From the NCBI GenBank assembly GCA_032128875.1, contig JAVLKG010000003.1:664874-728873 (forward strand): DNA of 64,000 bases, in the 5' to 3' direction. A program made the position numbers and the translations under genes. Positions 1 through 64,000 of the stretch are shown here, one piece after another. Numbering within the stretch: position 1 is the first letter of the stretch; the number at the start of each line of letters is the position of its first letter. Source of the stretch: Candidatus Melainabacteria bacterium 17Bon1m (lineage in GTDB: Bacteria; Cyanobacteriota; Vampirovibrionia; Obscuribacterales; Obscuribacteraceae). The notes below the pieces were generated by a model. The model saw nothing but the letters and a program-made list of their open reading frames with translations, had not been told where the DNA came from and ran no database searches.

Positions 1-2328
<2,328 letters not shown>

Positions 2329-2331
2329 CTT

Positions 2332-2390
2332 GTAGGGGCGATGCCATGCATCGCCCTCTTTTTATCGTGGGGGCGCATTGCATGCGCCCT
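2332..2390 (+). repeat. Two GTAG-type REP-like palindromes in direct orientation
   Basis: GTAGGGGCGATGCCATGCATCGCCCT (2332-2357) and GTGGGGGCGCATTGCATGCGCCCT (2367-2390), each followed by CTTTTT; may also terminate katG. Confidence 0.75.
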
Positions 2391-2454
2391 CTTTTTTCCT
2401 TTAGTCGTATTTTGAAACGTCAAACACTGCAGGATTTCAAATTAGCTAAAAAGC

Positions 2455-2484
2455 CAAAAACCCCGGGCGAACCCGGGGTTTTTG
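2455..2484 (-). terminator. Intrinsic terminator, probably bidirectional
   Basis: CAAAAACCCCGGG-CGAA-CCCGGGGTTTTTG perfect hairpin (UUCG loop on the minus strand) with A/T tracts on both sides, between convergent genes. Confidence 0.85.
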
Positions 2485-2524
2485 TTCTTCCAAATACTTT
2501 GAATACTTTGAAGAAGTGCTGCGA

Positions 2525-3004
2525 TTACTCTTTGATGAAGGTCAAGGTTACGCAGTTTTCGCCTTCGAATTTGGTTTCGCCCTTGAAGCCGAATTCTTTT
2601 GCGAACATCGATGTGCAGTTCTCAAATTGAGCGCCCATCTTTTCTTCTTGTTCTTTGCTCATGTGGCCGTACTTCTTGAGTGCTTCCCACATTCCGCAGG
2701 TCTTGTAGCTGAGGTGAGCTTGTTTGTCATCGCCCCAGATTTCGATCTTGCTGCCGAAAACATTGGCTTCGAATTCAGCCATTGCTTTGACGAGTTCCAT
2801 CGGGGTGGTTACTTTGAGAGCCTTGAAGTAGGCTACTTTTTCTTGACGCTTGACGTTTTCAAACTTTTTGATTGCTTCTTCGCCGTGCTCGCAGATGACG
2901 CCATATGCGGCCATCCATTGCGATGCCAGAAGACGAGCGGTTTCTTCTTGAATCTTTTGTGTGTTCCACTTGGATTCGATAAGTTGTTTTGTTGCTGTTG
3001 TCAT
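2525..3004 (-). CDS. Hypothetical protein (possible V4R/ATC-hydrolase-like small-ligand fold)
   Basis: Natural-looking 159-aa ORF with upstream GGAG and downstream terminator; Cys pattern KTCGMW...ENC...ENC. Fold call is tentative. Confidence 0.7.
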   Translation of the reverse strand: MTTATKQLIESKWNTQKIQEETARLLASQWMAAYGVICEHGEEAIKKFENVKRQEKVAYFKALKVTTPMELVKAMAEFEANVFGSKIEIWGDDKQAHLSYKTCGMWEALKKYGHMSKEQEEKMGAQFENCTSMFAKEFGFKGETKFEGENCVTLTFIKE

Positions 3005-3264
3005 TTCGATGTACAAAGCTCCGTGTGTGATTTGATGCGCTCAGTATAGGCGTGTATTCGATAAAATTAGCCACCTTTAAGAGAGCCTTTCGTATTCTTC
3101 TTGACATAGTGAGTCTCGTTTAATGTTCTCTGAGCCGGGCTTACTATCAGGGTTTTACCGCGTGACGATAGAAGTATAAATTTGGCACAGACTTCTACAA
3201 TGATGGAACAAAAGCGGAGTTTTCCACTCCTCCCTCAGGTAGGTTTGAGTAACAGGAGTGAAGC

Positions 3265-3819
3265 ATGAACGTCAAAAAGCTGGTTGCCCTTGGTGGTTGT
3301 GCAGTGCTCGGTGCATTGTCCGTGTGCGCTGCTTATTCGAAGGATTTGACGACATCAGGACCGATGTCTACCGCGGCAAAGCAAGACATCATCAATACTT
3401 TGCGCAGCAAGGGTTCTTTCCACAAAATGCTCCAGGGTCTTGAACAGACATACGAATTGGACAACGAATTGAAAGGCAAAGGACCTTACACGGTGTTTGC
3501 TGCAGATGATAAAGCCTGGAAGAAAATCAATCAGGCTGACCAGGATACGCTTTTCGGAAATAAGAAGAAACTCGACGAAGTGATGAGGTACGGCGTCATT
3601 AAAGGACAAGCCTTGGATACCGATCATTTGTATAAGATGCAAGGACAACAAGTGCAATCGCTCGAAGGTCGTCTTATCAACGTTCGCATGACTGCGGGTG
3701 AGAAGGAGCAAGCGTTTCTCTTTTTGAACGATTCAAAAGTGAAAGACGCAGACATCAAATGCAGCAATGGGATTATCCATATAGTTGATGCACCGCTGAT
3801 GCCACCACTGAAAAAGTAG
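3265..3819 (+). CDS. Secreted fasciclin (FAS1) domain protein
   Basis: Signal peptide, GPYTVFAADDKAW (H1) and CSNGIIHIVDAPLMP (H2) motifs. Confidence 0.9.
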   Translation: MNVKKLVALGGCAVLGALSVCAAYSKDLTTSGPMSTAAKQDIINTLRSKGSFHKMLQGLEQTYELDNELKGKGPYTVFAADDKAWKKINQADQDTLFGNKKKLDEVMRYGVIKGQALDTDHLYKMQGQQVQSLEGRLINVRMTAGEKEQAFLFLNDSKVKDADIKCSNGIIHIVDAPLMPPLKK

Positions 3820-3821
3820 GT

Positions 3822-4787
3822 TTATTGCACAACTGGGATGACTTCAGCTGAGTTTTCTCGCTCTGCGAGCAAGCTCAAGAGGTTCTTTTCAATGGTCATA
3901 GATATCTCGTCCAACGGCAGATGGCTGAGATTGTGGACGTTGAACGGGTTCTGCAGTTCTACCCCGAGTTGATCAAGTGAGAAAAGAGGGTAGGCGACGA
4001 GCATCGTCACTAAAGGGACGAGAAAAAAATTGTCCAGAGAGTGCAGAAGCGCGAATGGCAAGGTAAGTACAAACAATGCAATAAATCTGCGAATCTTTAT
4101 GGAGTACGCCTGAGCTAATGGCGTCTTCAATATTCGCTCGCAGGCGCCGATATGATCTATCAGCTGCGCACGTTCTCGATCGACTTGCATGTAGGCGAAG
4201 CTGTCAATGTCTCCTTTTTCTAGCGCTTCTTTCAGAAGCAATCCTAGATTCAAGGAGATTGTGCTCGGCGGATGGCGCGTATCCAAAATTTGTGAAGCCG
4301 TCTGCGGACCTAGAAGCGCATTTAACTCTTTGGAAGAATTTTGTCCCCGCAAGACTAGTCTCGCCGAATGCGGAAACGAAGCGGCTAAGCGCACAAATTT
4401 CTCGCGCCACGTTTGGTCTTGTGGTCCGTAAGCTAGCGCAGAAATCGTGATGTTGCGAGACTGGTTGACTATGCCGCCCCAAAGCTTTCTTGCTTCCCAC
4501 CAGCGGTCATATCCAGCATTTGTTCTTAATACCAACAGCAATCCCAGTGCGGTTCCAATGAACTCGTAAGGAGTCAATTCAAGTGAAAGTCGGACGCCTA
4601 GGTATTTTTGCGTCAGTGCCGCTACCGCACAGATGAGCGAAGCCACCACTCCGACAGTGAGCACGTTCGGCAACACGTGCGGAGTAATTGATCCTTGTAT
4701 GGCAAAGGCATCAAACCAAAATGATTCCCACTTGCTGCTAGATGACGCTGTTGAGGGAAAGTCTTGGTTTTGAGATTGCTGTGACAT
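3822..4787 (-). CDS. Bestrophin-family anion channel (YneE-like)
   Basis: LLVLRTNAGYDRWWEARKLWG, GACERILKTPL and ELQNPF motifs; ATG at 4787 with GGAGG, overlapping the end of the carbonic anhydrase gene by 50 nt. Confidence 0.92.
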   Translation of the reverse strand: MSQQSQNQDFPSTASSSSKWESFWFDAFAIQGSITPHVLPNVLTVGVVASLICAVAALTQKYLGVRLSLELTPYEFIGTALGLLLVLRTNAGYDRWWEARKLWGGIVNQSRNITISALAYGPQDQTWREKFVRLAASFPHSARLVLRGQNSSKELNALLGPQTASQILDTRHPPSTISLNLGLLLKEALEKGDIDSFAYMQVDRERAQLIDHIGACERILKTPLAQAYSIKIRRFIALFVLTLPFALLHSLDNFFLVPLVTMLVAYPLFSLDQLGVELQNPFNVHNLSHLPLDEISMTIEKNLLSLLAERENSAEVIPVVQ

Positions 4788-5415
4788 CAGAAGCCTCCAA
4801 TATTTCAGCAAACTGACCAGATTTGCTGTCATAACTAAAAACTTGTCCTGTCTCGATTTTGTATGTCCATCCGTGCAGGTTGATCTCGCCTCGAGACAAT
4901 TTCACAGCCACTGCTGGGTGCGTTTTCAAATTCTCTAATTGAACCAGAACGTTTTCCTGAATGGCGACATTGAGAAGCTCTTCAGCGTTCAAACCGGCGT
5001 CAATGTAATTTTCTTCGACAATGCGTCGAGTGGCTTCTGCGTGCGACAACCACGAAACTACACTCGGAAGTTTTTTGATTGATTCAAGATTGAGTAGCCC
5101 TTTTACCGCTCCGCACAGCGAATGTCCGCATACGATAATGTCCTTGACGCCCAGACCCGCAATAGCGAATTCAATAGTAGCGCCTTCCCCACCGTTTGCT
5201 GCACCAAAAGGCGGAATTATATTGCCGGCATTTCTGAGAATAAAAAGGTCACCAGGCTGTGTCTGAGTGATGAGATTGGGATTTATCCTTGAATCGGAAC
5301 ACGTAATGAATAGAGCGTCCGGACTCTGTCCTTGCGCCAATCTTTCGAAGAGCTCCTGATGACTCTCAAAAACTCTAGATTGAAAGTGATGCAGACCCGT
5401 GATGAGTTTTTGCAT
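4738..5415 (-). CDS. Beta-class carbonic anhydrase (CynT/Can-like)
   Basis: Zn ligands CSDSR and HSLC, plus GDLFILRNAGNIIP. Confidence 0.95.
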   Translation of the reverse strand: MQKLITGLHHFQSRVFESHQELFERLAQGQSPDALFITCSDSRINPNLITQTQPGDLFILRNAGNIIPPFGAANGGEGATIEFAIAGLGVKDIIVCGHSLCGAVKGLLNLESIKKLPSVVSWLSHAEATRRIVEENYIDAGLNAEELLNVAIQENVLVQLENLKTHPAVAVKLSRGEINLHGWTYKIETGQVFSYDSKSGQFAEILEASDVTAISKPRLSLNSVI

Positions 5416-5586
5416 GTAAAGCTCCTTTACTACCTCTAAACGCCTACCCTTTTAGGAAGCCAAATATTGCGAACCCTTTTTACCGCTGACTCAAACTCGT
5501 GAGGCTCTGCCTGAAACGGTCCTGCAAATTGAAGTCCGCCGAGAATCCAAACAACCCGAGATTTCGAAAACGCATTGTTGCGAAGC

Positions 5587-5614
5587 TCAAATATGCAAAA
5601 GTTTGCATGTTTGA
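5587..5614. promoter_or_regulatory. Candidate ArsR-type operator upstream of carbonic anhydrase-bestrophin
   Basis: TCAAATATGCAAA-AG-TTTGCATGTTTGA, a 13-2-13 inverted repeat with one mismatched pair; the core is shared with four other promoters in the window. Confidence 0.65.
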
Positions 5615-5662
5615 ATATAACATCTTTGCTGGCTGTTGCGCAAGTCTCCCCGCCCTGTAAGC

Positions 5663-7726
5663 TCAGTTAACTGATTTGTCCTTAAGGATGTACACTCCGC
5701 CTTCTTCAGCGGCAATGTATATGATTCCGTTTTTCGCCTCGATATCGGAAGCGGAAAGTGGTATCGCGCTGAGATCAACGGTGCCTACTAGTTTTGGATT
5801 TTTCGGGTTGCTGATGTCGACTGAGTTGACCTGCATAAATCCTTGAACGTAGGCTCGGTTGCCTTCTATTTTCAATCTATCGGCCTGTTTGATTTTGATC
5901 GAGCTTACACGCTTCAATCTACCTGATGTGGTTCTGTCAAGGATGCTAAGTTCTCTGTCGCCCCAGATGCTGCCTTCCAGAACATACAGGTGTCGTGTAT
6001 CAGTGTCGAGCGCAAATGCTTTTTGATCAATTTCTGTCTGTGCAATTTTTTTGAGGTGTTGGGGATCTTTGGTGTCGAAGACAAGGAGCAGCGTCTCTTT
6101 CGGTCCTGTATCCGTCACAACGTAGAGGAAGTCGTCATGAGCACTCAGAATATCCGCGCCTGTCTTGATCGGATGGAAGAAGCGCTGCGCGCCGGATTTT
6201 TTGAAGATATGTACACCGTCTTCTGCAGCAGTGAAAACATAGTTTTTATTGCAAGCTAATTCACGATTTGACTTATCTACCTTTTGCGACCATTTCTCTT
6301 TGAAGGTGCCATCTGGCTGCTTCTCCAGGAGGGTAGTCACTGTAATGCGTGAGCCTTTGGAAGGAAACCGCTCATCAGCAACGACAATGTCGGAGTCAGA
6401 TTGGCACATTGCGCGCACCCCTTTGAAGTTCAACGTTTGAACAGCGGGTGACGTCTTATCTTCTGGTTTTGAATGGAAAGACTGAACTTCAGATGGATTG
6501 GATGTCGCATATAGTGTTTCGTCCATAAGCGCCAGCATTTGCGCATCGCCGCCAAGATGGTGGCGTGACACCAAAAGTGGTGTAAATGGATCGCTTATGT
6601 CTACGATTGCGAGGTCACCGGCATTCGTCGTTGCATACAGCTTTGTGCCTTCTACATCAAGGTCCACAATGCCCGTAATAACTGTGCTTGTGGATAATGT
6701 CTTTGGTTTTTTTCTATCGTGAATGTCAATAATCATCAAACCTGAAGACGTGCCGATGAATGCAAATCCATTGCGAATCGTGGCGCCTGTCCCATACCAA
6801 TATGCTGGAACATCAAGGCTTGATGCCAGTTGCGGCTTTTTTCCCTCGATACTAAGAATTGAAATTCCAGCATCCGGTGAATCTCCAGCTATTACGATCG
6901 TATTGCCTTCAACAGCGGCGGCTCCACGTCTAAGCCCACGTCCACCGGCTTTCCATTCGCCAAGTTTTACTGGGCTGCGTGGGTTTTTGATATCAAACAA
7001 TCGCAATCCTTGATCTTCATCGATCACGCACAAGCGGTTAGCATCGATGCAAACATTCAATGCATCCAGGGTTTCCGAACTCTTTTCAGGCGTGTCCTTG
7101 AAACTAACAGTCGATGGAGAGGTCGGGTTCTTCACATCAATGATTTCCAGCCCGTTCATTCCAGAGGCGATGTATGCGCACTCTGCACCGATAGCGACAT
7201 TCTTTGGCGCAGCCATGTGTCCGTAGGCGGCAACTTCGCGCGGTGAGTCCGGCTTGCTTACGTCGATTATTCGCAATCCGCCCCGCCCATTGCAGACGTA
7301 TGCGAAATTGCGTTCTACTTTGATATTGCTGATTTGACCTAAGAGAAGGAGTGAGCCCACAGTTTCCACATGCTGCGGGTCTTGGATGTTTACTACCAGC
7401 ATTGTTTCACCGGCGCCAATGTACGCGTATTTGCCTTCAACCGCGATTGCCGACAGTTTTCCGCCTTTCTGGGCGACCACGTCGATGTTCTTACTGGGCG
7501 GCAGGCGAGGGATGTCGAAGCGCTTCTGGCTAAAAATGTCGTAGCCGGTTATTAATTGTGTAAATGCAGCAAGGCGCCACAAACCGGCACTCTGCACGTA
7601 TGCAGCGACCACGATGAACGCTGAAGCTGTCACCCACATCAATAGAAGGGGCGATATCCTTACGCGTCTTCCAGGCACCTTGGGCGCCGGTTGTGATACT
7701 TGCTCTTCCACAGAAGTGTCCTGCAA
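5663..7726 (-). CDS. LVIVD-repeat beta-propeller protein with N-terminal membrane anchor
   Basis: Many repeats of the type YAYI...GLRIIDVSKPDSP / GLEIIDVKNPTSP; N-terminal hydrophobic helix. Confidence 0.85.
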   Translation of the reverse strand: MQDTSVEEQVSQPAPKVPGRRVRISPLLLMWVTASAFIVVAAYVQSAGLWRLAAFTQLITGYDIFSQKRFDIPRLPPSKNIDVVAQKGGKLSAIAVEGKYAYIGAGETMLVVNIQDPQHVETVGSLLLLGQISNIKVERNFAYVCNGRGGLRIIDVSKPDSPREVAAYGHMAAPKNVAIGAECAYIASGMNGLEIIDVKNPTSPSTVSFKDTPEKSSETLDALNVCIDANRLCVIDEDQGLRLFDIKNPRSPVKLGEWKAGGRGLRRGAAAVEGNTIVIAGDSPDAGISILSIEGKKPQLASSLDVPAYWYGTGATIRNGFAFIGTSSGLMIIDIHDRKKPKTLSTSTVITGIVDLDVEGTKLYATTNAGDLAIVDISDPFTPLLVSRHHLGGDAQMLALMDETLYATSNPSEVQSFHSKPEDKTSPAVQTLNFKGVRAMCQSDSDIVVADERFPSKGSRITVTTLLEKQPDGTFKEKWSQKVDKSNRELACNKNYVFTAAEDGVHIFKKSGAQRFFHPIKTGADILSAHDDFLYVVTDTGPKETLLLVFDTKDPQHLKKIAQTEIDQKAFALDTDTRHLYVLEGSIWGDRELSILDRTTSGRLKRVSSIKIKQADRLKIEGNRAYVQGFMQVNSVDISNPKNPKLVGTVDLSAIPLSASDIEAKNGIIYIAAEEGGVYILKDKSVN

Positions 7727-7804
7727 TACATCACCGATTCAGCAGTAAGTTCTACTGAATAGATGTGATTTTTAGGCCACAGTTCCGTTTATCCGTTTAT
7801 CGGG

Positions 7805-8971
7805 TTAAAGGATTGTTTTTAAATGCTTGACCAGCAAATGGTTCTCGGCTGGGCGGCCGGTTGTTACACGGAAGCAAGTCGGCAGTCCGAAAGCAGCCAG
7901 CGGGCGGATTGCGATGCCGCGCTTCAGCAGTTCTTCGTGAATGCGATTGACCTTTTCCTGGCAATTCATCTCAACGAGGATGAAATTGCCATGCGAGGGC
8001 ACCCGCTGCAGTCCAAGCTTGTCAAAAGCATCTTGCAAGAAAGCCATCGCATGACGATTGTTTGCGAGTGTTTCTTCCAGGAAGTCTTCATCTTGTAGAG
8101 CTGCCAAACCAGCGGCTTGTGCCAGTGAATTGGGCTCGAAAGGAAGTCTGATGCGGTTTACGAAGTCGATCAAATATTCGTGACCGAGTCCGTAGCCAAG
8201 TCTCAAACCTGCCATAGCGTAGGCTTTTGCGAATGTTCTCAGAGTGAGTACATTGTCCATGCGATAGCTCATCGAATCCGGATAATCCGGGTTGTCGCAA
8301 GCAAACTCGTAATAGGCTTCATCCATGATGACGAGCACATGCTCTGGAATCTTCTTGATGAAAGTGTCGAATTCCTGACGCGTAAAGATTGTGCCTGTGG
8401 GGTTATTGGGGTTGCACAGGTAAATGATCTTGGTGCGGTCGTTGACAGCATCAGCAATCGCGTCCAGGTCGAAGTGATAGTTTTTGAGTGGAACGGTGCG
8501 GAGCTTGACTCCCTGGGCTTTTACAAGCACCAGAAGTCCGATGAAAGTACCCTCGGATGTCAGCACTTCGTCATCGCCGTGCAGGAAAGCACGCACAATG
8601 TTAGCCATGATACTTTCGGAGCCGCTGCCAACCGCGAGGTTTTCGATGTTGACGCCCAGCTTGTGTCCAAGCGCTTCTCTGAGCTTGAAACTGCCTGATT
8701 CGGGATAACGGCAGATGTCGGGTAATGCAGCGGTTATGGCTTTCAATGCCGATTCCGGCGGTCCAAGTGGATTTTCATTGGAAGCCAGGTTGATAAACTT
8801 CTCAATCCCGAGCTCTTTCTTCAGCTGCTCGGGCGGTCTGCCGGGCTTGTACGAAATCAACTGTTCGATGTGTGTTGGCACGAGTTTTCTCGGTGCCAGC
8901 CTTCCACCTTGTTGCACCACTAGTCTCAGTGGGTCGGTCTTCGCTGCCAGTTGTTGAATGTATGTTGCCAT
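7805..8971 (-). CDS. hisC: Histidinol-phosphate aminotransferase
   Basis: LASNENPLGP, LCNPNNPTG, DEAYYEF and RTFAKAYAMAGLRLGY (PLP lysine). Confidence 0.92.
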   Translation of the reverse strand: MATYIQQLAAKTDPLRLVVQQGGRLAPRKLVPTHIEQLISYKPGRPPEQLKKELGIEKFINLASNENPLGPPESALKAITAALPDICRYPESGSFKLREALGHKLGVNIENLAVGSGSESIMANIVRAFLHGDDEVLTSEGTFIGLLVLVKAQGVKLRTVPLKNYHFDLDAIADAVNDRTKIIYLCNPNNPTGTIFTRQEFDTFIKKIPEHVLVIMDEAYYEFACDNPDYPDSMSYRMDNVLTLRTFAKAYAMAGLRLGYGLGHEYLIDFVNRIRLPFEPNSLAQAAGLAALQDEDFLEETLANNRHAMAFLQDAFDKLGLQRVPSHGNFILVEMNCQEKVNRIHEELLKRGIAIRPLAAFGLPTCFRVTTGRPAENHLLVKHLKTIL

Positions 8972-9217
8972 GGCTTCCGTTTAGTAATCAGTTGGTAATT
9001 TCCCGCGCAAAACCAGTCGGGCGGCGTGCCCGAAACCTCTCAATGTCACTGCGTTTGGCGCGGTCGGCATTAAGAAACTTTGACGCTAAAGTAACATCTC
9101 TTTTTCCCATGTACAAGTTAATGCAGGGTGAATTCCGTATTTATCAGATATATCTAACCTTAAGACTTCCTTGTGTATCGGGCATATCTTTAGATAAATA
9201 GCGTAAAGGGGCAATCT

Positions 9218-9637
9218 ATGGACGTTTCGGGACTGAATACGCGCAGTAAGGGCCGGTTGCCAGGTTTAATCGGCATAGAAATTGTTGAGAGCGCTAATGA
9301 AAAACTGATTAGTAAGCTTGATATCCGAGATGAGCTTTTAGCTCCTAATGGTTATCTACATGCGGCATCAGTGATCGCCCTTGCGGATACAACTTGTGGA
9401 TACGGCTGTGTACTGAATTTTAAGCCTGATGTGGCGTCATTCACGACAGTCGAGCTTAAGGCCAACTTCATAGGCACAGCCCGAAAAGGCACGATTTTTT
9501 GCCATGCTGAGAGAATTCATAGCGGCAAAACGACGGAAGTTTGGGATGCCAGGGTGAGCGACGCCGAAAGCGGCAAGTTGATCGCCCTGTTTCGTTGCAC
9601 CCAAATGCTTCTCTATAGAAAGGAAGCGCAATCCTAA
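9218..9637 (+). CDS. PaaI-family hotdog-fold thioesterase
   Basis: APNGYLHAASVIALADT and FTTVELKANF motifs. Confidence 0.9.
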   Translation: MDVSGLNTRSKGRLPGLIGIEIVESANEKLISKLDIRDELLAPNGYLHAASVIALADTTCGYGCVLNFKPDVASFTTVELKANFIGTARKGTIFCHAERIHSGKTTEVWDARVSDAESGKLIALFRCTQMLLYRKEAQS

Positions 9638-9639
9638 AT

Positions 9640-9692
9640 GTAGGGGAGTCGCATGCGACTCCCTGGCAGGGCGGCGCATGCGCCGCCCCTAC
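9640..9692. repeat. Inverted pair of GTAG REP-like palindromes
   Basis: GTAGGGGAGTCGCATGCGACTCCCT on + (9640-9664) and GTAGGGGCGGCGCATGCGCCGCCCT on - (9668-9692). Confidence 0.8.
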
Positions 9693-9787
9693 TTATTATG
9701 CAAACCCTACAAATTAGAGATATATGACCCTGTAAAGGGCGCCAGAGTGTTCTTTATATAGCTGTGTGATAAGATCTTGCATATTAC

Positions 9788-9861
9788 GCGGGTGTAGTTC
9801 AATGGTAGAACGGCAGCCTTCCAAGCTGCACACGCGGGTTCGATTCCCGCTACCCGCTCCA
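9788..9861 (+). tRNA. tRNA-Gly (anticodon TCC)
   Basis: Cloverleaf GCGGGTG...TACCCGC-T-CCA; anticodon arm GCAGC-CT-TCC-AA-GCTGC; T-loop GGTTCGATTCC; encoded CCA. Confidence 0.97.
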
Positions 9862-9951
9862 TTTTTTTCTGCATACCGCAACATCGGCTAAGAGTCTTCG
9901 CCGGTTTTTTCTAGTACAGATATATTCGTGCTGACATTTGAGGAGCGCGCC

Positions 9952-10944
9952 GTGGTTGATAACAAAATCTCTTTGAATGATGTTTTCGTTGCTCGCAAGA
10001 AAATTGCCGGCAAAGCAATTAACACGCCGTTTCGCAAATCGGTCTGGTTGTCTGAACTGACCGGTGCCGAAGTTTATTTGAAACTTGAGAATCTTCAGGT
10101 AACAGGATCATTCAAATATAGAGGTGCGTTGAGCGCTCTTACACGTAGCAAAGAGAACGCTCTTAGCAAGGTGTTCACAGCTTCGGCTGGCAACCATGGA
10201 CTAGCAGTGGCGGAAGCCGCAGTAGAACTCGGTCGCGATGTGACAATTTGCATTCCTGTAAATGCATCGGCTATTAAACGTCAGCGATTGAAAGATTACA
10301 GCGTCGCTGTAATTGAACACGGCGACGATTGCGAAGTGACTGAGAGTTACGCGCAACGCATGGCGAAAGAGAAGAAAGCTTTTTACATCTCGCCCTACAA
10401 CAATAGAGAAGTTATTGCAGGGCAAGGAACAGTTGCGCTGGAAATGTTCGAGCAAGTTCCGGAGTTGAACAAAATTGTTTGCTCTGTTGGTGGCGGCGGA
10501 CTTATAAGCGGCATCGGTGTCGTTGCGCAAGCCGTCAAACCGAAAACAGAAGTTTTAGGCGTTGTCGCAGCGAATTCTGCAGCGATGACTTCTTCCATAA
10601 ATCAAGGAAGAATCGTAAAGGTTATGCAAGAGCCGACCATTGCTGATGGTATCGCCGGTAATATCGAGCCTGATTCAATTACTTTTCCGATGTGCCAAGA
10701 GCTTGTTTCCGATTGGGCTGTTGTTGAAGATCAAGACATCAAAACAGCGATCTTCGAATTTCTAGATAACGAAGGCATGCTCATTGAAGGCGCTTCCGCA
10801 GCCGCAATTGCCGCGGTGTTGCGCAAGCAAGTTCAAATCAAACCGAAAGAAACGGTTGGCATTGTTGTTTGCGGCGGCAACATCTCGAAGAACGAGTGGC
10901 GCGAGATTGTTGTCGAACATCTGGTCTCCCAGACTCGCAAGTAA
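9952..10944 (+). CDS. PLP-dependent threonine/serine dehydratase family enzyme (no ACT domain)
   Basis: KLENLQVTGSFKYRG, ASAGNHG and VGGGGLISG motifs; GTG at 9952 follows GAGGAG. Confidence 0.88.
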   Translation: MVDNKISLNDVFVARKKIAGKAINTPFRKSVWLSELTGAEVYLKLENLQVTGSFKYRGALSALTRSKENALSKVFTASAGNHGLAVAEAAVELGRDVTICIPVNASAIKRQRLKDYSVAVIEHGDDCEVTESYAQRMAKEKKAFYISPYNNREVIAGQGTVALEMFEQVPELNKIVCSVGGGGLISGIGVVAQAVKPKTEVLGVVAANSAAMTSSINQGRIVKVMQEPTIADGIAGNIEPDSITFPMCQELVSDWAVVEDQDIKTAIFEFLDNEGMLIEGASAAAIAAVLRKQVQIKPKETVGIVVCGGNISKNEWREIVVEHLVSQTRK

Positions 10945-10951
10945 TTCGAAT

Positions 10952-11521
10952 TTACTCGTACAGACCTGAAAACAATCTCAATGCATTTAGATTGTCGTAC
11001 TTTTGCACACTCATTTTTGCTGGTTCGTCTTCTTTGTGATCAATAAGGACTGTTCCATCTTTTAGATCTATCAGTCCTTTCAGTACGGGCGTATAAAAAT
11101 CCGTTTTGGACCGCCCTTCAGGTTTTTTCGAAACTTCAGTTTGCCCGAACTTTACTTCTTCGCCAGGGCCTTTAAAGAACTTGGTTTTATGAATGTTCTT
11201 TTCCTTGGCAAATTCAGTTGTAAAAGCGTCCTCGAATTTTCCATCGTTATCTTTATCAATTTCGACAACCGCGAGCTTGTTGTCTCCAATGATTGTAACC
11301 CTGGCTAAGCCATCGGCCTGTCCGTCCTGGTCTCTGTGTATTTCAAGCTGCATTCGCCGCTGCTGGATGGAATTCAACGTTTCGTCTGATTTGACTTTGA
11401 ATTCCGGTATCTTGTACGCGTCATCAACTGCATTGTTCAAGTAAGTCTCCGACGCTACCAGTGGTCCCATTATTTGATCGGGAATTTTGTCGACATATGG
11501 TTGGTCAGGCACTTTGTTCAC
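10952..11521 (-). CDS. Hypothetical acidic protein with DxDxDG-like motifs
   Basis: 189-aa ORF filling the intergenic space; contains DKDNDGKFE and DQDGQAD. Confidence 0.6.
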   Translation of the reverse strand: MNKVPDQPYVDKIPDQIMGPLVASETYLNNAVDDAYKIPEFKVKSDETLNSIQQRRMQLEIHRDQDGQADGLARVTIIGDNKLAVVEIDKDNDGKFEDAFTTEFAKEKNIHKTKFFKGPGEEVKFGQTEVSKKPEGRSKTDFYTPVLKGLIDLKDGTVLIDHKEDEPAKMSVQKYDNLNALRLFSGLYE

Positions 11522-11708
11522 CCTTCTTAACTGATGGTTTTACTCTAAGACGGTGCCATGACATTGCGTTGACAGAATGAAGGCGACCACCCTCATTGCG
11601 AAGCTAAGATCTTTCGTCACAACCTCTCCGGAAGCGCTTGGGCCGAGGGAACGATTCGTGTATCGAGTTAAGGTTGTCGTGGCATTCTTGAAGCTTTCAA
11701 GTGTTCAA

Positions 11709-11728
11709 ATATTCAAAGTATTGCACAT
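11709..11728. promoter_or_regulatory. Candidate ArsR-type operator upstream of the ABC/HlyD/TolC operon
   Basis: ATATTCAAAGTATTGCACAT; with its TTGCA flank, 21 of 25 nt match the reverse complement of the site at 17354-17378. Confidence 0.65.
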
Positions 11729-11775
11729 TTGCACAGATTGTGTTAGATTCGAAATGTCTTCTGGAGTGGTATTCG

Positions 11776-13575
11776 ATGTTTTCCAACGAGAGCGTCCGTG
11801 CTCCCTATGAGCACGTCAGTCCTATGACACGCCTCTGGGGTTTGCTTGTTGCGGACAAGCACGATCTCGTTGTGCTGCTCGTCTATACCTTAATGACGGG
11901 CATTGTCTCGCTAGCCGTTCCGCTTGCTGCCCAAGCGCTCGTAAATACAATTGCCGCCGGCATATTTCTTCAACCGCTCATCGTCCTTTCGTTGCTTGTT
12001 TTGGCAGGCCTTCTTTTCGGAAGTATTTTGCGACTCTTGAAATTTTGCCTTGTGGAAGAATTACAGCAAAGAATATTCGCGCGCATCACGTTGCGGCTGG
12101 GCGAGCGCATTCCGGTCATAAAAGCTTCAGCTCTCAACACCGAGTACATGCCTGAGCTGATCAATCGTTTCTTTGATGTGATGAATGTTCAGAAATCCTG
12201 GGGAAAACTTCTCCTTGAAGGTCCGTCAGCCTTACTGCAAGTGTTGATTGGCCTTGTTCTCATGGCGTTTTACAGCCCGTTTCTCCTCGCATTTGATGTC
12301 CTGATTATTCTTTTCGTTTTCTTCGCTGTAAGCGTATTGGGAATCGGAGGACTTAAATCGAGCATAAAGGAATCTGCGTTCAAGTATCGGGTGGCCGAAT
12401 GGCTAGAGGACATGGGGCGTTGCCAGACCAGTCTCAAGACCAACGGGATAAGTCATTTTCTCTTCAGGCGCTCTGATGCGCTGGTGCTCAACTATCTGAG
12501 AGCACGTCGTGAACATTTCAGTGTTTTGTTTCGGCAAGCGTTGGGGACTTATTTTTTTCAGGCAGTCGCGAGCGCGGGAATTCTTGCAATTGGTGGTTGG
12601 CTGGTGATCAACAAGCAGCTTACATTGGGGCAATTGGTGGCTGCGGAACTAGTTGTTTTAAACGTGCTATCGGCTCTGGAGAAATTGATCCGCAACTGCG
12701 ATACATTCTATGATTTGCTCACCGGTCTCGACAAGGTCGGTCACCTGACGGACTTGCCTAGCGAACGCGAAGGCGGAGTCACTCTGCCCGAGAGCTCGGG
12801 CGGGCTGAGTGTAGAGTGCATGAAATTGCATTTCTCTTACGGAACAAGAGAAATACTCAGCGATCTGGAGTTGGAATTGCAAGCGGGTGAGCGAGCCAGT
12901 CTCGTTGGTGCCAGCGGGGCCGGCAAGACAACTCTTGCATCCATCATCTGTGGATTGCAGGAAGCGTTGCACGGAACCGTGGAGGTGGGCGGTTTCGACG
13001 TGCGAGATCTAGACCTGAAAGACCTGCGCAAACGGGTCGGTTTGGTTGGGGACATCAATGAAATTTTCGAAGGCACCATTGAAGAGAATGTTGGGCTGGG
13101 CAGACCGACGGTTTCCCATCAGGATATTCGCTGGGCTCTTGATGCTGCACAATTTTCTGATGATCTCGTGCATCTTCCGGATGGTATCAATACGATGCTG
13201 GTTAGTGGCGGGCGAAATTTGTCGCGTGGACAGGTTCAAAGGCTCTTGATCGCAAGAGCCGTAGCCGAACGTCCTCGGCTCTTGATACTGGATGAAGCAT
13301 TCACCGGAATTGATGAAAAAACAAAATTGAAGATCATTGATTCATTGCTCGCTCGCGAAAATGACTGGACGGTGCTCGATATTTCTCACGATGCTGAAGT
13401 CGTTATGCGCTCGGATAAAGTCTATGTGCTCGGTGGCGGCAAAATTAGTGAATGTGGGACGCCGGCAGATCTCGCCTGGCGTAACGAGAGCGAATTTTCA
13501 ACTCTCTTTCCTGACCTGGCAACGCAAATTCGCATGGTCGAGAGAAGAAAAAAAGAGCGTGTGGGGAAACTGTAA
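11776..13575 (+). CDS. Type I secretion-like ABC transporter (TMD+NBD, no C39 domain)
   Basis: Six-TM domain, Walker A GASGAGKT, signature LSRGQ, Walker B LLILDEA; ATG at 11776 after GGAG. Confidence 0.9.
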   Translation: MFSNESVRAPYEHVSPMTRLWGLLVADKHDLVVLLVYTLMTGIVSLAVPLAAQALVNTIAAGIFLQPLIVLSLLVLAGLLFGSILRLLKFCLVEELQQRIFARITLRLGERIPVIKASALNTEYMPELINRFFDVMNVQKSWGKLLLEGPSALLQVLIGLVLMAFYSPFLLAFDVLIILFVFFAVSVLGIGGLKSSIKESAFKYRVAEWLEDMGRCQTSLKTNGISHFLFRRSDALVLNYLRARREHFSVLFRQALGTYFFQAVASAGILAIGGWLVINKQLTLGQLVAAELVVLNVLSALEKLIRNCDTFYDLLTGLDKVGHLTDLPSEREGGVTLPESSGGLSVECMKLHFSYGTREILSDLELELQAGERASLVGASGAGKTTLASIICGLQEALHGTVEVGGFDVRDLDLKDLRKRVGLVGDINEIFEGTIEENVGLGRPTVSHQDIRWALDAAQFSDDLVHLPDGINTMLVSGGRNLSRGQVQRLLIARAVAERPRLLILDEAFTGIDEKTKLKIIDSLLARENDWTVLDISHDAEVVMRSDKVYVLGGGKISECGTPADLAWRNESEFSTLFPDLATQIRMVERRKKERVGKL

Positions 13576-14985
13576 ATGGATTCAACTCAAATTCGCCAGA
13601 TAGAAGATCTTTCGTACAAGGCTGATTACGAATCCCTCAAAGCAGTGACATCGCGCAGAGGCTACGCAGTCATTGCCGTCATGCTTTCCATAACCCTTGT
13701 TTCGTTTGTTCTAATGCTCGTCTATGTTCCCTGGCAACAAAGCGTTGCGGGCACTGGAAAGATCATTATTCTGTCTCCAATGCACAGACCTCACAACATA
13801 GAGGCTCCTATACCTGCGCGCTTGAAGCATTGGTATGTAAGGGATGGGCAATTCGTAAAACAGGGTGAATTAATTGCTGAACTTTCTGATCTCGATCCGA
13901 AATTTCTTGATCCGGAGCAAGGTAAACGTATCACTTTTCAAAAGCACGCTCTTCTTGCACGTAGAGGTGCCGCTTCAAACAGGTTCCATGCGTTGGAAAA
14001 ACAATTGGATAGTCTTAAGCGATCACAGAATGCCGCTGTGCCCTCGGCTCGAGAACGCTCTCATCAAGCCAAGGATCGCATCTGGGCAGCAGAGCAGGGT
14101 GTTGAGGCCGCCAAACAAAATCAGTTAACAGCCAGGCTCAATCTTGACCGCATGCGAGAGCTGCATGAGAAAGGTTTGCGATCAAAACGCGACTTGGAGT
14201 TAGCAGAACTTGAACATACTCGCGGTATCACTGACTTAGAGCGGGCACATGCAGCTCTTGATGTGGCGCGGCGCGATCAGACAGTGGCAGTACTGGAACA
14301 GGAAAAAATTGTCGCGGATACTGATGCGACAATGAGCAGCATTGCTGCTGCAATGGCCGCGGCGCAAGAGACAATAGAGTCGACTTCAAGTGAGATTTAC
14401 AAGCTCGATATTGAGTTACAAAATGTCAGTGCAAGGCACGAACAGCGCAAAGTTTTCGCGCCGTCTTCCGGGAAAATAGTACGGCTACTAACAGTAGGAG
14501 CCGGTGAGACTGTTGATGCAGGAATGGTGCTAGCAGTCATCGCTCCAGAAACACAAGATCTTGCTGCCGAACTGACTATTAGTGACAACGACGCGCCGCT
14601 CGTTGCTGTCGGCAGACCGGTGCGATTGCAATTCGCCGGCTGGCCTGCGTTGCAATTCTCCGGCTGGCCCTCAATTGCGGTTGGCACATTCGGTGGACGC
14701 ATAGCTGTTATCGATGCTGTTGATGACGGACGGAACAGTTATCGCGTTATTGTCAAACCCGATGCAGATGCGATCGCCAACGGAAAAGACGAGCCTTGGC
14801 CCGATGCCAGATTTCTCAGGCCTGGTGCTGAGGTAAGCGGCTGGATCATGCTGGACACCGTCAGTCTTGGCTTTGAGTTGTGGAGGCAATTCAACGCGTT
14901 TCCTCCAACTGTCAAACCGGAGGAACTTGGATTGCACAAAACATCTCAAGGCGATAAGGCAGAAATCAAACGCAAATCGAAGTGA
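13576..14985 (+). CDS. HlyD-family membrane fusion protein
   Basis: N-terminal TM, lipoyl halves (VRDGQFVKQGE; VGAGETV), long coiled coil, VRLQFAGWPALQFSGWP. Confidence 0.9.
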   Translation: MDSTQIRQIEDLSYKADYESLKAVTSRRGYAVIAVMLSITLVSFVLMLVYVPWQQSVAGTGKIIILSPMHRPHNIEAPIPARLKHWYVRDGQFVKQGELIAELSDLDPKFLDPEQGKRITFQKHALLARRGAASNRFHALEKQLDSLKRSQNAAVPSARERSHQAKDRIWAAEQGVEAAKQNQLTARLNLDRMRELHEKGLRSKRDLELAELEHTRGITDLERAHAALDVARRDQTVAVLEQEKIVADTDATMSSIAAAMAAAQETIESTSSEIYKLDIELQNVSARHEQRKVFAPSSGKIVRLLTVGAGETVDAGMVLAVIAPETQDLAAELTISDNDAPLVAVGRPVRLQFAGWPALQFSGWPSIAVGTFGGRIAVIDAVDDGRNSYRVIVKPDADAIANGKDEPWPDARFLRPGAEVSGWIMLDTVSLGFELWRQFNAFPPTVKPEELGLHKTSQGDKAEIKRKSK

Positions 14986-14998
14986 GGATTACGAAGTA

Positions 14999-16480
14999 AT
15001 GCGTTTGAGTCAGAAATTATTGAACTCGATAATATTTCCAATCTCATTTTGTGCGGTGCTAGCCAACGCTGCATTGGCGCAAGACAGTCAGCTCCAAAAT
15101 GTTCCTGTGCCGAGCAATTTAAGAGGCATAGGGCTTCAAGCGCCGGAAGGTAAAAGTTTCACGCTCGAACATTTCCTGAAGCTGGTCGAGAAAAATTATC
15201 CCAAGCTGTTGGCTGCCGATGCCGAGCGGAGAATCTTCAGCGCCAAGCGTCTGGAAAAGGCGGGTGCGTTTGATCCTGTTTTAAGCAGTATCAATGAGTA
15301 TTTGAGAGTTCAAGACACATTCATACCTGGCAAAGCAAAAGACGCTATTCACAATGAATCAAGAATAGATCTTCTGACGCGGTCAGGAATAAAAATATTT
15401 ACCGGTATGCGCCTGAACCCAAATGACACGAAAACACCTTTTGTGCCGACCGGTAAAAGCGGCGAGTATTTTGCCGGTGTTTCTGTGCCGTTGCTCAGAG
15501 GATTGGGCATCAACGAGAAAATCGCTGCTGAGTCGCAAGCCAAATTAGGTGAGCCCCTGGCATTGCAATTATTCGGCGCTACGCGACTGGAAGTTCTTCT
15601 CAAAGCGGCTGCAGTTTATTGGGATTGGGCAGGAGCAAAAGCTCGCGTTGATATTGCGCGAGATCTCCTTTCGATTGCTGAAGCCAGGGTCGGTCAGATC
15701 AAAGAACGTGTAAACAGCGGTGATCTTCCTGCTCTCGATATTGCCGAATCTGAGCAAGAAATTCACAGACGGCAGGCTGCTCTCGTCAAGCAAGAGCGTG
15801 AATTTCAAAAAGCATCACTGCTACTTTCTGTTTATCTATGGGATGAAAATGGCGTTCCTCGTAATGTACCTGGTGTTGAGGACGTACCTGCTCTAAAGCC
15901 CGAGCCTCGTAAATTAGCGGACTCCGAATGGTTGGACGGACGCAAAATGGCGTTGGCACTTCGCCCAGAATTAAAGAAAATTGCTTTGGAGCGAGATCAA
16001 GTAAAAGTCGATTTGCGTCTTGCGGAAAACATGATCCTTCCGTCGATGGATGCATACGTCTTGCAAGGCGCAGACACGGGTCCTCAGGGGATCGGTCCGA
16101 TTGTCAGGGCGGGGGTGGCTGTTTCGGCTCCATTGAGGCAGCGAACCGCAAGAGGCCAGGCACAAGCTGCCAGACTGAAACTTCAAAAGCTAAATCTGGA
16201 TGAGAAAGCCGAGAAATTGCGTATTCAAGCCGAGGTGGATGACACAGTTTCAGCCATAAATACTTCATATGAGCGGTGGGCTGCCACTATGGTTGAAGTG
16301 CAGAAAGCAAAGCAGGTGGAAAAGGGTGAGCGTTTGCGCTTTGGTGCGGGTGACAGCACTTTGTTTCTCGTCAATCAAAGAGAAAGAGCTTCTGCCGAAG
16401 CGCAGCTGCGACTGGCTGAGGTACATGTTGAATATTTACAGTCCATGGCTGCTTTTCGTGCTGTCACTTGCAAACTATGA
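14999..16480 (+). CDS. TolC-family outer membrane efflux protein
   Basis: Signal peptide, helical repeats, C-terminal ERLRFGAGDSTLFLVNQRE; follows HlyD. Confidence 0.9.
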   Translation: MRLSQKLLNSIIFPISFCAVLANAALAQDSQLQNVPVPSNLRGIGLQAPEGKSFTLEHFLKLVEKNYPKLLAADAERRIFSAKRLEKAGAFDPVLSSINEYLRVQDTFIPGKAKDAIHNESRIDLLTRSGIKIFTGMRLNPNDTKTPFVPTGKSGEYFAGVSVPLLRGLGINEKIAAESQAKLGEPLALQLFGATRLEVLLKAAAVYWDWAGAKARVDIARDLLSIAEARVGQIKERVNSGDLPALDIAESEQEIHRRQAALVKQEREFQKASLLLSVYLWDENGVPRNVPGVEDVPALKPEPRKLADSEWLDGRKMALALRPELKKIALERDQVKVDLRLAENMILPSMDAYVLQGADTGPQGIGPIVRAGVAVSAPLRQRTARGQAQAARLKLQKLNLDEKAEKLRIQAEVDDTVSAINTSYERWAATMVEVQKAKQVEKGERLRFGAGDSTLFLVNQRERASAEAQLRLAEVHVEYLQSMAAFRAVTCKL

Positions 16481-16513
16481 AAGAACTTTCTTGACTAATT
16501 GTTGTATATATAG

Positions 16514-16533
16514 ATATGCTAATGTTTGCAAAA
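16514..16533. promoter_or_regulatory. Candidate autoregulatory operator of the first ArsR
   Basis: ATATGCTAATGTTTGCAAAA, ending 19 nt before the ATG. Confidence 0.55.
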
Positions 16534-16552
16534 GTCAGAATGAGGACGCGTC

Positions 16553-16939
16553 ATGCCCTACAGAGCAGTTGTGAGCGCGGAGTTGGCAAAGCTCTTCAAT
16601 GTGCTTTCGCACCCGGTTCGCATTCGAATAATTGAAGAGTTGAAGAAAGAAGATCTCGCTGTGGGCACACTGAAAGATATTCTTGGTATTACGCACTCTG
16701 CTGTTTCTCAACAACTTGCTGTGTTGAGAAGCCATCACCTGGTCGTCGAGATGCGTCAGGGGCGGAATGTTTTCTATCATCTGAGAAAGCCGGAACTTGC
16801 TCAGTGGATTATGCAAGGAGTTGGTTTTATCTCACCAGACACAACGGAAGTAGAAGATTTGATGTCTGCTATTCAGAACGTCAAGACTGTTTGGGGTGAT
16901 GAAACTCCTCAGCCTAAGCGAAAAAAACGCGGCGCCTGA
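16553..16939 (+). CDS. ArsR/SmtB-family regulator (no cysteines)
   Basis: LSHPVRIRII, SAVSQQLAVLR and RQGRNVFY winged-helix motifs. Confidence 0.92.
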   Translation: MPYRAVVSAELAKLFNVLSHPVRIRIIEELKKEDLAVGTLKDILGITHSAVSQQLAVLRSHHLVVEMRQGRNVFYHLRKPELAQWIMQGVGFISPDTTEVEDLMSAIQNVKTVWGDETPQPKRKKRGA

Positions 16940-17329
16940 TTATTTCTCTCTAGCCTCTTTTGAGCGAACCTTTTCTTTTTCATCCGACCAATGATTAATA
17001 GCCCTCTGGGCCGCTGACTTGAGTAAATTGGATTCTGAATCGTCAGGGACGATAAGTGGAATTCCTTCAATCAGCCATGTTGCAATTTCAGGTGATGCCA
17101 GCCGGTACAAAATGTTGCGGCCGTCTCGTCTTTCTTTTATTAGTCGCTGCGACTTAAGCAGCGCGAGATGTTGCGAGACTGCGGATTGTCTAATGCCGAG
17201 AATGTCCTGAAGCGAATTAACACATAGCTCGCCTGCCCTCAGCTCGACAATGATGCTGATTCGCACAGGATGGGACAGAGTTGAATACATCGCTGCAAGC
17301 TGTTGCGCAATCAAAGCTCTATGAGGCAT
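16940..17329 (-). CDS. ArsR/SmtB-family regulator, paralog of the adjacent gene
   Basis: LSHPVRISII, SAVSQHLALLK and RDGRNILY; stop codon directly abuts that of its paralog. Confidence 0.92.
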   Translation of the reverse strand: MPHRALIAQQLAAMYSTLSHPVRISIIVELRAGELCVNSLQDILGIRQSAVSQHLALLKSQRLIKERRDGRNILYRLASPEIATWLIEGIPLIVPDDSESNLLKSAAQRAINHWSDEKEKVRSKEAREK

Positions 17330-17358
17330 AAAGGCTTCGTTCCTTGTGATATTTGCAA

Positions 17359-17378
17359 ATGTGCAAGTATATGAATAT
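17359..17378. promoter_or_regulatory. Candidate operator upstream of the second ArsR
   Basis: Minus strand reads ATATTCATATACTTGCACAT followed by TTGCA. Confidence 0.6.
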
Positions 17379-17527
17379 CAAGACACATAAATACTAGCAA
17401 ATATTCGCAGTTTGGGCAAGGCTGGTGTTCGAGCCATTTTGCGCTATTCGATTTATCTAGAAATGTCTTCAGGGCCTTTTGACAAAAGTCTTCGATCCGC
17501 TATACTTGCAATTGTTGAGAGTTTTAG

Positions 17528-17547
17528 ATATTCAAACATTTGCAAAT
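17528..17547. promoter_or_regulatory. Candidate operator upstream of the murF-like/dabB/dabA operon
   Basis: ATATTCAAACATTTGCAAAT, ending 14 nt before the ATG at 17562. Confidence 0.6.
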
Positions 17548-17561
17548 GACTGAGGTGAACC

Positions 17562-18533
17562 ATGAGTGCAACTTTTACAGCTGAAGAAATTCTCTGCGCA
17601 ACCGGAGGACATTTGAAATCAGGATTCGTCGACGAAAGACGAGGTCGGCTGACGTGGGACATAGAAGAGGTAAGGCCCGGTGATTGGTTTATATGCATAC
17701 CCTCTCAATTTGATGATCCACACGACAGGCTCGGTTTGGCATTCGATAGGGGAGCTCTGGGTGTAATAGTCAATCGGCGCAGTCGTTTTTCGTCGGCTTC
17801 GAAGGATGCGACTATCATTTCGGTTTCTGATACAAAGACAAGCATCCTTGAGCTTGCACGCTACTGGCGTTATCGTGTTCAGCCTAAAGTCGTCGGCGTG
17901 TCTGGCAGTTGCGGTCGGCGAGTGACTGTTGCTCTTCTCAGCCGGCTGCTCGAGGGCACTCAAAAAATTCATGTCGCTTTTATGAACAATCTCGGTTGGT
18001 TCTCTTGCCTGGAGGATGTTCTTTCCATGCCGGAAGATACTGAGGTCTTGATCTTCGAAGCCGGAGGAGTAGAAAGAGGCGATGTCAGCCGCATAGGTGG
18101 TTGTCTAGATCCTGATCTGGCTGTCTTGACGCGAGTTGCTCATCCGCTTCCATCCGCAGAGCGTGATGCATTTATTGCATCGCTCTACTGCGAAATACTA
18201 GAGACTCTGCCTAATGGCTCTTCTGAGAAGCTTAGTGCTGTGATTTACGATGATAATTCTGCGGTCCAAAAGCGAGTAGAAGAACTGTTCGATGATCCTA
18301 ACGTGAAGAGGCGTTCGCTGAGCGGAGCTGGAATGTCTGGAAGATTGTCGGAAGCTTCGCTTAAAGAGTTGAGTGCAACCATGGAATCGATTTTTGCACA
18401 ACATGTTACGCAGGCAGAAATCTGGTGCGCAATAGAAGCGGCATCTGCTCTGGGAGCTACAGAGTTTGAGATAGAAGAGCTTTTCGAGTTGCAAAATGAT
18501 TCATGCGACGCTCAATTGAGCCTACTGAAATGA
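17562..18533 (+). CDS. Degenerate, truncated MurF-like (Mur ligase fold) protein
   Basis: MurF-like N-terminus (FTAEEILCATGG, VRPGDWF) and KVVGVSGSCGRR P-loop variant; only 323 aa with no C-terminal ligase domain. Confidence 0.75.
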   Translation: MSATFTAEEILCATGGHLKSGFVDERRGRLTWDIEEVRPGDWFICIPSQFDDPHDRLGLAFDRGALGVIVNRRSRFSSASKDATIISVSDTKTSILELARYWRYRVQPKVVGVSGSCGRRVTVALLSRLLEGTQKIHVAFMNNLGWFSCLEDVLSMPEDTEVLIFEAGGVERGDVSRIGGCLDPDLAVLTRVAHPLPSAERDAFIASLYCEILETLPNGSSEKLSAVIYDDNSAVQKRVEELFDDPNVKRRSLSGAGMSGRLSEASLKELSATMESIFAQHVTQAEIWCAIEAASALGATEFEIEELFELQNDSCDAQLSLLK

Positions 18534-18564
18534 AACGAGGGTCTGATTTTAAGTTATTGAGGAA

Positions 18565-20061
18565 ATGATGAACACGCAGTTTCTTGTTGCAAATGAGCTG
18601 GCGGCACTTCTCGCCGCGCCCCTAGCTCTTCTTCTAAGTTGTTTGGCGACCATTACGTGGAAAACGCGAATACTCATATTTGGTCAGATTGCTGCTTTCA
18701 GCTTTGCATTTTTTGGTCTTTCATGGGGTTTGATTAATCCATCTCTTGTGCCATCTGCGGCAATGCTCAAGCATTTGCCGTTCAATTTGGATGTTGCCTC
18801 GTGTTGCTTGCTTACTGCTATCACATTCATTGCAGCGGTTGTGCTCTCGTTTAGTGATCGATACTTGCTTGGTGACGCTCATCGGCTGAGTTTTTTGCGA
18901 CTGCTTGCATTTATGTCGTCGTGCGCAGCGCTGTTGAGTGTAAGTGACAGTATATGCTTAGCATTTGTTTGTTGGAATGCACTTTCTTTGGGACTCTGGG
19001 CAATTATGCGATTGCACTCTGAGTCTAAAGAGTTCTCAAATGTTGTTCTCGGCTACCACTTGCTTAGCGACCTCGGGTTGCTCGTTGCACTAGTACTGAT
19101 TGTCGGAGGCACTGAAAGCACACAATTTAGCAATTTAACCAGCGCGTCCTTTTCTTTGACGCAGACAATCAATCAGTCGACAAGCTTGGTGGCTTGCTTG
19201 CTTCTGGTCCTCTCTTTCGGCATAAAGTCAGCGCTTTTCCCCTTTCACCGATGGTTGCTGGCTACATTGAATGCCCCCACTCCGCTGTCTGGTTTTTTGC
19301 ATGCCGGCGTGGTGAATGTTTCAGCGATCATGGCCTGGCGATTAATGCCGATACTTCATGAACAAACAGAAATTCTCCTCTTCTGGGGGTTATGGTCGGC
19401 TGTTTCGGCGATTGTGGGAACTCTCGGCATGTCTGCCCAGCCGGATGTAAAACGCAAACTGGTTTACTCAACTGCAGGTCAGATGGGTTTTATGTCTCTG
19501 CAATGTGCTGTGGGCGCTCCTGGAGCGGCCCTTTTCCATTTGATTGCTCATGGACTCTTCAAATGTCAGATGTTCCTTCAATCAGGAAGTGCGGTGGCAG
19601 AAGGATTGAACAGTAGGAAATTCGCCTATGGGCTGCAGGATGGTAGTGAAGGAAAAGGTCTGAAAAATCTGCTGATTGTCGTAACCGTGGCTCTGGCCTT
19701 TGTCTGTTTCTATACGACATGCATCGACTTCGATTGGACGTCGCTGTCAGCTGCAATAACAGCTGCGGCCATTCTGTGTGCGATTCCTGCTCTGGACCGA
19801 GTTGATATGAGGTCTCTTTGTTTATTTTTGCTGACCACATTACTGTTCGGAGTTGCGACCGGGTTTGGGCGTCGCTTCTTCGAAGGGCTTTTACCCGCAG
19901 AATACGCGATAAATGAATGGCTTCTACCTGGTTTTTTGCTCCTCGCTCTGGCGCTTGCATTTGCCCTGCACATCGCTCGAAGAAGCAGCATTTCCAGGGC
20001 CTTATACGTGCACAGCCTGAATGGATTTTATTTGGGCGAAGTGGAATTGAGCCGTAAGTAA
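18565..20061 (+). CDS. dabB: DabB/MpsA-like proton-conducting membrane subunit of an inorganic carbon pump (NuoL/ND5-like)
   Basis: KSALFPFHRWL, APTPLSGFLHAGVVN, STAGQMGFM and HLIAHGLFK; directly upstream of a DUF2309 gene. Confidence 0.88.
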   Translation: MMNTQFLVANELAALLAAPLALLLSCLATITWKTRILIFGQIAAFSFAFFGLSWGLINPSLVPSAAMLKHLPFNLDVASCCLLTAITFIAAVVLSFSDRYLLGDAHRLSFLRLLAFMSSCAALLSVSDSICLAFVCWNALSLGLWAIMRLHSESKEFSNVVLGYHLLSDLGLLVALVLIVGGTESTQFSNLTSASFSLTQTINQSTSLVACLLLVLSFGIKSALFPFHRWLLATLNAPTPLSGFLHAGVVNVSAIMAWRLMPILHEQTEILLFWGLWSAVSAIVGTLGMSAQPDVKRKLVYSTAGQMGFMSLQCAVGAPGAALFHLIAHGLFKCQMFLQSGSAVAEGLNSRKFAYGLQDGSEGKGLKNLLIVVTVALAFVCFYTTCIDFDWTSLSAAITAAAILCAIPALDRVDMRSLCLFLLTTLLFGVATGFGRRFFEGLLPAEYAINEWLLPGFLLLALALAFALHIARRSSISRALYVHSLNGFYLGEVELSRK

Positions 20062-20086
20062 ATATTGGAAAACTACAGGAGGCATA

Positions 20087-22537
20087 ATGAAAAGCACTCA
20101 GATAAGCCGGTCTCAATCACTCAGCGACGCGATTGGCGATGCGTCGAATTGCATCGCTCCGTTATATCCACTTACCAATTTCATCGCTGGCAATGCTCTG
20201 AAGGGTCTTGAAGAAATTCCTTTTGCGTCGGCGATGCGGCAGGCTGCTCATCTTTTCGGTGCTCATGGTTTTCTTCTGCTGTCAGAGTATCGCGCGATGT
20301 ATGAATACGGGCGTATTTCTCCAGCCAATCTCGAGGAAGCTTTTCTGAGAAAGCACGAAAGTGAAACTGCTCAGCAAGATTCAGAAAAAGAAATTCTCAC
20401 GTTAGCGGAAATGCTTGACCGCACGAGCGGTTCGAAAGTTGTAGCCGCTATTAACAGTCAAATGGTGAAGTGGTGTGCGGCTTATTCAGATCGGACACAG
20501 GCTCCGTGGAAAGCTTGCAGAAAAGATGATCTGTATATCTTTTGGCGAGATTTAGCTAAGTACGATCTTTCGCTTTCTTTTCACGGTGTCAAAGATTGGA
20601 CTCAAACAATTGCTTCAATGCCTGAGAAGGCGGAAGACGCTTTAGAAGCGCTTCTAAATGCGCTTGACGTGAGAGGAGAAAACATCTCGCCGTATTTGAG
20701 AAGGCATTTAGTTGAGATGCCTGGCTTTGCTAGTTATTTCAAGTGGCGCGAACAAGAAGGGCATGATCAAGGAGTCTTGTGCGCTTATTTGGCAATTAGG
20801 CTGTGCTACGAGAAAGTTTTGTCGCAACCTGTTGCACGTCGTTTATACAAATCTGATGATCTGGGACTGGTCAGACCCTTGCTTGAATTAGAAACGCTTG
20901 CCAAAAAGGCACCGCCTGCTAGCGAAGACTATGGACCGGTCTGGCAAGAAGCCTATGAGCTGAATTATCGCGACAGACTTTTGTCTTTGTTGGATAACAA
21001 AACGCGAAGCAGCACGGACTCGAAGTGCCAGATGATCTTCTGCATCGACGTTCGTTCTGAGCCTATCAGGCGAGAGTTGGAAAGATGTGGACCATATACG
21101 ACTTATGGCTTTGCCGGATTTTTCGGTATGCCTATGAGGATGAGTGAATTGGGAAGCGCCCTTTCAATTGATCTGTGCCCTGTTCTATTGAAGCCTGAGC
21201 GTGAAGTTAGAGAAAGCGCGGTCGGTTTATCTGCGACAAAACGCATAAGCTGGCAAGCTCTGCGAGTGTCCGCTCTGCAATTGAAAAAGAAGCTCAAATG
21301 TAATCTTTCCGGTGCCTTCGGACTTGTTGAGATGTTGGGAATTTTCTCCGCCGTGCCTCTTGCTCTGAAAACATTCTTCCCCTCTCTTGCGAAGAGGATG
21401 TGGAATCGTATCGAGTCTAGTGTCGCTGCTGATGTCCGTACAAGTCTTGATTTGACGAATTTTTCGCTTGAGGAAAAAGTTGCCCTGGCGCAGAGGGCTG
21501 TCAAAGGAATCGGTCTGGAGAACTTCGGCGAACTGATAGTTCTTTGCGGTCACAGAAGTACTTCAACTAACAACCCATTTGCTTCCTCGCTTGACTGCGG
21601 TGCGTGTGGTGCCAATGCCGGTGGATTCAGTGCACGTTTGGCGGCCGACGTTTTAAACGATTCTGAGGTCCGGGGTGAGCTGATGGTTAGAGGTTTGATA
21701 ATTCCCGACCGGACGCATTTCATTGCCGCAGAGCATGATACGACAACCGATCTGTTTATGTTTTTCGATTGCGACGATTTGTCGCAACAGCATACAGAGA
21801 TTCTCGATAAGCTCAGATTTGATCTGGTTTGCGCTGGGGATGAGGTTCGGCGAAGACGAGCGGAGCGCCTGCCTCAGAGTAGTTTGCCCAAATTCGACGA
21901 TCCACTCGAGCGTTCTTGTGATTGGGGGCAGATAGCACCAGAATGGGGACTCGCCGGCAATGCCGCTTTTGTCGCCGCTCCCCGGTCCGTGACAAAGCAT
22001 GCTGACCTAGAAGGAAGGGTATTCCTACATTCATATGAATACAGCACAGATAGTGATGGACAGATCCTCGAGTTGATTATGACAGCACCGCTGGTAGTGG
22101 CGCAGTGGATCAATATGCAATATTACCTGTCTACCGTTGATAATAAAGTTTTTGGCAGTGGAAGTAAGGTCTTTCATAATGTAGTCGGTGACTTTGGCGT
22201 CATGCAAGGCGCACATAGCGATCTGAGGATGGGCTTGCCGCTCCAATCTGTGGTGACTGAGTCCGGTGTTTTTCATGAGCCGATGCGCTTGCTTGCTGTA
22301 ATTCGAGCTCCTCTGAGCGCTATAGATTCTGTTCTAGATAAGCACCATGATGTGCGTAAGCTGGTAGCCAATCGTTGGATTCGATTAGTAGCACTAGAGC
22401 CGCAGAGCGGTGAGTTTTTCGAAGCCGAGGATAGCGGATCGTGGAGACGAATAAACTTTCAATCTCAAGCTGCAAGCGCGGGTTTAGCCGGTCTCTCTGA
22501 GGAAGCTTGTGTCGCACGCCAGTCAATACTTCGGTAA
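20087..22537 (+). CDS. dabA: DabA/MpsB (DUF2309) soluble carbonic-anhydrase-like subunit of an inorganic carbon pump
   Basis: FCIDVRSE, LCGH, NNPFASSLDCGACG, PEWGLAGNAAF, FLHSY and HEPMRLL; the Zn-ligand Cys/Asp/His/Cys are intact. Confidence 0.92.
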   Translation: MKSTQISRSQSLSDAIGDASNCIAPLYPLTNFIAGNALKGLEEIPFASAMRQAAHLFGAHGFLLLSEYRAMYEYGRISPANLEEAFLRKHESETAQQDSEKEILTLAEMLDRTSGSKVVAAINSQMVKWCAAYSDRTQAPWKACRKDDLYIFWRDLAKYDLSLSFHGVKDWTQTIASMPEKAEDALEALLNALDVRGENISPYLRRHLVEMPGFASYFKWREQEGHDQGVLCAYLAIRLCYEKVLSQPVARRLYKSDDLGLVRPLLELETLAKKAPPASEDYGPVWQEAYELNYRDRLLSLLDNKTRSSTDSKCQMIFCIDVRSEPIRRELERCGPYTTYGFAGFFGMPMRMSELGSALSIDLCPVLLKPEREVRESAVGLSATKRISWQALRVSALQLKKKLKCNLSGAFGLVEMLGIFSAVPLALKTFFPSLAKRMWNRIESSVAADVRTSLDLTNFSLEEKVALAQRAVKGIGLENFGELIVLCGHRSTSTNNPFASSLDCGACGANAGGFSARLAADVLNDSEVRGELMVRGLIIPDRTHFIAAEHDTTTDLFMFFDCDDLSQQHTEILDKLRFDLVCAGDEVRRRRAERLPQSSLPKFDDPLERSCDWGQIAPEWGLAGNAAFVAAPRSVTKHADLEGRVFLHSYEYSTDSDGQILELIMTAPLVVAQWINMQYYLSTVDNKVFGSGSKVFHNVVGDFGVMQGAHSDLRMGLPLQSVVTESGVFHEPMRLLAVIRAPLSAIDSVLDKHHDVRKLVANRWIRLVALEPQSGEFFEAEDSGSWRRINFQSQAASAGLAGLSEEACVARQSILR

Positions 22538-23411
22538 GAGAGCCATCCTGGGCACCATGCACAAAAAGGCTGAAGCTTTGACTTTACCCTTTAAGGTTGG
22601 TCTGGGAATGGAGCTGCAGACCTGTGAATTCGACACTGACCAGTTGGGGACATTTACAGGTGAGATAGAGAGGCAGGGCAGTGCGGTCGAGACTGCTGGA
22701 AAGAAAGCTCGATTGGCAATGTGCAAGACCGAAGAACCGCGCGGGCTTGGCAGTGAAGGTAGTTTTGGACCGCATCCCCTCATTCCGTATATGGCCTTAA
22801 GTCAGGAATTTCTTGTTCTTGTCGATGATGAGTTGGAAATTCAGGTAGCAGAGAGCGTCGTGACAACCAGGACAAATTACTGTCACACAGAGGTAAATTG
22901 CGTCGATGAGACTGAAGAATTTTTGCACCGTGCAAAATTTCCTTCTCATGCGCTCATCGTAAAGCCTGTCAAAAGCCAATCATCCGTTTTTGACAATGTC
23001 AAAAGACTATTCAGCGGGCAGGTCGTGACGTCGCAGATCTATAAGGGAATTCGAGACAGGGACTCTCTGGCATGTGCAATTCGCACTTGTCGGCAGCATT
23101 CCTCTTCTGGGCGCGTTCATATCGAGACTGATATGCGAGCGCACATGAATCCAACAAGGATGCGCGTATTAAGGTCATTAGGTATTAAGTTGGTTAGGCG
23201 TTTGCTCTCTTCTTGTCAGGCGTGTGGCTGTCCGGGTTTTGGAATTTCAGGACAAGACGGAAATCTTCCCTGTGAGGAATGCGGCTTTCCATCGGATGCC
23301 TATGCTCAAGAGTTGCATTCCTGTCCTCGCTGCCAATTTACAAAAACACTGCCGCGAAGCGACGGGCTCACTTATGTGGAGGCTCTCTTTTGTCAGCGTT
23401 GCAATCCTTGA
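22509..23411 (+). CDS. DUF6671-like protein with C-terminal Cys-rich (CxxC) region
   Basis: TMHKK, DTDQLGTFTGEIER, SEGSFGPHP and ETDMRAHMNPTRM; CxxC at CQAC, CEEC, CPRC and CQRC. Confidence 0.75.
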   Translation: MSHASQYFGKRAILGTMHKKAEALTLPFKVGLGMELQTCEFDTDQLGTFTGEIERQGSAVETAGKKARLAMCKTEEPRGLGSEGSFGPHPLIPYMALSQEFLVLVDDELEIQVAESVVTTRTNYCHTEVNCVDETEEFLHRAKFPSHALIVKPVKSQSSVFDNVKRLFSGQVVTSQIYKGIRDRDSLACAIRTCRQHSSSGRVHIETDMRAHMNPTRMRVLRSLGIKLVRRLLSSCQACGCPGFGISGQDGNLPCEECGFPSDAYAQELHSCPRCQFTKTLPRSDGLTYVEALFCQRCNP

Positions 23412-23505
23412 TAAAGGAGTAATTAAGTCGCACACCTAAGGATATCGCTGGAGCCCTTGTGGCTCGCTAACCGTATCGGTCTTAATGGAGGAGTGAGTTA
23501 ATTAA

Positions 23506-24309
23506 ATGGATAAGAATCTCAAAGACCTGGAGAACGAAAGCATATTTATCATCAGAGAGGCTTATGCAAAGGTGAAGGATCTGGCTTTGCTCTGGTCTAT
23601 GGGAAAAGATTCTACCGTCCTTCTGCATCTCGTGAAAAAGGCCTTCATGGGTCACTGCCCTATCCCCTTGGTACATGTGGACGAGAGTTATGAACCAGAG
23701 GAAATGACAAACTGGAGAGATGATTACGTGAAGAGGCATGGATTGCGCCTCATCGTTGGACAAAACAAGCAAGCTCTCGCCGATGGCATGGGTCCTCACA
23801 AGGGTCGGCTTGTTTGTTGCAATGCACTAAAAACAGTCGCCTTACATCAGACGGTGAAAGAGCGCAAAATTCAGGCGCTTCTCGTCGGCATCAGACGGGA
23901 TGAAGAAGGATCTCGCGGAAAAGAACGCGTTGTATCCCCCAGGTCGGCCGGCGGCGAGTGGATGTATAAGGATCAGCCGGCTGAAATTTGGAACTACTAC
24001 AACTTGCATGCGCCGAAGGATGTTCATCTGCGTGTTCATCCTATTCTGCACTGGACGGAGCTGGCGATTTGGGAGTACATACTCAGCGAATCTATTGAAG
24101 TTATTCCGCTATATTTCTCTCGAAACGGTATGCGTTATCGTAGTCTTGGATGTGCGCCTTGCACAGGTGCATTCCCTTCGGAGTCGTCTAGTGTTGAAGA
24201 GATCATCGAAGAGCTTAAGCTCTCTAATGACTCCGAGAGAGCTGGCAGAGCTCATGATCAAGAAGAAATGTATGCCTTGCAGAAGCTGCGAAAAACGGGC
24301 TTTATGTAA
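23506..24309 (+). CDS. cysD: Sulfate adenylyltransferase subunit 2
   Basis: LENESIFIIREA, WSMGKDS PP-loop, GIRRDEEGSRGKER, RVHPILHWTE and YRSLGC. Confidence 0.9.
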   Translation: MDKNLKDLENESIFIIREAYAKVKDLALLWSMGKDSTVLLHLVKKAFMGHCPIPLVHVDESYEPEEMTNWRDDYVKRHGLRLIVGQNKQALADGMGPHKGRLVCCNALKTVALHQTVKERKIQALLVGIRRDEEGSRGKERVVSPRSAGGEWMYKDQPAEIWNYYNLHAPKDVHLRVHPILHWTELAIWEYILSESIEVIPLYFSRNGMRYRSLGCAPCTGAFPSESSSVEEIIEELKLSNDSERAGRAHDQEEMYALQKLRKTGFM

Positions 24310-24357
24310 GTTTGCAATTAGAGCTTGCTACGAATTCTAGACGTCCAACGGATGAGG

Positions 24358-25566
24358 CTAAAAAATTATTTCGGCTTGGTTCATTAGAATGCCCAGATGG
24401 CGCTTGTCTAGACTTTCTGGATGAATGTCGAAAGGACGCAGAGCTGCGTTTATTCTGAATGAAATGCGAACTGTCTCTTGGTCACGATTTACGCCTATGA
24501 GTTTTGCTTCGTGGACAAAACCGAGAGCATCCTGCACTCGTGTGAATTGCAGTGGCTGACCGTCGGCCGCAATTTTCAGGCTGAGTAGTTGATCTGGTTT
24601 GAGAGCGCTCACTATTCGAAATCGAAGATAAGCATCGCCAATTTTAGGAACCCTGAAGTCCAGCCACGACTCATTAGTTGGTCCTGACCATGATGCCTTG
24701 TACGCTCCATGATCCTCTTCTTCATACCAACCTCCGCGAGCGATTGGCTTTGACCTTTTACCGTCGCGTTGTTCCAAATAGTCCGCCGTCGCTGCGTCTT
24801 TCTGAACTTCCAATAGAAGTACTTTTCTTCTCAGTTCAATTACTTCGCGGCACAAGCTGTCTTCTCTGAAGGAGACTATTTGGTCTGCGTGACTCAACGG
24901 CATCTCGAAATGCACAGCGAGTTCGGGATGCTCAGGCGATGTATAAAAACGATTGAGACCATCGAAATATCTGAAGATGTATCCTTGATCTTCCAAAACG
25001 TGATGCCATTTTGCCCATGATGGAACATCACTGAGGGGCTCGAGTGATTCGATAACGATGATCCATGGTTTGAACTTCGCAAAATTGATACCGCCGAGTA
25101 CTTCGAACTCAGAACCCTCAGCGTCAATCTTGAGAAAATGAGCTTCTTTGACATTGTGCTCGTCGAGAATATCGCTCAGCGGTAATGCTGATTTCTCTGA
25201 GCGTGTAATGGTGATTCCTAAATTTGCTTCGTAGAGCTTTGCCTGTTGCTCATCTGTAGTTGATAGCCCGGATTCTTTGACTTCGAAAAATGTCACTGTC
25301 TCTCGCTTATTCCACGCAATCACCTGCAGGTTGATATCATCAGGTCTTTCTGATTCGAGCTTGTTGAACCAGTGCGAAACAGGATCTATGTTTATTCCAC
25401 GCCATCCTCTGTCGTAGAAAGCTTTAGTCACCGAATCCCGCACAGGATCGCAGGCGCCAACATCCACGTAACAACCGCGCTCGATGTGTTTCAACGCTCG
25501 ATGCAACAACGCGTCTTCTCGATTCTGTGCGTATGAAATGAAGTGCGTGTTAGACCAGTTTGTCAT
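24358..25566 (-). CDS. FkbM-family methyltransferase with C-terminal beta domain
   Basis: ISYAQNRED, YVDVGA, GWRGINIDP, FLKIDAEG and FDGLNRFY. Confidence 0.88.
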   Translation of the reverse strand: MTNWSNTHFISYAQNREDALLHRALKHIERGCYVDVGACDPVRDSVTKAFYDRGWRGINIDPVSHWFNKLESERPDDINLQVIAWNKRETVTFFEVKESGLSTTDEQQAKLYEANLGITITRSEKSALPLSDILDEHNVKEAHFLKIDAEGSEFEVLGGINFAKFKPWIIVIESLEPLSDVPSWAKWHHVLEDQGYIFRYFDGLNRFYTSPEHPELAVHFEMPLSHADQIVSFREDSLCREVIELRRKVLLLEVQKDAATADYLEQRDGKRSKPIARGGWYEEEDHGAYKASWSGPTNESWLDFRVPKIGDAYLRFRIVSALKPDQLLSLKIAADGQPLQFTRVQDALGFVHEAKLIGVNRDQETVRISFRINAALRPFDIHPESLDKRHLGILMNQAEIIF

Positions 25567-25691
25567 TGTTTGTTTTCTTCGCTTCCCCGTCTATTGATTA
25601 TCCCGATCCTTCGTCACTCCAACCGCATCGCCTTCTCAATCTGCTTGCAGTTCAGCTGATATGTTCTCTTGCCGAATCGTACGAACCGCTT

Positions 25692-28055
25692 TCAGTTATG
25701 CGCGCGTTTATGAAGCGCGAATGCTACCAGCGCAGTCGCAAGCAGGCTGAAGAGAGAGATTGCCATGCCTGTTTTAAGTGGGGCCGGTTCAAAGGAAAAC
25801 TTTACTGTGCTGCTGCCGGCTGGAACCGTTGTCGCCCGTATGGCATAGTCAGCTCGATAGACACCGCGACCTAAAGCTTTCACACCATTTACTGAGACGT
25901 TCCAACCCGGATAATAACTGTCTGCTGTCACTAGTAGTGCCGATTCTTTAGTCTGTACTTTGAGGGTCATTGCATTTTCATTTGATTCAATGATTTCTAC
26001 TGTTGCATTTGGATCGCGCTTTGAGTCAGGCACGTGTAGAGACCAACCGAGAATTTCCTCTAGCAACACTGTGCGGTTTGGGTCGATTGATGCGGTGCCT
26101 ATTTGTCCAGTCTGCAATCCTTTTGCAAGTACTTCCGGTTTTAGAGTAGGCGGCAATATTCTATAGTCACTGACAAGCCAAGCTCTGGGAAACGCCCGCA
26201 AGTTCTCATAGATCAGAGCATCACCAGCTTCTTTCACCACCTTCCAGCGCGGTCCGACTGGCGCCGGACAACGACTATCATTCTTCGGTAGAAGGACATA
26301 TTTGACAGCAAGAATATCGAGAGTGCGGTCCTCATCTTTGGACCATGTGCTATCAACAAGGAAGCCGCCTTCCTTCATGTTGAGCAAGTTTGCGATGCGC
26401 TCAGGAAAGAGGTTTTCGTAACCGCTGGCATTTTGAACGCCCCACAGCATCGACAGATTTACTGGAAGTTCGTCTGCGCGTCCTGAGTTGCCGCGTAAAC
26501 TCAACAAGCGCTGATGTGTTTTCGCTAGTTCACTGTTCAACCACGCGACGTGCTCCGGCTGATTCAGTGCAGATGCTGGTGGAGAGGCAACGAAATATTC
26601 GCTGCCTAGTGCTACTGTTGCGAAATCGAGAATAAAAACCAACGTTAGCGCATTCAGAAAAATGTACGAACGCTTCAAGCACAACACATAAACAATCGAA
26701 CCGAAGATGAATAAGATAATCGGTATTCCTAGAGCTGGATTTGTCCATGGATACAGCCCAAAGACTCCGGACGCTGTCTCGTGGACCCTTTCTTGTGATG
26801 CGCCTGCGATTAGATAGGTAAAGATTGCAGCGATGATGAAAAACCCAACGAAGATCGCGTGGGCACGCATAGCAACCTTCTGAGAAACTTGCTTTGTTGC
26901 AAGAGCAGCAACACCAGCAGCGGTTAAACAGCTAAGCGCCATGCTGATTTCGAGGAAGTGTCTAGTTGGTGCTCTAAATCTGTTGTAGCAAGGAAGTTGG
27001 TACGCAAGCTGGGAGAGAGGACCGACATCTCCGAATATCAAAATGGAGAAAACCAGCAAAGCGATCGACCAGTAAACGATCACCGGCTTCTTTCGAAAAG
27101 CAAAAATACCTAGCGGGAAGAGCAGCCAGCTAAAGAGACCGCAGTAGCCGAGCACGCTTTGTAAGTTGTATGCGCCGAAGTAATTGCAGCCGTAGATAGA
27201 ATCTTTGAAGCTTCCAAATGCGTAAGGAAAAATTTGATTGATAAAGTTGACCGGCAGCAATGCGTACTCGACGAAGAGTTTGTAGGTCATTTTCCAGCGC
27301 CAGGTGAATGTCCCTAATTCTGCCGCGGGCAAGATTACAACGCTGCTTATTCCCACTCCCAGCATGATCGCAAGGAGCGCGAGGAGTGCAAAACGTAGGC
27401 GACTCCCTTTTTCTGCTTCAAGTGTTTCTGCAACTACAGAACCACCTAATAACGCTAGACCATAGCAAAACATTTGTGGATGTCCTGCGAAACAGAGAAG
27501 AGCGGTTGCGAGGACGGTGAGCGAAAACCAGAGCGCAGGCTTGCTTGGTTGGAGGCGTGCACTTCTGATTGCCCACAGCCCGAGGGGCAGCCAGACTGCG
27601 GAATGAACCATAGTTGTGTGGCGGAGGTTTGAAAGTAGGAAGCCATTGAATGCAAAAATACATCCCGCCACCAGCGCCGCTGTCCAGCAGCTAGTCAAAG
27701 AGTACGCATAGAGTGTGGCAAAAAATCCTGCTAACGCAAACGCGATAATAATGTACAAATTCCAGCCGCCGGGCAGCAGAGAAAAGATGTGTTTCAGCGG
27801 ATAGAACGTTTGTGATTGTGGATCGGCATACCATGGAAAGCCGCACAGTATCTGGTTAGTCCAAAGGTGTGTTCCGTTTTGAAATGCCGGCAAATACTGA
27901 ACGAGTGCGTCGCCCGGCGCTAAAAGTTTTCCCTGAAAAACTACAGGTAAGAAAAAGATGCAAGAAACAATGGCGAAAAAAACAGCTGCATACAGTGAAG
28001 GATTGCTTCTGAATTTTTCGACAATGACGCTCATGTTGTCGATTCGCTGCATCAA
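25692..28055 (-). CDS. YfhO-family multi-pass membrane protein (GT-C glycosyltransferase-like)
   Basis: LWTNQILCGFP, AGHPQ, RFRAPTR and C-terminal DSYYPGW...RADYAIRA; many TM helices. Start may be at 28034. Confidence 0.85.
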   Translation of the reverse strand: MMQRIDNMSVIVEKFRSNPSLYAAVFFAIVSCIFFLPVVFQGKLLAPGDALVQYLPAFQNGTHLWTNQILCGFPWYADPQSQTFYPLKHIFSLLPGGWNLYIIIAFALAGFFATLYAYSLTSCWTAALVAGCIFAFNGFLLSNLRHTTMVHSAVWLPLGLWAIRSARLQPSKPALWFSLTVLATALLCFAGHPQMFCYGLALLGGSVVAETLEAEKGSRLRFALLALLAIMLGVGISSVVILPAAELGTFTWRWKMTYKLFVEYALLPVNFINQIFPYAFGSFKDSIYGCNYFGAYNLQSVLGYCGLFSWLLFPLGIFAFRKKPVIVYWSIALLVFSILIFGDVGPLSQLAYQLPCYNRFRAPTRHFLEISMALSCLTAAGVAALATKQVSQKVAMRAHAIFVGFFIIAAIFTYLIAGASQERVHETASGVFGLYPWTNPALGIPIILFIFGSIVYVLCLKRSYIFLNALTLVFILDFATVALGSEYFVASPPASALNQPEHVAWLNSELAKTHQRLLSLRGNSGRADELPVNLSMLWGVQNASGYENLFPERIANLLNMKEGGFLVDSTWSKDEDRTLDILAVKYVLLPKNDSRCPAPVGPRWKVVKEAGDALIYENLRAFPRAWLVSDYRILPPTLKPEVLAKGLQTGQIGTASIDPNRTVLLEEILGWSLHVPDSKRDPNATVEIIESNENAMTLKVQTKESALLVTADSYYPGWNVSVNGVKALGRGVYRADYAIRATTVPAGSSTVKFSFEPAPLKTGMAISLFSLLATALVAFALHKRAHN

Positions 28056-28124
28056 TAAAATCCGGGCAATTCCGAGTGGCTTGAGACATCAGCATTTTAA
28101 TGGGTTGCCACGCGAACGTCAAAG

Positions 28125-28760
28125 CTAAGGCAAGCGGATTGGGTCTCGAGGCACGATTTCAAAATTTATGAAGTCGAAACACAAAACTTGCTGTTTTCCA
28201 AAGTCAATTATGCAAAATCCGGGACCGTGCTTTTGTAGCAGAGTGCCGGCGTTGACGAAAGTTACGTCGTCAATTCTACGGACCATTCTGCGATGACTAT
28301 GCCCTTTGATTACATACCGGTAGTCGCACTCATACAACAACTTCTCTAGCGCTTCGTTGCTCGTGAGCGCGTATCCCTCATCGCCAGGGAGAAGTGTTTT
28401 CATATCATTCTCGCCAAGTCCATGGCAGAGCAGCACGCTACCTCTCACCGATTCAAGCACCCTCGTAGGTGGAACCTGTCTTAGCCACTGAAGGTTTTCT
28501 CTTTCAAAATCCTCTTGGTAGTGCACGTCGGCGAACAAGCGCATTTCATTATTAAGCAACCAGCGCTCGTGATTGCCTCTCACCGCTGGAATTTTGTTTT
28601 CTCGCAAAAGTGCAACGCAGCGGTTGACGTCGCCGCTTCCATCTACGATGTCTCCAACACTGACAATTTGCTCAACTTGTGGTCGACAAAAGTTGATTGC
28701 CTTGTCCAGCAATTCATCTTCAGCGTGGATATCTCCAATGGCTGCAATTCGCTTAAGCAT
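28125..28760 (-). CDS. Metallophosphoesterase (calcineurin-like)
   Basis: GDIH, GDIVD, GNHE, CHG, GHSH and NAG motifs. Confidence 0.9.
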   Translation of the reverse strand: MLKRIAAIGDIHAEDELLDKAINFCRPQVEQIVSVGDIVDGSGDVNRCVALLRENKIPAVRGNHERWLLNNEMRLFADVHYQEDFERENLQWLRQVPPTRVLESVRGSVLLCHGLGENDMKTLLPGDEGYALTSNEALEKLLYECDYRYVIKGHSHRRMVRRIDDVTFVNAGTLLQKHGPGFCIIDFGKQQVLCFDFINFEIVPRDPIRLP

Positions 28761-28893
28761 CGTATGCCATATTAACACCGAGAGGGATTCGTCGCTTGTT
28801 GCCGCCTTTTTGAAATGCCTTAGGGGCGCGAGTAGCAGTCTGTTTTAAGCATTTTTCTTTCTATGGTTTGCCTGCCCTTGATAAGATGTTTCT

Positions 28894-29352
28894 ATGAAGG
28901 TCAAGCAATATGGGTTGATATTTTTCGGAGCCTTATTGATAGGCTCGTTATCCGGATGCAGCGAGCAAACCGAGCGATTAGGCCATAGCCACCACGAGAC
29001 CGGATATGTTTCGTGGGGAATCGATGAATTTGAGCTGTTTGGGTTGACTAAGGAAGAGGTAGCAGAGAAGTTCAAAGGGCGGTTGTCGCTGTCTGAAGAG
29101 GATACGGCGGTAACCTTTGATGATGGACACTGTGGGCATTTCCACCTTTCATTCAACAAGGATAAGAGGATTGATGGTGTTCAGCGCGTTTTCATAGACG
29201 GCGCTGGTTGCGAGATTTTTGGTCCTTACCTGGGTTCAAAGAGATCTGCGCTCGAATTCTCGATAAATGGTTTGACTCAGAATGAGCATTTGGACAAAGA
29301 CGATACGACCAAGCTGGCAACAGCGCGCAAACTCTTGGAAGAATCAAATTAG
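28894..29352 (+). CDS. Hypothetical lipoprotein
   Basis: Signal peptide with lipobox LSGC. Confidence 0.7.
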   Translation: MKVKQYGLIFFGALLIGSLSGCSEQTERLGHSHHETGYVSWGIDEFELFGLTKEEVAEKFKGRLSLSEEDTAVTFDDGHCGHFHLSFNKDKRIDGVQRVFIDGAGCEIFGPYLGSKRSALEFSINGLTQNEHLDKDDTTKLATARKLLEESN

Positions 29353-29404
29353 GTTAGTTCCGAGGGCTATTGATACACGGTTTCTTACCGCATCTGACTT
29401 TTCG

Positions 29405-29520
29405 AACGAGTGCGTCCCCGGCGCTAAAAGTTTTCCTTGAAGCATGACGGACAGAAAGAAAAGGCACGAAATGCTCGCAAAGAAAATTGCCGTGTAGAGA
29501 TGCGATCTCTTCCGAAATTT
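29405..29520 (-). pseudogene. Frameshifted remnant of a YfhO-family gene 5' end
   Basis: Translates to KFRKRSHLYTAIFFASISCLFFLSVMLQGKLLAPG then, after a 1-nt deletion, DALV. Matches KFRSNPSLYAAVFFAIVSCIFFLPVVFQGKLLAPGDALV of 25692-28055; no in-frame start. Confidence 0.8.
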
Positions 29521-29692
29521 CGCACCTAGTGAATTTCGGTCTGAATTTGCAAATTATCATTCTGCTGACGATTGAAAACGTCCAATTCAGCGGTAGACTT
29601 TTGAAATGCGCAATGTAAATTTTATACCAGGCGTGTTTTTTTGTACTCCGCCTGACGCCACTGCATTCAGTGGCGAATACGCTGGCAATTAG

Positions 29693-31087
29693 ATGATCCG
29701 GAGTTTTTTAGTGAAAACAAATTTGCGCACGGTTGCTCTTCTCACTTCACTGTTGGCGGTACTGAACAGCTTTCCACTTAAAAGTCCGGCTGCTGATGCT
29801 ACTTTTAGCGGGCAGTACACTGAGCTGACCAAAAAGATATTACTGCAGGGTATCGAGCTTGAGAGATTTAGTTTGAATTACCGTAAGGAGGTTGCAAAAC
29901 CCCCACGTTTCAGGACCCTACGCTACCTGGGAGCGCAAGAAGGCGCCGCTAGCTGCTTGTTGGCTTTTGAAATTGGAGCAATGAAGCAATTTGACAATGG
30001 TAGACGTAATCCTCTTACACTTGATACGGCTAAATTATCCAATGCTCTCAATGCCGCACTTACGGGATCGATTATTGGGGCATCGTCATCGACATTCGAA
30101 CTATCATCAAATGTGCTTCATTCATTTAAGAATGGACGCCGAGGATTCGACTCTCGTTCAGCCAATAGATTTGTCTCATCCCACCTCAAGGAAGTCGATA
30201 AGCTACTCTCACAACGCGCTGCACTTGTGGATGCCAATCAGGGCGATCCTGCATATTCTCGTATGGTTGCCGAAGGGCGAGTATTGCAGCAAATGCGTAA
30301 TTCTTTCGTGAATGAGTATTCGCAATTCAATATCGATGCAAATCGTTTTTTGGCTCTTCAAAATTCCTTTTTCTTGCTGAATACTGCTTACAACACATTG
30401 GGAGCGGTTGGGGCCGGACTTGGTAAACAAGGTATTACAAAACCTGCAGCGAATGGACCGTCCAATATACTTTTCATTGTTTCCGGTGCCATTGCTGGCG
30501 CTACTCCGACGCTCAGCTACTTGAGCGGCAAATTGGCGGAGCATCGCTCAAGGCGCGCCTTAGCCCGTGAGATAGGCAGCGATCATATTTTCGATCCTGA
30601 GTCGTTTGCCAAAGCTTGCGCGGAATTGCACAATTTAAGCGGGGCGGAGCCGGGAAGCTTGATCCCGTCCTTGCCGCAGACGGAAAGGTTTGCTCTCTAC
30701 AGTGAGTCAAGCAGTCGTTTTCAAAAGCAACTCGACAATGAAACCACCATGGTTCGCCGCATTGATAAGGTCGCCTTGGGAAATGCCTTTGCCGGTCCTG
30801 CCATCGGTGGTCTTTTAATGACTCAAGGTGTGATAGGAACCTTTGGTTACTATCATTATGGAGCCAGTCGCCTCCACCGTCTCAGAAAAGAATTCGATCA
30901 GCTCTACAAAGGAACGCTAGTTGGTACTGTAGGCGCAGGCATGAATGTAGTGGGAAACGCAGCATTCCTGCTCGGGACGCTTGCTTATGAACACAAGCTA
31001 TCCAAGGAAAAGAGGTTGCCCGCACAGTTAATAGCCGAGCGCCTTAATTATTTAGATGAAGTTGAGAAAACCGTGAAGTCTATGTGA
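29693..31087 (+). CDS. Hypothetical exported helical protein with Gly-rich hydrophobic hairpins
   Basis: 464-aa ORF with a signal peptide; amphipathic helices alternate with Gly/Ala-rich paired hydrophobic segments. Confidence 0.75.
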   Translation: MIRSFLVKTNLRTVALLTSLLAVLNSFPLKSPAADATFSGQYTELTKKILLQGIELERFSLNYRKEVAKPPRFRTLRYLGAQEGAASCLLAFEIGAMKQFDNGRRNPLTLDTAKLSNALNAALTGSIIGASSSTFELSSNVLHSFKNGRRGFDSRSANRFVSSHLKEVDKLLSQRAALVDANQGDPAYSRMVAEGRVLQQMRNSFVNEYSQFNIDANRFLALQNSFFLLNTAYNTLGAVGAGLGKQGITKPAANGPSNILFIVSGAIAGATPTLSYLSGKLAEHRSRRALAREIGSDHIFDPESFAKACAELHNLSGAEPGSLIPSLPQTERFALYSESSSRFQKQLDNETTMVRRIDKVALGNAFAGPAIGGLLMTQGVIGTFGYYHYGASRLHRLRKEFDQLYKGTLVGTVGAGMNVVGNAAFLLGTLAYEHKLSKEKRLPAQLIAERLNYLDEVEKTVKSM

Positions 31088-31116
31088 GTAGCGCAGCGCT
31101 TGGCGCGCCTGGCACT

Positions 31117-33627
31117 TTATTCACTAGCTTGGTTGTTGCGTTGCCCCTTCGTTTCGAGAGTCTTGATGTCTTCCGGCGTGAGCGGCGGAGGCGGGTCGAG
31201 GTTAAGTGTGATTTTGTTCAGTTTGCCGGTAAAACAAAATGGTGTCTGATAGTCTTCGTCGGCAACTGGAGTGCCGGTATCAGAGCCGATATCGAAATTC
31301 TCGTCCCACTGAAGAATGATAGGCAAGGTATTCGGCATCTTCTTGCGGGCAACCTCTTTCCCGTCTACCATGAGAATACCGGTGCCACTACGACCAATAC
31401 CACTGAGATTGTTGTAGGCGAGGGTTTGCGCACCCAGTCCATCATATTTGAACTGGAATTCCAGTAAGTGTTTGCCGGGCTTCAGCGCCTCAGAGCCCTC
31501 CCACTTTACGTGATCGAGTCCAACCATATTCCAGCAGAAAACCGGTTTGCTCTTTAATACATAGAAGCCATAGCCGGCAAAACGTCCTCCGCAAGTCAAA
31601 AGCATTCCGTCCGCTCCGTTTTCGGGAATGTCTATGTCTGCTAAGAGTTTGTATGACGTATTGAGCAGTGACGGCGCATCGCCCAGAGGAATACCGGTCT
31701 GAGGCCTGGTGTAGATAAACTCGCGCCTGCCGGCAGTTATATTCGGTTTAGCGCTGGCAATTCTTGTTGCGCAGCTAGCATCAAGAGGCAGAACTTGATA
31801 CTTTTTCGCTTCTTCCAAGAACATTCGCTTGAGTTCATCTAGCTTTGCCTTATTTGACTCGGCGAGATTATTGCACTGAGTTGGATCTTTGGTTAGATCA
31901 TAGAGTTCCCATGTTACGTTGTTCAATGGATCTGTATTTACGGGTCCTGATGTAATCCATGGTGGACGTACAACTTTAGTCGAAGCAATCCAACCATCGT
32001 GATACAGTGCATGGTCACCCATCATCTCGAAGTACTGCGTCTTATGTTTTGAAGGCGCGGTGCTTTCGTCGAAGGTATAAACGAAACTGGTGCCTTCGAT
32101 TGGCTTTTGGTCTATTCCGTCTACACTTTCAGGTGCATTTATACGTGTTGCTTCCAGTATCGAAGGCATTACATCGATCACGTGATGAAACTGATTGCGA
32201 ATACCGCCCTGCTCCTTTATACGGTCAGGCCAAGAAACGCACATTCCCTGGGTGGTGCCACCGAGGTGGGAAGCAATTTGTTTCGTCCATGAGAAAGGAG
32301 TGTCGAATGCCCATGTCCAGCCCACTGCCATATGATTATAGGTGCGGTCGGTTCCCCACGCATCGTAAAAGTTCTTGAGTTGGGATTCAACCGGGACATC
32401 AACGCCGTTAAACATTGCAACTTCGTTTGGAGTGCCTGTCGGAGTGCCCTCAGCGCTGGAGCCATTATCACCACTCACGTAAATGCAAAGCGTGTTATTC
32501 CACTTGCCCATGTCCTTAACGGCTTGAATTACGCGACCGATCTCGTGATCGGTGTAGGCAAGGTAGGCTGCGTAGACATCAGCTTGGCGAATGAACATCT
32601 TCTTTTCGTCAGCGCTCAGGCTAGACCAGTTCTTCAGTAAATCTTTGGGCCATGGCGTCAGTTGCGCCTGTTTTGAAATTATGCCCAGGCGTTTTTGATT
32701 GGCGAAGATTTGGTTGCGCAGTTCATTCCAACCCTTGTCGAACAAGTGCATGTCGCTAATTTTTTTTGTCCACTCAGGAGTAGGGTGATGTGGTGCATGC
32801 GTGCCGCCCGGAACGTAATAGCAGAAGAATGGCTTGCTTGGTTCAATTTGATTGATTTGATTGAGCCAGCCGATTGCCTCGTCCGCTTGGGCGGTTGTTA
32901 GATTCCAGCTCTTCTGTCCTATATAAGGATAGATTGGGCTCGTATTGCGGAATAGGTTTGGTTGCCACTGGCTGGTGTCTCCACCAATAAAACCGTAGAA
33001 GTATTCAAAACCCATTCCATTCGGCCAGAGATCAAACGGACCGGCTTGACTGGCTGCAAAAGACGGCGTGTTATGCGCTTTGCCGAACCATGAGGTGGAA
33101 TAGCCGTTGTCTCTCAAAATTCGGCCGATTGTTGCTCCATCTTTTGGAATTAAGCTGTTGTATCCGGGGAAGCCGGTTGCTTGCTCGGACACAACGCCAA
33201 AACCCACCGAGTGATGATTGCGTCCAGTGATTATTGCCGCTCGTGTTGGCGAGCATAATGCGGTCGAGTGAAAATTGGTGAATCGTAAACCGCTTTTTGC
33301 GACTTCATCCAGAGCGGGCGTTGGAATCACTCCACCAAAAGTGCTTGGTGCGCCAAAACCGACATCATCAGTCATTATCAAGAGAATGTTGGGTGCGCCT
33401 TTGGGAGGAACAATGCGTGGAGCCCACCAGGATTTCGAATCCAGCGCATTATCCTTAATAGTGCCTGACCACACTGGGTCTGCAGCAGGCAGTCTTTTGC
33501 CTTCGATGGTAGTTCTAGCGCTTGGTGAGCCGAGTTCACCTGTCACTTGTTGCGCTAGAGCTCCAGAAGGAGAAATCAAAAGCCCGCTAGTTAAGAAACT
33601 GAGCAGACTCGCTTGCCACTTTTTCAC
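31117..33627 (-). CDS. Secreted type I (formylglycine) arylsulfatase
   Basis: PNILLIMTDDVG, CSPTRAAIITGR (CxPxR), THAPHH and SGDNG; signal peptide. Confidence 0.93.
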   Translation of the reverse strand: MKKWQASLLSFLTSGLLISPSGALAQQVTGELGSPSARTTIEGKRLPAADPVWSGTIKDNALDSKSWWAPRIVPPKGAPNILLIMTDDVGFGAPSTFGGVIPTPALDEVAKSGLRFTNFHSTALCSPTRAAIITGRNHHSVGFGVVSEQATGFPGYNSLIPKDGATIGRILRDNGYSTSWFGKAHNTPSFAASQAGPFDLWPNGMGFEYFYGFIGGDTSQWQPNLFRNTSPIYPYIGQKSWNLTTAQADEAIGWLNQINQIEPSKPFFCYYVPGGTHAPHHPTPEWTKKISDMHLFDKGWNELRNQIFANQKRLGIISKQAQLTPWPKDLLKNWSSLSADEKKMFIRQADVYAAYLAYTDHEIGRVIQAVKDMGKWNNTLCIYVSGDNGSSAEGTPTGTPNEVAMFNGVDVPVESQLKNFYDAWGTDRTYNHMAVGWTWAFDTPFSWTKQIASHLGGTTQGMCVSWPDRIKEQGGIRNQFHHVIDVMPSILEATRINAPESVDGIDQKPIEGTSFVYTFDESTAPSKHKTQYFEMMGDHALYHDGWIASTKVVRPPWITSGPVNTDPLNNVTWELYDLTKDPTQCNNLAESNKAKLDELKRMFLEEAKKYQVLPLDASCATRIASAKPNITAGRREFIYTRPQTGIPLGDAPSLLNTSYKLLADIDIPENGADGMLLTCGGRFAGYGFYVLKSKPVFCWNMVGLDHVKWEGSEALKPGKHLLEFQFKYDGLGAQTLAYNNLSGIGRSGTGILMVDGKEVARKKMPNTLPIILQWDENFDIGSDTGTPVADEDYQTPFCFTGKLNKITLNLDPPPPLTPEDIKTLETKGQRNNQASE

Positions 33628-33705
33628 ATTTTCACCCGAGGAAATCCAAACGGACCAATGATAAATCAGAAATTCAGCTTGAAAACGCCAACAGCGCCAC
33701 CTTCT

Positions 33706-33735
33706 ACATTAATGTTTGATATCTAACATTAATGT
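33706..33735. promoter_or_regulatory. 30-bp palindrome upstream of the arylsulfatase
   Basis: ACATTAATGT-TTGATATCTA-ACATTAATGT. Confidence 0.5.
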
Positions 33736-33856
33736 CTGAGCCAGAGGCAAGACGTAATGTTTAAGCTTTCCGGTTCAAAAGCCAAAGAGTGAAAGTCTTT
33801 GGCACCATATTTAGTGGCGTCAGTCTTGTCTTTGAAGGTGGTTCTGGAATGCTTAG

Positions 33857-36800
33857 TTAGAAGCCGCCGAGGGCGGCTGCCGACGTTGCTTTTCCGGACC
33901 AGACTTCTCCGAGGCGTACAGGCTCAAGCATGTTTGCCTCGGGTGTCGGGCGTTTGAAATCGTATTTGAGAACGCTTGCTTTGGTTTTTCCATCAACAGA
34001 ACCACTCACTACGAGGTGAGCACCTGTGGTCGTACTTGTAGTTGCTACGTGTACGGCACCAGATTCGGTGAACGGATTGAAGCTGGAAGTCTCACGGAAA
34101 GGAGCATCCTTACCGCATCTGCATTGTCCCATGTACACTGCAGGACCTTTGTCCAATGCAGAGCCGCTCGAGAATACTTTTACGGTTCCACTGCCCGCTA
34201 GTTGGCTAGCGATAATTGACTTCGCGCCACCAAGTGAGCCTGCGATCCATCCTGTGGTCAGTGAGACCCCACCCGAATAGTCTTTGCCGAATGGGAAGAA
34301 GCTCGTGTTGTTTTGAAGCGTATCTGCCGGATTCGTTTGACCTTTTCTGGCTTTTTCGTTTGGATAGAATAGGCTGTAGGCGAAAGTCTTGATTTCGGTT
34401 GGGGTGCCGGCGCCTGGTGCCGTAACGATGTCCTCGCGGCCGGTCACAAAATCGACCATACCAGCGGCAACACTGACACCGGACTTATCGTCGCCATAGG
34501 GCTTAAAGCTGGCGAACAAGGTGGGTCCGCTATTAGAACCGGCCAACGGAATATCGTAGACCTTCACTTCATCTGTGATGCCCGCTGGGGAGCCTACGAT
34601 GAGGTTGTCTGACTGTGTTCCATCAATCTGTGCAGAAGCGACGGTCACACCTTCTCGTGCACTAGAGTCAAACGGCTTGAAGTGCGCAAGCTCTGTTCCG
34701 AAAATGCCTTTGCCTAGAATGGATGCTCCCGCGTAGGCGATTACTTCGGGCTCGTGATCTTTGCCGGAACCAACGAGTAAGTCGAGTATGCCGTCACCGT
34801 CTACATCGCCCATTGCGACATTGACATTGCCTTCGTAGAAGGGAAATGGAATTACGGAAGCGACAAGCCGATCATCTTCGCCGTCGTACACATGAATTTC
34901 AGTGGCTCTGCCGGGCGCACCAGGAATTGCTACCGCGTAAGTAGAAACTGCTGGTATCACGTTGATCGTCGACATCAGCCCGTTGTCTTCATGGTTGAGG
35001 CGATGGCAGTGCGTTACATAAGTACCGGTATATTCGTCGAACCGAGTACGGAACGAAAGAATACCTGGTGCGCTTACGTTCTCTTCCAAGTCAATTTTTG
35101 GTGCCGGTGCATTGGCATTGTCGACTGAAAAATTTTCTGGGCCAAAACGCGCACCGTTTGTCGGATCGTGATACTCAGTCACCTGAAAATCATTGACGTG
35201 CACATGAATAGGATGCTCGTCGTTGTTGTAGTTGACGAAGTTCCATTCCTCGATCGAATTTAGTCGAGGCTGGATCAGCGAAGTATTGGGGAATGTTTGT
35301 CCATCGAATGCATACATGAATGCTTTCGGATCATTCTTGTCTGCTAGCGAATTTAGAAATCCACCGTTCATCATAATCTTTCGCTTAACGTCCGGGGTCG
35401 CCTTGGAAAGATCAACATAAGATGTGTACGCACCAATCTTCTGACCTTCTACGAAAGCCGTAGTCACACCGCCTGGTTCCACCGCTTTTGCTCGCATAAG
35501 AACCTGCGTTGGAAATATGAAGAACCCATCAAAATAGCTGATGTACTTCGGATCAATGCTCATCCTTCCCAACACAGCGGGAGGATTTTCGGTTCCATTA
35601 CTGGTGTACATAACACCCGGGCTGCTGAGCGTTTTGGTCAGATCGTACTGTCCATTATTCACAGCAGTTTTTCCGAGATTGGGCATCTCCAAAATGAGCT
35701 CGCCTTCTGCCGGAATGGTCACCGCGATTGCAAAGCGTGTCGCCGGCGGAATCAGCAGACGCGTGCCATCGACTGTCCGCGGATAATGAACTGTTGAATA
35801 AGGGTTGCCATCTTGCCCAACAATGGCGATCTTAGGATGCCGCCCGGTCGCTGTCTCAGTTAGCTGCACATTCATATAGGCAAGGTCGCTTATATTTGCG
35901 AGTACCCATATTTCAGTTTGACCAGCCTTGCTTTTGATGACCGGCTGAAATTGACCATTCACTGTGTATTGCACGTCGCGCAGATAGTCGGGAAGTGTCG
36001 GATTCTCCGGCAGACTGCCAGCCTTTTTGTCATTTGGTGTGAAGCTCTGGAGATTGGTTGGGATGAGTGAAAACTGTCCCCTGTGATTGCGAACTGATAG
36101 CGGACCTTCATACCAGATGGTGGCAAATTTGGTGCCCTTCTTTGATTCGTTGAAATTGACCGGCATTTGCGAAGGGCGGTATTTACCACTTTCCAGTTCG
36201 CCCTTTTTCGGCGGAACTAGTGTGTTGAGCCACATCGGCCACATCGTGTTGTTGAGGTCTGCAGAGCCGCCCGCGCGATCAAAAACAAAGTTGTATTGGA
36301 GCGCCATATTGCGGACAGGAATTTTATTGTCCGTGACAAGAGGAATGTTGCCATCCGTCTTTCCAACCGCAAGTAAGCCAGCGAGCCCACAATAAGTCTG
36401 CGGCGAAGTCAGCCCATGAAGATGGCAGTGGTACCAGTACAGCCCCTGCGGCATGTTCTTCGGAATGTCGTAAGTGTAGGTGTTGGTCATGCCAGGCGGA
36501 ATGTCCAACATGACATTGTCAGCGTTTCCTTTCGGACTGATGTGAGCTCCATGGATGTGGAGATTCATCGGAGACTCTTTCATCTGCGGCGGGGTCAGTG
36601 GAATCGGCTGACCCTCGGCTGTATATGATGGAATGAAATAATCTTTGATCGTCAGATTTTTGAGTTCATTCTCAAAGTGGACGATCATCTTTTCGCCCGG
36701 ATAAACCTTGAGCGTCGGTGCTGGATAAAGATTGGTGGCGGAATTGTGTCCGTCTGATGCGGTGCCTCTGATTACTTCATAACTGAAAAGAAGAAAGTTG

Positions 36801-37063
36801 TTGACCGGCTTGGCTACTGTGTCGAGCTTTGCTTGTCCTTGTCTTGCGGTGAGGCGAACTTCGAGGACACCATCCTTGCTCGCCAACACAACCGGCTCTT
36901 TAAGATCTTGACGAATAGAGATGTCTGATTTTTTGCCAGAAGTTGTTTTGACTGAATTTGTTTTGACAACCGGTTTCCCTAAAGCAGCTTCGCCAGACCA
37001 GGCAAACGACATACAAAGGGTTGTGACACTTAGAAGTAAGCTGTACACGCGAGCATTTGACAT
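33857..37063 (-). CDS. Secreted multicopper oxidase with C-terminal FG-GAP-like repeat domain
   Basis: Cu motifs LHIHG, WYHCHLH, HPIHVH and HCHRLNHEDNGLM; GDVDGDGILDLLVG repeat; ATG at 37063 after AAGGA. Confidence 0.92.
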   Translation of the reverse strand: MSNARVYSLLLSVTTLCMSFAWSGEAALGKPVVKTNSVKTTSGKKSDISIRQDLKEPVVLASKDGVLEVRLTARQGQAKLDTVAKPVNNFLLFSYEVIRGTASDGHNSATNLYPAPTLKVYPGEKMIVHFENELKNLTIKDYFIPSYTAEGQPIPLTPPQMKESPMNLHIHGAHISPKGNADNVMLDIPPGMTNTYTYDIPKNMPQGLYWYHCHLHGLTSPQTYCGLAGLLAVGKTDGNIPLVTDNKIPVRNMALQYNFVFDRAGGSADLNNTMWPMWLNTLVPPKKGELESGKYRPSQMPVNFNESKKGTKFATIWYEGPLSVRNHRGQFSLIPTNLQSFTPNDKKAGSLPENPTLPDYLRDVQYTVNGQFQPVIKSKAGQTEIWVLANISDLAYMNVQLTETATGRHPKIAIVGQDGNPYSTVHYPRTVDGTRLLIPPATRFAIAVTIPAEGELILEMPNLGKTAVNNGQYDLTKTLSSPGVMYTSNGTENPPAVLGRMSIDPKYISYFDGFFIFPTQVLMRAKAVEPGGVTTAFVEGQKIGAYTSYVDLSKATPDVKRKIMMNGGFLNSLADKNDPKAFMYAFDGQTFPNTSLIQPRLNSIEEWNFVNYNNDEHPIHVHVNDFQVTEYHDPTNGARFGPENFSVDNANAPAPKIDLEENVSAPGILSFRTRFDEYTGTYVTHCHRLNHEDNGLMSTINVIPAVSTYAVAIPGAPGRATEIHVYDGEDDRLVASVIPFPFYEGNVNVAMGDVDGDGILDLLVGSGKDHEPEVIAYAGASILGKGIFGTELAHFKPFDSSAREGVTVASAQIDGTQSDNLIVGSPAGITDEVKVYDIPLAGSNSGPTLFASFKPYGDDKSGVSVAAGMVDFVTGREDIVTAPGAGTPTEIKTFAYSLFYPNEKARKGQTNPADTLQNNTSFFPFGKDYSGGVSLTTGWIAGSLGGAKSIIASQLAGSGTVKVFSSGSALDKGPAVYMGQCRCGKDAPFRETSSFNPFTESGAVHVATTSTTTGAHLVVSGSVDGKTKASVLKYDFKRPTPEANMLEPVRLGEVWSGKATSAAALGGF

Positions 37064-37246
37064 GAAGGGAAGTCCTTTGTGGGAGTTATGCAATGTCTTC
37101 CTATGTTTTCTTCAGCACCGCTGATGGTGCGCTTCAGATTCAACGAGCAGCAGCAGAGCCGCGCTCCTTGTGGATGCTGTTCAGCACGAACAATTTGGAA
37201 ATTATGCGGGGTCTAGCGATCATAGTTTGATTTCGACGGGTGCGGC

Positions 37247-37822
37247 TCAACGTCCCTCGCCTTTAACGAACACACTGATCGATACAATCGCACCCGTCTT
37301 GGAATCAACAGTAACTACTTTCTTGCCATCCTTGCCTACGACGCGAAAGTCAAAGACAAGCTTGCCTTCTGTTCCTGATTCCCATAGAAGAAGTTCCCAG
37401 GCCTCAACAGTGCCGGGGTATGCATTGAGTGCTTTTTCCTGGGTCTGCTCTCTGGTCAGCTTCGGTTCTTTCAATCTGGCAAGGTCTTTCTCGTTGGTGG
37501 TTTTGATTGTTTTGCCGTCTTTGCCAAGTGACTCAATCAAAATACCGATGTTGGTTTTCTTGCCTGTGTTTCCGTCCAACTCTACTTCGCTAATTCTTCC
37601 GTCTTTGCCTTTTATGTAATAAGCGTATTCAGGTATGCCATCTTCAATCTGCAGATCCCAACAAAGTAATTTACCTGGGACCAATTTCAATGAAGCTTCC
37701 TTTGCCTTTTTCTCTGAAATTTTTGCTGTTACGGTTTTGCTGGTCTTGCCTTCATCGGCCGCAAACGTTGGACCACAACCGACGGCAATTGCCAAAGCCA
37801 AAAGCGAAGACAAAAATTTCAT
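37247..37822 (-). CDS. Secreted protein with two PepSY-like domains
   Basis: Signal peptide; repeats ISEKKAKEASLKLVPG...EVELDGNTGK and LTREQTQEKALNAYPG...VTVDSKTGAI. Confidence 0.8.
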   Translation of the reverse strand: MKFLSSLLALAIAVGCGPTFAADEGKTSKTVTAKISEKKAKEASLKLVPGKLLCWDLQIEDGIPEYAYYIKGKDGRISEVELDGNTGKKTNIGILIESLGKDGKTIKTTNEKDLARLKEPKLTREQTQEKALNAYPGTVEAWELLLWESGTEGKLVFDFRVVGKDGKKVVTVDSKTGAIVSISVFVKGEGR

Positions 37823-37971
37823 AGACCCTCCAGGAAAGTACAATCGGTGCGTGCCAAAGAAGACCATATTTTACATCAGATGGATGTGCATAAGCTGGCT
37901 ACAAGATTTATTTCTGGTGGGTTAGTCTTCTGTTTGCGATAATGACGCAGACTCAACGTAAGGGACGAACA

Positions 37972-38994
37972 ATGAATCGAATGTTTTGTAAATTAGCTGT
38001 TTTTGGCATCATCGCGCTGAGATTCATTGCAACCGCTGAGCCCGCATGTGCCGGCAGCCAGTCTGGAAAGTTCACAAACTATCCCGTTCCGCAGGCGTCC
38101 CCGCACGGGATTGTTTACTTTGGCGCGGGCCCGTTGAAGGGCGTTTGGTTCACCAACTCTACCCGCGATGCAAAATCGGGAGCGGTAGAATTTTCGAGCA
38201 AAGGTGCAAAGACGACTTTCCATGCAACTCCTACTGCGGCCGCTGTGGCTGGCTCGATCAACTTTTACTCAGGCAAAGAGCCGCTTTGGTTTACTGAAAC
38301 TGGCGCCAACAAGATTGCAAGAATTGATGCATCAAGAAAGATCACCGAATTTGCAATCCCGACGGCAGGCAGCAAGCCATTTGATATCCAGCACGGCCCT
38401 GACGACGACTGCATGTGGTTTACGGAATCAGGAGCAGGCAAGATCGGGCGGATCGATTCAAACGGAAAGATTTCGGAGTTCACTGTTGGTAAGGCGGACG
38501 ATGCACCAACATCTCTTATGGCTCAAGACGGAGTTATCTGGTTTACAGAAGTTGGCAGTGGACAGATTGGCCGTCTGACGACCTCCGGGGAGGTGAAACA
38601 TTTCGCTGCTGGTAAAGGGCGACTCACCGGTGACATCACTAATAGCAACGACGGTGCCTTGTGGGCTCCCAAATTGTCGTCGGTCGTAAGGTTGAAAACC
38701 GACGGAACTCTTGATGAATTTCCGCTTCCTAATGTTGTCAACACAGGTGCGATTTTCGGACACGATGACGGTGTCTACATCGGAGCAATGAAGGCCGATG
38801 GGCAGGGAGCGATTCTCTCGATAGACGGCTCGGGCAAGGTGCATGAATACAATCTTCCTCGCAAGTATTTGATGCCGGCAGCAATGGCAATCAATCCCGA
38901 TGGCGGCTTCTTCATGACGGTTAGCAGCAGCAGGCCCGGACAATCTGTGTCTATGATCTGGCGTTTGCAACTAGATCCTACGAAGAAAAAGTAG
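37972..38994 (+). CDS. Secreted virginiamycin B lyase (Vgb)-like beta-propeller
   Basis: Repeats LWFTETGANKIARID, MWFTESGAGKIGRID and IWFTEVGSGQIGRLT. Confidence 0.82.
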   Translation: MNRMFCKLAVFGIIALRFIATAEPACAGSQSGKFTNYPVPQASPHGIVYFGAGPLKGVWFTNSTRDAKSGAVEFSSKGAKTTFHATPTAAAVAGSINFYSGKEPLWFTETGANKIARIDASRKITEFAIPTAGSKPFDIQHGPDDDCMWFTESGAGKIGRIDSNGKISEFTVGKADDAPTSLMAQDGVIWFTEVGSGQIGRLTTSGEVKHFAAGKGRLTGDITNSNDGALWAPKLSSVVRLKTDGTLDEFPLPNVVNTGAIFGHDDGVYIGAMKADGQGAILSIDGSGKVHEYNLPRKYLMPAAMAINPDGGFFMTVSSSRPGQSVSMIWRLQLDPTKKK

Positions 38995-39008
38995 CGTCAC
39001 GCACCATT

Positions 39009-41540
39009 TCAATCGACGGCCTTTAGCAGTTCATAGAAACCAACATTACTGCTTCTCAGCACCGCACGTAAATCAAAAAGCATGGTCAGCCGGTTGTTGA
39101 CCATTTTGATGGTTTCAGACCACCAGTGGTGCGCTTTTCCTTCAGCAGAAAGCTTTTGGACTTCTGTGTCTTTGTTGATATTGATGCTCAAAACCTTCGA
39201 CTCTTTCCAGTACTTGATCAATGTTTCCCTTCTGGACAAGTTCACCTTCGAATCCGGCGCTGTTGAATTGAGATATTGAAATGTGACTGGAGACAAATCG
39301 AGGCGCTCGGAATATTTTCCGAAAGCAGCACCCAGGGCATTTGGCTTGGCTTTGTCCGGCCGCCATCCGCCGTGTTGTTCAAGCATAGAGAGTGCCGCCA
39401 TGCCGGTACCGATTGCCGAAGTAGTGATAACTGTATAGTTTGCTGCCTTTACATCTTGTGGTTTGCCGGTTAAGCCGAGCGAAGTTGCAACGAGACCGAG
39501 AATGCCTCCCTGCAAAAAGTTGAGATTGTCTGTCAGTTGAGTAACCCTGTTTTTTAGCCTTTCCATGCGGTTCAAGGCTTTGAACTCCGAGTCTATTTCA
39601 TGCCCTATTTCATCGGCATCGGTAATCAAAGAAAGAAAACCTTCAAGCACTTGTCTTGTGACCAGCAGCTTGGCGTCCTCATCTGATTGCCGTTCAGGGG
39701 TCAGTAATCCGTGCACTCCGAGCAGTGTTGCTGCAGCATTAGCAGAAGGATTAAGCCCTGAGTTGGCGTCAGGAGGACTTGCAGAGATGGTCACAGGCCA
39801 GGCTTTGCGCAACAAATCCAGCAGCTCCACGTCGAACTCATTCAATTGTTGACGCAGAGAAGTTAGTAGGGCGATTCGATTTACGACCAATTTGATTGTG
39901 TCGCGCTTGCAAGACGGCATACTTCCTAGCCGCTCAAGGTTGCGCCGATCCTTGAGATTTACGGTAGCGACAGACCTTTTAGCCCATAATTCCATCAGGC
40001 ACTGGCGCCTGGTTTTGCCATCAGTTCTTTCGGGCGCGGGTGTATTCAGATAGTTCATGACCAAGGGGGAAAACCCTTTTTCAGACGCAGATTTCAGATT
40101 GAAAAAGTCTGCAAGCGAATTTGGTCCTGTTTCGTTTTTGCGCCAGCCCCCGTGCATTGCCAAAAGCGATGCACCAGTGAGAAGCAGACCAATCCCGCCA
40201 GAAACAAGCAAAATCTCGCCGCCTGTATTTGGAAATTTTTTCAAATAACAATAGCTGGCGGTAGAGCCGAAAACGCCATTCTGTATGAAGTTTGCTTCGA
40301 ATATCTTTTGCGTAATTCCGGACTGTCTGTCCGTCAACTGAGCCAGAACCACGTCAGCCTGGTAATTGAGCTCTTTCTGGCACCTGTCACCAGCGACTGC
40401 CATATCGAGGCCGCCCGAAATCATTGTCTCCAAAAGCGTGATTTGCAATTCCCGCTTTCTCTCACTGTCCCCGCCGGAGGCATTGAGGGAGTTTAGCTCA
40501 GCTAGTAGAGGCTCCAGGTGAAGCAGGCGAGCTGCATGATCGGCATTTTTTCCAAGAGATGGCGGGGAGCCGATGTTAGCATTTGAAGGCGTGTAGTCTG
40601 CATTTGTACTGCCCCTTGCCTGGTTTAGCAACGAGAGAAGATCAGAGTTGAAACCCTCAACGGTAGTATAGAGAGACCAGAGTAAAGTGAGTCGTCCATT
40701 GAGATAGCCTTGGCTCCTGGCTTTTCCGTCATCTATGCCGGAAAGCGTCTTCCTATTTGCCATGTCCGCTTTATAGTATTGCTTCCATTCGGCATTGAGA
40801 ACCTCTCTGCGGGTGCGGCTCTCGCCCGGTGCCGGCGAATCCAGGTATCGCATCACCAGTGGTGGCAGATCGGCGCCGTCAACAGGCTTGCCATTAACAT
40901 AAGACGACATAAATGCAGGCGGAGTTAGGTGTTTTGCTTTCGCGACCTTACCGTAGAGGATACCGACAGTGGGCAAGATGGTTCCCACCCCGCCGCTGAC
41001 GAGCGCCTGAGTAGATTCCGCAACAAACTTGTTGTGCAGATCGCTCACACTCGCGGTAATTCCTAAGACGCCGGATTGTGTGAAATTCACAGCATTGAAA
41101 ACTTGATTTACAGCGTTTTCTTTGCGCTGCTGCCGCATGACGGCATCATAGGTATAGGCGATCTCGAACTCTAACCGGCTCTCGGCAGCCTGCGTTTGCA
41201 GATCAGCCTCGAAAATTTTGCGCAGTACTTGAGCCCTGTAGTTATTAAGTTGATGCCGCTCGTTGCTCGAGCCAGCTCCGCTTCTGCGCAAGGAAATAAT
41301 TTGTTCTACTTGTTGGCGAATGCCAAGAATGTCTGCTGCCTGACCTGCGTCAGCGGACAGAGCATTTTCAGCAGGCAAGGCACCCTTCAATGGTAGGGCA
41401 CCATCAGTAGTATCAGCTGATGCGGCAAGGCCCCAGGGTTGAACTAGCAAGCATGCCGAAATGCAAACAGCATTACGCAAAAATCGAGAAATGGACTTGT
41501 GGAAAACTGTAGACGCCAAAGAATCGTCCAGCCGTTGCAA
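39009..41540 (-). CDS. Hypothetical exported protein with three tandem copies of an unrecognised ~250-aa domain
   Basis: Three copies of NF(T/I/L)QxG ... YL(D/N)(S/T)xAP ... (T/S)RR...W ... RxxxL; signal-like N-terminus; start codon uncertain. Confidence 0.8.
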   Translation of the reverse strand: MQRLDDSLASTVFHKSISRFLRNAVCISACLLVQPWGLAASADTTDGALPLKGALPAENALSADAGQAADILGIRQQVEQIISLRRSGAGSSNERHQLNNYRAQVLRKIFEADLQTQAAESRLEFEIAYTYDAVMRQQRKENAVNQVFNAVNFTQSGVLGITASVSDLHNKFVAESTQALVSGGVGTILPTVGILYGKVAKAKHLTPPAFMSSYVNGKPVDGADLPPLVMRYLDSPAPGESRTRREVLNAEWKQYYKADMANRKTLSGIDDGKARSQGYLNGRLTLLWSLYTTVEGFNSDLLSLLNQARGSTNADYTPSNANIGSPPSLGKNADHAARLLHLEPLLAELNSLNASGGDSERKRELQITLLETMISGGLDMAVAGDRCQKELNYQADVVLAQLTDRQSGITQKIFEANFIQNGVFGSTASYCYLKKFPNTGGEILLVSGGIGLLLTGASLLAMHGGWRKNETGPNSLADFFNLKSASEKGFSPLVMNYLNTPAPERTDGKTRRQCLMELWAKRSVATVNLKDRRNLERLGSMPSCKRDTIKLVVNRIALLTSLRQQLNEFDVELLDLLRKAWPVTISASPPDANSGLNPSANAAATLLGVHGLLTPERQSDEDAKLLVTRQVLEGFLSLITDADEIGHEIDSEFKALNRMERLKNRVTQLTDNLNFLQGGILGLVATSLGLTGKPQDVKAANYTVITTSAIGTGMAALSMLEQHGGWRPDKAKPNALGAAFGKYSERLDLSPVTFQYLNSTAPDSKVNLSRRETLIKYWKESKVLSININKDTEVQKLSAEGKAHHWWSETIKMVNNRLTMLFDLRAVLRSSNVGFYELLKAVD

Positions 41541-41779
41541 AATAATTTATTTAATTGACCCCACTGCAATTGAATCATCTTGACTATCGCACTGCTACCT
41601 AAAAGTTACCGGTTAGCGCATATTTGCGATAGGCTGTCCGGAATTCTGGAGACCACGTAGCTAATTTCTCCGCAAGTGTCGCGCAGTTCACTCTGGGGAT
41701 CGCTCTTGCCAAGAACATAATCGCGAGCGCATATGGTTCAATTGGCAAGCCCAACGACTGCTTCGACTCAAAGAATCCC

Positions 41780-44146
41780 ATGACGCAGGTTGTCATTCCA
41801 GCGCGGCTAATTGCACTATTTCTCGCATGCTTGTTAGTTGGGCAGTCGGTGATGCCGCTCGCAGTGTTTGGAGCGATTGAATTACGCGGACTTTCAGGGG
41901 ATTTCGAAGCGGCAGACATTCTCGGTGTGCGCAGCAATGTCGATCGCATTCTTGAGTTGCAAGCCGTCGGCGGTGAGCCCAGCGAAGAGTTGCTATACAA
42001 CAAAGCGATCGTTCTCAGGCGGCTCCTTCTTGGCTATTTGGAAGTTCGCCAAACTTCTGATCTGCTGGATGAAGCAATCGACGACACGTACGATGCAATT
42101 GATAAGCAAGTGCGAACCGTCAACCGTCGCGTCGAGCTGGCCAACATAGCCAACTTCACGACATTCGGCGTGCTCTTTAACATCGGGGCGGCCGAGCGGC
42201 TATCGAAGCGATTTAATAATTCGGTCTATTTGACATTTGTCGGGGCTTCGTTGAGTGCCGGCATCGGAGCTGCTGCTGTAGCTCTTTCTTATTCGGGGGC
42301 ATCGAAAGATCGAACTCGCCCCAACCCACTTGCGAACATTTTTGGATTGAATACAGTTTCAGTTCCGTTGCCTGAGTTGGTTAGCAAATACATCAATGCG
42401 ACGCCCAAAGGAAAATCACAGTCGCGCAGGCAAGCAATGCTCGATCTGTGGAAAAAGGAATTCAGTCTGAAAGAATCAATCACTTCTCGAGAAATCCTTG
42501 CGGCTGAGTCGACTCAACGTCATCGCGCATCGGTGGGTCTACTCAATCATCGACTCGCGCTTTTGTTCTCGCTTAATGCGCTAGCCGAGGAATTCGATAG
42601 TGAATTGCTGGCCCTCCTGCGCGCAATTGAAAGCACGTCGGTTCCGGCACAAGCATCAAGCGATTCGATTCAGACAGTCGCAAATCAGTTAGGAACATCA
42701 GGTACTGAGGCCGCAAAATTGCTTCAGGTAGAACAGTGCACAGCAGATCTCATTCATATGAAAGTGGCAGGACCTAGTAATGACACTGATCTGCGAGCAC
42801 TGTCACTGGATCTATATGTGCTCGAAAAAATTCTCGGAGCGGCGTTTGAAGTGCGCCAGTTGGTCGACCGTATCGATCGAGAAAAACACTATCAATTTGA
42901 CGTTCTGTTGCCACAGCTTATACGCGTGCGTGATCGAGCCAACTTATTGAGCAACACTGCAAACTTCACTGAAATAGGGGTGTTGAAGAACATAGCTGCA
43001 AAAGACTTCTACCTCAAGCGTACACAGGCTGGCGTCCAGAAGATTATGATTATGGACGCTATTTCTGTCGCGATTGCTAACGCCAACTTTGTATTTCTCA
43101 AGCTCTATCGCCGCAAGCAAGTCTCTGAAATCAACGCGCTGGCAAACATTTTCAATTTTGATGTGCCAAGCGAATGTCGTTTTTCTCCCTTGATCTCAGC
43201 ATATTTGGAAAGTGTCCCTCCAGACTCAACAAAGGGCATGACCAGAAAACAGCTATTGATGGAGCGATGGAAAAAAGTAGGCAGATTGTCGAATAAGAAG
43301 GGCAGTGCGGAGGCGCTTGCTTCAATGCCTTCTATGCATAACAAGCGTGTGGAGACAATCGACCTGGTCAATAAGCGTGTGGAAATGCTGTTTGATGTTA
43401 GCGGCGCCGTTGAAACGCTGGATGCGGAGCTTTTGCAGCTGCTTACTGCTGTAATTCTGCCTGCGCCTGAAAATTCCACAGGCAATAAAATTGATAAACA
43501 GCTGATATTGACAAAGCGAGTTCTGCAACACGCGTTGGAGGTTCGCAGCGCCTCTGACCAGATCGACAATCAACTTTCGGATGAGTACACAGCAAGAGGT
43601 GCAATCCTTGCTTCACGCGCTCGTGGCGTTCAATACAACAATATTCTCAACTTTACTCAGTCTGGCATACTCGGGATTATTTCCTCAGGCTTAGTCATGC
43701 ACGACAAGGGCAATCATGCCTACGCTATAGATCTTGTAGCGGGCTCGACGGTATTGCTTTTGTCTACTGTAGCGCTGATTCAAGCGCGGATCGGGCGAAG
43801 GCCTTCAAAGCCTGAATTGAATGTGCTCGCGCACGTCCTTGTTCCCAGTGCTTCCGGCAAAGAGGCGATTCCCCAGTCGATCCGGCAATACTTGAATTCA
43901 CCCGCTGCAGAAAACGGAATGACTAGACGAGACTTATTGATTGAACGCTGGAAAAAAGCCGGTGTAATCACTACAAACTTGCAAAATCAGCGCAGCTTTG
44001 GCAAACTGTCCGCCAGTGCAAATCAAAGTAGAAGGGAAACCGTTCAGCTCATAAGTGATCGGATTGTGATGCTGCACGATGTGAAAACCACAATTGAATC
44101 GATGGACAAACAATTGGTAAGCGCTTTGAAAGAGGATATTAACTGA
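41780..44146 (+). CDS. Hypothetical exported protein, divergent paralog with the same three-fold domain repeat
   Basis: ANFTTFG / ANFTEIG / LNFTQSG; YINATP / YLESVP / YLNSPA; SRR / TRK / TRR...W; signal peptide. Confidence 0.8.
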   Translation: MTQVVIPARLIALFLACLLVGQSVMPLAVFGAIELRGLSGDFEAADILGVRSNVDRILELQAVGGEPSEELLYNKAIVLRRLLLGYLEVRQTSDLLDEAIDDTYDAIDKQVRTVNRRVELANIANFTTFGVLFNIGAAERLSKRFNNSVYLTFVGASLSAGIGAAAVALSYSGASKDRTRPNPLANIFGLNTVSVPLPELVSKYINATPKGKSQSRRQAMLDLWKKEFSLKESITSREILAAESTQRHRASVGLLNHRLALLFSLNALAEEFDSELLALLRAIESTSVPAQASSDSIQTVANQLGTSGTEAAKLLQVEQCTADLIHMKVAGPSNDTDLRALSLDLYVLEKILGAAFEVRQLVDRIDREKHYQFDVLLPQLIRVRDRANLLSNTANFTEIGVLKNIAAKDFYLKRTQAGVQKIMIMDAISVAIANANFVFLKLYRRKQVSEINALANIFNFDVPSECRFSPLISAYLESVPPDSTKGMTRKQLLMERWKKVGRLSNKKGSAEALASMPSMHNKRVETIDLVNKRVEMLFDVSGAVETLDAELLQLLTAVILPAPENSTGNKIDKQLILTKRVLQHALEVRSASDQIDNQLSDEYTARGAILASRARGVQYNNILNFTQSGILGIISSGLVMHDKGNHAYAIDLVAGSTVLLLSTVALIQARIGRRPSKPELNVLAHVLVPSASGKEAIPQSIRQYLNSPAAENGMTRRDLLIERWKKAGVITTNLQNQRSFGKLSASANQSRRETVQLISDRIVMLHDVKTTIESMDKQLVSALKEDIN

Positions 44147-44153
44147 GGAGCAC

Positions 44154-45119
44154 ATGACTCAAACTTCCACACAATCAAAGCAATCTACGGACGATACTGT
44201 TCAGCTGACGAAGTTGTCGGTGAAAAGTAGTGATGTTGGTGAGCATATTGATTGGCTCACGAGACTAATGATGGTGGGCGTGGGCAGCGGTTCGGTCTTG
44301 TCCGCAGAGATCATTCCGTCGAACACACCCGATGAAAACGAGTGGACGTTGGTGCAGCGCTTTCATGATCACCATTTACTTGCTGAATGGCGAGAAAGTT
44401 CGGACCGTCAGGAATTATTGAAAGAACTGACACCGAGGATTGAAGCAAATCAGGTTGCCTTGAATGAATCTGTGACTTCCACCTATGGCACCGTAGGTAG
44501 TGTCGCGGTAGCGATTGTCACTGAGGTTAAGTCGGGACTGGAGGCGCCTTATCGCGAGTTTGAGAAGCAATTTCAGTCTGCTCAGGCTAAACGACGAGGT
44601 TATCGCGGCGTTTATTTGCAACCACCAACCAAGAAGACGCCTAACGTCTGGACAACCTTGATTCGATTTGATTCACCAGATGCCCTGGATGAATGGTTCG
44701 TTTCCGAGGAGCGAAAGAAGCTTTTAACACTTGCAGAACCAGTAGTAAATTCCACTGAATTTCAATCGGTGACAGGATCGTTTCCAGGCTGGTTCCCAGC
44801 TCAGGAAAAGGGGCAGCAAGGGCCACCTAACTGGAAGACAGCGATGTTGATTCTTTTAGGTTTGTATCCGATTGTCATGCTTGAAATTCGATTTTTGAAC
44901 CCGCAATTGCACAGTTTAAACTCGGCAGTTGTTAACTTCATCGGCAACTCCATAAGTGTTGCCTTGACGACATGGGTGACCATGCCACTTTTGATCAAAG
45001 CGTTTACGCCATGGCTGTTTCCTAAAAAGGATACTCCGGCGTGGGTTGGCCCGGTAAGTCTTGCGCTGCTCATTGCAGTTTTTGCAATTGAAATAGCGCT
45101 TCTATGGAGGTTGCTCTAA
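44154..45119 (+). CDS. Antibiotic-biosynthesis-monooxygenase (ABM)-domain membrane protein
   Basis: Two ABM-like halves (WTLVQRF, WTTLIRFDS...WFVSEER); GWF...PPNWKTAMLILLGLYP followed by TM helices. Confidence 0.8.
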   Translation: MTQTSTQSKQSTDDTVQLTKLSVKSSDVGEHIDWLTRLMMVGVGSGSVLSAEIIPSNTPDENEWTLVQRFHDHHLLAEWRESSDRQELLKELTPRIEANQVALNESVTSTYGTVGSVAVAIVTEVKSGLEAPYREFEKQFQSAQAKRRGYRGVYLQPPTKKTPNVWTTLIRFDSPDALDEWFVSEERKKLLTLAEPVVNSTEFQSVTGSFPGWFPAQEKGQQGPPNWKTAMLILLGLYPIVMLEIRFLNPQLHSLNSAVVNFIGNSISVALTTWVTMPLLIKAFTPWLFPKKDTPAWVGPVSLALLIAVFAIEIALLWRLL

Positions 45120-48100
45120 TGTCCGAATCGACAACTAATGCCAAAGAGCGTAGCTGCGAAGAGGAAGTCACTTACTCTGACCAGCTCGTATTTTGGCTTA
45201 ACGGCACTAGAGTGCAAGTCAACAACCCTGATCCGTCCACAATGTTGACAGAATATCTCCGCAAGGCTGGTTATACGGGTACTAAGGTTGTTTGCGAACA
45301 GGGCGGATGTGGTGCCTGTACCGTGATGGTTTCACATAAAGACCCTGTTGATGGAAAGCCTGTTCACCGTGCTATCAACGCGTGTTTAAAACCGGTTTGT
45401 TCCGTCGATGGCATGTCGGTTACAACAACTGAAGGCATCGGCAATGTGCATGATGGACTCGATCCCACGCAGTACTGTATTGCGAAATTCAACGGAACGC
45501 AGTGTGGATTTTGCACGCCTGGATTCGTGATGAACACGCACGCGCTTCTGCAGCAAAACCCAGAAGCGACCCAGCAGGATATCGAGGACAGTTTTGGCGG
45601 CAACCTTTGCCGTTGTACTGGGTATCGTCCAATTCTTCATGCCATGCGCACATTGGCGAAAGATTACGATGAATCCACTGACCAAACACAGAATTGCATA
45701 GTCGATCCTTGTTTTAAAGTTCAATGCAAACCTGCGCTCACTCAAGTTAATCTCGACGAACTACCGTCGCACGAATTGCCGGCGAGGGAGCTCCATTTCA
45801 CGGGGCAACGAGCGGAGTGGTTCCGTCCGTCGTGTTTGGAGCAAGTGCAAAGCCTGAAGAAGAAATTCAGTAAGGACTACGGCAAGGCTAATGTCAGATT
45901 AGTTGTAGGCAACACGGCCTCCGGCATTTATAGCGACGAGAAGCCCCGCGTCTATATCGATCTGACGGCCGTGCGCGAACTGGCAGAAATTCGCGAGACC
46001 AACGATGGGATTGTGGTTGGTGCGGCTGCTCCAATTCAACACATGCTTGATTTTGTCGGAGGCGTTATCGCTAAGCGCAGTCCTGACGAAACAAGCGGAC
46101 TGCAAGAACTAAAACGGCATGGCGCATTTGTTGCCGGATATCAGGTGAGAAGTGCAGGCAGCGTTGCTGGAAATATCTTCATGACTCGCGACCACGCCGA
46201 GCACGGTGGACCTTTCCCTTCTGATATATTTACCGTTTTTTGTGCTCTTGGCGTAACGATAACCATCGCTTCGGCTGAGTTCGATGGTGGCATGAAGACG
46301 TGTCTTCTCACTGAGATGCCGGCTGTTTCATCTCTGCCCGATGACGCGGTGATCTTATCCTTTCTAATTCCATTTACGCGCCAGCGCGAGTATGTTCAAA
46401 CCTACAGAATCGCCCGCCGTGTGCAAATGGCCCACCCGGTTGTAAACGCGGGCATGCGCGTCTCCCTTGATGAGAATGGCAACGTATTGCCGGGCAAGGC
46501 TTGCATCGTATTTGGTGGCTTGGCTTCACTAAACTGCCGCATGCCCAAGACAGAGAAGTTTCTCGAGGGCAAAGCTTGGAATAACGACACACTTAAAGCT
46601 GCGCTGGATACACTTTCTGCTGAAGTCGCCGACATCACCATAACGATGGACGAGGAAGGCTTCACCAATGAGTATCGGATGCAGTTGGCTCTGAACTTCT
46701 TCTACAAATTCTTCCTGTACGTGGCAATGCAGGTGAATCCGGCGATGGTGGCGCCGGAAAATCAATCAGGCGCATTCCATGACGAGCGGCCTCTCTCCCA
46801 CGGCACTCAGGAGTATCAGGAATATCCGGAGCTCTACCCGCTCACCAAGCCAATCATAAAGCGCGCCGCATTCGTTCAAGCTTCAGGAGAAATCAAATAC
46901 ACCTTGGATTTGACTCTGCCAGTTGGTGGCGTCCATGGTGCCTTGGTTAAAAGTGGCCGTCCACACGCCAAATTTTCGTTCACTAAAAACACGCCCGGGC
47001 TTCGTGAGCTGAAAGAACTTTTGGCTAAGCAGTTTCCTGACTTTGTCGACCTGATTACCTGCGACGATGTTCCGGAAGGTGGACAGTGTTATATCGGACT
47101 CAATGATGACGACCCTATCTTCTCCGACAAGATTGTCACCTCGGTTGGTGCGCCTATCGGGATGGTACTGGCGGAGACGATTGTAACCGCACGCGAAGCA
47201 TGTCAGTTCATCGAGAAAGAATGCATCGCATATGAAGACCTGCCCGCCGTACTTACGATAGAGGAAGCAATCAAACAGAATACGGCGATGCCTCAAGTGC
47301 GTAAAGCCAAAGATGAAGATGAGGACATTCAACAGCGCATTCCTACCATTACGCGTGACGGCAGCAATATGGAATGGCTTGAGAATCCGAAAAATCCACT
47401 ACCTGGAACGGAAGTTGTATATGGTAATTTTCGAACTTCAGCTCAAGCGCACTTCTATTTGGAGAGCATGTGCGCTTTAGCTGTTCCTGGACCATACAAT
47501 CAAATGTCCGTCCATTGCTCGACGCAAAATCCCAATGGTACGCAAGCAGCAGTTGCTCGGGCGTTGGGCGTGCAAAATAACCAAGTCTCCGTTGTCATCG
47601 AGCAGGTTGGTGGCGGATTTGGTGGCAAGCAGCACCGTGCGAATATCACTGGCGCGCAGGCGGCAGTTGCCGCTCGCAAGTCAAAGAGGGGCGTGCGTCT
47701 GATGTACGAACGGTCTACAGATATGCATGCCGTAGGAAAACGCCATCCTTATTCAGGTCAGTATCATGTTGCCTATACGCGAGACGGCATCATCAAAGCA
47801 ATGAAAATTGATTTGAATTCGGACGCCGGAGATACATACGACTGCACCTTCGCTGTAATGGATTCGAGCCTGCTCAATGCCGACCAGGCCTACATGATTG
47901 AAACATTGCAAGCTAATGGAACGGCGTATAAAACGAACAAGGCTAGCAATACGGCATTTAGAACGTTTGGTGTAGTGCAGGCGTGGGCGATTACCGAAAA
48001 CGCCATTGAGCACGTAGCGTGGAAACTATCGAAAGATCTCGGAAGAAAAGTTACTGCTGAGGAAATTCGCTACAAGAACATGTATCGCAATGGAACGAAA

Positions 48101-49294
48101 GATTCCTACGACACAACTCACTTCGGCCAAGAGCTAGATTTCTGCAATATCCGCGCCATCTGGGATGACCTTCATAAGTCGTCGGAATTTGAGAAGCGTC
48201 AGAAGGAAGTCGAAGAATTCAACAGCAAAAATCGCTGGCGCAAGCGAGCTATTGTTATGGTCCCGCAAAAACACGGCATCGGATTTACTGAGCCTCGCGG
48301 GTCGCTAAACTCTTCTACCGCGCATGTGACAGTAAACATGGCAGATGCCTCTGTGCTGGTCTATCACGGCGGTGTCGAGATGGGGCAGGGCGTCAATACG
48401 AAGATTGCTCAGCTTGCAGCGAATACACTGGGCATACCACTGTCCATGGTGCGCGTTGGTGGCAACAATACCGACACCATTCCCAACGCACCAGCAACAG
48501 CAGCCTCGACTGGATTTGATTTGAACGGTGGTGCTGTCGAGCAAGCGTGTCGCGTGCTGCGAAAACGGCTTGAAGATTTGTGCCGTGATTTGGAGCAGTT
48601 TACGCCACATAACAAAGTTGAGAACTGGCGCGAGGACTGGGCCGCGAAGTGGCCTGAGATCGTTTTCAAAGCCTGGTTTGAGCGCGTGAATTTGAGCGTT
48701 GCCGAACTATACAAAACGCCGCATTATAAAGGACCAACCGAGCGTAACCCGCGTGGCAGACCATTCCTTTACTTCGCGTATGGCGCAGCAGTCACGGAAG
48801 TTGAAATCGACGTACTCACCGGCGAGTTCAAAATACTTCGAGCTGATGTAGTTTGCGATGTGAATAAGTCTCCTAACCCGGCATTAGATATCGGGCAACT
48901 CGAGGGTGGTTTCGTCCAAGGCATCGGCTTTGCAACAACTGAGGAAATCATCTTCGACCATGAGGGCAAGCTGGTAACAGACAACATCTGGAGCTACAAG
49001 CCGCCGTGCACTAAAACCATTCCCATTGATTTCAGAGTACGTTTGCACCCTGTCGATGCGGCTCGCAATGAGCGAGAAGCGCTTGCGGAAAGGCATGCAG
49101 TGAAGATGTCAAAGTCATTCACCGAGTCTTCTTTGACCTTGGGTGCTTCAACGTACATTGCCATAAAGCAGGCAGTTAAAGATGCCCGAGAGCAACTCAC
49201 TGGAGAGAATGAGTTTCTGGACATGGATATGCCCATGACTTGCCAGCGCATTCAAAATCTGTGCGGCGTGTCTAAGGATAACCTGACGCTTTAA
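45119..49294 (+). CDS. Single-chain xanthine dehydrogenase/aldehyde oxidase family molybdo-flavoenzyme (2Fe-2S + FAD + Moco)
   Basis: CEQGGCGAC, QCGFCTPG, GNLCRCTGY, QVRSAGSVAGN, GGGFGGK, GVEMGQG and GQLEGGFVQG; ATG overlaps the upstream stop (TAATG). Confidence 0.92.
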   Translation: MSESTTNAKERSCEEEVTYSDQLVFWLNGTRVQVNNPDPSTMLTEYLRKAGYTGTKVVCEQGGCGACTVMVSHKDPVDGKPVHRAINACLKPVCSVDGMSVTTTEGIGNVHDGLDPTQYCIAKFNGTQCGFCTPGFVMNTHALLQQNPEATQQDIEDSFGGNLCRCTGYRPILHAMRTLAKDYDESTDQTQNCIVDPCFKVQCKPALTQVNLDELPSHELPARELHFTGQRAEWFRPSCLEQVQSLKKKFSKDYGKANVRLVVGNTASGIYSDEKPRVYIDLTAVRELAEIRETNDGIVVGAAAPIQHMLDFVGGVIAKRSPDETSGLQELKRHGAFVAGYQVRSAGSVAGNIFMTRDHAEHGGPFPSDIFTVFCALGVTITIASAEFDGGMKTCLLTEMPAVSSLPDDAVILSFLIPFTRQREYVQTYRIARRVQMAHPVVNAGMRVSLDENGNVLPGKACIVFGGLASLNCRMPKTEKFLEGKAWNNDTLKAALDTLSAEVADITITMDEEGFTNEYRMQLALNFFYKFFLYVAMQVNPAMVAPENQSGAFHDERPLSHGTQEYQEYPELYPLTKPIIKRAAFVQASGEIKYTLDLTLPVGGVHGALVKSGRPHAKFSFTKNTPGLRELKELLAKQFPDFVDLITCDDVPEGGQCYIGLNDDDPIFSDKIVTSVGAPIGMVLAETIVTAREACQFIEKECIAYEDLPAVLTIEEAIKQNTAMPQVRKAKDEDEDIQQRIPTITRDGSNMEWLENPKNPLPGTEVVYGNFRTSAQAHFYLESMCALAVPGPYNQMSVHCSTQNPNGTQAAVARALGVQNNQVSVVIEQVGGGFGGKQHRANITGAQAAVAARKSKRGVRLMYERSTDMHAVGKRHPYSGQYHVAYTRDGIIKAMKIDLNSDAGDTYDCTFAVMDSSLLNADQAYMIETLQANGTAYKTNKASNTAFRTFGVVQAWAITENAIEHVAWKLSKDLGRKVTAEEIRYKNMYRNGTKDSYDTTHFGQELDFCNIRAIWDDLHKSSEFEKRQKEVEEFNSKNRWRKRAIVMVPQKHGIGFTEPRGSLNSSTAHVTVNMADASVLVYHGGVEMGQGVNTKIAQLAANTLGIPLSMVRVGGNNTDTIPNAPATAASTGFDLNGGAVEQACRVLRKRLEDLCRDLEQFTPHNKVENWREDWAAKWPEIVFKAWFERVNLSVAELYKTPHYKGPTERNPRGRPFLYFAYGAAVTEVEIDVLTGEFKILRADVVCDVNKSPNPALDIGQLEGGFVQGIGFATTEEIIFDHEGKLVTDNIWSYKPPCTKTIPIDFRVRLHPVDAARNEREALAERHAVKMSKSFTESSLTLGASTYIAIKQAVKDAREQLTGENEFLDMDMPMTCQRIQNLCGVSKDNLTL

Positions 49295-49359
49295 TCGCGC
49301 CTATCAGTAAGAACGCATGGCGTGAAAACGTGATGGTGAGACATTTTGTGGAGGACAAT

Positions 49360-49836
49360 ATGTACGCTGGTGTCAAACTGGAAGTGCTCGAAACGGAATT
49401 CGAGCAATCGTTCGAGCGCGAACCTTATTCTTATTCATGGGGCTTTTTTGCTTACGACGACACCCCGGGTGCTTCGGGCGGTGGCGCTGGCAATTTCAGT
49501 TGGTTTGATAAGAAAGAAGAACTCGTTCGCTTTTTGCAAAAGTTTCCACTGCTTGCACACAGTTTGGGAACAACTGATGTAGAACTATTTGAGAAAGCCC
49601 AGCGCTATTTGTCGACTGTCACTACGGACAGTTTGGACCAGAAGACAGTAGACGAGTTCAATCAAATTATCAAAGGTGTTGAGCAAATCCAGTGGTTTGG
49701 TCAATTTTCTGATTTGTTGTCTGGTGAAACGGAATTTGCTCAAGGTTTGCGCAAGTTCTATTCTTCCTCCACACAACCGCTTACGAAGATCCAAATTCCT
49801 GAATTCGCAGAATTCTTGCGCAATTGGGGGCGCTAA
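49360..49836 (+). CDS. Hypothetical protein closely linked to the McrB-like gene
   Basis: GGAGG before the ATG at 49360; stop is 2 nt before the next ATG. Confidence 0.75.
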   Translation: MYAGVKLEVLETEFEQSFEREPYSYSWGFFAYDDTPGASGGGAGNFSWFDKKEELVRFLQKFPLLAHSLGTTDVELFEKAQRYLSTVTTDSLDQKTVDEFNQIIKGVEQIQWFGQFSDLLSGETEFAQGLRKFYSSSTQPLTKIQIPEFAEFLRNWGR

Positions 49837-49838
49837 CT

Positions 49839-50783
49839 ATGTCCTTGGCTTATGCTGAACCTAAGTTTGAAGAGATTTGTAAGTCTATAGATACTTCGGG
49901 AGCTGTATTTAGCCCCGATCTTTTACGACGTTATCATCTCTCATTGAAGACCCGACGATTTGTCATTTTGAGCGGCACCAGTGGTAGCGGCAAGACTTTG
50001 CTAACACGCGTGTATGCCGATGCTGTTAAGGCCCATTATTGTCTTGTTCCTGTTGCGCCCAATTGGACCACAAACGAAGACCTCCTGGGGTATTTCAACC
50101 CGCTAAGTAAAAGGTATTTCGATACAGATTTCAGCCTTTTTCTTCGGCGAGCGGCGAGAGCATATAGGTCTGCCGTAGATGCCAACGAAGATCCTGAGCC
50201 CTTTCATCTTGTTCTTGATGAGATGAATTTAGCCCGCGTTGAATACTATTTCGCGAAATTCTTGTCAGGGATGGAGGTTCTTACCGGTGCGGGGCAGGCT
50301 CAGGTAACCTTGTCTGGCACGGATGTAGTTGATCTGACACCCAATCTGTTCTTTGTCGGCACAGTAAACGTCGATGAGACTACTCAAGGATTTGCCGACA
50401 AAATCTTTGACCGGGCTCAAGTTATTGAAGTGACTCATCAACGAGACGAAGTGGCATCCAGAGTTCAACTCCCTGAAGTCCAAGATGCCCTTATGCAAAT
50501 ATGGGATGCGGTGAATGATGTCACTCCTTTTTCGATCCGCATTGTTGATGAAATCAACAAATACGTTGCAGAAGCTTCTCGGATCGGGGTGCCTTGGGAA
50601 GACGCATTCGACGATCAAATTATTCAGAAAATTCTCCCGAGAATCAAAGGAACTGATATCAGACTTGGTGTCATGCTCCAACGGCTCAATGACATAACTG
50701 CAAACCGTTTTCCGCGCAGTAATAGTAAGATTCAACATCTAAACCATGGTTTTCACTCCAATGGAATCGTCTCCTTCTTCTAA
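49839..50783 (+). CDS. McrB-like AAA+ GTPase lacking an N-terminal DNA-binding domain
   Basis: GTSGSGKT, LVLDEMNLARVEYYFA, GTVNVDET, KIFDRA and QKILPRI. Confidence 0.88.
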   Translation: MSLAYAEPKFEEICKSIDTSGAVFSPDLLRRYHLSLKTRRFVILSGTSGSGKTLLTRVYADAVKAHYCLVPVAPNWTTNEDLLGYFNPLSKRYFDTDFSLFLRRAARAYRSAVDANEDPEPFHLVLDEMNLARVEYYFAKFLSGMEVLTGAGQAQVTLSGTDVVDLTPNLFFVGTVNVDETTQGFADKIFDRAQVIEVTHQRDEVASRVQLPEVQDALMQIWDAVNDVTPFSIRIVDEINKYVAEASRIGVPWEDAFDDQIIQKILPRIKGTDIRLGVMLQRLNDITANRFPRSNSKIQHLNHGFHSNGIVSFF

Positions 50784-52434
50784 GTTCAGATTTTTTGATG
50801 AGAGTGGAGCCGAGATTCCATCGCCTGTCGAAGGGAGCAAATGTGGCATTGCGATCGACGTAGCTCAACAGTCTTGGTCGAACATCTCGTTGAAGCTTGG
50901 CACTCATTCGCTGGAAGTTTTTTTCGATGAGAAAAAGAATCTGGCTTACTGTGAATGGCCGGCATGTGGACCGGGTCACTACGAGCTTTATCTTGTCTGC
51001 GGAGATAATCGAGAACGCAGAAGAATTACTTTGATGCCCAAATATTTCACAGACAGCGACATTTCCTGCGTAATTAACGAATTGACGGACGTGCTTCCCA
51101 AGTCAATCGCTTTGCAGTTGATCAAATGTGGTGCGCAATTGGGCACACTTGATCATAAGCCATCCGTCGAGGAAGAGTTTTCCGAATTACGTCGTGCCCT
51201 CATGGGCTCGGCTGAGAGGTTGGGACTGTTGCAGGTTTTGCCAATCATTCAACGAGAATGTCATCATGAGTTGGTCCCGCGAATTGAGGTTCGTGATTCT
51301 GACAAGGTGAGAAGACCGGACATATCAAAATTGCCCGGAGTTATTTCAATGCCCGGCAATGTTCTCTCGCCTGAAGTTGTATTTCGGATGTACGACGTGG
51401 CTGTTGAGAGCTCATTCGACACATATGAGAATCGCCTGGTGAAGGCTTATGTTCAAGCCTTGCGCGGGCGATTATCGAGACTGCAGGGCAGAATGGGGCA
51501 GCTTTCAGAAGAGATCGGTCGCGACATCGACAACTTAATTGACGAATTCAATCTGGCTTGTGCGCGTGCAACATTTCTGAGGGAAGTAAAACTTCCTACT
51601 GTATTTACCGGGCGTGTGACAATGGTTCTTTTGAAAAGTCCATCGTATCGCCTCGTGTTTGAGGACTACCTCGCCCTCAATCAGCAGTCGTCGGTAACGC
51701 TGTCAGAGACTGCGTTGAGAGATTCACTAAAGCAGTTTCCTTATCTCTATGAGATGTGGGCGAATTTGAGAGTGCTGAACGCCATGCTGCAGGTGTGCGT
51801 CGAATCTGGCTTTCAATGTGTCAGCCACAATTGGGTCAAGAAAAACAGCAAAGGAATTTTCTTTCAGGTGATCGACGATGAACAGGCTGCGATCGAATTG
51901 GTAAATCCAAAGAATGGAAAACGTGCCACTTTAGTAAGTTGGAAGCCTGATGGAGGAAATGAGATTCTCGAAGATACTCCGAATCATGAACGACTCATAG
52001 CCCTCGCCATAGTAATAGATGCTCCCGCAGAACAATCCAAACTTCTAGTTTTCGATCCTGAATACAGAGTCGCTGCCAGAAGTTCTGATGCGTTGGAAAA
52101 TGAGGGAGGTGCGAAGAATGCGAGTGCCGGAAATGCGAGTTCAAAGAGCAAAAAGAAAAACAGTGCAGCCTCAAGAATAGCGGATGCAAAACGCGAGGTC
52201 GCGGATGCTCGCAGCGGTATCGAGCCGATGAAAGAAGATATCGCTGATCTTCAGCGCTGGGTCGAACAGAGTAAAGCGCCTGATTCAGCGCGCACACTTG
52301 AGTATGCGGCGATGTTGTATCCAGGCACTCGAATGCAATTTGGTTCTGAGGTAGAGGCCTTGTCGGCACTCCCGTCAGACGGGGATGGTCTTCACAAGGC
52401 AATCAGCGATGTGCTCCGCCGCTATTTGGCTTGA
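50761..52434 (+). CDS. McrC-like DUF2357 protein with a degenerate PD-(D/E)xK domain
   Basis: SFDTYENRLVK, LYEMW and FDPEYR; overlaps the McrB-like gene. Confidence 0.78.
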   Translation: MESSPSSKFRFFDESGAEIPSPVEGSKCGIAIDVAQQSWSNISLKLGTHSLEVFFDEKKNLAYCEWPACGPGHYELYLVCGDNRERRRITLMPKYFTDSDISCVINELTDVLPKSIALQLIKCGAQLGTLDHKPSVEEEFSELRRALMGSAERLGLLQVLPIIQRECHHELVPRIEVRDSDKVRRPDISKLPGVISMPGNVLSPEVVFRMYDVAVESSFDTYENRLVKAYVQALRGRLSRLQGRMGQLSEEIGRDIDNLIDEFNLACARATFLREVKLPTVFTGRVTMVLLKSPSYRLVFEDYLALNQQSSVTLSETALRDSLKQFPYLYEMWANLRVLNAMLQVCVESGFQCVSHNWVKKNSKGIFFQVIDDEQAAIELVNPKNGKRATLVSWKPDGGNEILEDTPNHERLIALAIVIDAPAEQSKLLVFDPEYRVAARSSDALENEGGAKNASAGNASSKSKKKNSAASRIADAKREVADARSGIEPMKEDIADLQRWVEQSKAPDSARTLEYAAMLYPGTRMQFGSEVEALSALPSDGDGLHKAISDVLRRYLA

Positions 52435-52558
52435 GGAGATGCCAAGAATTATGGGATGTTCAATAACATCCTATAATTCTGAATCTTGTGTAATCCAATC
52501 CCGGCAAGCTCAGTTTTGAGAGGCTGTCTATGCCGCTGACACCGTCTAGGGGGCTAAA

Positions 52559-53470
52559 GTGGCAGAGCAGCACCAAAGCGTTCATACGCAGATTTCTTAT
52601 CGCACAGTAAAGATTGACAATCTTGAGATCTTTTATCGGGAAGCAGGCGACAAAGCTTCCCCCACTATCATTCTGATGCATGGTTTTCCAACTGATTCTC
52701 ATATGTTTCGGAATTTGATTCCCCAGCTTGCTCGTAATTTTCACGTGATCGCACCGGACTATCCAGGTTATGGTCGCAGTTCGACGCCGAGTGTGAGCGA
52801 GTTTGAGTATAGCTTCGACAATCTGGCGCGCATTATGGACCGCTTTATAGAGGAGCTGAAACTAAGTAAGTTCTCTATGTACGTTATGGATTACGGTGCG
52901 CCGATTGGTTATCGCATCGCCGTGAAAAATCCAGAACGCATTCAGGCTCTCGTTGTTCAGAATGGCAATGCTTACGACGAAGGCTTGGACAATGACTTTT
53001 GGAAACCCTTCAGACCGTTTTGGAAGGACAAGTCCGAGGCAAATGCAGCACCGCTTAAGCCGCTGTTTGAGCTGGACGCGACGAAGTGGCAGTACTACAC
53101 GGGCGTCGGAAATCCTGAGCTTATCAGCCCGGATGGATGGGTCCATGACCAGGCTGGGATGGATAGACCAGGCAACAAAGAAATCCAACTGGAATTGTTT
53201 TACAGCTATGGTTCCAACCCGGCGCTGTACCCGCAATGGCAGGAGTATTTCCGCAAACACCAACCTCCTATGCTCATTGTTTGGGGTAAAAATGATCAGA
53301 TTTTCCCTGCCGCAGGTGCTGAGCCATACAAGCGCGATCTGAAAAATCTGGAGTTCCACCTGCTCGACACAGGCCATTTCGCTCTCGAAGAGTATGGCGA
53401 AGTCATCGGTGAGCTTATGACGAAATTCCTCAGTAAAGTGGTACCCGCACCAATCGGCTCTGCGAGTTAA
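52559..53470 (+). CDS. Alpha/beta hydrolase (epoxide hydrolase/haloalkane dehalogenase-like)
   Basis: [24 protein letters not shown] nucleophile elbow and GHFALE. Confidence 0.9.
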
Positions 53471-53647
53471 TAGCCCGAGTCGATTGCTTCTAGCTAGCGG
53501 CTTTGCGCTATGTTGTTCGTTTGTTCGTAAGGAGCAGTGTCCGAAAGTCTGACACGCCTGTCAGTAAATCATCCATCCAGCGCTTTGGTGCGGGTTCGAT
53601 AATGACCGTACAGGCGAACAAACCCAAAGCAAGGAAGGTGAAACAAC

Positions 53648-54082
53648 ATGCAAGCAACTATTACTGTTTTGTTGCTCATAATTTCAAATGTCTTTATGAC
53701 GATGGCATGGTATGGGCACCTGCGCTTTAAGTCGGCGCCGCTATGGGAAGTTATCGTTATAAGCTGGTTGATCGCTTTCCTTGAATATTGCTTTCAGGTG
53801 CCCGCCAACCGTATAGGCAGCTATGAATTTTCAGCGGCGCAGTTGAAGATTATTCAAGAAGTAATCACCTTAATTGTCTTCGGTGTATTTTCCGTTATTT
53901 ATCTAAAGCAACAGTTCCAATGGAACTATTTCGTTGCGTTCGCGCTGATTGTAGGGGCGGTGTTTTTTGTGTTCTTGGGAAGTGACAGCAGTGCTCAAAC
54001 ACACGTTGTCAGCCAATGCCCTAACGGCGCCCCCAGTGATCAAACAAGTTCTCGGCTAGGAACACCTAGAGTCATGTTGTAG
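53648..54082 (+). CDS. DMT-superfamily small membrane protein (DUF486-like)
   Basis: SNVFMTMAWYGHL, EYCFQVPANRIG and QLKIIQEVITL. Confidence 0.88.
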   Translation: MQATITVLLLIISNVFMTMAWYGHLRFKSAPLWEVIVISWLIAFLEYCFQVPANRIGSYEFSAAQLKIIQEVITLIVFGVFSVIYLKQQFQWNYFVAFALIVGAVFFVFLGSDSSAQTHVVSQCPNGAPSDQTSSRLGTPRVML

Positions 54083-54090
54083 GGAATCAC

Positions 54091-54362
54091 ATGAAGAGCT
54101 GTGCAAACATGAAGAGCGCCGATGAGCGAATCAGACGAAGTTTACGCGGCCTGGACTGTCTCACGGGATGATCATTACTGCTCAGGGAGTTGGGGCCGCC
54201 TCAAACAATCTCTTGGCAGGGTGGACGGTGCTCAAGGCTGGCTACGGTGCCGGTTTTCTCTTACTTGCATTTATAGGGCTAGTTGGCCTGCTACTCTGTT
54301 GCATTGGATTGCCCGAAACACGCGACCTTAATATGGACTCAGGAAAACCTGTTAATGGCTAG
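54091..54362 (+). pseudogene. MFS transporter gene with a large internal deletion
   Basis: N-terminal RRSLRGLDCL joined out of frame to C-terminal TAQGVGAASNNLLAGW...GYGAGFLLLA...LPETR. Confidence 0.65.
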
Positions 54363-55617
54363 GATTCTTGTTCTTCACGATCAACGCTCAACGAGCGGAA
54401 TTCTGACGGAAATGTTGGAGCGCCGGAACCATCGCATATCGGAAGCGGATTCTCTCTCGGCGGCTCTAAGCCAACACTCAAATGAGCCAGTGGAGATGAT
54501 CTTTATTGATCAGCAGTCCGATGCGCTCTCGGTCTCTGAACTCATTTCTGCCATAAAAGAAGAGAAGTCATTTTGCACAATGCCAGTAATTGTTGTTACT
54601 TCCACCGCAAAGAGCGAGGAGGTTATAGAAGCGATGAGGCTGGGGGCCTTCGATCACTTAAGCGCGCCGGTAAGCGCGGACGAACTGGATTTGGTGATTG
54701 AAAGAGCAATTTTCGCTCCTAAACTTGAACCTCCTTCAAATGTCGCTCAGTCTGACTCGGAAAGTTTTCTTGTCGGTTTGAGCACAGTCATGAGGCGCGT
54801 TGAGAAGCAAATCGGAATTGCCGCCGCTTGCAACGCAACTGTTTTAATTCAAGGCGAAACAGGAACCGGGAAAGACACTGTTGCCAGAGCAATTCATAGG
54901 CACAGTCAACACCGAGACAAGCCTCTCACAATAATCGATTGCACGGCTGTGCCTGAAGACTATGAAGCTTTTGAATCACTTAGCCCAGGCGCTCAGGGTA
55001 CGGTCATTTTGGATGAGATTGGCGATCTGAATGCTCAGACTCAAGCAATGTTGGTGAGAGCGCTGAAAGAGCGTCTGCAAGGGACAGGCGTGCCACGCAT
55101 CATTGCCACCACGCAATACGATTTAGTCACAATGGTCAAAGAAAAGCGCTTTCGAGAAGATTTGTTTTATCGCCTAAATGTCCTTCCCATCTCACTTCCA
55201 CCTCTAAGAGAGCGTGGATCGGACATCCTATCTTTGGCCGAGGCGTTCTTGCTGCAAGCTCGCCCCAATGCAGCGAAGCGCTTAAGTAGCTCCGCTGCAA
55301 AGGCTTTACTAGATTACAAATGGCCGGGAAATGTACGAGAACTAGAGAACCTGATGTATCACCTTACTTTTTCTGTGCGCACGGAAAGCATTGATGCATC
55401 CGATTTGAGCATGATTGTACCTGTCGAAGCCGTCGTTGAAGGAGAGGAGTCGTTTCTTTCCATGGATTACTACAGTGCCATGTCCGCACTGGAAAAACGC
55501 TTGCTGGAACGCGCATTGCATCAAGCAAATGGAAGTCGCGCTGAAGCGGCTCGGTTGCTCGGGATAAACCGGCAATTGTTGTATAGCAAGCTAAAAGCGC
55601 ATGGACTTATGAATTAG
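54355..55617 (+). CDS. NtrC-like REC-AAA-Fis regulator lacking the GAFTGA loop
   Basis: GETGTGKD, ILDEIGDL, FREDLFYRLNV, WPGNVRELEN and a Fis-type HTH; GAFTGA region deleted. Confidence 0.88.
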   Translation: MARILVLHDQRSTSGILTEMLERRNHRISEADSLSAALSQHSNEPVEMIFIDQQSDALSVSELISAIKEEKSFCTMPVIVVTSTAKSEEVIEAMRLGAFDHLSAPVSADELDLVIERAIFAPKLEPPSNVAQSDSESFLVGLSTVMRRVEKQIGIAAACNATVLIQGETGTGKDTVARAIHRHSQHRDKPLTIIDCTAVPEDYEAFESLSPGAQGTVILDEIGDLNAQTQAMLVRALKERLQGTGVPRIIATTQYDLVTMVKEKRFREDLFYRLNVLPISLPPLRERGSDILSLAEAFLLQARPNAAKRLSSSAAKALLDYKWPGNVRELENLMYHLTFSVRTESIDASDLSMIVPVEAVVEGEESFLSMDYYSAMSALEKRLLERALHQANGSRAEAARLLGINRQLLYSKLKAHGLMN

Positions 55618-55632
55618 CAGGGGGATTTTTGA

Positions 55633-56115
55633 ATGCCACTCCACGAGAATCACAAATCGCAAGATAAAGAGAGTCGGCGTGCTCTGAACACACCGGAAAA
55701 TGCGTTGAAAGCCGTTGCTGTCGGGCGCGAATGCATAAGTGCTCTACAGCCAGGAGCGGTCTGGCGCCATCGCGCACCTCATGGAATCGAAATAAAGGCT
55801 TCATTGATGTTGGATGATGCTCCCGTAGTTGTTATTCACTTCAGCCCGGATGATGGCAGCGTGTTACCAAAGGGGCTGCATGGTTTTACCGAAGGGACAC
55901 CTGAAGTTATAGCGATCATAAAGAAGAGTCTTAAGGAAATCCCTGCGAGAATCACAGTTTTGGAAGGCGCTGAGTTTCGCGAGCCCGAGTCTTGTTGGGC
56001 GGTTCCGCTTGTCATTGACGGAAGAATTGTGTCTCATCTTAAAGTTTCGTCTGATGGTAGCCGAGTTTTAGCAGACAAAAAGGCAATAGAAGAATCGCAA
56101 AAAGCTGCTGAGTAG
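55633..56115 (+). CDS. Hypothetical protein
   Basis: 160-aa ORF 15 nt downstream of the regulator with a GGGGG Shine-Dalgarno-like run. Confidence 0.7.
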   Translation: MPLHENHKSQDKESRRALNTPENALKAVAVGRECISALQPGAVWRHRAPHGIEIKASLMLDDAPVVVIHFSPDDGSVLPKGLHGFTEGTPEVIAIIKKSLKEIPARITVLEGAEFREPESCWAVPLVIDGRIVSHLKVSSDGSRVLADKKAIEESQKAAE

Positions 56116-56194
56116 GTGGTCTTTTTTAAAGCCACTATATCCGGTGCTACGAGCATTGCAATGTTTTTCGGTTTGCCGAATTTCTGTCAGGTTG

Positions 56195-56608
56195 TCAGTT
56201 TTGTGTAATTAAATGCAGCGGCAATGGGGCGAGATCTGGTTCAACAAACTGCTGGCGAGCTTTTTCAGACGTCAAAATTTCTTGACTGTAAAACCGCTTC
56301 AGGCAATCTTTATCGTTGAGGTCGGGATTTCGCGCGACAAAACCTTCCAGCGTCTCTCCGGCAAGGCGCCTAGAATCAATTAATCGCGCAAAAGCAATTG
56401 TTATTGTTTCGTGATAGCCAATGCTGTTTTTTGAAGAGTTGAAGCGCATAATCCCGTTTCTAATTCGGTTTATCGCTTCGTCAAAAGAAGTTGATGTCTC
56501 TAGCACCAACCAGCCCATACGGACATGCGCCGCGTGTGTCCAGCATTTTGCGCCAAGCGAGCAATCCTCGAAGGACTGCAAGAAAGCTTTATCGTCGTCA
56601 GTGATCAT
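56195..56608 (-). CDS. Conserved hypothetical protein
   Basis: WTHAAHVRMGW, YHETIT and ARQQFVEPDLAPLP pattern; downstream of the arsI-like gene. Confidence 0.75.
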   Translation of the reverse strand: MITDDDKAFLQSFEDCSLGAKCWTHAAHVRMGWLVLETSTSFDEAINRIRNGIMRFNSSKNSIGYHETITIAFARLIDSRRLAGETLEGFVARNPDLNDKDCLKRFYSQEILTSEKARQQFVEPDLAPLPLHLITQN

Positions 56609-56659
56609 GCTTTGAACTCAATGAGTGATTCTTCTGCGGCGCACGCAAAAATTCACGGT

Positions 56660-57133
56660 TCATGAGCAGCTATCCTTCTTCTTTCCGAAACTCACCGGAA
56701 TGACATCAGGCATAGGCGCACAGCATGCGGAATTTGTCTGTGTCTCGAAGTTTGCATCCTCACCATATGTGGTTGCAACGCCGGTGGTGTAAAAGCTCTC
56801 CCAGGCAATTCCTTGCGGATCATGTACCCATGTTTTGTCTGCTTTTGCGTAACAGCATGTGGTTTGATCTTGCTCTAAGATTGGCTGCTGAGCTGCTTTT
56901 AGACGTACAGAAATCTCTTTCAAATCATCGGAATTTTCAACTTGTATCCCGAGGTGATCGAGTCCGGGCTCTCTTCCTCTCGTAGAGATAGCAAAGTTAA
57001 TACGAGGATCGTCGAGCATCCATTTTGCATAATCTTCCTTTTCAACAGAAGGCGGGGTGTTGAAGAACGTCGAATAAAACTGTATCGACTGGGACAGATC
57101 TGCCACAGCAACATGTACATGGAATCTTTTCAT
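56660..57133 (-). CDS. ArsI/CadI-family VOC metalloenzyme
   Basis: MKRFHVH, YAKWMLDDPRINFAIS, DHLGIQV, TTCCYA and DPQGIAWE; TAATG overlap with arsR. Confidence 0.9.
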   Translation of the reverse strand: MKRFHVHVAVADLSQSIQFYSTFFNTPPSVEKEDYAKWMLDDPRINFAISTRGREPGLDHLGIQVENSDDLKEISVRLKAAQQPILEQDQTTCCYAKADKTWVHDPQGIAWESFYTTGVATTYGEDANFETQTNSACCAPMPDVIPVSFGKKKDSCS

Positions 57134-57432
57134 TAGCATTTGCCTCCATTATCAGCGCAGCAGTTTTCCATTAAAAAGCCGAGCAACTCTTGCATCTGGT
57201 CATAGTTAGCTGTATAGATAATCGATCTGCTTTCACGTCGCGAAACGATCAACTCAGCATTTGTAAGTTCTTTTAAATGGAATGACATCGTCGCTGGTGG
57301 CATGCCGAAATGAGTACTTAGATCACCGGCTGCCATACCGGCAGATCCTTTTCTGACCAGAAGGCGAAAGATTTCTAGGCGTGTTTCTTGCGCCAGAGCG
57401 GCTAGGGCGCTGACCGCGTTTCTTGTTTTCAT
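57133..57432 (-). CDS. arsR: Arsenic-responsive ArsR with C-terminal CC...C site
   Basis: ALAQETRLEIFRLL, TMSFHLKEL and ENCCADNGGKC. Confidence 0.88.
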   Translation of the reverse strand: MKTRNAVSALAALAQETRLEIFRLLVRKGSAGMAAGDLSTHFGMPPATMSFHLKELTNAELIVSRRESRSIIYTANYDQMQELLGFLMENCCADNGGKC

Positions 57433-57453
57433 ATTTCCAATATTATCGAAATA
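57432..57453. promoter_or_regulatory. ArsR operator overlapping the arsR start
   Basis: TATTTCCAATATTATCGAAATA imperfect inverted repeat abutting the ATG; no Shine-Dalgarno, so possibly leaderless. Confidence 0.6.
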
Positions 57454-57668
57454 AGAGCAGCGTGTCAACCTTCCGTATTGGAAAACGCGACAAACTCATA
57501 ATTGCTCTGTCTTAAGCGCATCTGCTTGCACGGTTGCGATGGTTCATGCATTACTAGTTTTGGTGTTAGATGGAAGGATGTGTAATATAAGCTCCCAAGC
57601 TGGCGCTTCTGTTCATTCGTTATGGCCGCTGGCTTACTTGCACTTCGTGCTCGACGCCTTGGAGGCGC

Positions 57669-58940
57669 ATGAAAGAAACTTTTGAGACCAATGACCGGAA
57701 GCGACCGTTGAAGGTTTGCGTCACCCCAACTGAGCATCAGGAGATTGAACACCAAGTTCTCGTTCGCGCGAGATGGTGGCCGGTCGACGCTTCGGTTAGG
57801 TTCGCCATCCGTTCTCTGTGCGCCTTGGCTTTGGTGCTGATCCTGGGCGCCGGCGCCCCGCTAGCTGTTTTGTCCGCCGACACACCGGAGCTGCAGAGCA
57901 CCGTTATCCAGAACGAGTACAAGCATCCTCAAAGCCCGACCGTTAACACTGGGGATGTGCGTGTGGTGCCCCCCGGCGTGGAGTTGGAGCTGTTTCTTTC
58001 GACCGAGATTGAAGCCGGCGAGACAGTTGAAGGCGACGAGTTCTTCGGAAAAATCAGCAAGGACGTGCTGGTGGATGGCCGGGTGGTTATACCAAGGGGC
58101 ACTGTGCTGCATGGAGTTCTGATTGCCATGGAAGGGCCGAAGCGCGCTGGCCGCAATGGCTATATCAATACGCACTTTGATTATTTACTCACGCCTGACG
58201 GGCGTAAAGTCCCAATTGAGGGCGACAGCACTACGCGAGACTCCAAAGGCAAGGCTGCAGCTAAAGTCGTCGGGCGCGCGGCGGGCTACACCGCCGTTGG
58301 TGGCGTGATGGGCACATTGATGGCGCTGCAATTTGGCGGGCTGGCGGCTGCTGCTGCCAGCCACGGTACCACCCTGGCGGGTGGAGCCGCTATTGGTGGG
58401 GCTGCTGGGCTGACAATCGCCATGTTGAAGAAGGGTAAAAGCGTCATGCTCCAGCCCGGAGCTGAAATGCACGTCAAACTCAGTGAGCCGTTAAAACTGC
58501 CCACCATGACCATGCCCGATGAGACGGCTGAAGATTTTAGCATCGCGGGTCTGAAGGTGAAGGTAGCGGGCATGCGCATTGACCGCCGTCCGTCTGGCGG
58601 CGTAGGCGAAATTGCACTGGCGCTAGACATTTTGAATGAAACCGAAAACACGTTCTCCACGTTTGAAATCGGACTGGAGGACGATTTGGGCAACGTGTTC
58701 TTCCCCTCTCCTCTTGGCGATATGGGCATCTCGTCTGGCAAAATCAAGCCCAGCGATCACTTCAACAGCAAAATTACCTTCAGCGTGGACAATGTCAGAA
58801 GCCGATACAAGCTAGTGTTTTACAAGCCGTATTCCCGTGAAGCGCTGGCAAAATTCGCTCTGACCGATGCCATGTTGGTAAGCGGCAAAACCCGCCCCAA
58901 AGGCAAGCACGTGGCCGCTGGCGCGCACCAGTCCGAGTGA
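57669..58940 (+). CDS. Hypothetical exported protein (TrbI/VirB10-like beta region, glycine zipper, C-terminal Ig-like region) with a TraJ/MobC-like N-terminal fragment
   Basis: VLVDGRVVIPRGTVLHG, Gly-rich GGAAIGGAAG, hydrophobic signal-like segment around aa 48-68; true start uncertain. Confidence 0.7.
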   Translation: MKETFETNDRKRPLKVCVTPTEHQEIEHQVLVRARWWPVDASVRFAIRSLCALALVLILGAGAPLAVLSADTPELQSTVIQNEYKHPQSPTVNTGDVRVVPPGVELELFLSTEIEAGETVEGDEFFGKISKDVLVDGRVVIPRGTVLHGVLIAMEGPKRAGRNGYINTHFDYLLTPDGRKVPIEGDSTTRDSKGKAAAKVVGRAAGYTAVGGVMGTLMALQFGGLAAAAASHGTTLAGGAAIGGAAGLTIAMLKKGKSVMLQPGAEMHVKLSEPLKLPTMTMPDETAEDFSIAGLKVKVAGMRIDRRPSGGVGEIALALDILNETENTFSTFEIGLEDDLGNVFFPSPLGDMGISSGKIKPSDHFNSKITFSVDNVRSRYKLVFYKPYSREALAKFALTDAMLVSGKTRPKGKHVAAGAHQSE

Positions 58941-59298
58941 GTTGCCGCTTAGTTCTGGAATCTTGATGGAAGCTTGATATGTCCGAGGCCATCTTTGACA
59001 CTAGCTTGAAAGCGCCTGTGTAAATCTTAGGTGTCGGTGCTCAGTTGACCTGTACTTAAGGCTTGTTCAGGTTTTCACGCAGTGTATTTCTGACCGAACT
59101 ATTCACTGTAATGAGTAAATCCTCTGACATTTAGTTTTGCAAAAACCACTTGCACGTACCTGCAAGTGGCGCACTCGGTCCCTGGGCTGGCTGGGCGTGA
59201 CGATTGAGAAAGAGTAGTTCCAATCTCAATCTAACTTTCAGTCAACTCCGGGGGGATCGGCAGTCCGAGCTTTTTTGCTAGAGCTAAGGAAACAACAA

Positions 59299-59403
59299 AT
59301 GAAACTCAAACCCGATTGCACAAATAGAAACTCAAATTTGCATTCTGCCGATGTTGTCGATGCAAAAAGAGTCATTGTCAAAATAACAAACAATGGATGC
59401 TGA
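59299..59403 (+). CDS. Candidate 34-aa upstream ORF overlapping the start of the RND adaptor gene
   Basis: AAGGA, then ATG; MKLKPDCTNRNSNLHSADVVDAKRVIVKITNNGC; its TGA lies in ATGCTGA at the next start. Confidence 0.4.
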   Translation: MKLKPDCTNRNSNLHSADVVDAKRVIVKITNNGC

Positions 59404-60566
59404 AACTGTTTAAGACACTGGCACTGTGTTCCAGCGCATTACTGCTCGTACTGTCTATATCAGGCTGTCATGAATCGATTGACAGCAAAACTGCTGCGCA
59501 TGCGGCTTACCAGGTGATGAAACCCCTCGGCGAAGACCAAGCGCCGAAGGATGAAGAAGCATCGCATACGACTTACCAGGTCAGTAAACCGCTTGTCAAA
59601 GACCTAACGCTGAATGATGAATACGTCTGCCAGATTAGGGCGATACAGCATATTGAAATTCGTTCGTTAGAGAAAGGGTACCTGCAAAATGTACTTGTAG
59701 ACGAAGGTCAAATTGTTCATAAGGGGCAGTTGCTTTTTCAAATCAAGCCCAATGTCTACGAAGCTGATGTTCAAAAATCAGAAGCAGAAGTAGAGCTTTC
59801 CAAAATTGAGCTGCAGAATAACCAGGCACTTGTCGATAAAGACATTATTTCCTCCACTGAAGCAGCCATGTCTGCCGCCAAGCTGGCTAAAGTTCAAGCG
59901 GAACTAGAGCTAGCCAAAACGCATTTAGGCTTTACTGAAATTCGAGCCCCGTTTGATGGGCTGATAGGCCGTTTTGGTGATGTTAGGCTGGGCAGCTTGT
60001 TGGAAGAAAACCAACTGCTGACGACTTTAAGCGATACCCATCGATTGTGGGTTTACTTCAATGTGCCTGAAGCTGTGTACCTGGACTACATGAAAAACAG
60101 TCGAAACGGGATTTCTCAGACCGTCCACCTGGAGCTCGCCAACAAGGAAATTTATCCTGAACCTGGAACGATAGAAACCATTCAGTCAGACTTTAACAAT
60201 ACCTCCGGCAATATTGCCTTTCGAGCGGTCTTTAGTAACCCAAAGGGACTGCTGCGATACGGGCAAACTGGCACGATACTATGGCCCAAGAAGGTCAATC
60301 AGGCGGTCATTGTGCCTCAGAAATCTACGTTTGAAGTCTTAGACAAACGCTTCATTTATGTCGTCGACAAAGACGGAGTGATTCACGAACGTGAGGTTAA
60401 AGTGGCCCGTGAGGAACCCAACGTTTACATTCTCTCCTCTGGAATTACACCTGATGAGATGTTTTTGCTTGAGCGGCAGAACAAATTAGATAAAGGCGAC
60501 AAGATCAGCTACAAGCTGATTGATCCCAAAACAGCTGTTGAGAATATAAAACTGTATGCAGAGTAG
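59397..60566 (+). CDS. RND efflux periplasmic adaptor subunit (lipoprotein)
   Basis: Lipobox ISGC, VDEGQIVHKGQLLF, IRAPFDG and VYFNVPE. Confidence 0.92.
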   Translation: MLKLFKTLALCSSALLLVLSISGCHESIDSKTAAHAAYQVMKPLGEDQAPKDEEASHTTYQVSKPLVKDLTLNDEYVCQIRAIQHIEIRSLEKGYLQNVLVDEGQIVHKGQLLFQIKPNVYEADVQKSEAEVELSKIELQNNQALVDKDIISSTEAAMSAAKLAKVQAELELAKTHLGFTEIRAPFDGLIGRFGDVRLGSLLEENQLLTTLSDTHRLWVYFNVPEAVYLDYMKNSRNGISQTVHLELANKEIYPEPGTIETIQSDFNNTSGNIAFRAVFSNPKGLLRYGQTGTILWPKKVNQAVIVPQKSTFEVLDKRFIYVVDKDGVIHEREVKVAREEPNVYILSSGITPDEMFLLERQNKLDKGDKISYKLIDPKTAVENIKLYAE

Positions 60567-60583
60567 GTTAGGTTAGGCCAGCT

Positions 60584-63500
60584 ATGTTTCGTAACATCCT
60601 TACACGGCCTGTACTCGGGATTGTTATCTCGATTTTAATCGTTTTCCTTGGCTGCCTTTCGCTTGTGCAGCTTCCTATTTCACAGTTCCCCCAAATTGCG
60701 CCCACCGTCGTCAATATCTTTATTGCCTACCCCGGTGCCAGTGCCGATGTGCTGACCAAGTCAACGCTGGTACCACTGGAAGCGGCTATCAACGGGGTGC
60801 CGGGTATGCGCTATATGGCCTCGGATGCCACCAGCGCCGGTGAGGCCACAGTTCGTTTGGTGTTTGAACCAGGTACCGATTCCAATCAGGCGGTGGTTGC
60901 CGTCAAAACCCGGGTGGATCAGGTAATGACCTCATTACCTGATCTCGTTCAGCGAGAGGGGGTCATCATTCGACCCCTGCAATCCTCCATGTTGATGTAT
61001 GTGGATTTGTATTCTGATTCTGCCTCCTTTAAACAGCAATACTTGTTCAATTACGCCTATACCAAGCTAATACCTGAAATTCAACGGATTACAGGGGTTG
61101 CGAACGCGTCCTTATTGGGCAGCAGAACCTACGCCATGAGGCTGTGGCTTAAGCCTGATCGCATGCGAGCCTACAATATCTCTTCTGAAGAAGTGGTCGA
61201 AGCTGTTAAAAGCCAGAGTCTTATTGCCCGCCCTGGCCGGCTCGGTATAAGCTCGGGGAAAACGGCCCAGTCTACTGAGTACGTGCTGAATTATGTCGGT
61301 CGCTATACGGAGCCTGAGCAGTACGAAAATATCATTATCAAAAGCTCCGGATTTGGTGAAATGGTCAAGCTTAAAGACATTGCCACCGTGGAGTTGGGCA
61401 GTGAGTTTTATGATATTTACACGAATTTGGATGGAAAGTCCTCTGCCTCTATCGTGCTGAAACAGACATCCGATAGCAATGCCAGAGAAGTCATTCAAAA
61501 GGTCAAAGAAAAAATTAGCGAACTCTCCAAGGCGTTTCCAGACGGTATACACGTCCAGTACAGCTACGATGTTTCCAAGTTTTTAGACGCCTCGATTGAG
61601 CAGGTCATTGATACCATCCGCGATGCCTTCATTCTGGTCACGCTGGTTGTCTTTCTGTTTTTGGGAGACTGGCGTTCAACCGTCATTCCTGTCATTGCCG
61701 TACCTATTTCATTGATAGGCCCCTTTTTGGTGCTCTCGATGTTTGGTATGTCCATTAACCTGATTACCTTATTTGCTTTGGTACTGGCCATCGGCATTGT
61801 GGTGGATGATGCCATTGTGGTGGTGGAAGCCGTCCACAGCAATATGGAGAAAGACCCGAAGCTCACGCCTTATGCGGCGACGCAAAAAGCCATGGGCGAA
61901 CTGGGAAGCGCTATTCTGGCCATCACGCTTGTGATGATTTCGGTGTTTGTGCCGATAGCCTTCATTCCGGGCCCGGTGGGTGTTTTTTACCGGCAGTTTT
62001 CAATCACGATGTCTAGCGCCATTGTGATATCGGCCTTGGTGGCATTAACGCTGACGCCTGTTTTATGCGCCATGTTTCTTAAAAACCATGCAGATCACGG
62101 TCACGGTGACAGTCATCGTCGCAAGCCATCTCTCAACGTATTTCAAAGGTTTATTGGTCTATTCAATGCCGTTTTCGAAATATTTACCCGTGGCTACATG
62201 TGGCTGTTAAATCGTTTCGTCACCCAAAGACTAATGTGCCTGGTGGTCATCATTCTATTTTCTGCCGGAGTTGTTTATATGAGCCAAAAGGTTTCCTCTG
62301 GCTTTGTGCCGAATGAAGACCAGGGCACAATCTACGCTATTGTTCAAACACCTCCGGGGTCTTCGCTGGAGTATACAAACAAAGTAATGGGCCAGCTGCA
62401 AAACGTGTGCAAAGCGATTGACGGGGTTGGCTCAGTGACGTCGATGGCTGGCTACGAAATCATGACAGAAGGCCGAGGCTCCAATGCGGGTACCTGTCTT
62501 ATCAATCTCAAAAACTGGGATGAACGCAAACAAAACGTCCATGAAATTATTGAGGAATTAGAGCATCACACTGCTGGGTTGGGGGGCCGGGTTGAGTTTT
62601 TTGAGCCTCCAGCCATTCCGGGCTTTGGATCTTCTGGCGGATTTTCGTTGCGATTACTGGATAAAACCGGCGATCTCCGCTACCAGGAGTTACAAGCGGC
62701 CACTCAGGACTTTATGAACAACCTGATGAAACGCAAAGAGATTTCAGGGCTATTTACTTTCTACAATGCGTCCTACCCGCAATACGAAATCAAGATCGAT
62801 AACCGGATGGCCATGCAGAAGGGAGTTTCCATAGGCACGGCGATGAGAAACCTGGATGTTATGAACAGTGGCTCTTATGAGCAAGGGTTTGTTAAATTCG
62901 GCCGGTTTTTCAAAGTCTTTACTCAGGCATCCCCCGAATACCGAAGGAATCTGGAGGATTTGACGACCCAGTTTGTCAAAAATGATCAAGGGGATATGGT
63001 GCCCTACTCGTCTTTTATGACCCTGGAAAAAACAAAAGGGGCCAATGAAATTACTCGCTATAACATGTACAACTCTGCTGCCATTCGGGGATTTCCGACA
63101 AAAGGATATACGTCTGGTGACGCCATTCATTCTATCCGCGAGGTGGCTAAAGATACCCTCTCCCGCGAGTTCGACATTGCCTGGGAAGACCTTGCCTACG
63201 ACGAAGCGAAGCGAGGTAATGAATTTCTAGTAATTTCTTTGATTGTTGTGCTTTTCGTCTATTTGGTGCTGGCAGCCCAGTACGAAAGCTTTGCATTGCC
63301 TTTGGCCGTGCTCTTTTCATTGCCTGTCGGTATTTTTGGCTCCTTCTCAATGCTGAGCCTGATGGGCCTGGCCAACGACGTGTATGCACAAATAGCTGTT
63401 ATAACCTTGCTTGGACTGTTGGGTAAAAACGCTGTGTTAATCGTCGAGTTTGCGGTGCAAAAACGCAATGAAGGTTTATCGTTGCGAGACGCGGCCCTGG

Positions 63501-64000
63501 AAGGCGCCAGGATGCGATTTCGACCTATCCTGATGACGTCCTTTGCTTTTGTCGCAGGGCTTGTCCCCCTTGTGTTGTCGCACGGCGCCGGGGCCGTGGG
63601 GAATAAAACCCTTGGTTCATCTGCCATGGGTGGGATGATTACCGGTACGCTCCTCGGTGTGTTGATAATTCCGGGTCTCTACTTTCTTTTTGCCACCATG
63701 GTTGATGGCAAAAACCTCCTGAAGGATCAAGAACATACCAGTATCACGGACTCCATTGTGAGGAGGAAAAAACACAGGGAGCAAACAGTAAGACTTATTA
63801 AATTACTGATTCAAAAAGCGAAGCCGCCGGTTGCAACCAAGAAAGAAGCAGCAAGAGTAGAAGCAGAACGTGTTGCAACCAAGAAAGAAGCAGCAAGAGT
63901 AGAAGCAGAACGTGTTGCAGCTGAGAAAGAAGCAGCAAGAGTAGAAGCAGAACGTGTTGCAGCTGAGAAAGAAGCAGCAAGAGTAGAAGCAGAACGTGTT
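60584..64000 (+). CDS. RND efflux permease (HAE1/AcrB family), 3'-partial; absent from the ORF track
   Basis: MFRNILTRPVLGIVIS...QFPQIAP, AIGIVVDDAIVVVE, GKNAVLIVEFA and RFRPILMTS; these share one frame, which reads without a stop to the window edge. Confidence 0.93.
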   Translation, partial: MFRNILTRPVLGIVISILIVFLGCLSLVQLPISQFPQIAPTVVNIFIAYPGASADVLTKSTLVPLEAAINGVPGMRYMASDATSAGEATVRLVFEPGTDSNQAVVAVKTRVDQVMTSLPDLVQREGVIIRPLQSSMLMYVDLYSDSASFKQQYLFNYAYTKLIPEIQRITGVANASLLGSRTYAMRLWLKPDRMRAYNISSEEVVEAVKSQSLIARPGRLGISSGKTAQSTEYVLNYVGRYTEPEQYENIIIKSSGFGEMVKLKDIATVELGSEFYDIYTNLDGKSSASIVLKQTSDSNAREVIQKVKEKISELSKAFPDGIHVQYSYDVSKFLDASIEQVIDTIRDAFILVTLVVFLFLGDWRSTVIPVIAVPISLIGPFLVLSMFGMSINLITLFALVLAIGIVVDDAIVVVEAVHSNMEKDPKLTPYAATQKAMGELGSAILAITLVMISVFVPIAFIPGPVGVFYRQFSITMSSAIVISALVALTLTPVLCAMFLKNHADHGHGDSHRRKPSLNVFQRFIGLFNAVFEIFTRGYMWLLNRFVTQRLMCLVVIILFSAGVVYMSQKVSSGFVPNEDQGTIYAIVQTPPGSSLEYTNKVMGQLQNVCKAIDGVGSVTSMAGYEIMTEGRGSNAGTCLINLKNWDERKQNVHEIIEELEHHTAGLGGRVEFFEPPAIPGFGSSGGFSLRLLDKTGDLRYQELQAATQDFMNNLMKRKEISGLFTFYNASYPQYEIKIDNRMAMQKGVSIGTAMRNLDVMNSGSYEQGFVKFGRFFKVFTQASPEYRRNLEDLTTQFVKNDQGDMVPYSSFMTLEKTKGANEITRYNMYNSAAIRGFPTKGYTSGDAIHSIREVAKDTLSREFDIAWEDLAYDEAKRGNEFLVISLIVVLFVYLVLAAQYESFALPLAVLFSLPVGIFGSFSMLSLMGLANDVYAQIAVITLLGLLGKNAVLIVEFAVQKRNEGLSLRDAALEGARMRFRPILMTSFAFVAGLVPLVLSHGAGAVGNKTLGSSAMGGMITGTLLGVLIIPGLYFLFATMVDGKNLLKDQEHTSITDSIVRRKKHREQTVRLIKLLIQKAKPPVATKKEAARVEAERVATKKEAARVEAERVAAEKEAARVEAERVAAEKEAARVEAERV
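63830..64000 (+). repeat. 42-bp coding tandem repeat, at least 4 copies
   Basis: GTTGCA(ACCA/GCTG)AGAAAGAAGCAGCAAGAGTAGAAGCAGAACGT at 63830, 63872, 63914 and 63956; encodes VA(TK/AE)KEAARVEAER. Confidence 0.95.

Follow-up and report, generated by a model that had tools for sequence, protein, structure and literature searches.

Results

The window (the whole 64,000-nucleotide stretch that was analysed, from Candidatus Melainabacteria bacterium 17Bon1m) carries genes for a beta-carbonic anhydrase (CA), a bestrophin-like anion channel, a type I-like exporter, a DAB inorganic-carbon (Ci) pump and two ArsR regulators, together with five copies of one palindrome. On the minus strand, the CA gene (4738..5415; PF00484, E 4e-46) encodes intact CSDSR and HSLC zinc-ligand motifs, and the bestrophin-like gene (3822..4832; PF25539, E 2e-73) is second in its operon. 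The exporter occupies 11809..16480 of the plus strand, with the ABC transporter running to 13575, HlyD at 13576-14985 and a TolC ORF at 14867-16480.

The dab operon, also on the plus strand, begins with a gene for a truncated MurF-like protein of 323 aa (17562..18533). MurF ligase is a full-length three-domain protein with a GKT P-loop; here the TIGR01143 match reaches 77 bits against a cut-off of 289, the alignment places GSCGRR where GKT is expected, with the lysine absent, and the protein is probably not an active ligase. Then come dabB (18565-20061; PF00361), dabA (20087-22537; PF10070, E 8e-243), a gene for a DUF6671 protein (22509..23411), which is a recurrent partner of DAB, SbtA and CA genes, and a cysD paralogue (23506..24309) with no adjacent cysN, likely the last gene of the operon. 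We know of no role in carbon uptake for the exporter, the murF-like gene or cysD. RuBisCO (PF00016) was not found in the genome, which is 93% complete. The C/D/H/C zinc site described in the available text of 10.1101/476713 has its counterparts in DabA as CIDVR, H and CGAC motifs, all intact, and with the adjacent PF00361 and PF10070 genes dabB-dabA fits a DAB Ci pump genetically. The gene labels of the first-pass annotation agree with Pfam (Pro_CA, Bestrophin_2, ABC/HlyD/OEP, two HTH_5, Proton_antipo_M, DabA, DUF6671 and PAPS_reduct), and for its cysD and murF-like labels NCBIfam gives CysD and a weak murF match.

The shared motif is palindromic and spans about 28 bp, ATAT(G/T)CAAA-nn-TTTG(C/A)ATAT plus flanks, with arms ATAT(G/T)C and G(C/A)AT. 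Box 1 (5587..5614) lies before the CA-bestrophin operon, box 2 (11705..11732) 5' of the ABC-HlyD-TolC operon and box 4 (17355..17382) 5' of arsR2, these three being given no strand; box 3 (16510-16537) and box 5 (17524-17551) fall within plus-strand promoter features of arsR1 (16491..16537) and dab (17479..17551), respectively. The first-pass annotation had placed 20-mers at 5591, 11709, 16514, 17359-17378 (minus strand) and 17528, correctly in both coordinates and strands, and its extension of the first to a 13-2-13 inverted repeat holds at 5587-5614, where 12 of 13 pairs match. Its loose consensus, ATAT(G/T)C-N8-GCA(T/A/C)NN, is present at the sites but is unspecific alone, with 113 matches genome-wide. 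The 20-mer at 11709, said to lie upstream of the exporter, is in fact within the longest ORF (GTG 11701), although the ATGs (11754 and 11809) lie downstream of it. The form ATTC-N8-GAAT is one variant allowed by the position weight matrix (PWM), though none of the five window boxes matches it exactly.

ArsR1 (16553..16939, plus strand) has 128 aa, no Cys and an extra C-terminal helix; the convergent ArsR2 (16940..17329, minus strand) has 129 aa and one Cys, and is 46% identical to ArsR1. A remnant of a third gene, arsR3, lies at 5454..5575 on the minus strand. It keeps the start codon and the last ~32 codons, with the HTH deleted and the frame lost, and is recognized by tblastn against the intact arsR of locus L066 (E 9e-16) and by DNA alignment with loci L133, L065 and L066. 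Box 1 would have been the original operator of an arsR3-CA-bestrophin operon, so any control of CA-bestrophin is now in trans. The first-pass annotation had assigned this site to CA-bestrophin itself; it does lie upstream, at a distance of 176 nt to the CA start that the intervening deleted arsR accounts for, but its original partner was arsR3.

Both intact regulators are ArsR proteins by PF01022 (HTH_5; 30 and 42 bits, cut-off 22) and NF033788 (79 and 87 bits, cut-off 55), whereas the BigR model NF040642 matches weakly, at 54 and 60 bits, below its threshold of 155. The structural model (pLDDT 81.5) has the winged-helix fold a1-a2-a3-a4-b1-b2-a5, with SmtB and CzrA as top Foldseek matches. 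Members of the branch share an N-terminal M-P-x-R (Pro2 in 45 of 58, Arg4 in 45 of 58), an invariant Trp85 and an extra C-terminal helix, 97-115, ending in Trp114 and lying beyond the part matched by solved structures. The alpha5 DxHx10Hxx(H/E) site that defines SmtB/CzrA metal sensors (PMC11672702, available text) occurs in none of the 58 members, nor does the C[VA]C motif of the three-Cys As(III) site, and the alpha2/alpha5 Cys pair of SqrR/BigR is absent from the branch; 32 of the 58 have no Cys at all, and at most three share one in any alignment column. With no conserved Cys or metal site, the regulators are not SqrR- or SmtB-type.

A homodimer is predicted with a score of 0.77 against 0.00 for the best control, which may reflect likeness to solved ArsR dimers; the runs share at least 85% of contacts, and pLDDT is at least 80. 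Of the solved structures used to gauge the pass mark, 20 of 30 homodimers cleared it, as did 1 of 23 monomers. In a quick-mode tree the branch has an SH-aLRT of 87 and is not starred. An ESM Atlas search gave generic ArsR clusters only.

We relied on only two conserved promoters listed by the scanner, as the scan found 14 promoters in the real sequence against 18.8 in shuffles, that is, no enrichment. These are the arsR1 promoter (16491-16520, plus strand; TTGACT-N18-TATGCT), whose -10 is covered by box 3, and the dab operon promoter (17479-17506, plus strand; TTGACA-N16-TATACT), followed by box 5 in the leader beside the ribosome site. At these conserved promoters the box sits on or just past the promoter, as for a repressor site. 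Inspection by eye also suggests an extended -10 promoter with its -10 at 11744-11749 and a weak -35 at 11721-11726, the latter overlapped by box 2; this promoter is absent from the scanner's list. An Rfam search matched only tRNA-Gly, leaving no riboswitch or ncRNA explanation. Four RNA-labelled runs from one sample were rejected as expression evidence: they give long, flat, DNA-like contigs identical to the window, with no difference at the arsR3 deletion, and are possibly the window's own source.

The boxes are rare in the 7.55-Mb Obscuribacterales genome. A stricter, post hoc pattern has seven matches genome-wide, five of them in the window. With a symmetric 20-mer PWM built leaving one box out, 4, 14, 6, 21 and 2 genome positions reach the score of the held-out site, counts that include the training sites and the held-out site itself. 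With a PWM from 114 sites in relatives, the five boxes are the genome's top five (31.1-24.4, box 1 highest), a ranking that is partly circular because the sites were chosen with the window PWM; the next site, at 20.1, is intragenic, and the best other intergenic site scores 14.9. Candidate further members did not survive: a site at C12:15020, preceding an unannotated gene, scored 19.5 on the first PWM but only 11.5 once the PWM was refined, and the best sites at a SulP-arsR4-usp operon on contig C1 and at an exporter paralogue on contig C2 reach only 10.8 and 9.9. The four other CA or CA-like genes of the genome score at most 2.8, and six of the seven SulP genes scanned at most 0.9; the regulon takes in only one of five CA(-like) genes.

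In relatives, which are kin and not independent samples, a box lies before 128 of the 179 equivalent operon heads, against 1 of 330 other genes; among AT-rich ones the count is 1 of 123. On the same heads, shuffled upstream regions yield a mean of 0.94 with a box and a column-permuted PWM a mean of 1.26 (maximum 18 of 179). The palindrome is 5' of 61 of 81 arsR heads in one set and 14 of 17 in another. Between the window and relative G011, 6 of 140 box positions differ, box 1 included, against 78 of 626 other intergenic positions. The first-pass annotation had staked its proposal on a motif that is rare in other DNA and kept in orthologous promoters, and both are borne out by these counts.

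The ArsR branch is linked to carbon genes across bacteria. DAB, CA, SulP or bestrophin genes lie within 10 kb of arsR in 50 of 79 related loci, and 46 of these loci have the exporter, making it a partner as constant as the carbon genes; cysD appears in nine. Among 20 loci retrieved with a homologue named Erythrobacter, a beta-CA gene directly follows arsR in 17, with SulP next in 14 of those. Within the phylum, arsR-CA-SulP with boxes scoring 14-38 occurs at five loci in two further families, arsR-CA-isocitrate dehydrogenase-DUF6671 at two more loci, and the branch and box also precede beta-CA/SulP operons in other classes. Among 27 non-Obscuribacterales loci, the locus-best site is just 5' of arsR in 23. 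The first-pass idea that local ArsRs partner the boxes stands in that the box tracks the branch across phyla, with the amendment that the CA-bestrophin box was originally that of arsR3.

The linkage has gaps. In family f12, eight loci lack a nearby carbon gene, and seven of these have only weak boxes. No ArsR match came from four DabA-positive genomes in the order or from another four in the class. Among five Acidobacteriota/Armatimonadota genomes of this kind, DabA was found in one, whose dab operon lacks the box. Three proteobacterial plasmids carry dabB-dabA-DUF6671 under a divergent LysR gene, with a best box score of at most 0.6, and exporter homologues in three Bacteroidota plasmid records have no CA, DAB or arsR neighbour. 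In plasmid searches, the queries P0013 and P0166 matched nothing and P0175 retrieved generic ArsRs only, so a Legionella context was not seen.

Discussion

These comparisons support an interpretation of the shared boxes as ArsR operators. The sites, their rarity, conservation and promoter position, the ArsR-branch linkage and the arsR3 deletion are observed, and ArsR binding, repression and the signal are inferred. We favour, with a probability of roughly 0.65, a regulon for inorganic-carbon supply that is under ArsR repression in a heterotroph. A distinct ArsR/SmtB branch would use the palindrome as its operator, with dimers of ArsR1 and/or ArsR2 occupying sites on or just behind five promoters. 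Repression by them would extend to arsR1 and arsR2, to the operons of the DAB pump and the exporter and, since the arsR3 deletion, to the CA-bestrophin operon in trans. A shortage of cytoplasmic inorganic carbon would lift repression, and DAB and CA would then feed bicarbonate to the carboxylases of the heterotroph. As for the signal, bicarbonate/CO2 may act as co-repressor, or stalled carboxylation may raise the level of a metabolite that is sensed instead.

The same operator could instead serve a regulon that reads pH, general anion stress or an exporter substrate, with CA, DAB, SulP and bestrophin acting in pH homeostasis; we consider this possible, if rather unlikely. The constancy of the exporter fits such a signal, as does its being the only reference-set partner at the Acidobacteriota (eight loci) and Armatimonadota loci that have such neighbours, and in locus L051 a box lies 5' of a Na+/H+ antiporter gene region. 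However, DAB is presented in the available text of 10.1101/476713 as an energy-coupled Ci pump, not a pH buffer, DUF6671 follows DAB and SbtA in other genomes, and Erythrobacter-like contigs have the same ArsR branch and box 5' of beta-CA/SulP operons without the exporter.

A bolder version of the carbon regulon, which we hold to be doubtful, makes the branch a direct one-component CO2/bicarbonate sensor of heterotrophs. Pro2, free after Met removal, would form a carbamate/bicarbonate co-repressor site with Arg4 and the extra C-terminal helix. On this view the regulon would define a module for low CO2 in which DUF6671 and the exporter are components not recognised before, and different phyla would have exchanged an ArsR for a LysR regulator or the reverse.

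It is improbable that the boxes are operators of separate paralogue circuits, with box 1 a dead relic of arsR3 and no single regulon in the window. The loss of arsR3, the placement of the paralogues in separate subclades and a box consensus that varies slightly with target class would all suit that arrangement, but box 1 is the genome's best-scoring site, and relative to a genome that also lacks arsR3 it has changed at 1 of 28 positions, the degenerate one, against 18 of 178 around it. In their predicted recognition helices the paralogues also share an SQ(H/Q)L stretch.

Quite improbable, too, is an SqrR/BigR-like sulfur regulon that senses persulfide, with CA as COS hydrolase, SulP as sulfate carrier and cysD for sulfate activation. 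The beta-CA family also handles sulfur substrates. So does the SulP family (PMC10880623, available text), cysD and SulP are among the targets, the BigR model gives its weak matches, and the SqrR site, ATTC-N8-GAAT in the available text of PMC9774250, is a variant of the palindrome. Yet those matches stay far from the cut-off, cysD is found at few loci, and neither sqr nor a sulfurtransferase is among the annotated neighbours; sensors of reactive sulfur species need the alpha2/alpha5 Cys pair (PMC11672702, available text), which the single Cys of ArsR2, the Cys-free ArsR1 and the scattered Cys of the branch do not provide. That another regulator reads the palindrome, or that it is a by-product of AT-rich promoters, is very improbable: an AT-rich site ranks high from composition alone in GC-rich loci, but the AT-matched, shuffled and column-permuted controls fail to reproduce the counts, and in most non-Obscuribacterales loci the locus-best site lies just 5' of arsR.

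Most regulators of CO2 limitation in the literature surveyed are LysR proteins, which come from autotrophs and respond to metabolites linked to RuBisCO. Our search of openly accessible literature returned no description of the ArsR branch or box; RegPrecise-type tables or supplements may hold the motif. The available text of a review of CO2-concentrating mechanisms (CCM; PMC13249358) names five CCM regulators with no occurrence of ArsR. The palindrome and the branch suggest a possible CO2-responsive switch in non-photosynthetic cyanobacterial relatives and other bacteria, and a named branch, an operator PWM and target operons in several phyla make Ci sensing in heterotrophs with DAB pumps and CAs testable. 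If the carbon-supply reading is right, the ArsR family gains a new input, non-photosynthetic Cyanobacteriota regulate Ci supply unlike their oxygenic relatives, and DUF6671 and the orphan type I exporter acquire functional leads.

The predicted regulators share with ArsR/SmtB repressors (SmtB, CzrA, NolR, HlyU, Rv0081) the winged-helix fold and a palindrome at their own promoter, and by prediction may share the homodimer, but they lack the DxHx10Hxx[HE] and C[VA]C sites, have the extra helix, and have CA, DAB, SulP, bestrophin and exporter genes as targets. The persulfide sensors SqrR, BigR and YgaV have a related operator core, whereas here most sites are ATAT(G/T)C-N8-GCA, the Cys pair is missing and sulfide-oxidation genes are absent from the annotated neighbours. 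With NdhR (CcmR), CmpR and RbcR of oxygenic cyanobacteria, the common trait would be that of NdhR, described in PMC13249358 (available text) as an autoregulated repressor of Ci-uptake operons; those regulators are LysR proteins, the NdhR box is ATAG-N8-CTAT, and their effectors 2-PG and RuBP need RuBisCO, whereas here the adjacent regulators are ArsRs with another box and RuBisCO was not found. The DAB/DAC Ci pumps (10.1101/476713, available text) and the proteobacterial LysR-dabB-dabA-DUF6671 cassettes have the same dabB-dabA core and DUF6671 partner, but in the window the pump genes neighbour an ArsR gene and its box, and a murF-like gene comes first.

Conservation and placement of the box

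The five related 20-mers that the first-pass annotation reported at 5591, 11709, 16514, 17359-17378 (minus strand) and 17528 are at those positions, 5' of CA-bestrophin (minus strand), ABC-HlyD-TolC, arsR1, arsR2 and murF-like-dabB-dabA-DUF6671-cysD, and its gene labels are correct. The loose consensus it proposed is not rare, with 113 matches genome-wide, and the count of five within 12 kb against 0.18 expected is a post hoc figure. With leave-one-out weight matrices (PWMs), 2-21 genome positions score at least as high as each held-out site.

Conservation is the independent test of the box beyond chance. The PWM was built from the five window sites only and applied to 78 of 79 related loci (L071 was excluded as near-identical) at a threshold of 14, omitting genes with an upstream gap below 50 nt or a flank below 200 nt. 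The proposed shared operator held up both in orthologous promoters, where 128 of 179 regulon-type heads score at least 14, and in its scarcity elsewhere, with only 1 of 330 non-regulon genes at that score (14/386 when neighbours of regulon genes are included; 1/123 for AT-rich genes). By head, the counts are arsR1-like 61/81, ABC 27/35, murF-like 15/18, arsR2-like 14/17, dabB 8/24 and CA-like 3/4, which are not independent trials because the genomes are related and, in some cases, several loci come from one genome. Shuffled upstream regions gave a mean of 0.94 (maximum 4) and column-permuted matrices 1.26 (maximum 18). The consensus from 114 distinct sites is TnnAnATAT(G/T)CAAA-nn-TTTG(C/A)ATATnTnnA, and a matrix of these sites, themselves picked with the window PWM, ranks the five window sites 1-5 in the genome. 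The five-site pattern is real and conserved, and the box is very probably the operator of the ArsR/SmtB branch that holds ArsR1 (16553-16939, plus strand) and ArsR2 (16940-17329, minus strand).

The placement of the box suggests repression. At arsR1 it covers the -10 of a TTGACT-N18-TATGCT promoter, and most of 22 orthologous upstream regions show the TTGAC element at an equal spacing. In front of the dab operon the box comes after TTGACA-N16-TATACT; by eye, relatives keep this -10 in 15/15 cases and TTGAC in 14/15. In the exporter and CA operons, judged by eye only, it lies over part of a weak -35 or directly next to an extended -10.

A remnant of a third arsR (arsR3; 5454-5575, minus strand) separates box 1 from the CA gene. 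Its start codon (5575) is retained, as are about 32 codons of the 3' end (5549-5454), but the HTH is deleted and the frame is lost. The order hisC...box-arsR3-CA-bestrophin is intact in L065, L066 and L133. In a relative, G011, an additional deletion at this site has removed more of arsR3 than in the window, yet the box is retained. Between the two genomes, box 1 differs at 1/28 positions (a degenerate G/T) and its flanks at 18/178; over four intergenic regions, 6/140 box positions differ versus 78/626 others. Conservation of box 1 despite the loss of arsR3 leads us to infer that it is still read in trans, by ArsR1 or ArsR2. An LVIVD beta-propeller gene (5663-7726, minus strand) between hisC and box 1 is missing in L065/L066, partial in L133 and split in G011. 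The window also encodes tRNA-Gly(TCC) at 9788-9861.

The ArsR branch

ArsR1 and ArsR2 share 46% identity. A profile search for the branch returned 43 clusters at E <=1e-30; Erythrobacter sp. and Legionella proteins are among the members that have names. In a quick tree the branch stands apart from the remaining ArsRs of the genome (moderate support, 87). Among 58 full-length members picked for an alignment, Arg23, Ser52, Gln53 and Trp85 are invariant, Trp114 is present in 50/58, and Pro2 and Arg4 are each present in 45/58 (N-terminal Met is removed before Pro). Cysteine is absent from 32/58, and neither the alpha5 metal motif nor C[VA]C occurs in any of the 58. By the class definitions in PMC11672702, these proteins fit none of the metal, arsenic and persulfide sensor classes.

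The structure model has an ArsR fold plus a less certain extra helix (97-115). The homodimer prediction scored 0.77, and the best control 0.00 (at least 85% of contacts shared between runs; pLDDT of 80 or more); 20/30 solved homodimers and 1/23 monomers reach the mark used. Resemblance to ArsR dimers of known structure may account for this score.

A fourth branch member sits in a SulP-arsR-usp operon of the window's genome (C1:486955-489073) with a weak box (10.8), and L053, L055, L059 and L061 have similar operons. Two records titled Flavobacterium psychrophilum (L097) and Proteobacteria (L118) carry Obscuribacterales-type loci (ArsR identity 77% and 60%); the titles may be mislabelled.

Putative target genes across phyla

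DAB, CA, SulP or bestrophin occur in 50 of the 79 loci, the exporter in 46, both in 23 and neither in 6. By hand count, 40 genomes of the order comprise 17 with ArsR and DabA, 8 with ArsR only, 4 with DabA only and 11 with neither; arsR adjoins CA-bestrophin or SulP in 5 of the 8 ArsR-only genomes. Among 20 metagenome loci retrieved with an Erythrobacter-named query, a beta-CA lies directly 3' of arsR in 17, followed by SulP in 14/17, and a second convergent arsR is frequent. In L155-L171 this second arsR, after CA-SulP, has an altered wing; in L172, the one case tested, no box precedes it. The window likewise holds paired arsR paralogues, and a modulator role is conceivable. Beta-CAs can also hydrolyse COS. 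In non-Obscuribacterales loci the locus-best site is <=200 nt 5' of arsR in 23/27 (scores 5 to 24), a ranking favoured by GC-rich backgrounds.

Within the window's phylum, box-arsR-CA-SulP is also seen at five loci from two other families (scores 14-38). One of these families also has arsR-CA-isocitrate dehydrogenase-DUF6671 (L223:7499-13634, there followed by ABC-HlyD, and L228:5495-8809), an arrangement that links a CO2-releasing enzyme to CA. On three proteobacterial plasmids a LysR gene faces dabB-dabA-DUF6671, where no box was found. The dab operons of several relatives contain divergent CA-like genes whose zinc motifs are incomplete (L035:18656-19375, L047:4468-5082, L037:9050-9757).

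DUF6671 (22509-23411) adjoins a sodium-dependent bicarbonate permease in Arthrobacter. It has about 5100 homologues, invariant C-terminal cysteines and a model (pLDDT 92) with a weak ITPase/YjjX/HAM1 fold match (best E 7e-4, TM about 0.3); a literature search by name found no mention of it. On plasmids L238, L241, L242 and L243 genes for an acyl-CoA carboxylase subunit and a member of the Mur ligase family are among its neighbours, as are pyrC, ilvD and cysD. Carbamylated lysines are used by PyrC, IlvD and Mur ligases; a set of genes for low CO2 would be consistent with this. The murF-like gene (17562-18533), which lacks the lysine of the MurF GKT P-loop, is a conserved truncated pseudo-ligase 5' of dabB in 26/79 loci; a second truncated paralogue lies at another place on the contig (C3:121763-122677).

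Proposed mechanism and known systems

A search of the genome (93% complete) for the RuBisCO large subunit found none, and we therefore read the organism as a heterotroph. We give a probability of roughly 0.65 to a model in which ArsR1/ArsR2 dimers would repress all five units, repression would be lifted when inorganic carbon (Ci) runs short, and bicarbonate from DAB and CA would feed biosynthetic carboxylases. The effector would be either bicarbonate, serving as co-repressor, or an inducing metabolite from a stalled pathway. DAB is a Ci pump, and such a supply is the role suggested for it in heterotrophs (10.1101/476713).

The main rival, a pH- or exporter-centred signal, appears less likely. 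Acidobacteriota and Armatimonadota members of the branch adjoin the exporter only, which counts against a pure carbon reading; DabA is present in one of five such genomes, in an operon without a box. Locus family f12 has a carbon gene nearby in 0/8 loci, and in the window's genome the box is absent at four other CA(-like) genes and at 6/7 SulP genes scanned (of 8 SulP matches).

Our literature search, mostly at title level and within main texts, found no published description of this regulator or box. In the Ci-responsive reading the proposed regulon would function much as the NdhR regulon of oxygenic cyanobacteria does (PMC13249358), but it does not belong to that regulon because the protein family and box differ and RuBisCO was not found. 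Metal, arsenic and persulfide sensors belong to the same ArsR family, and each class's defining tests are negative for the branch. Even so, the box of the branch has the SqrR site as a relative (PMC9774250).
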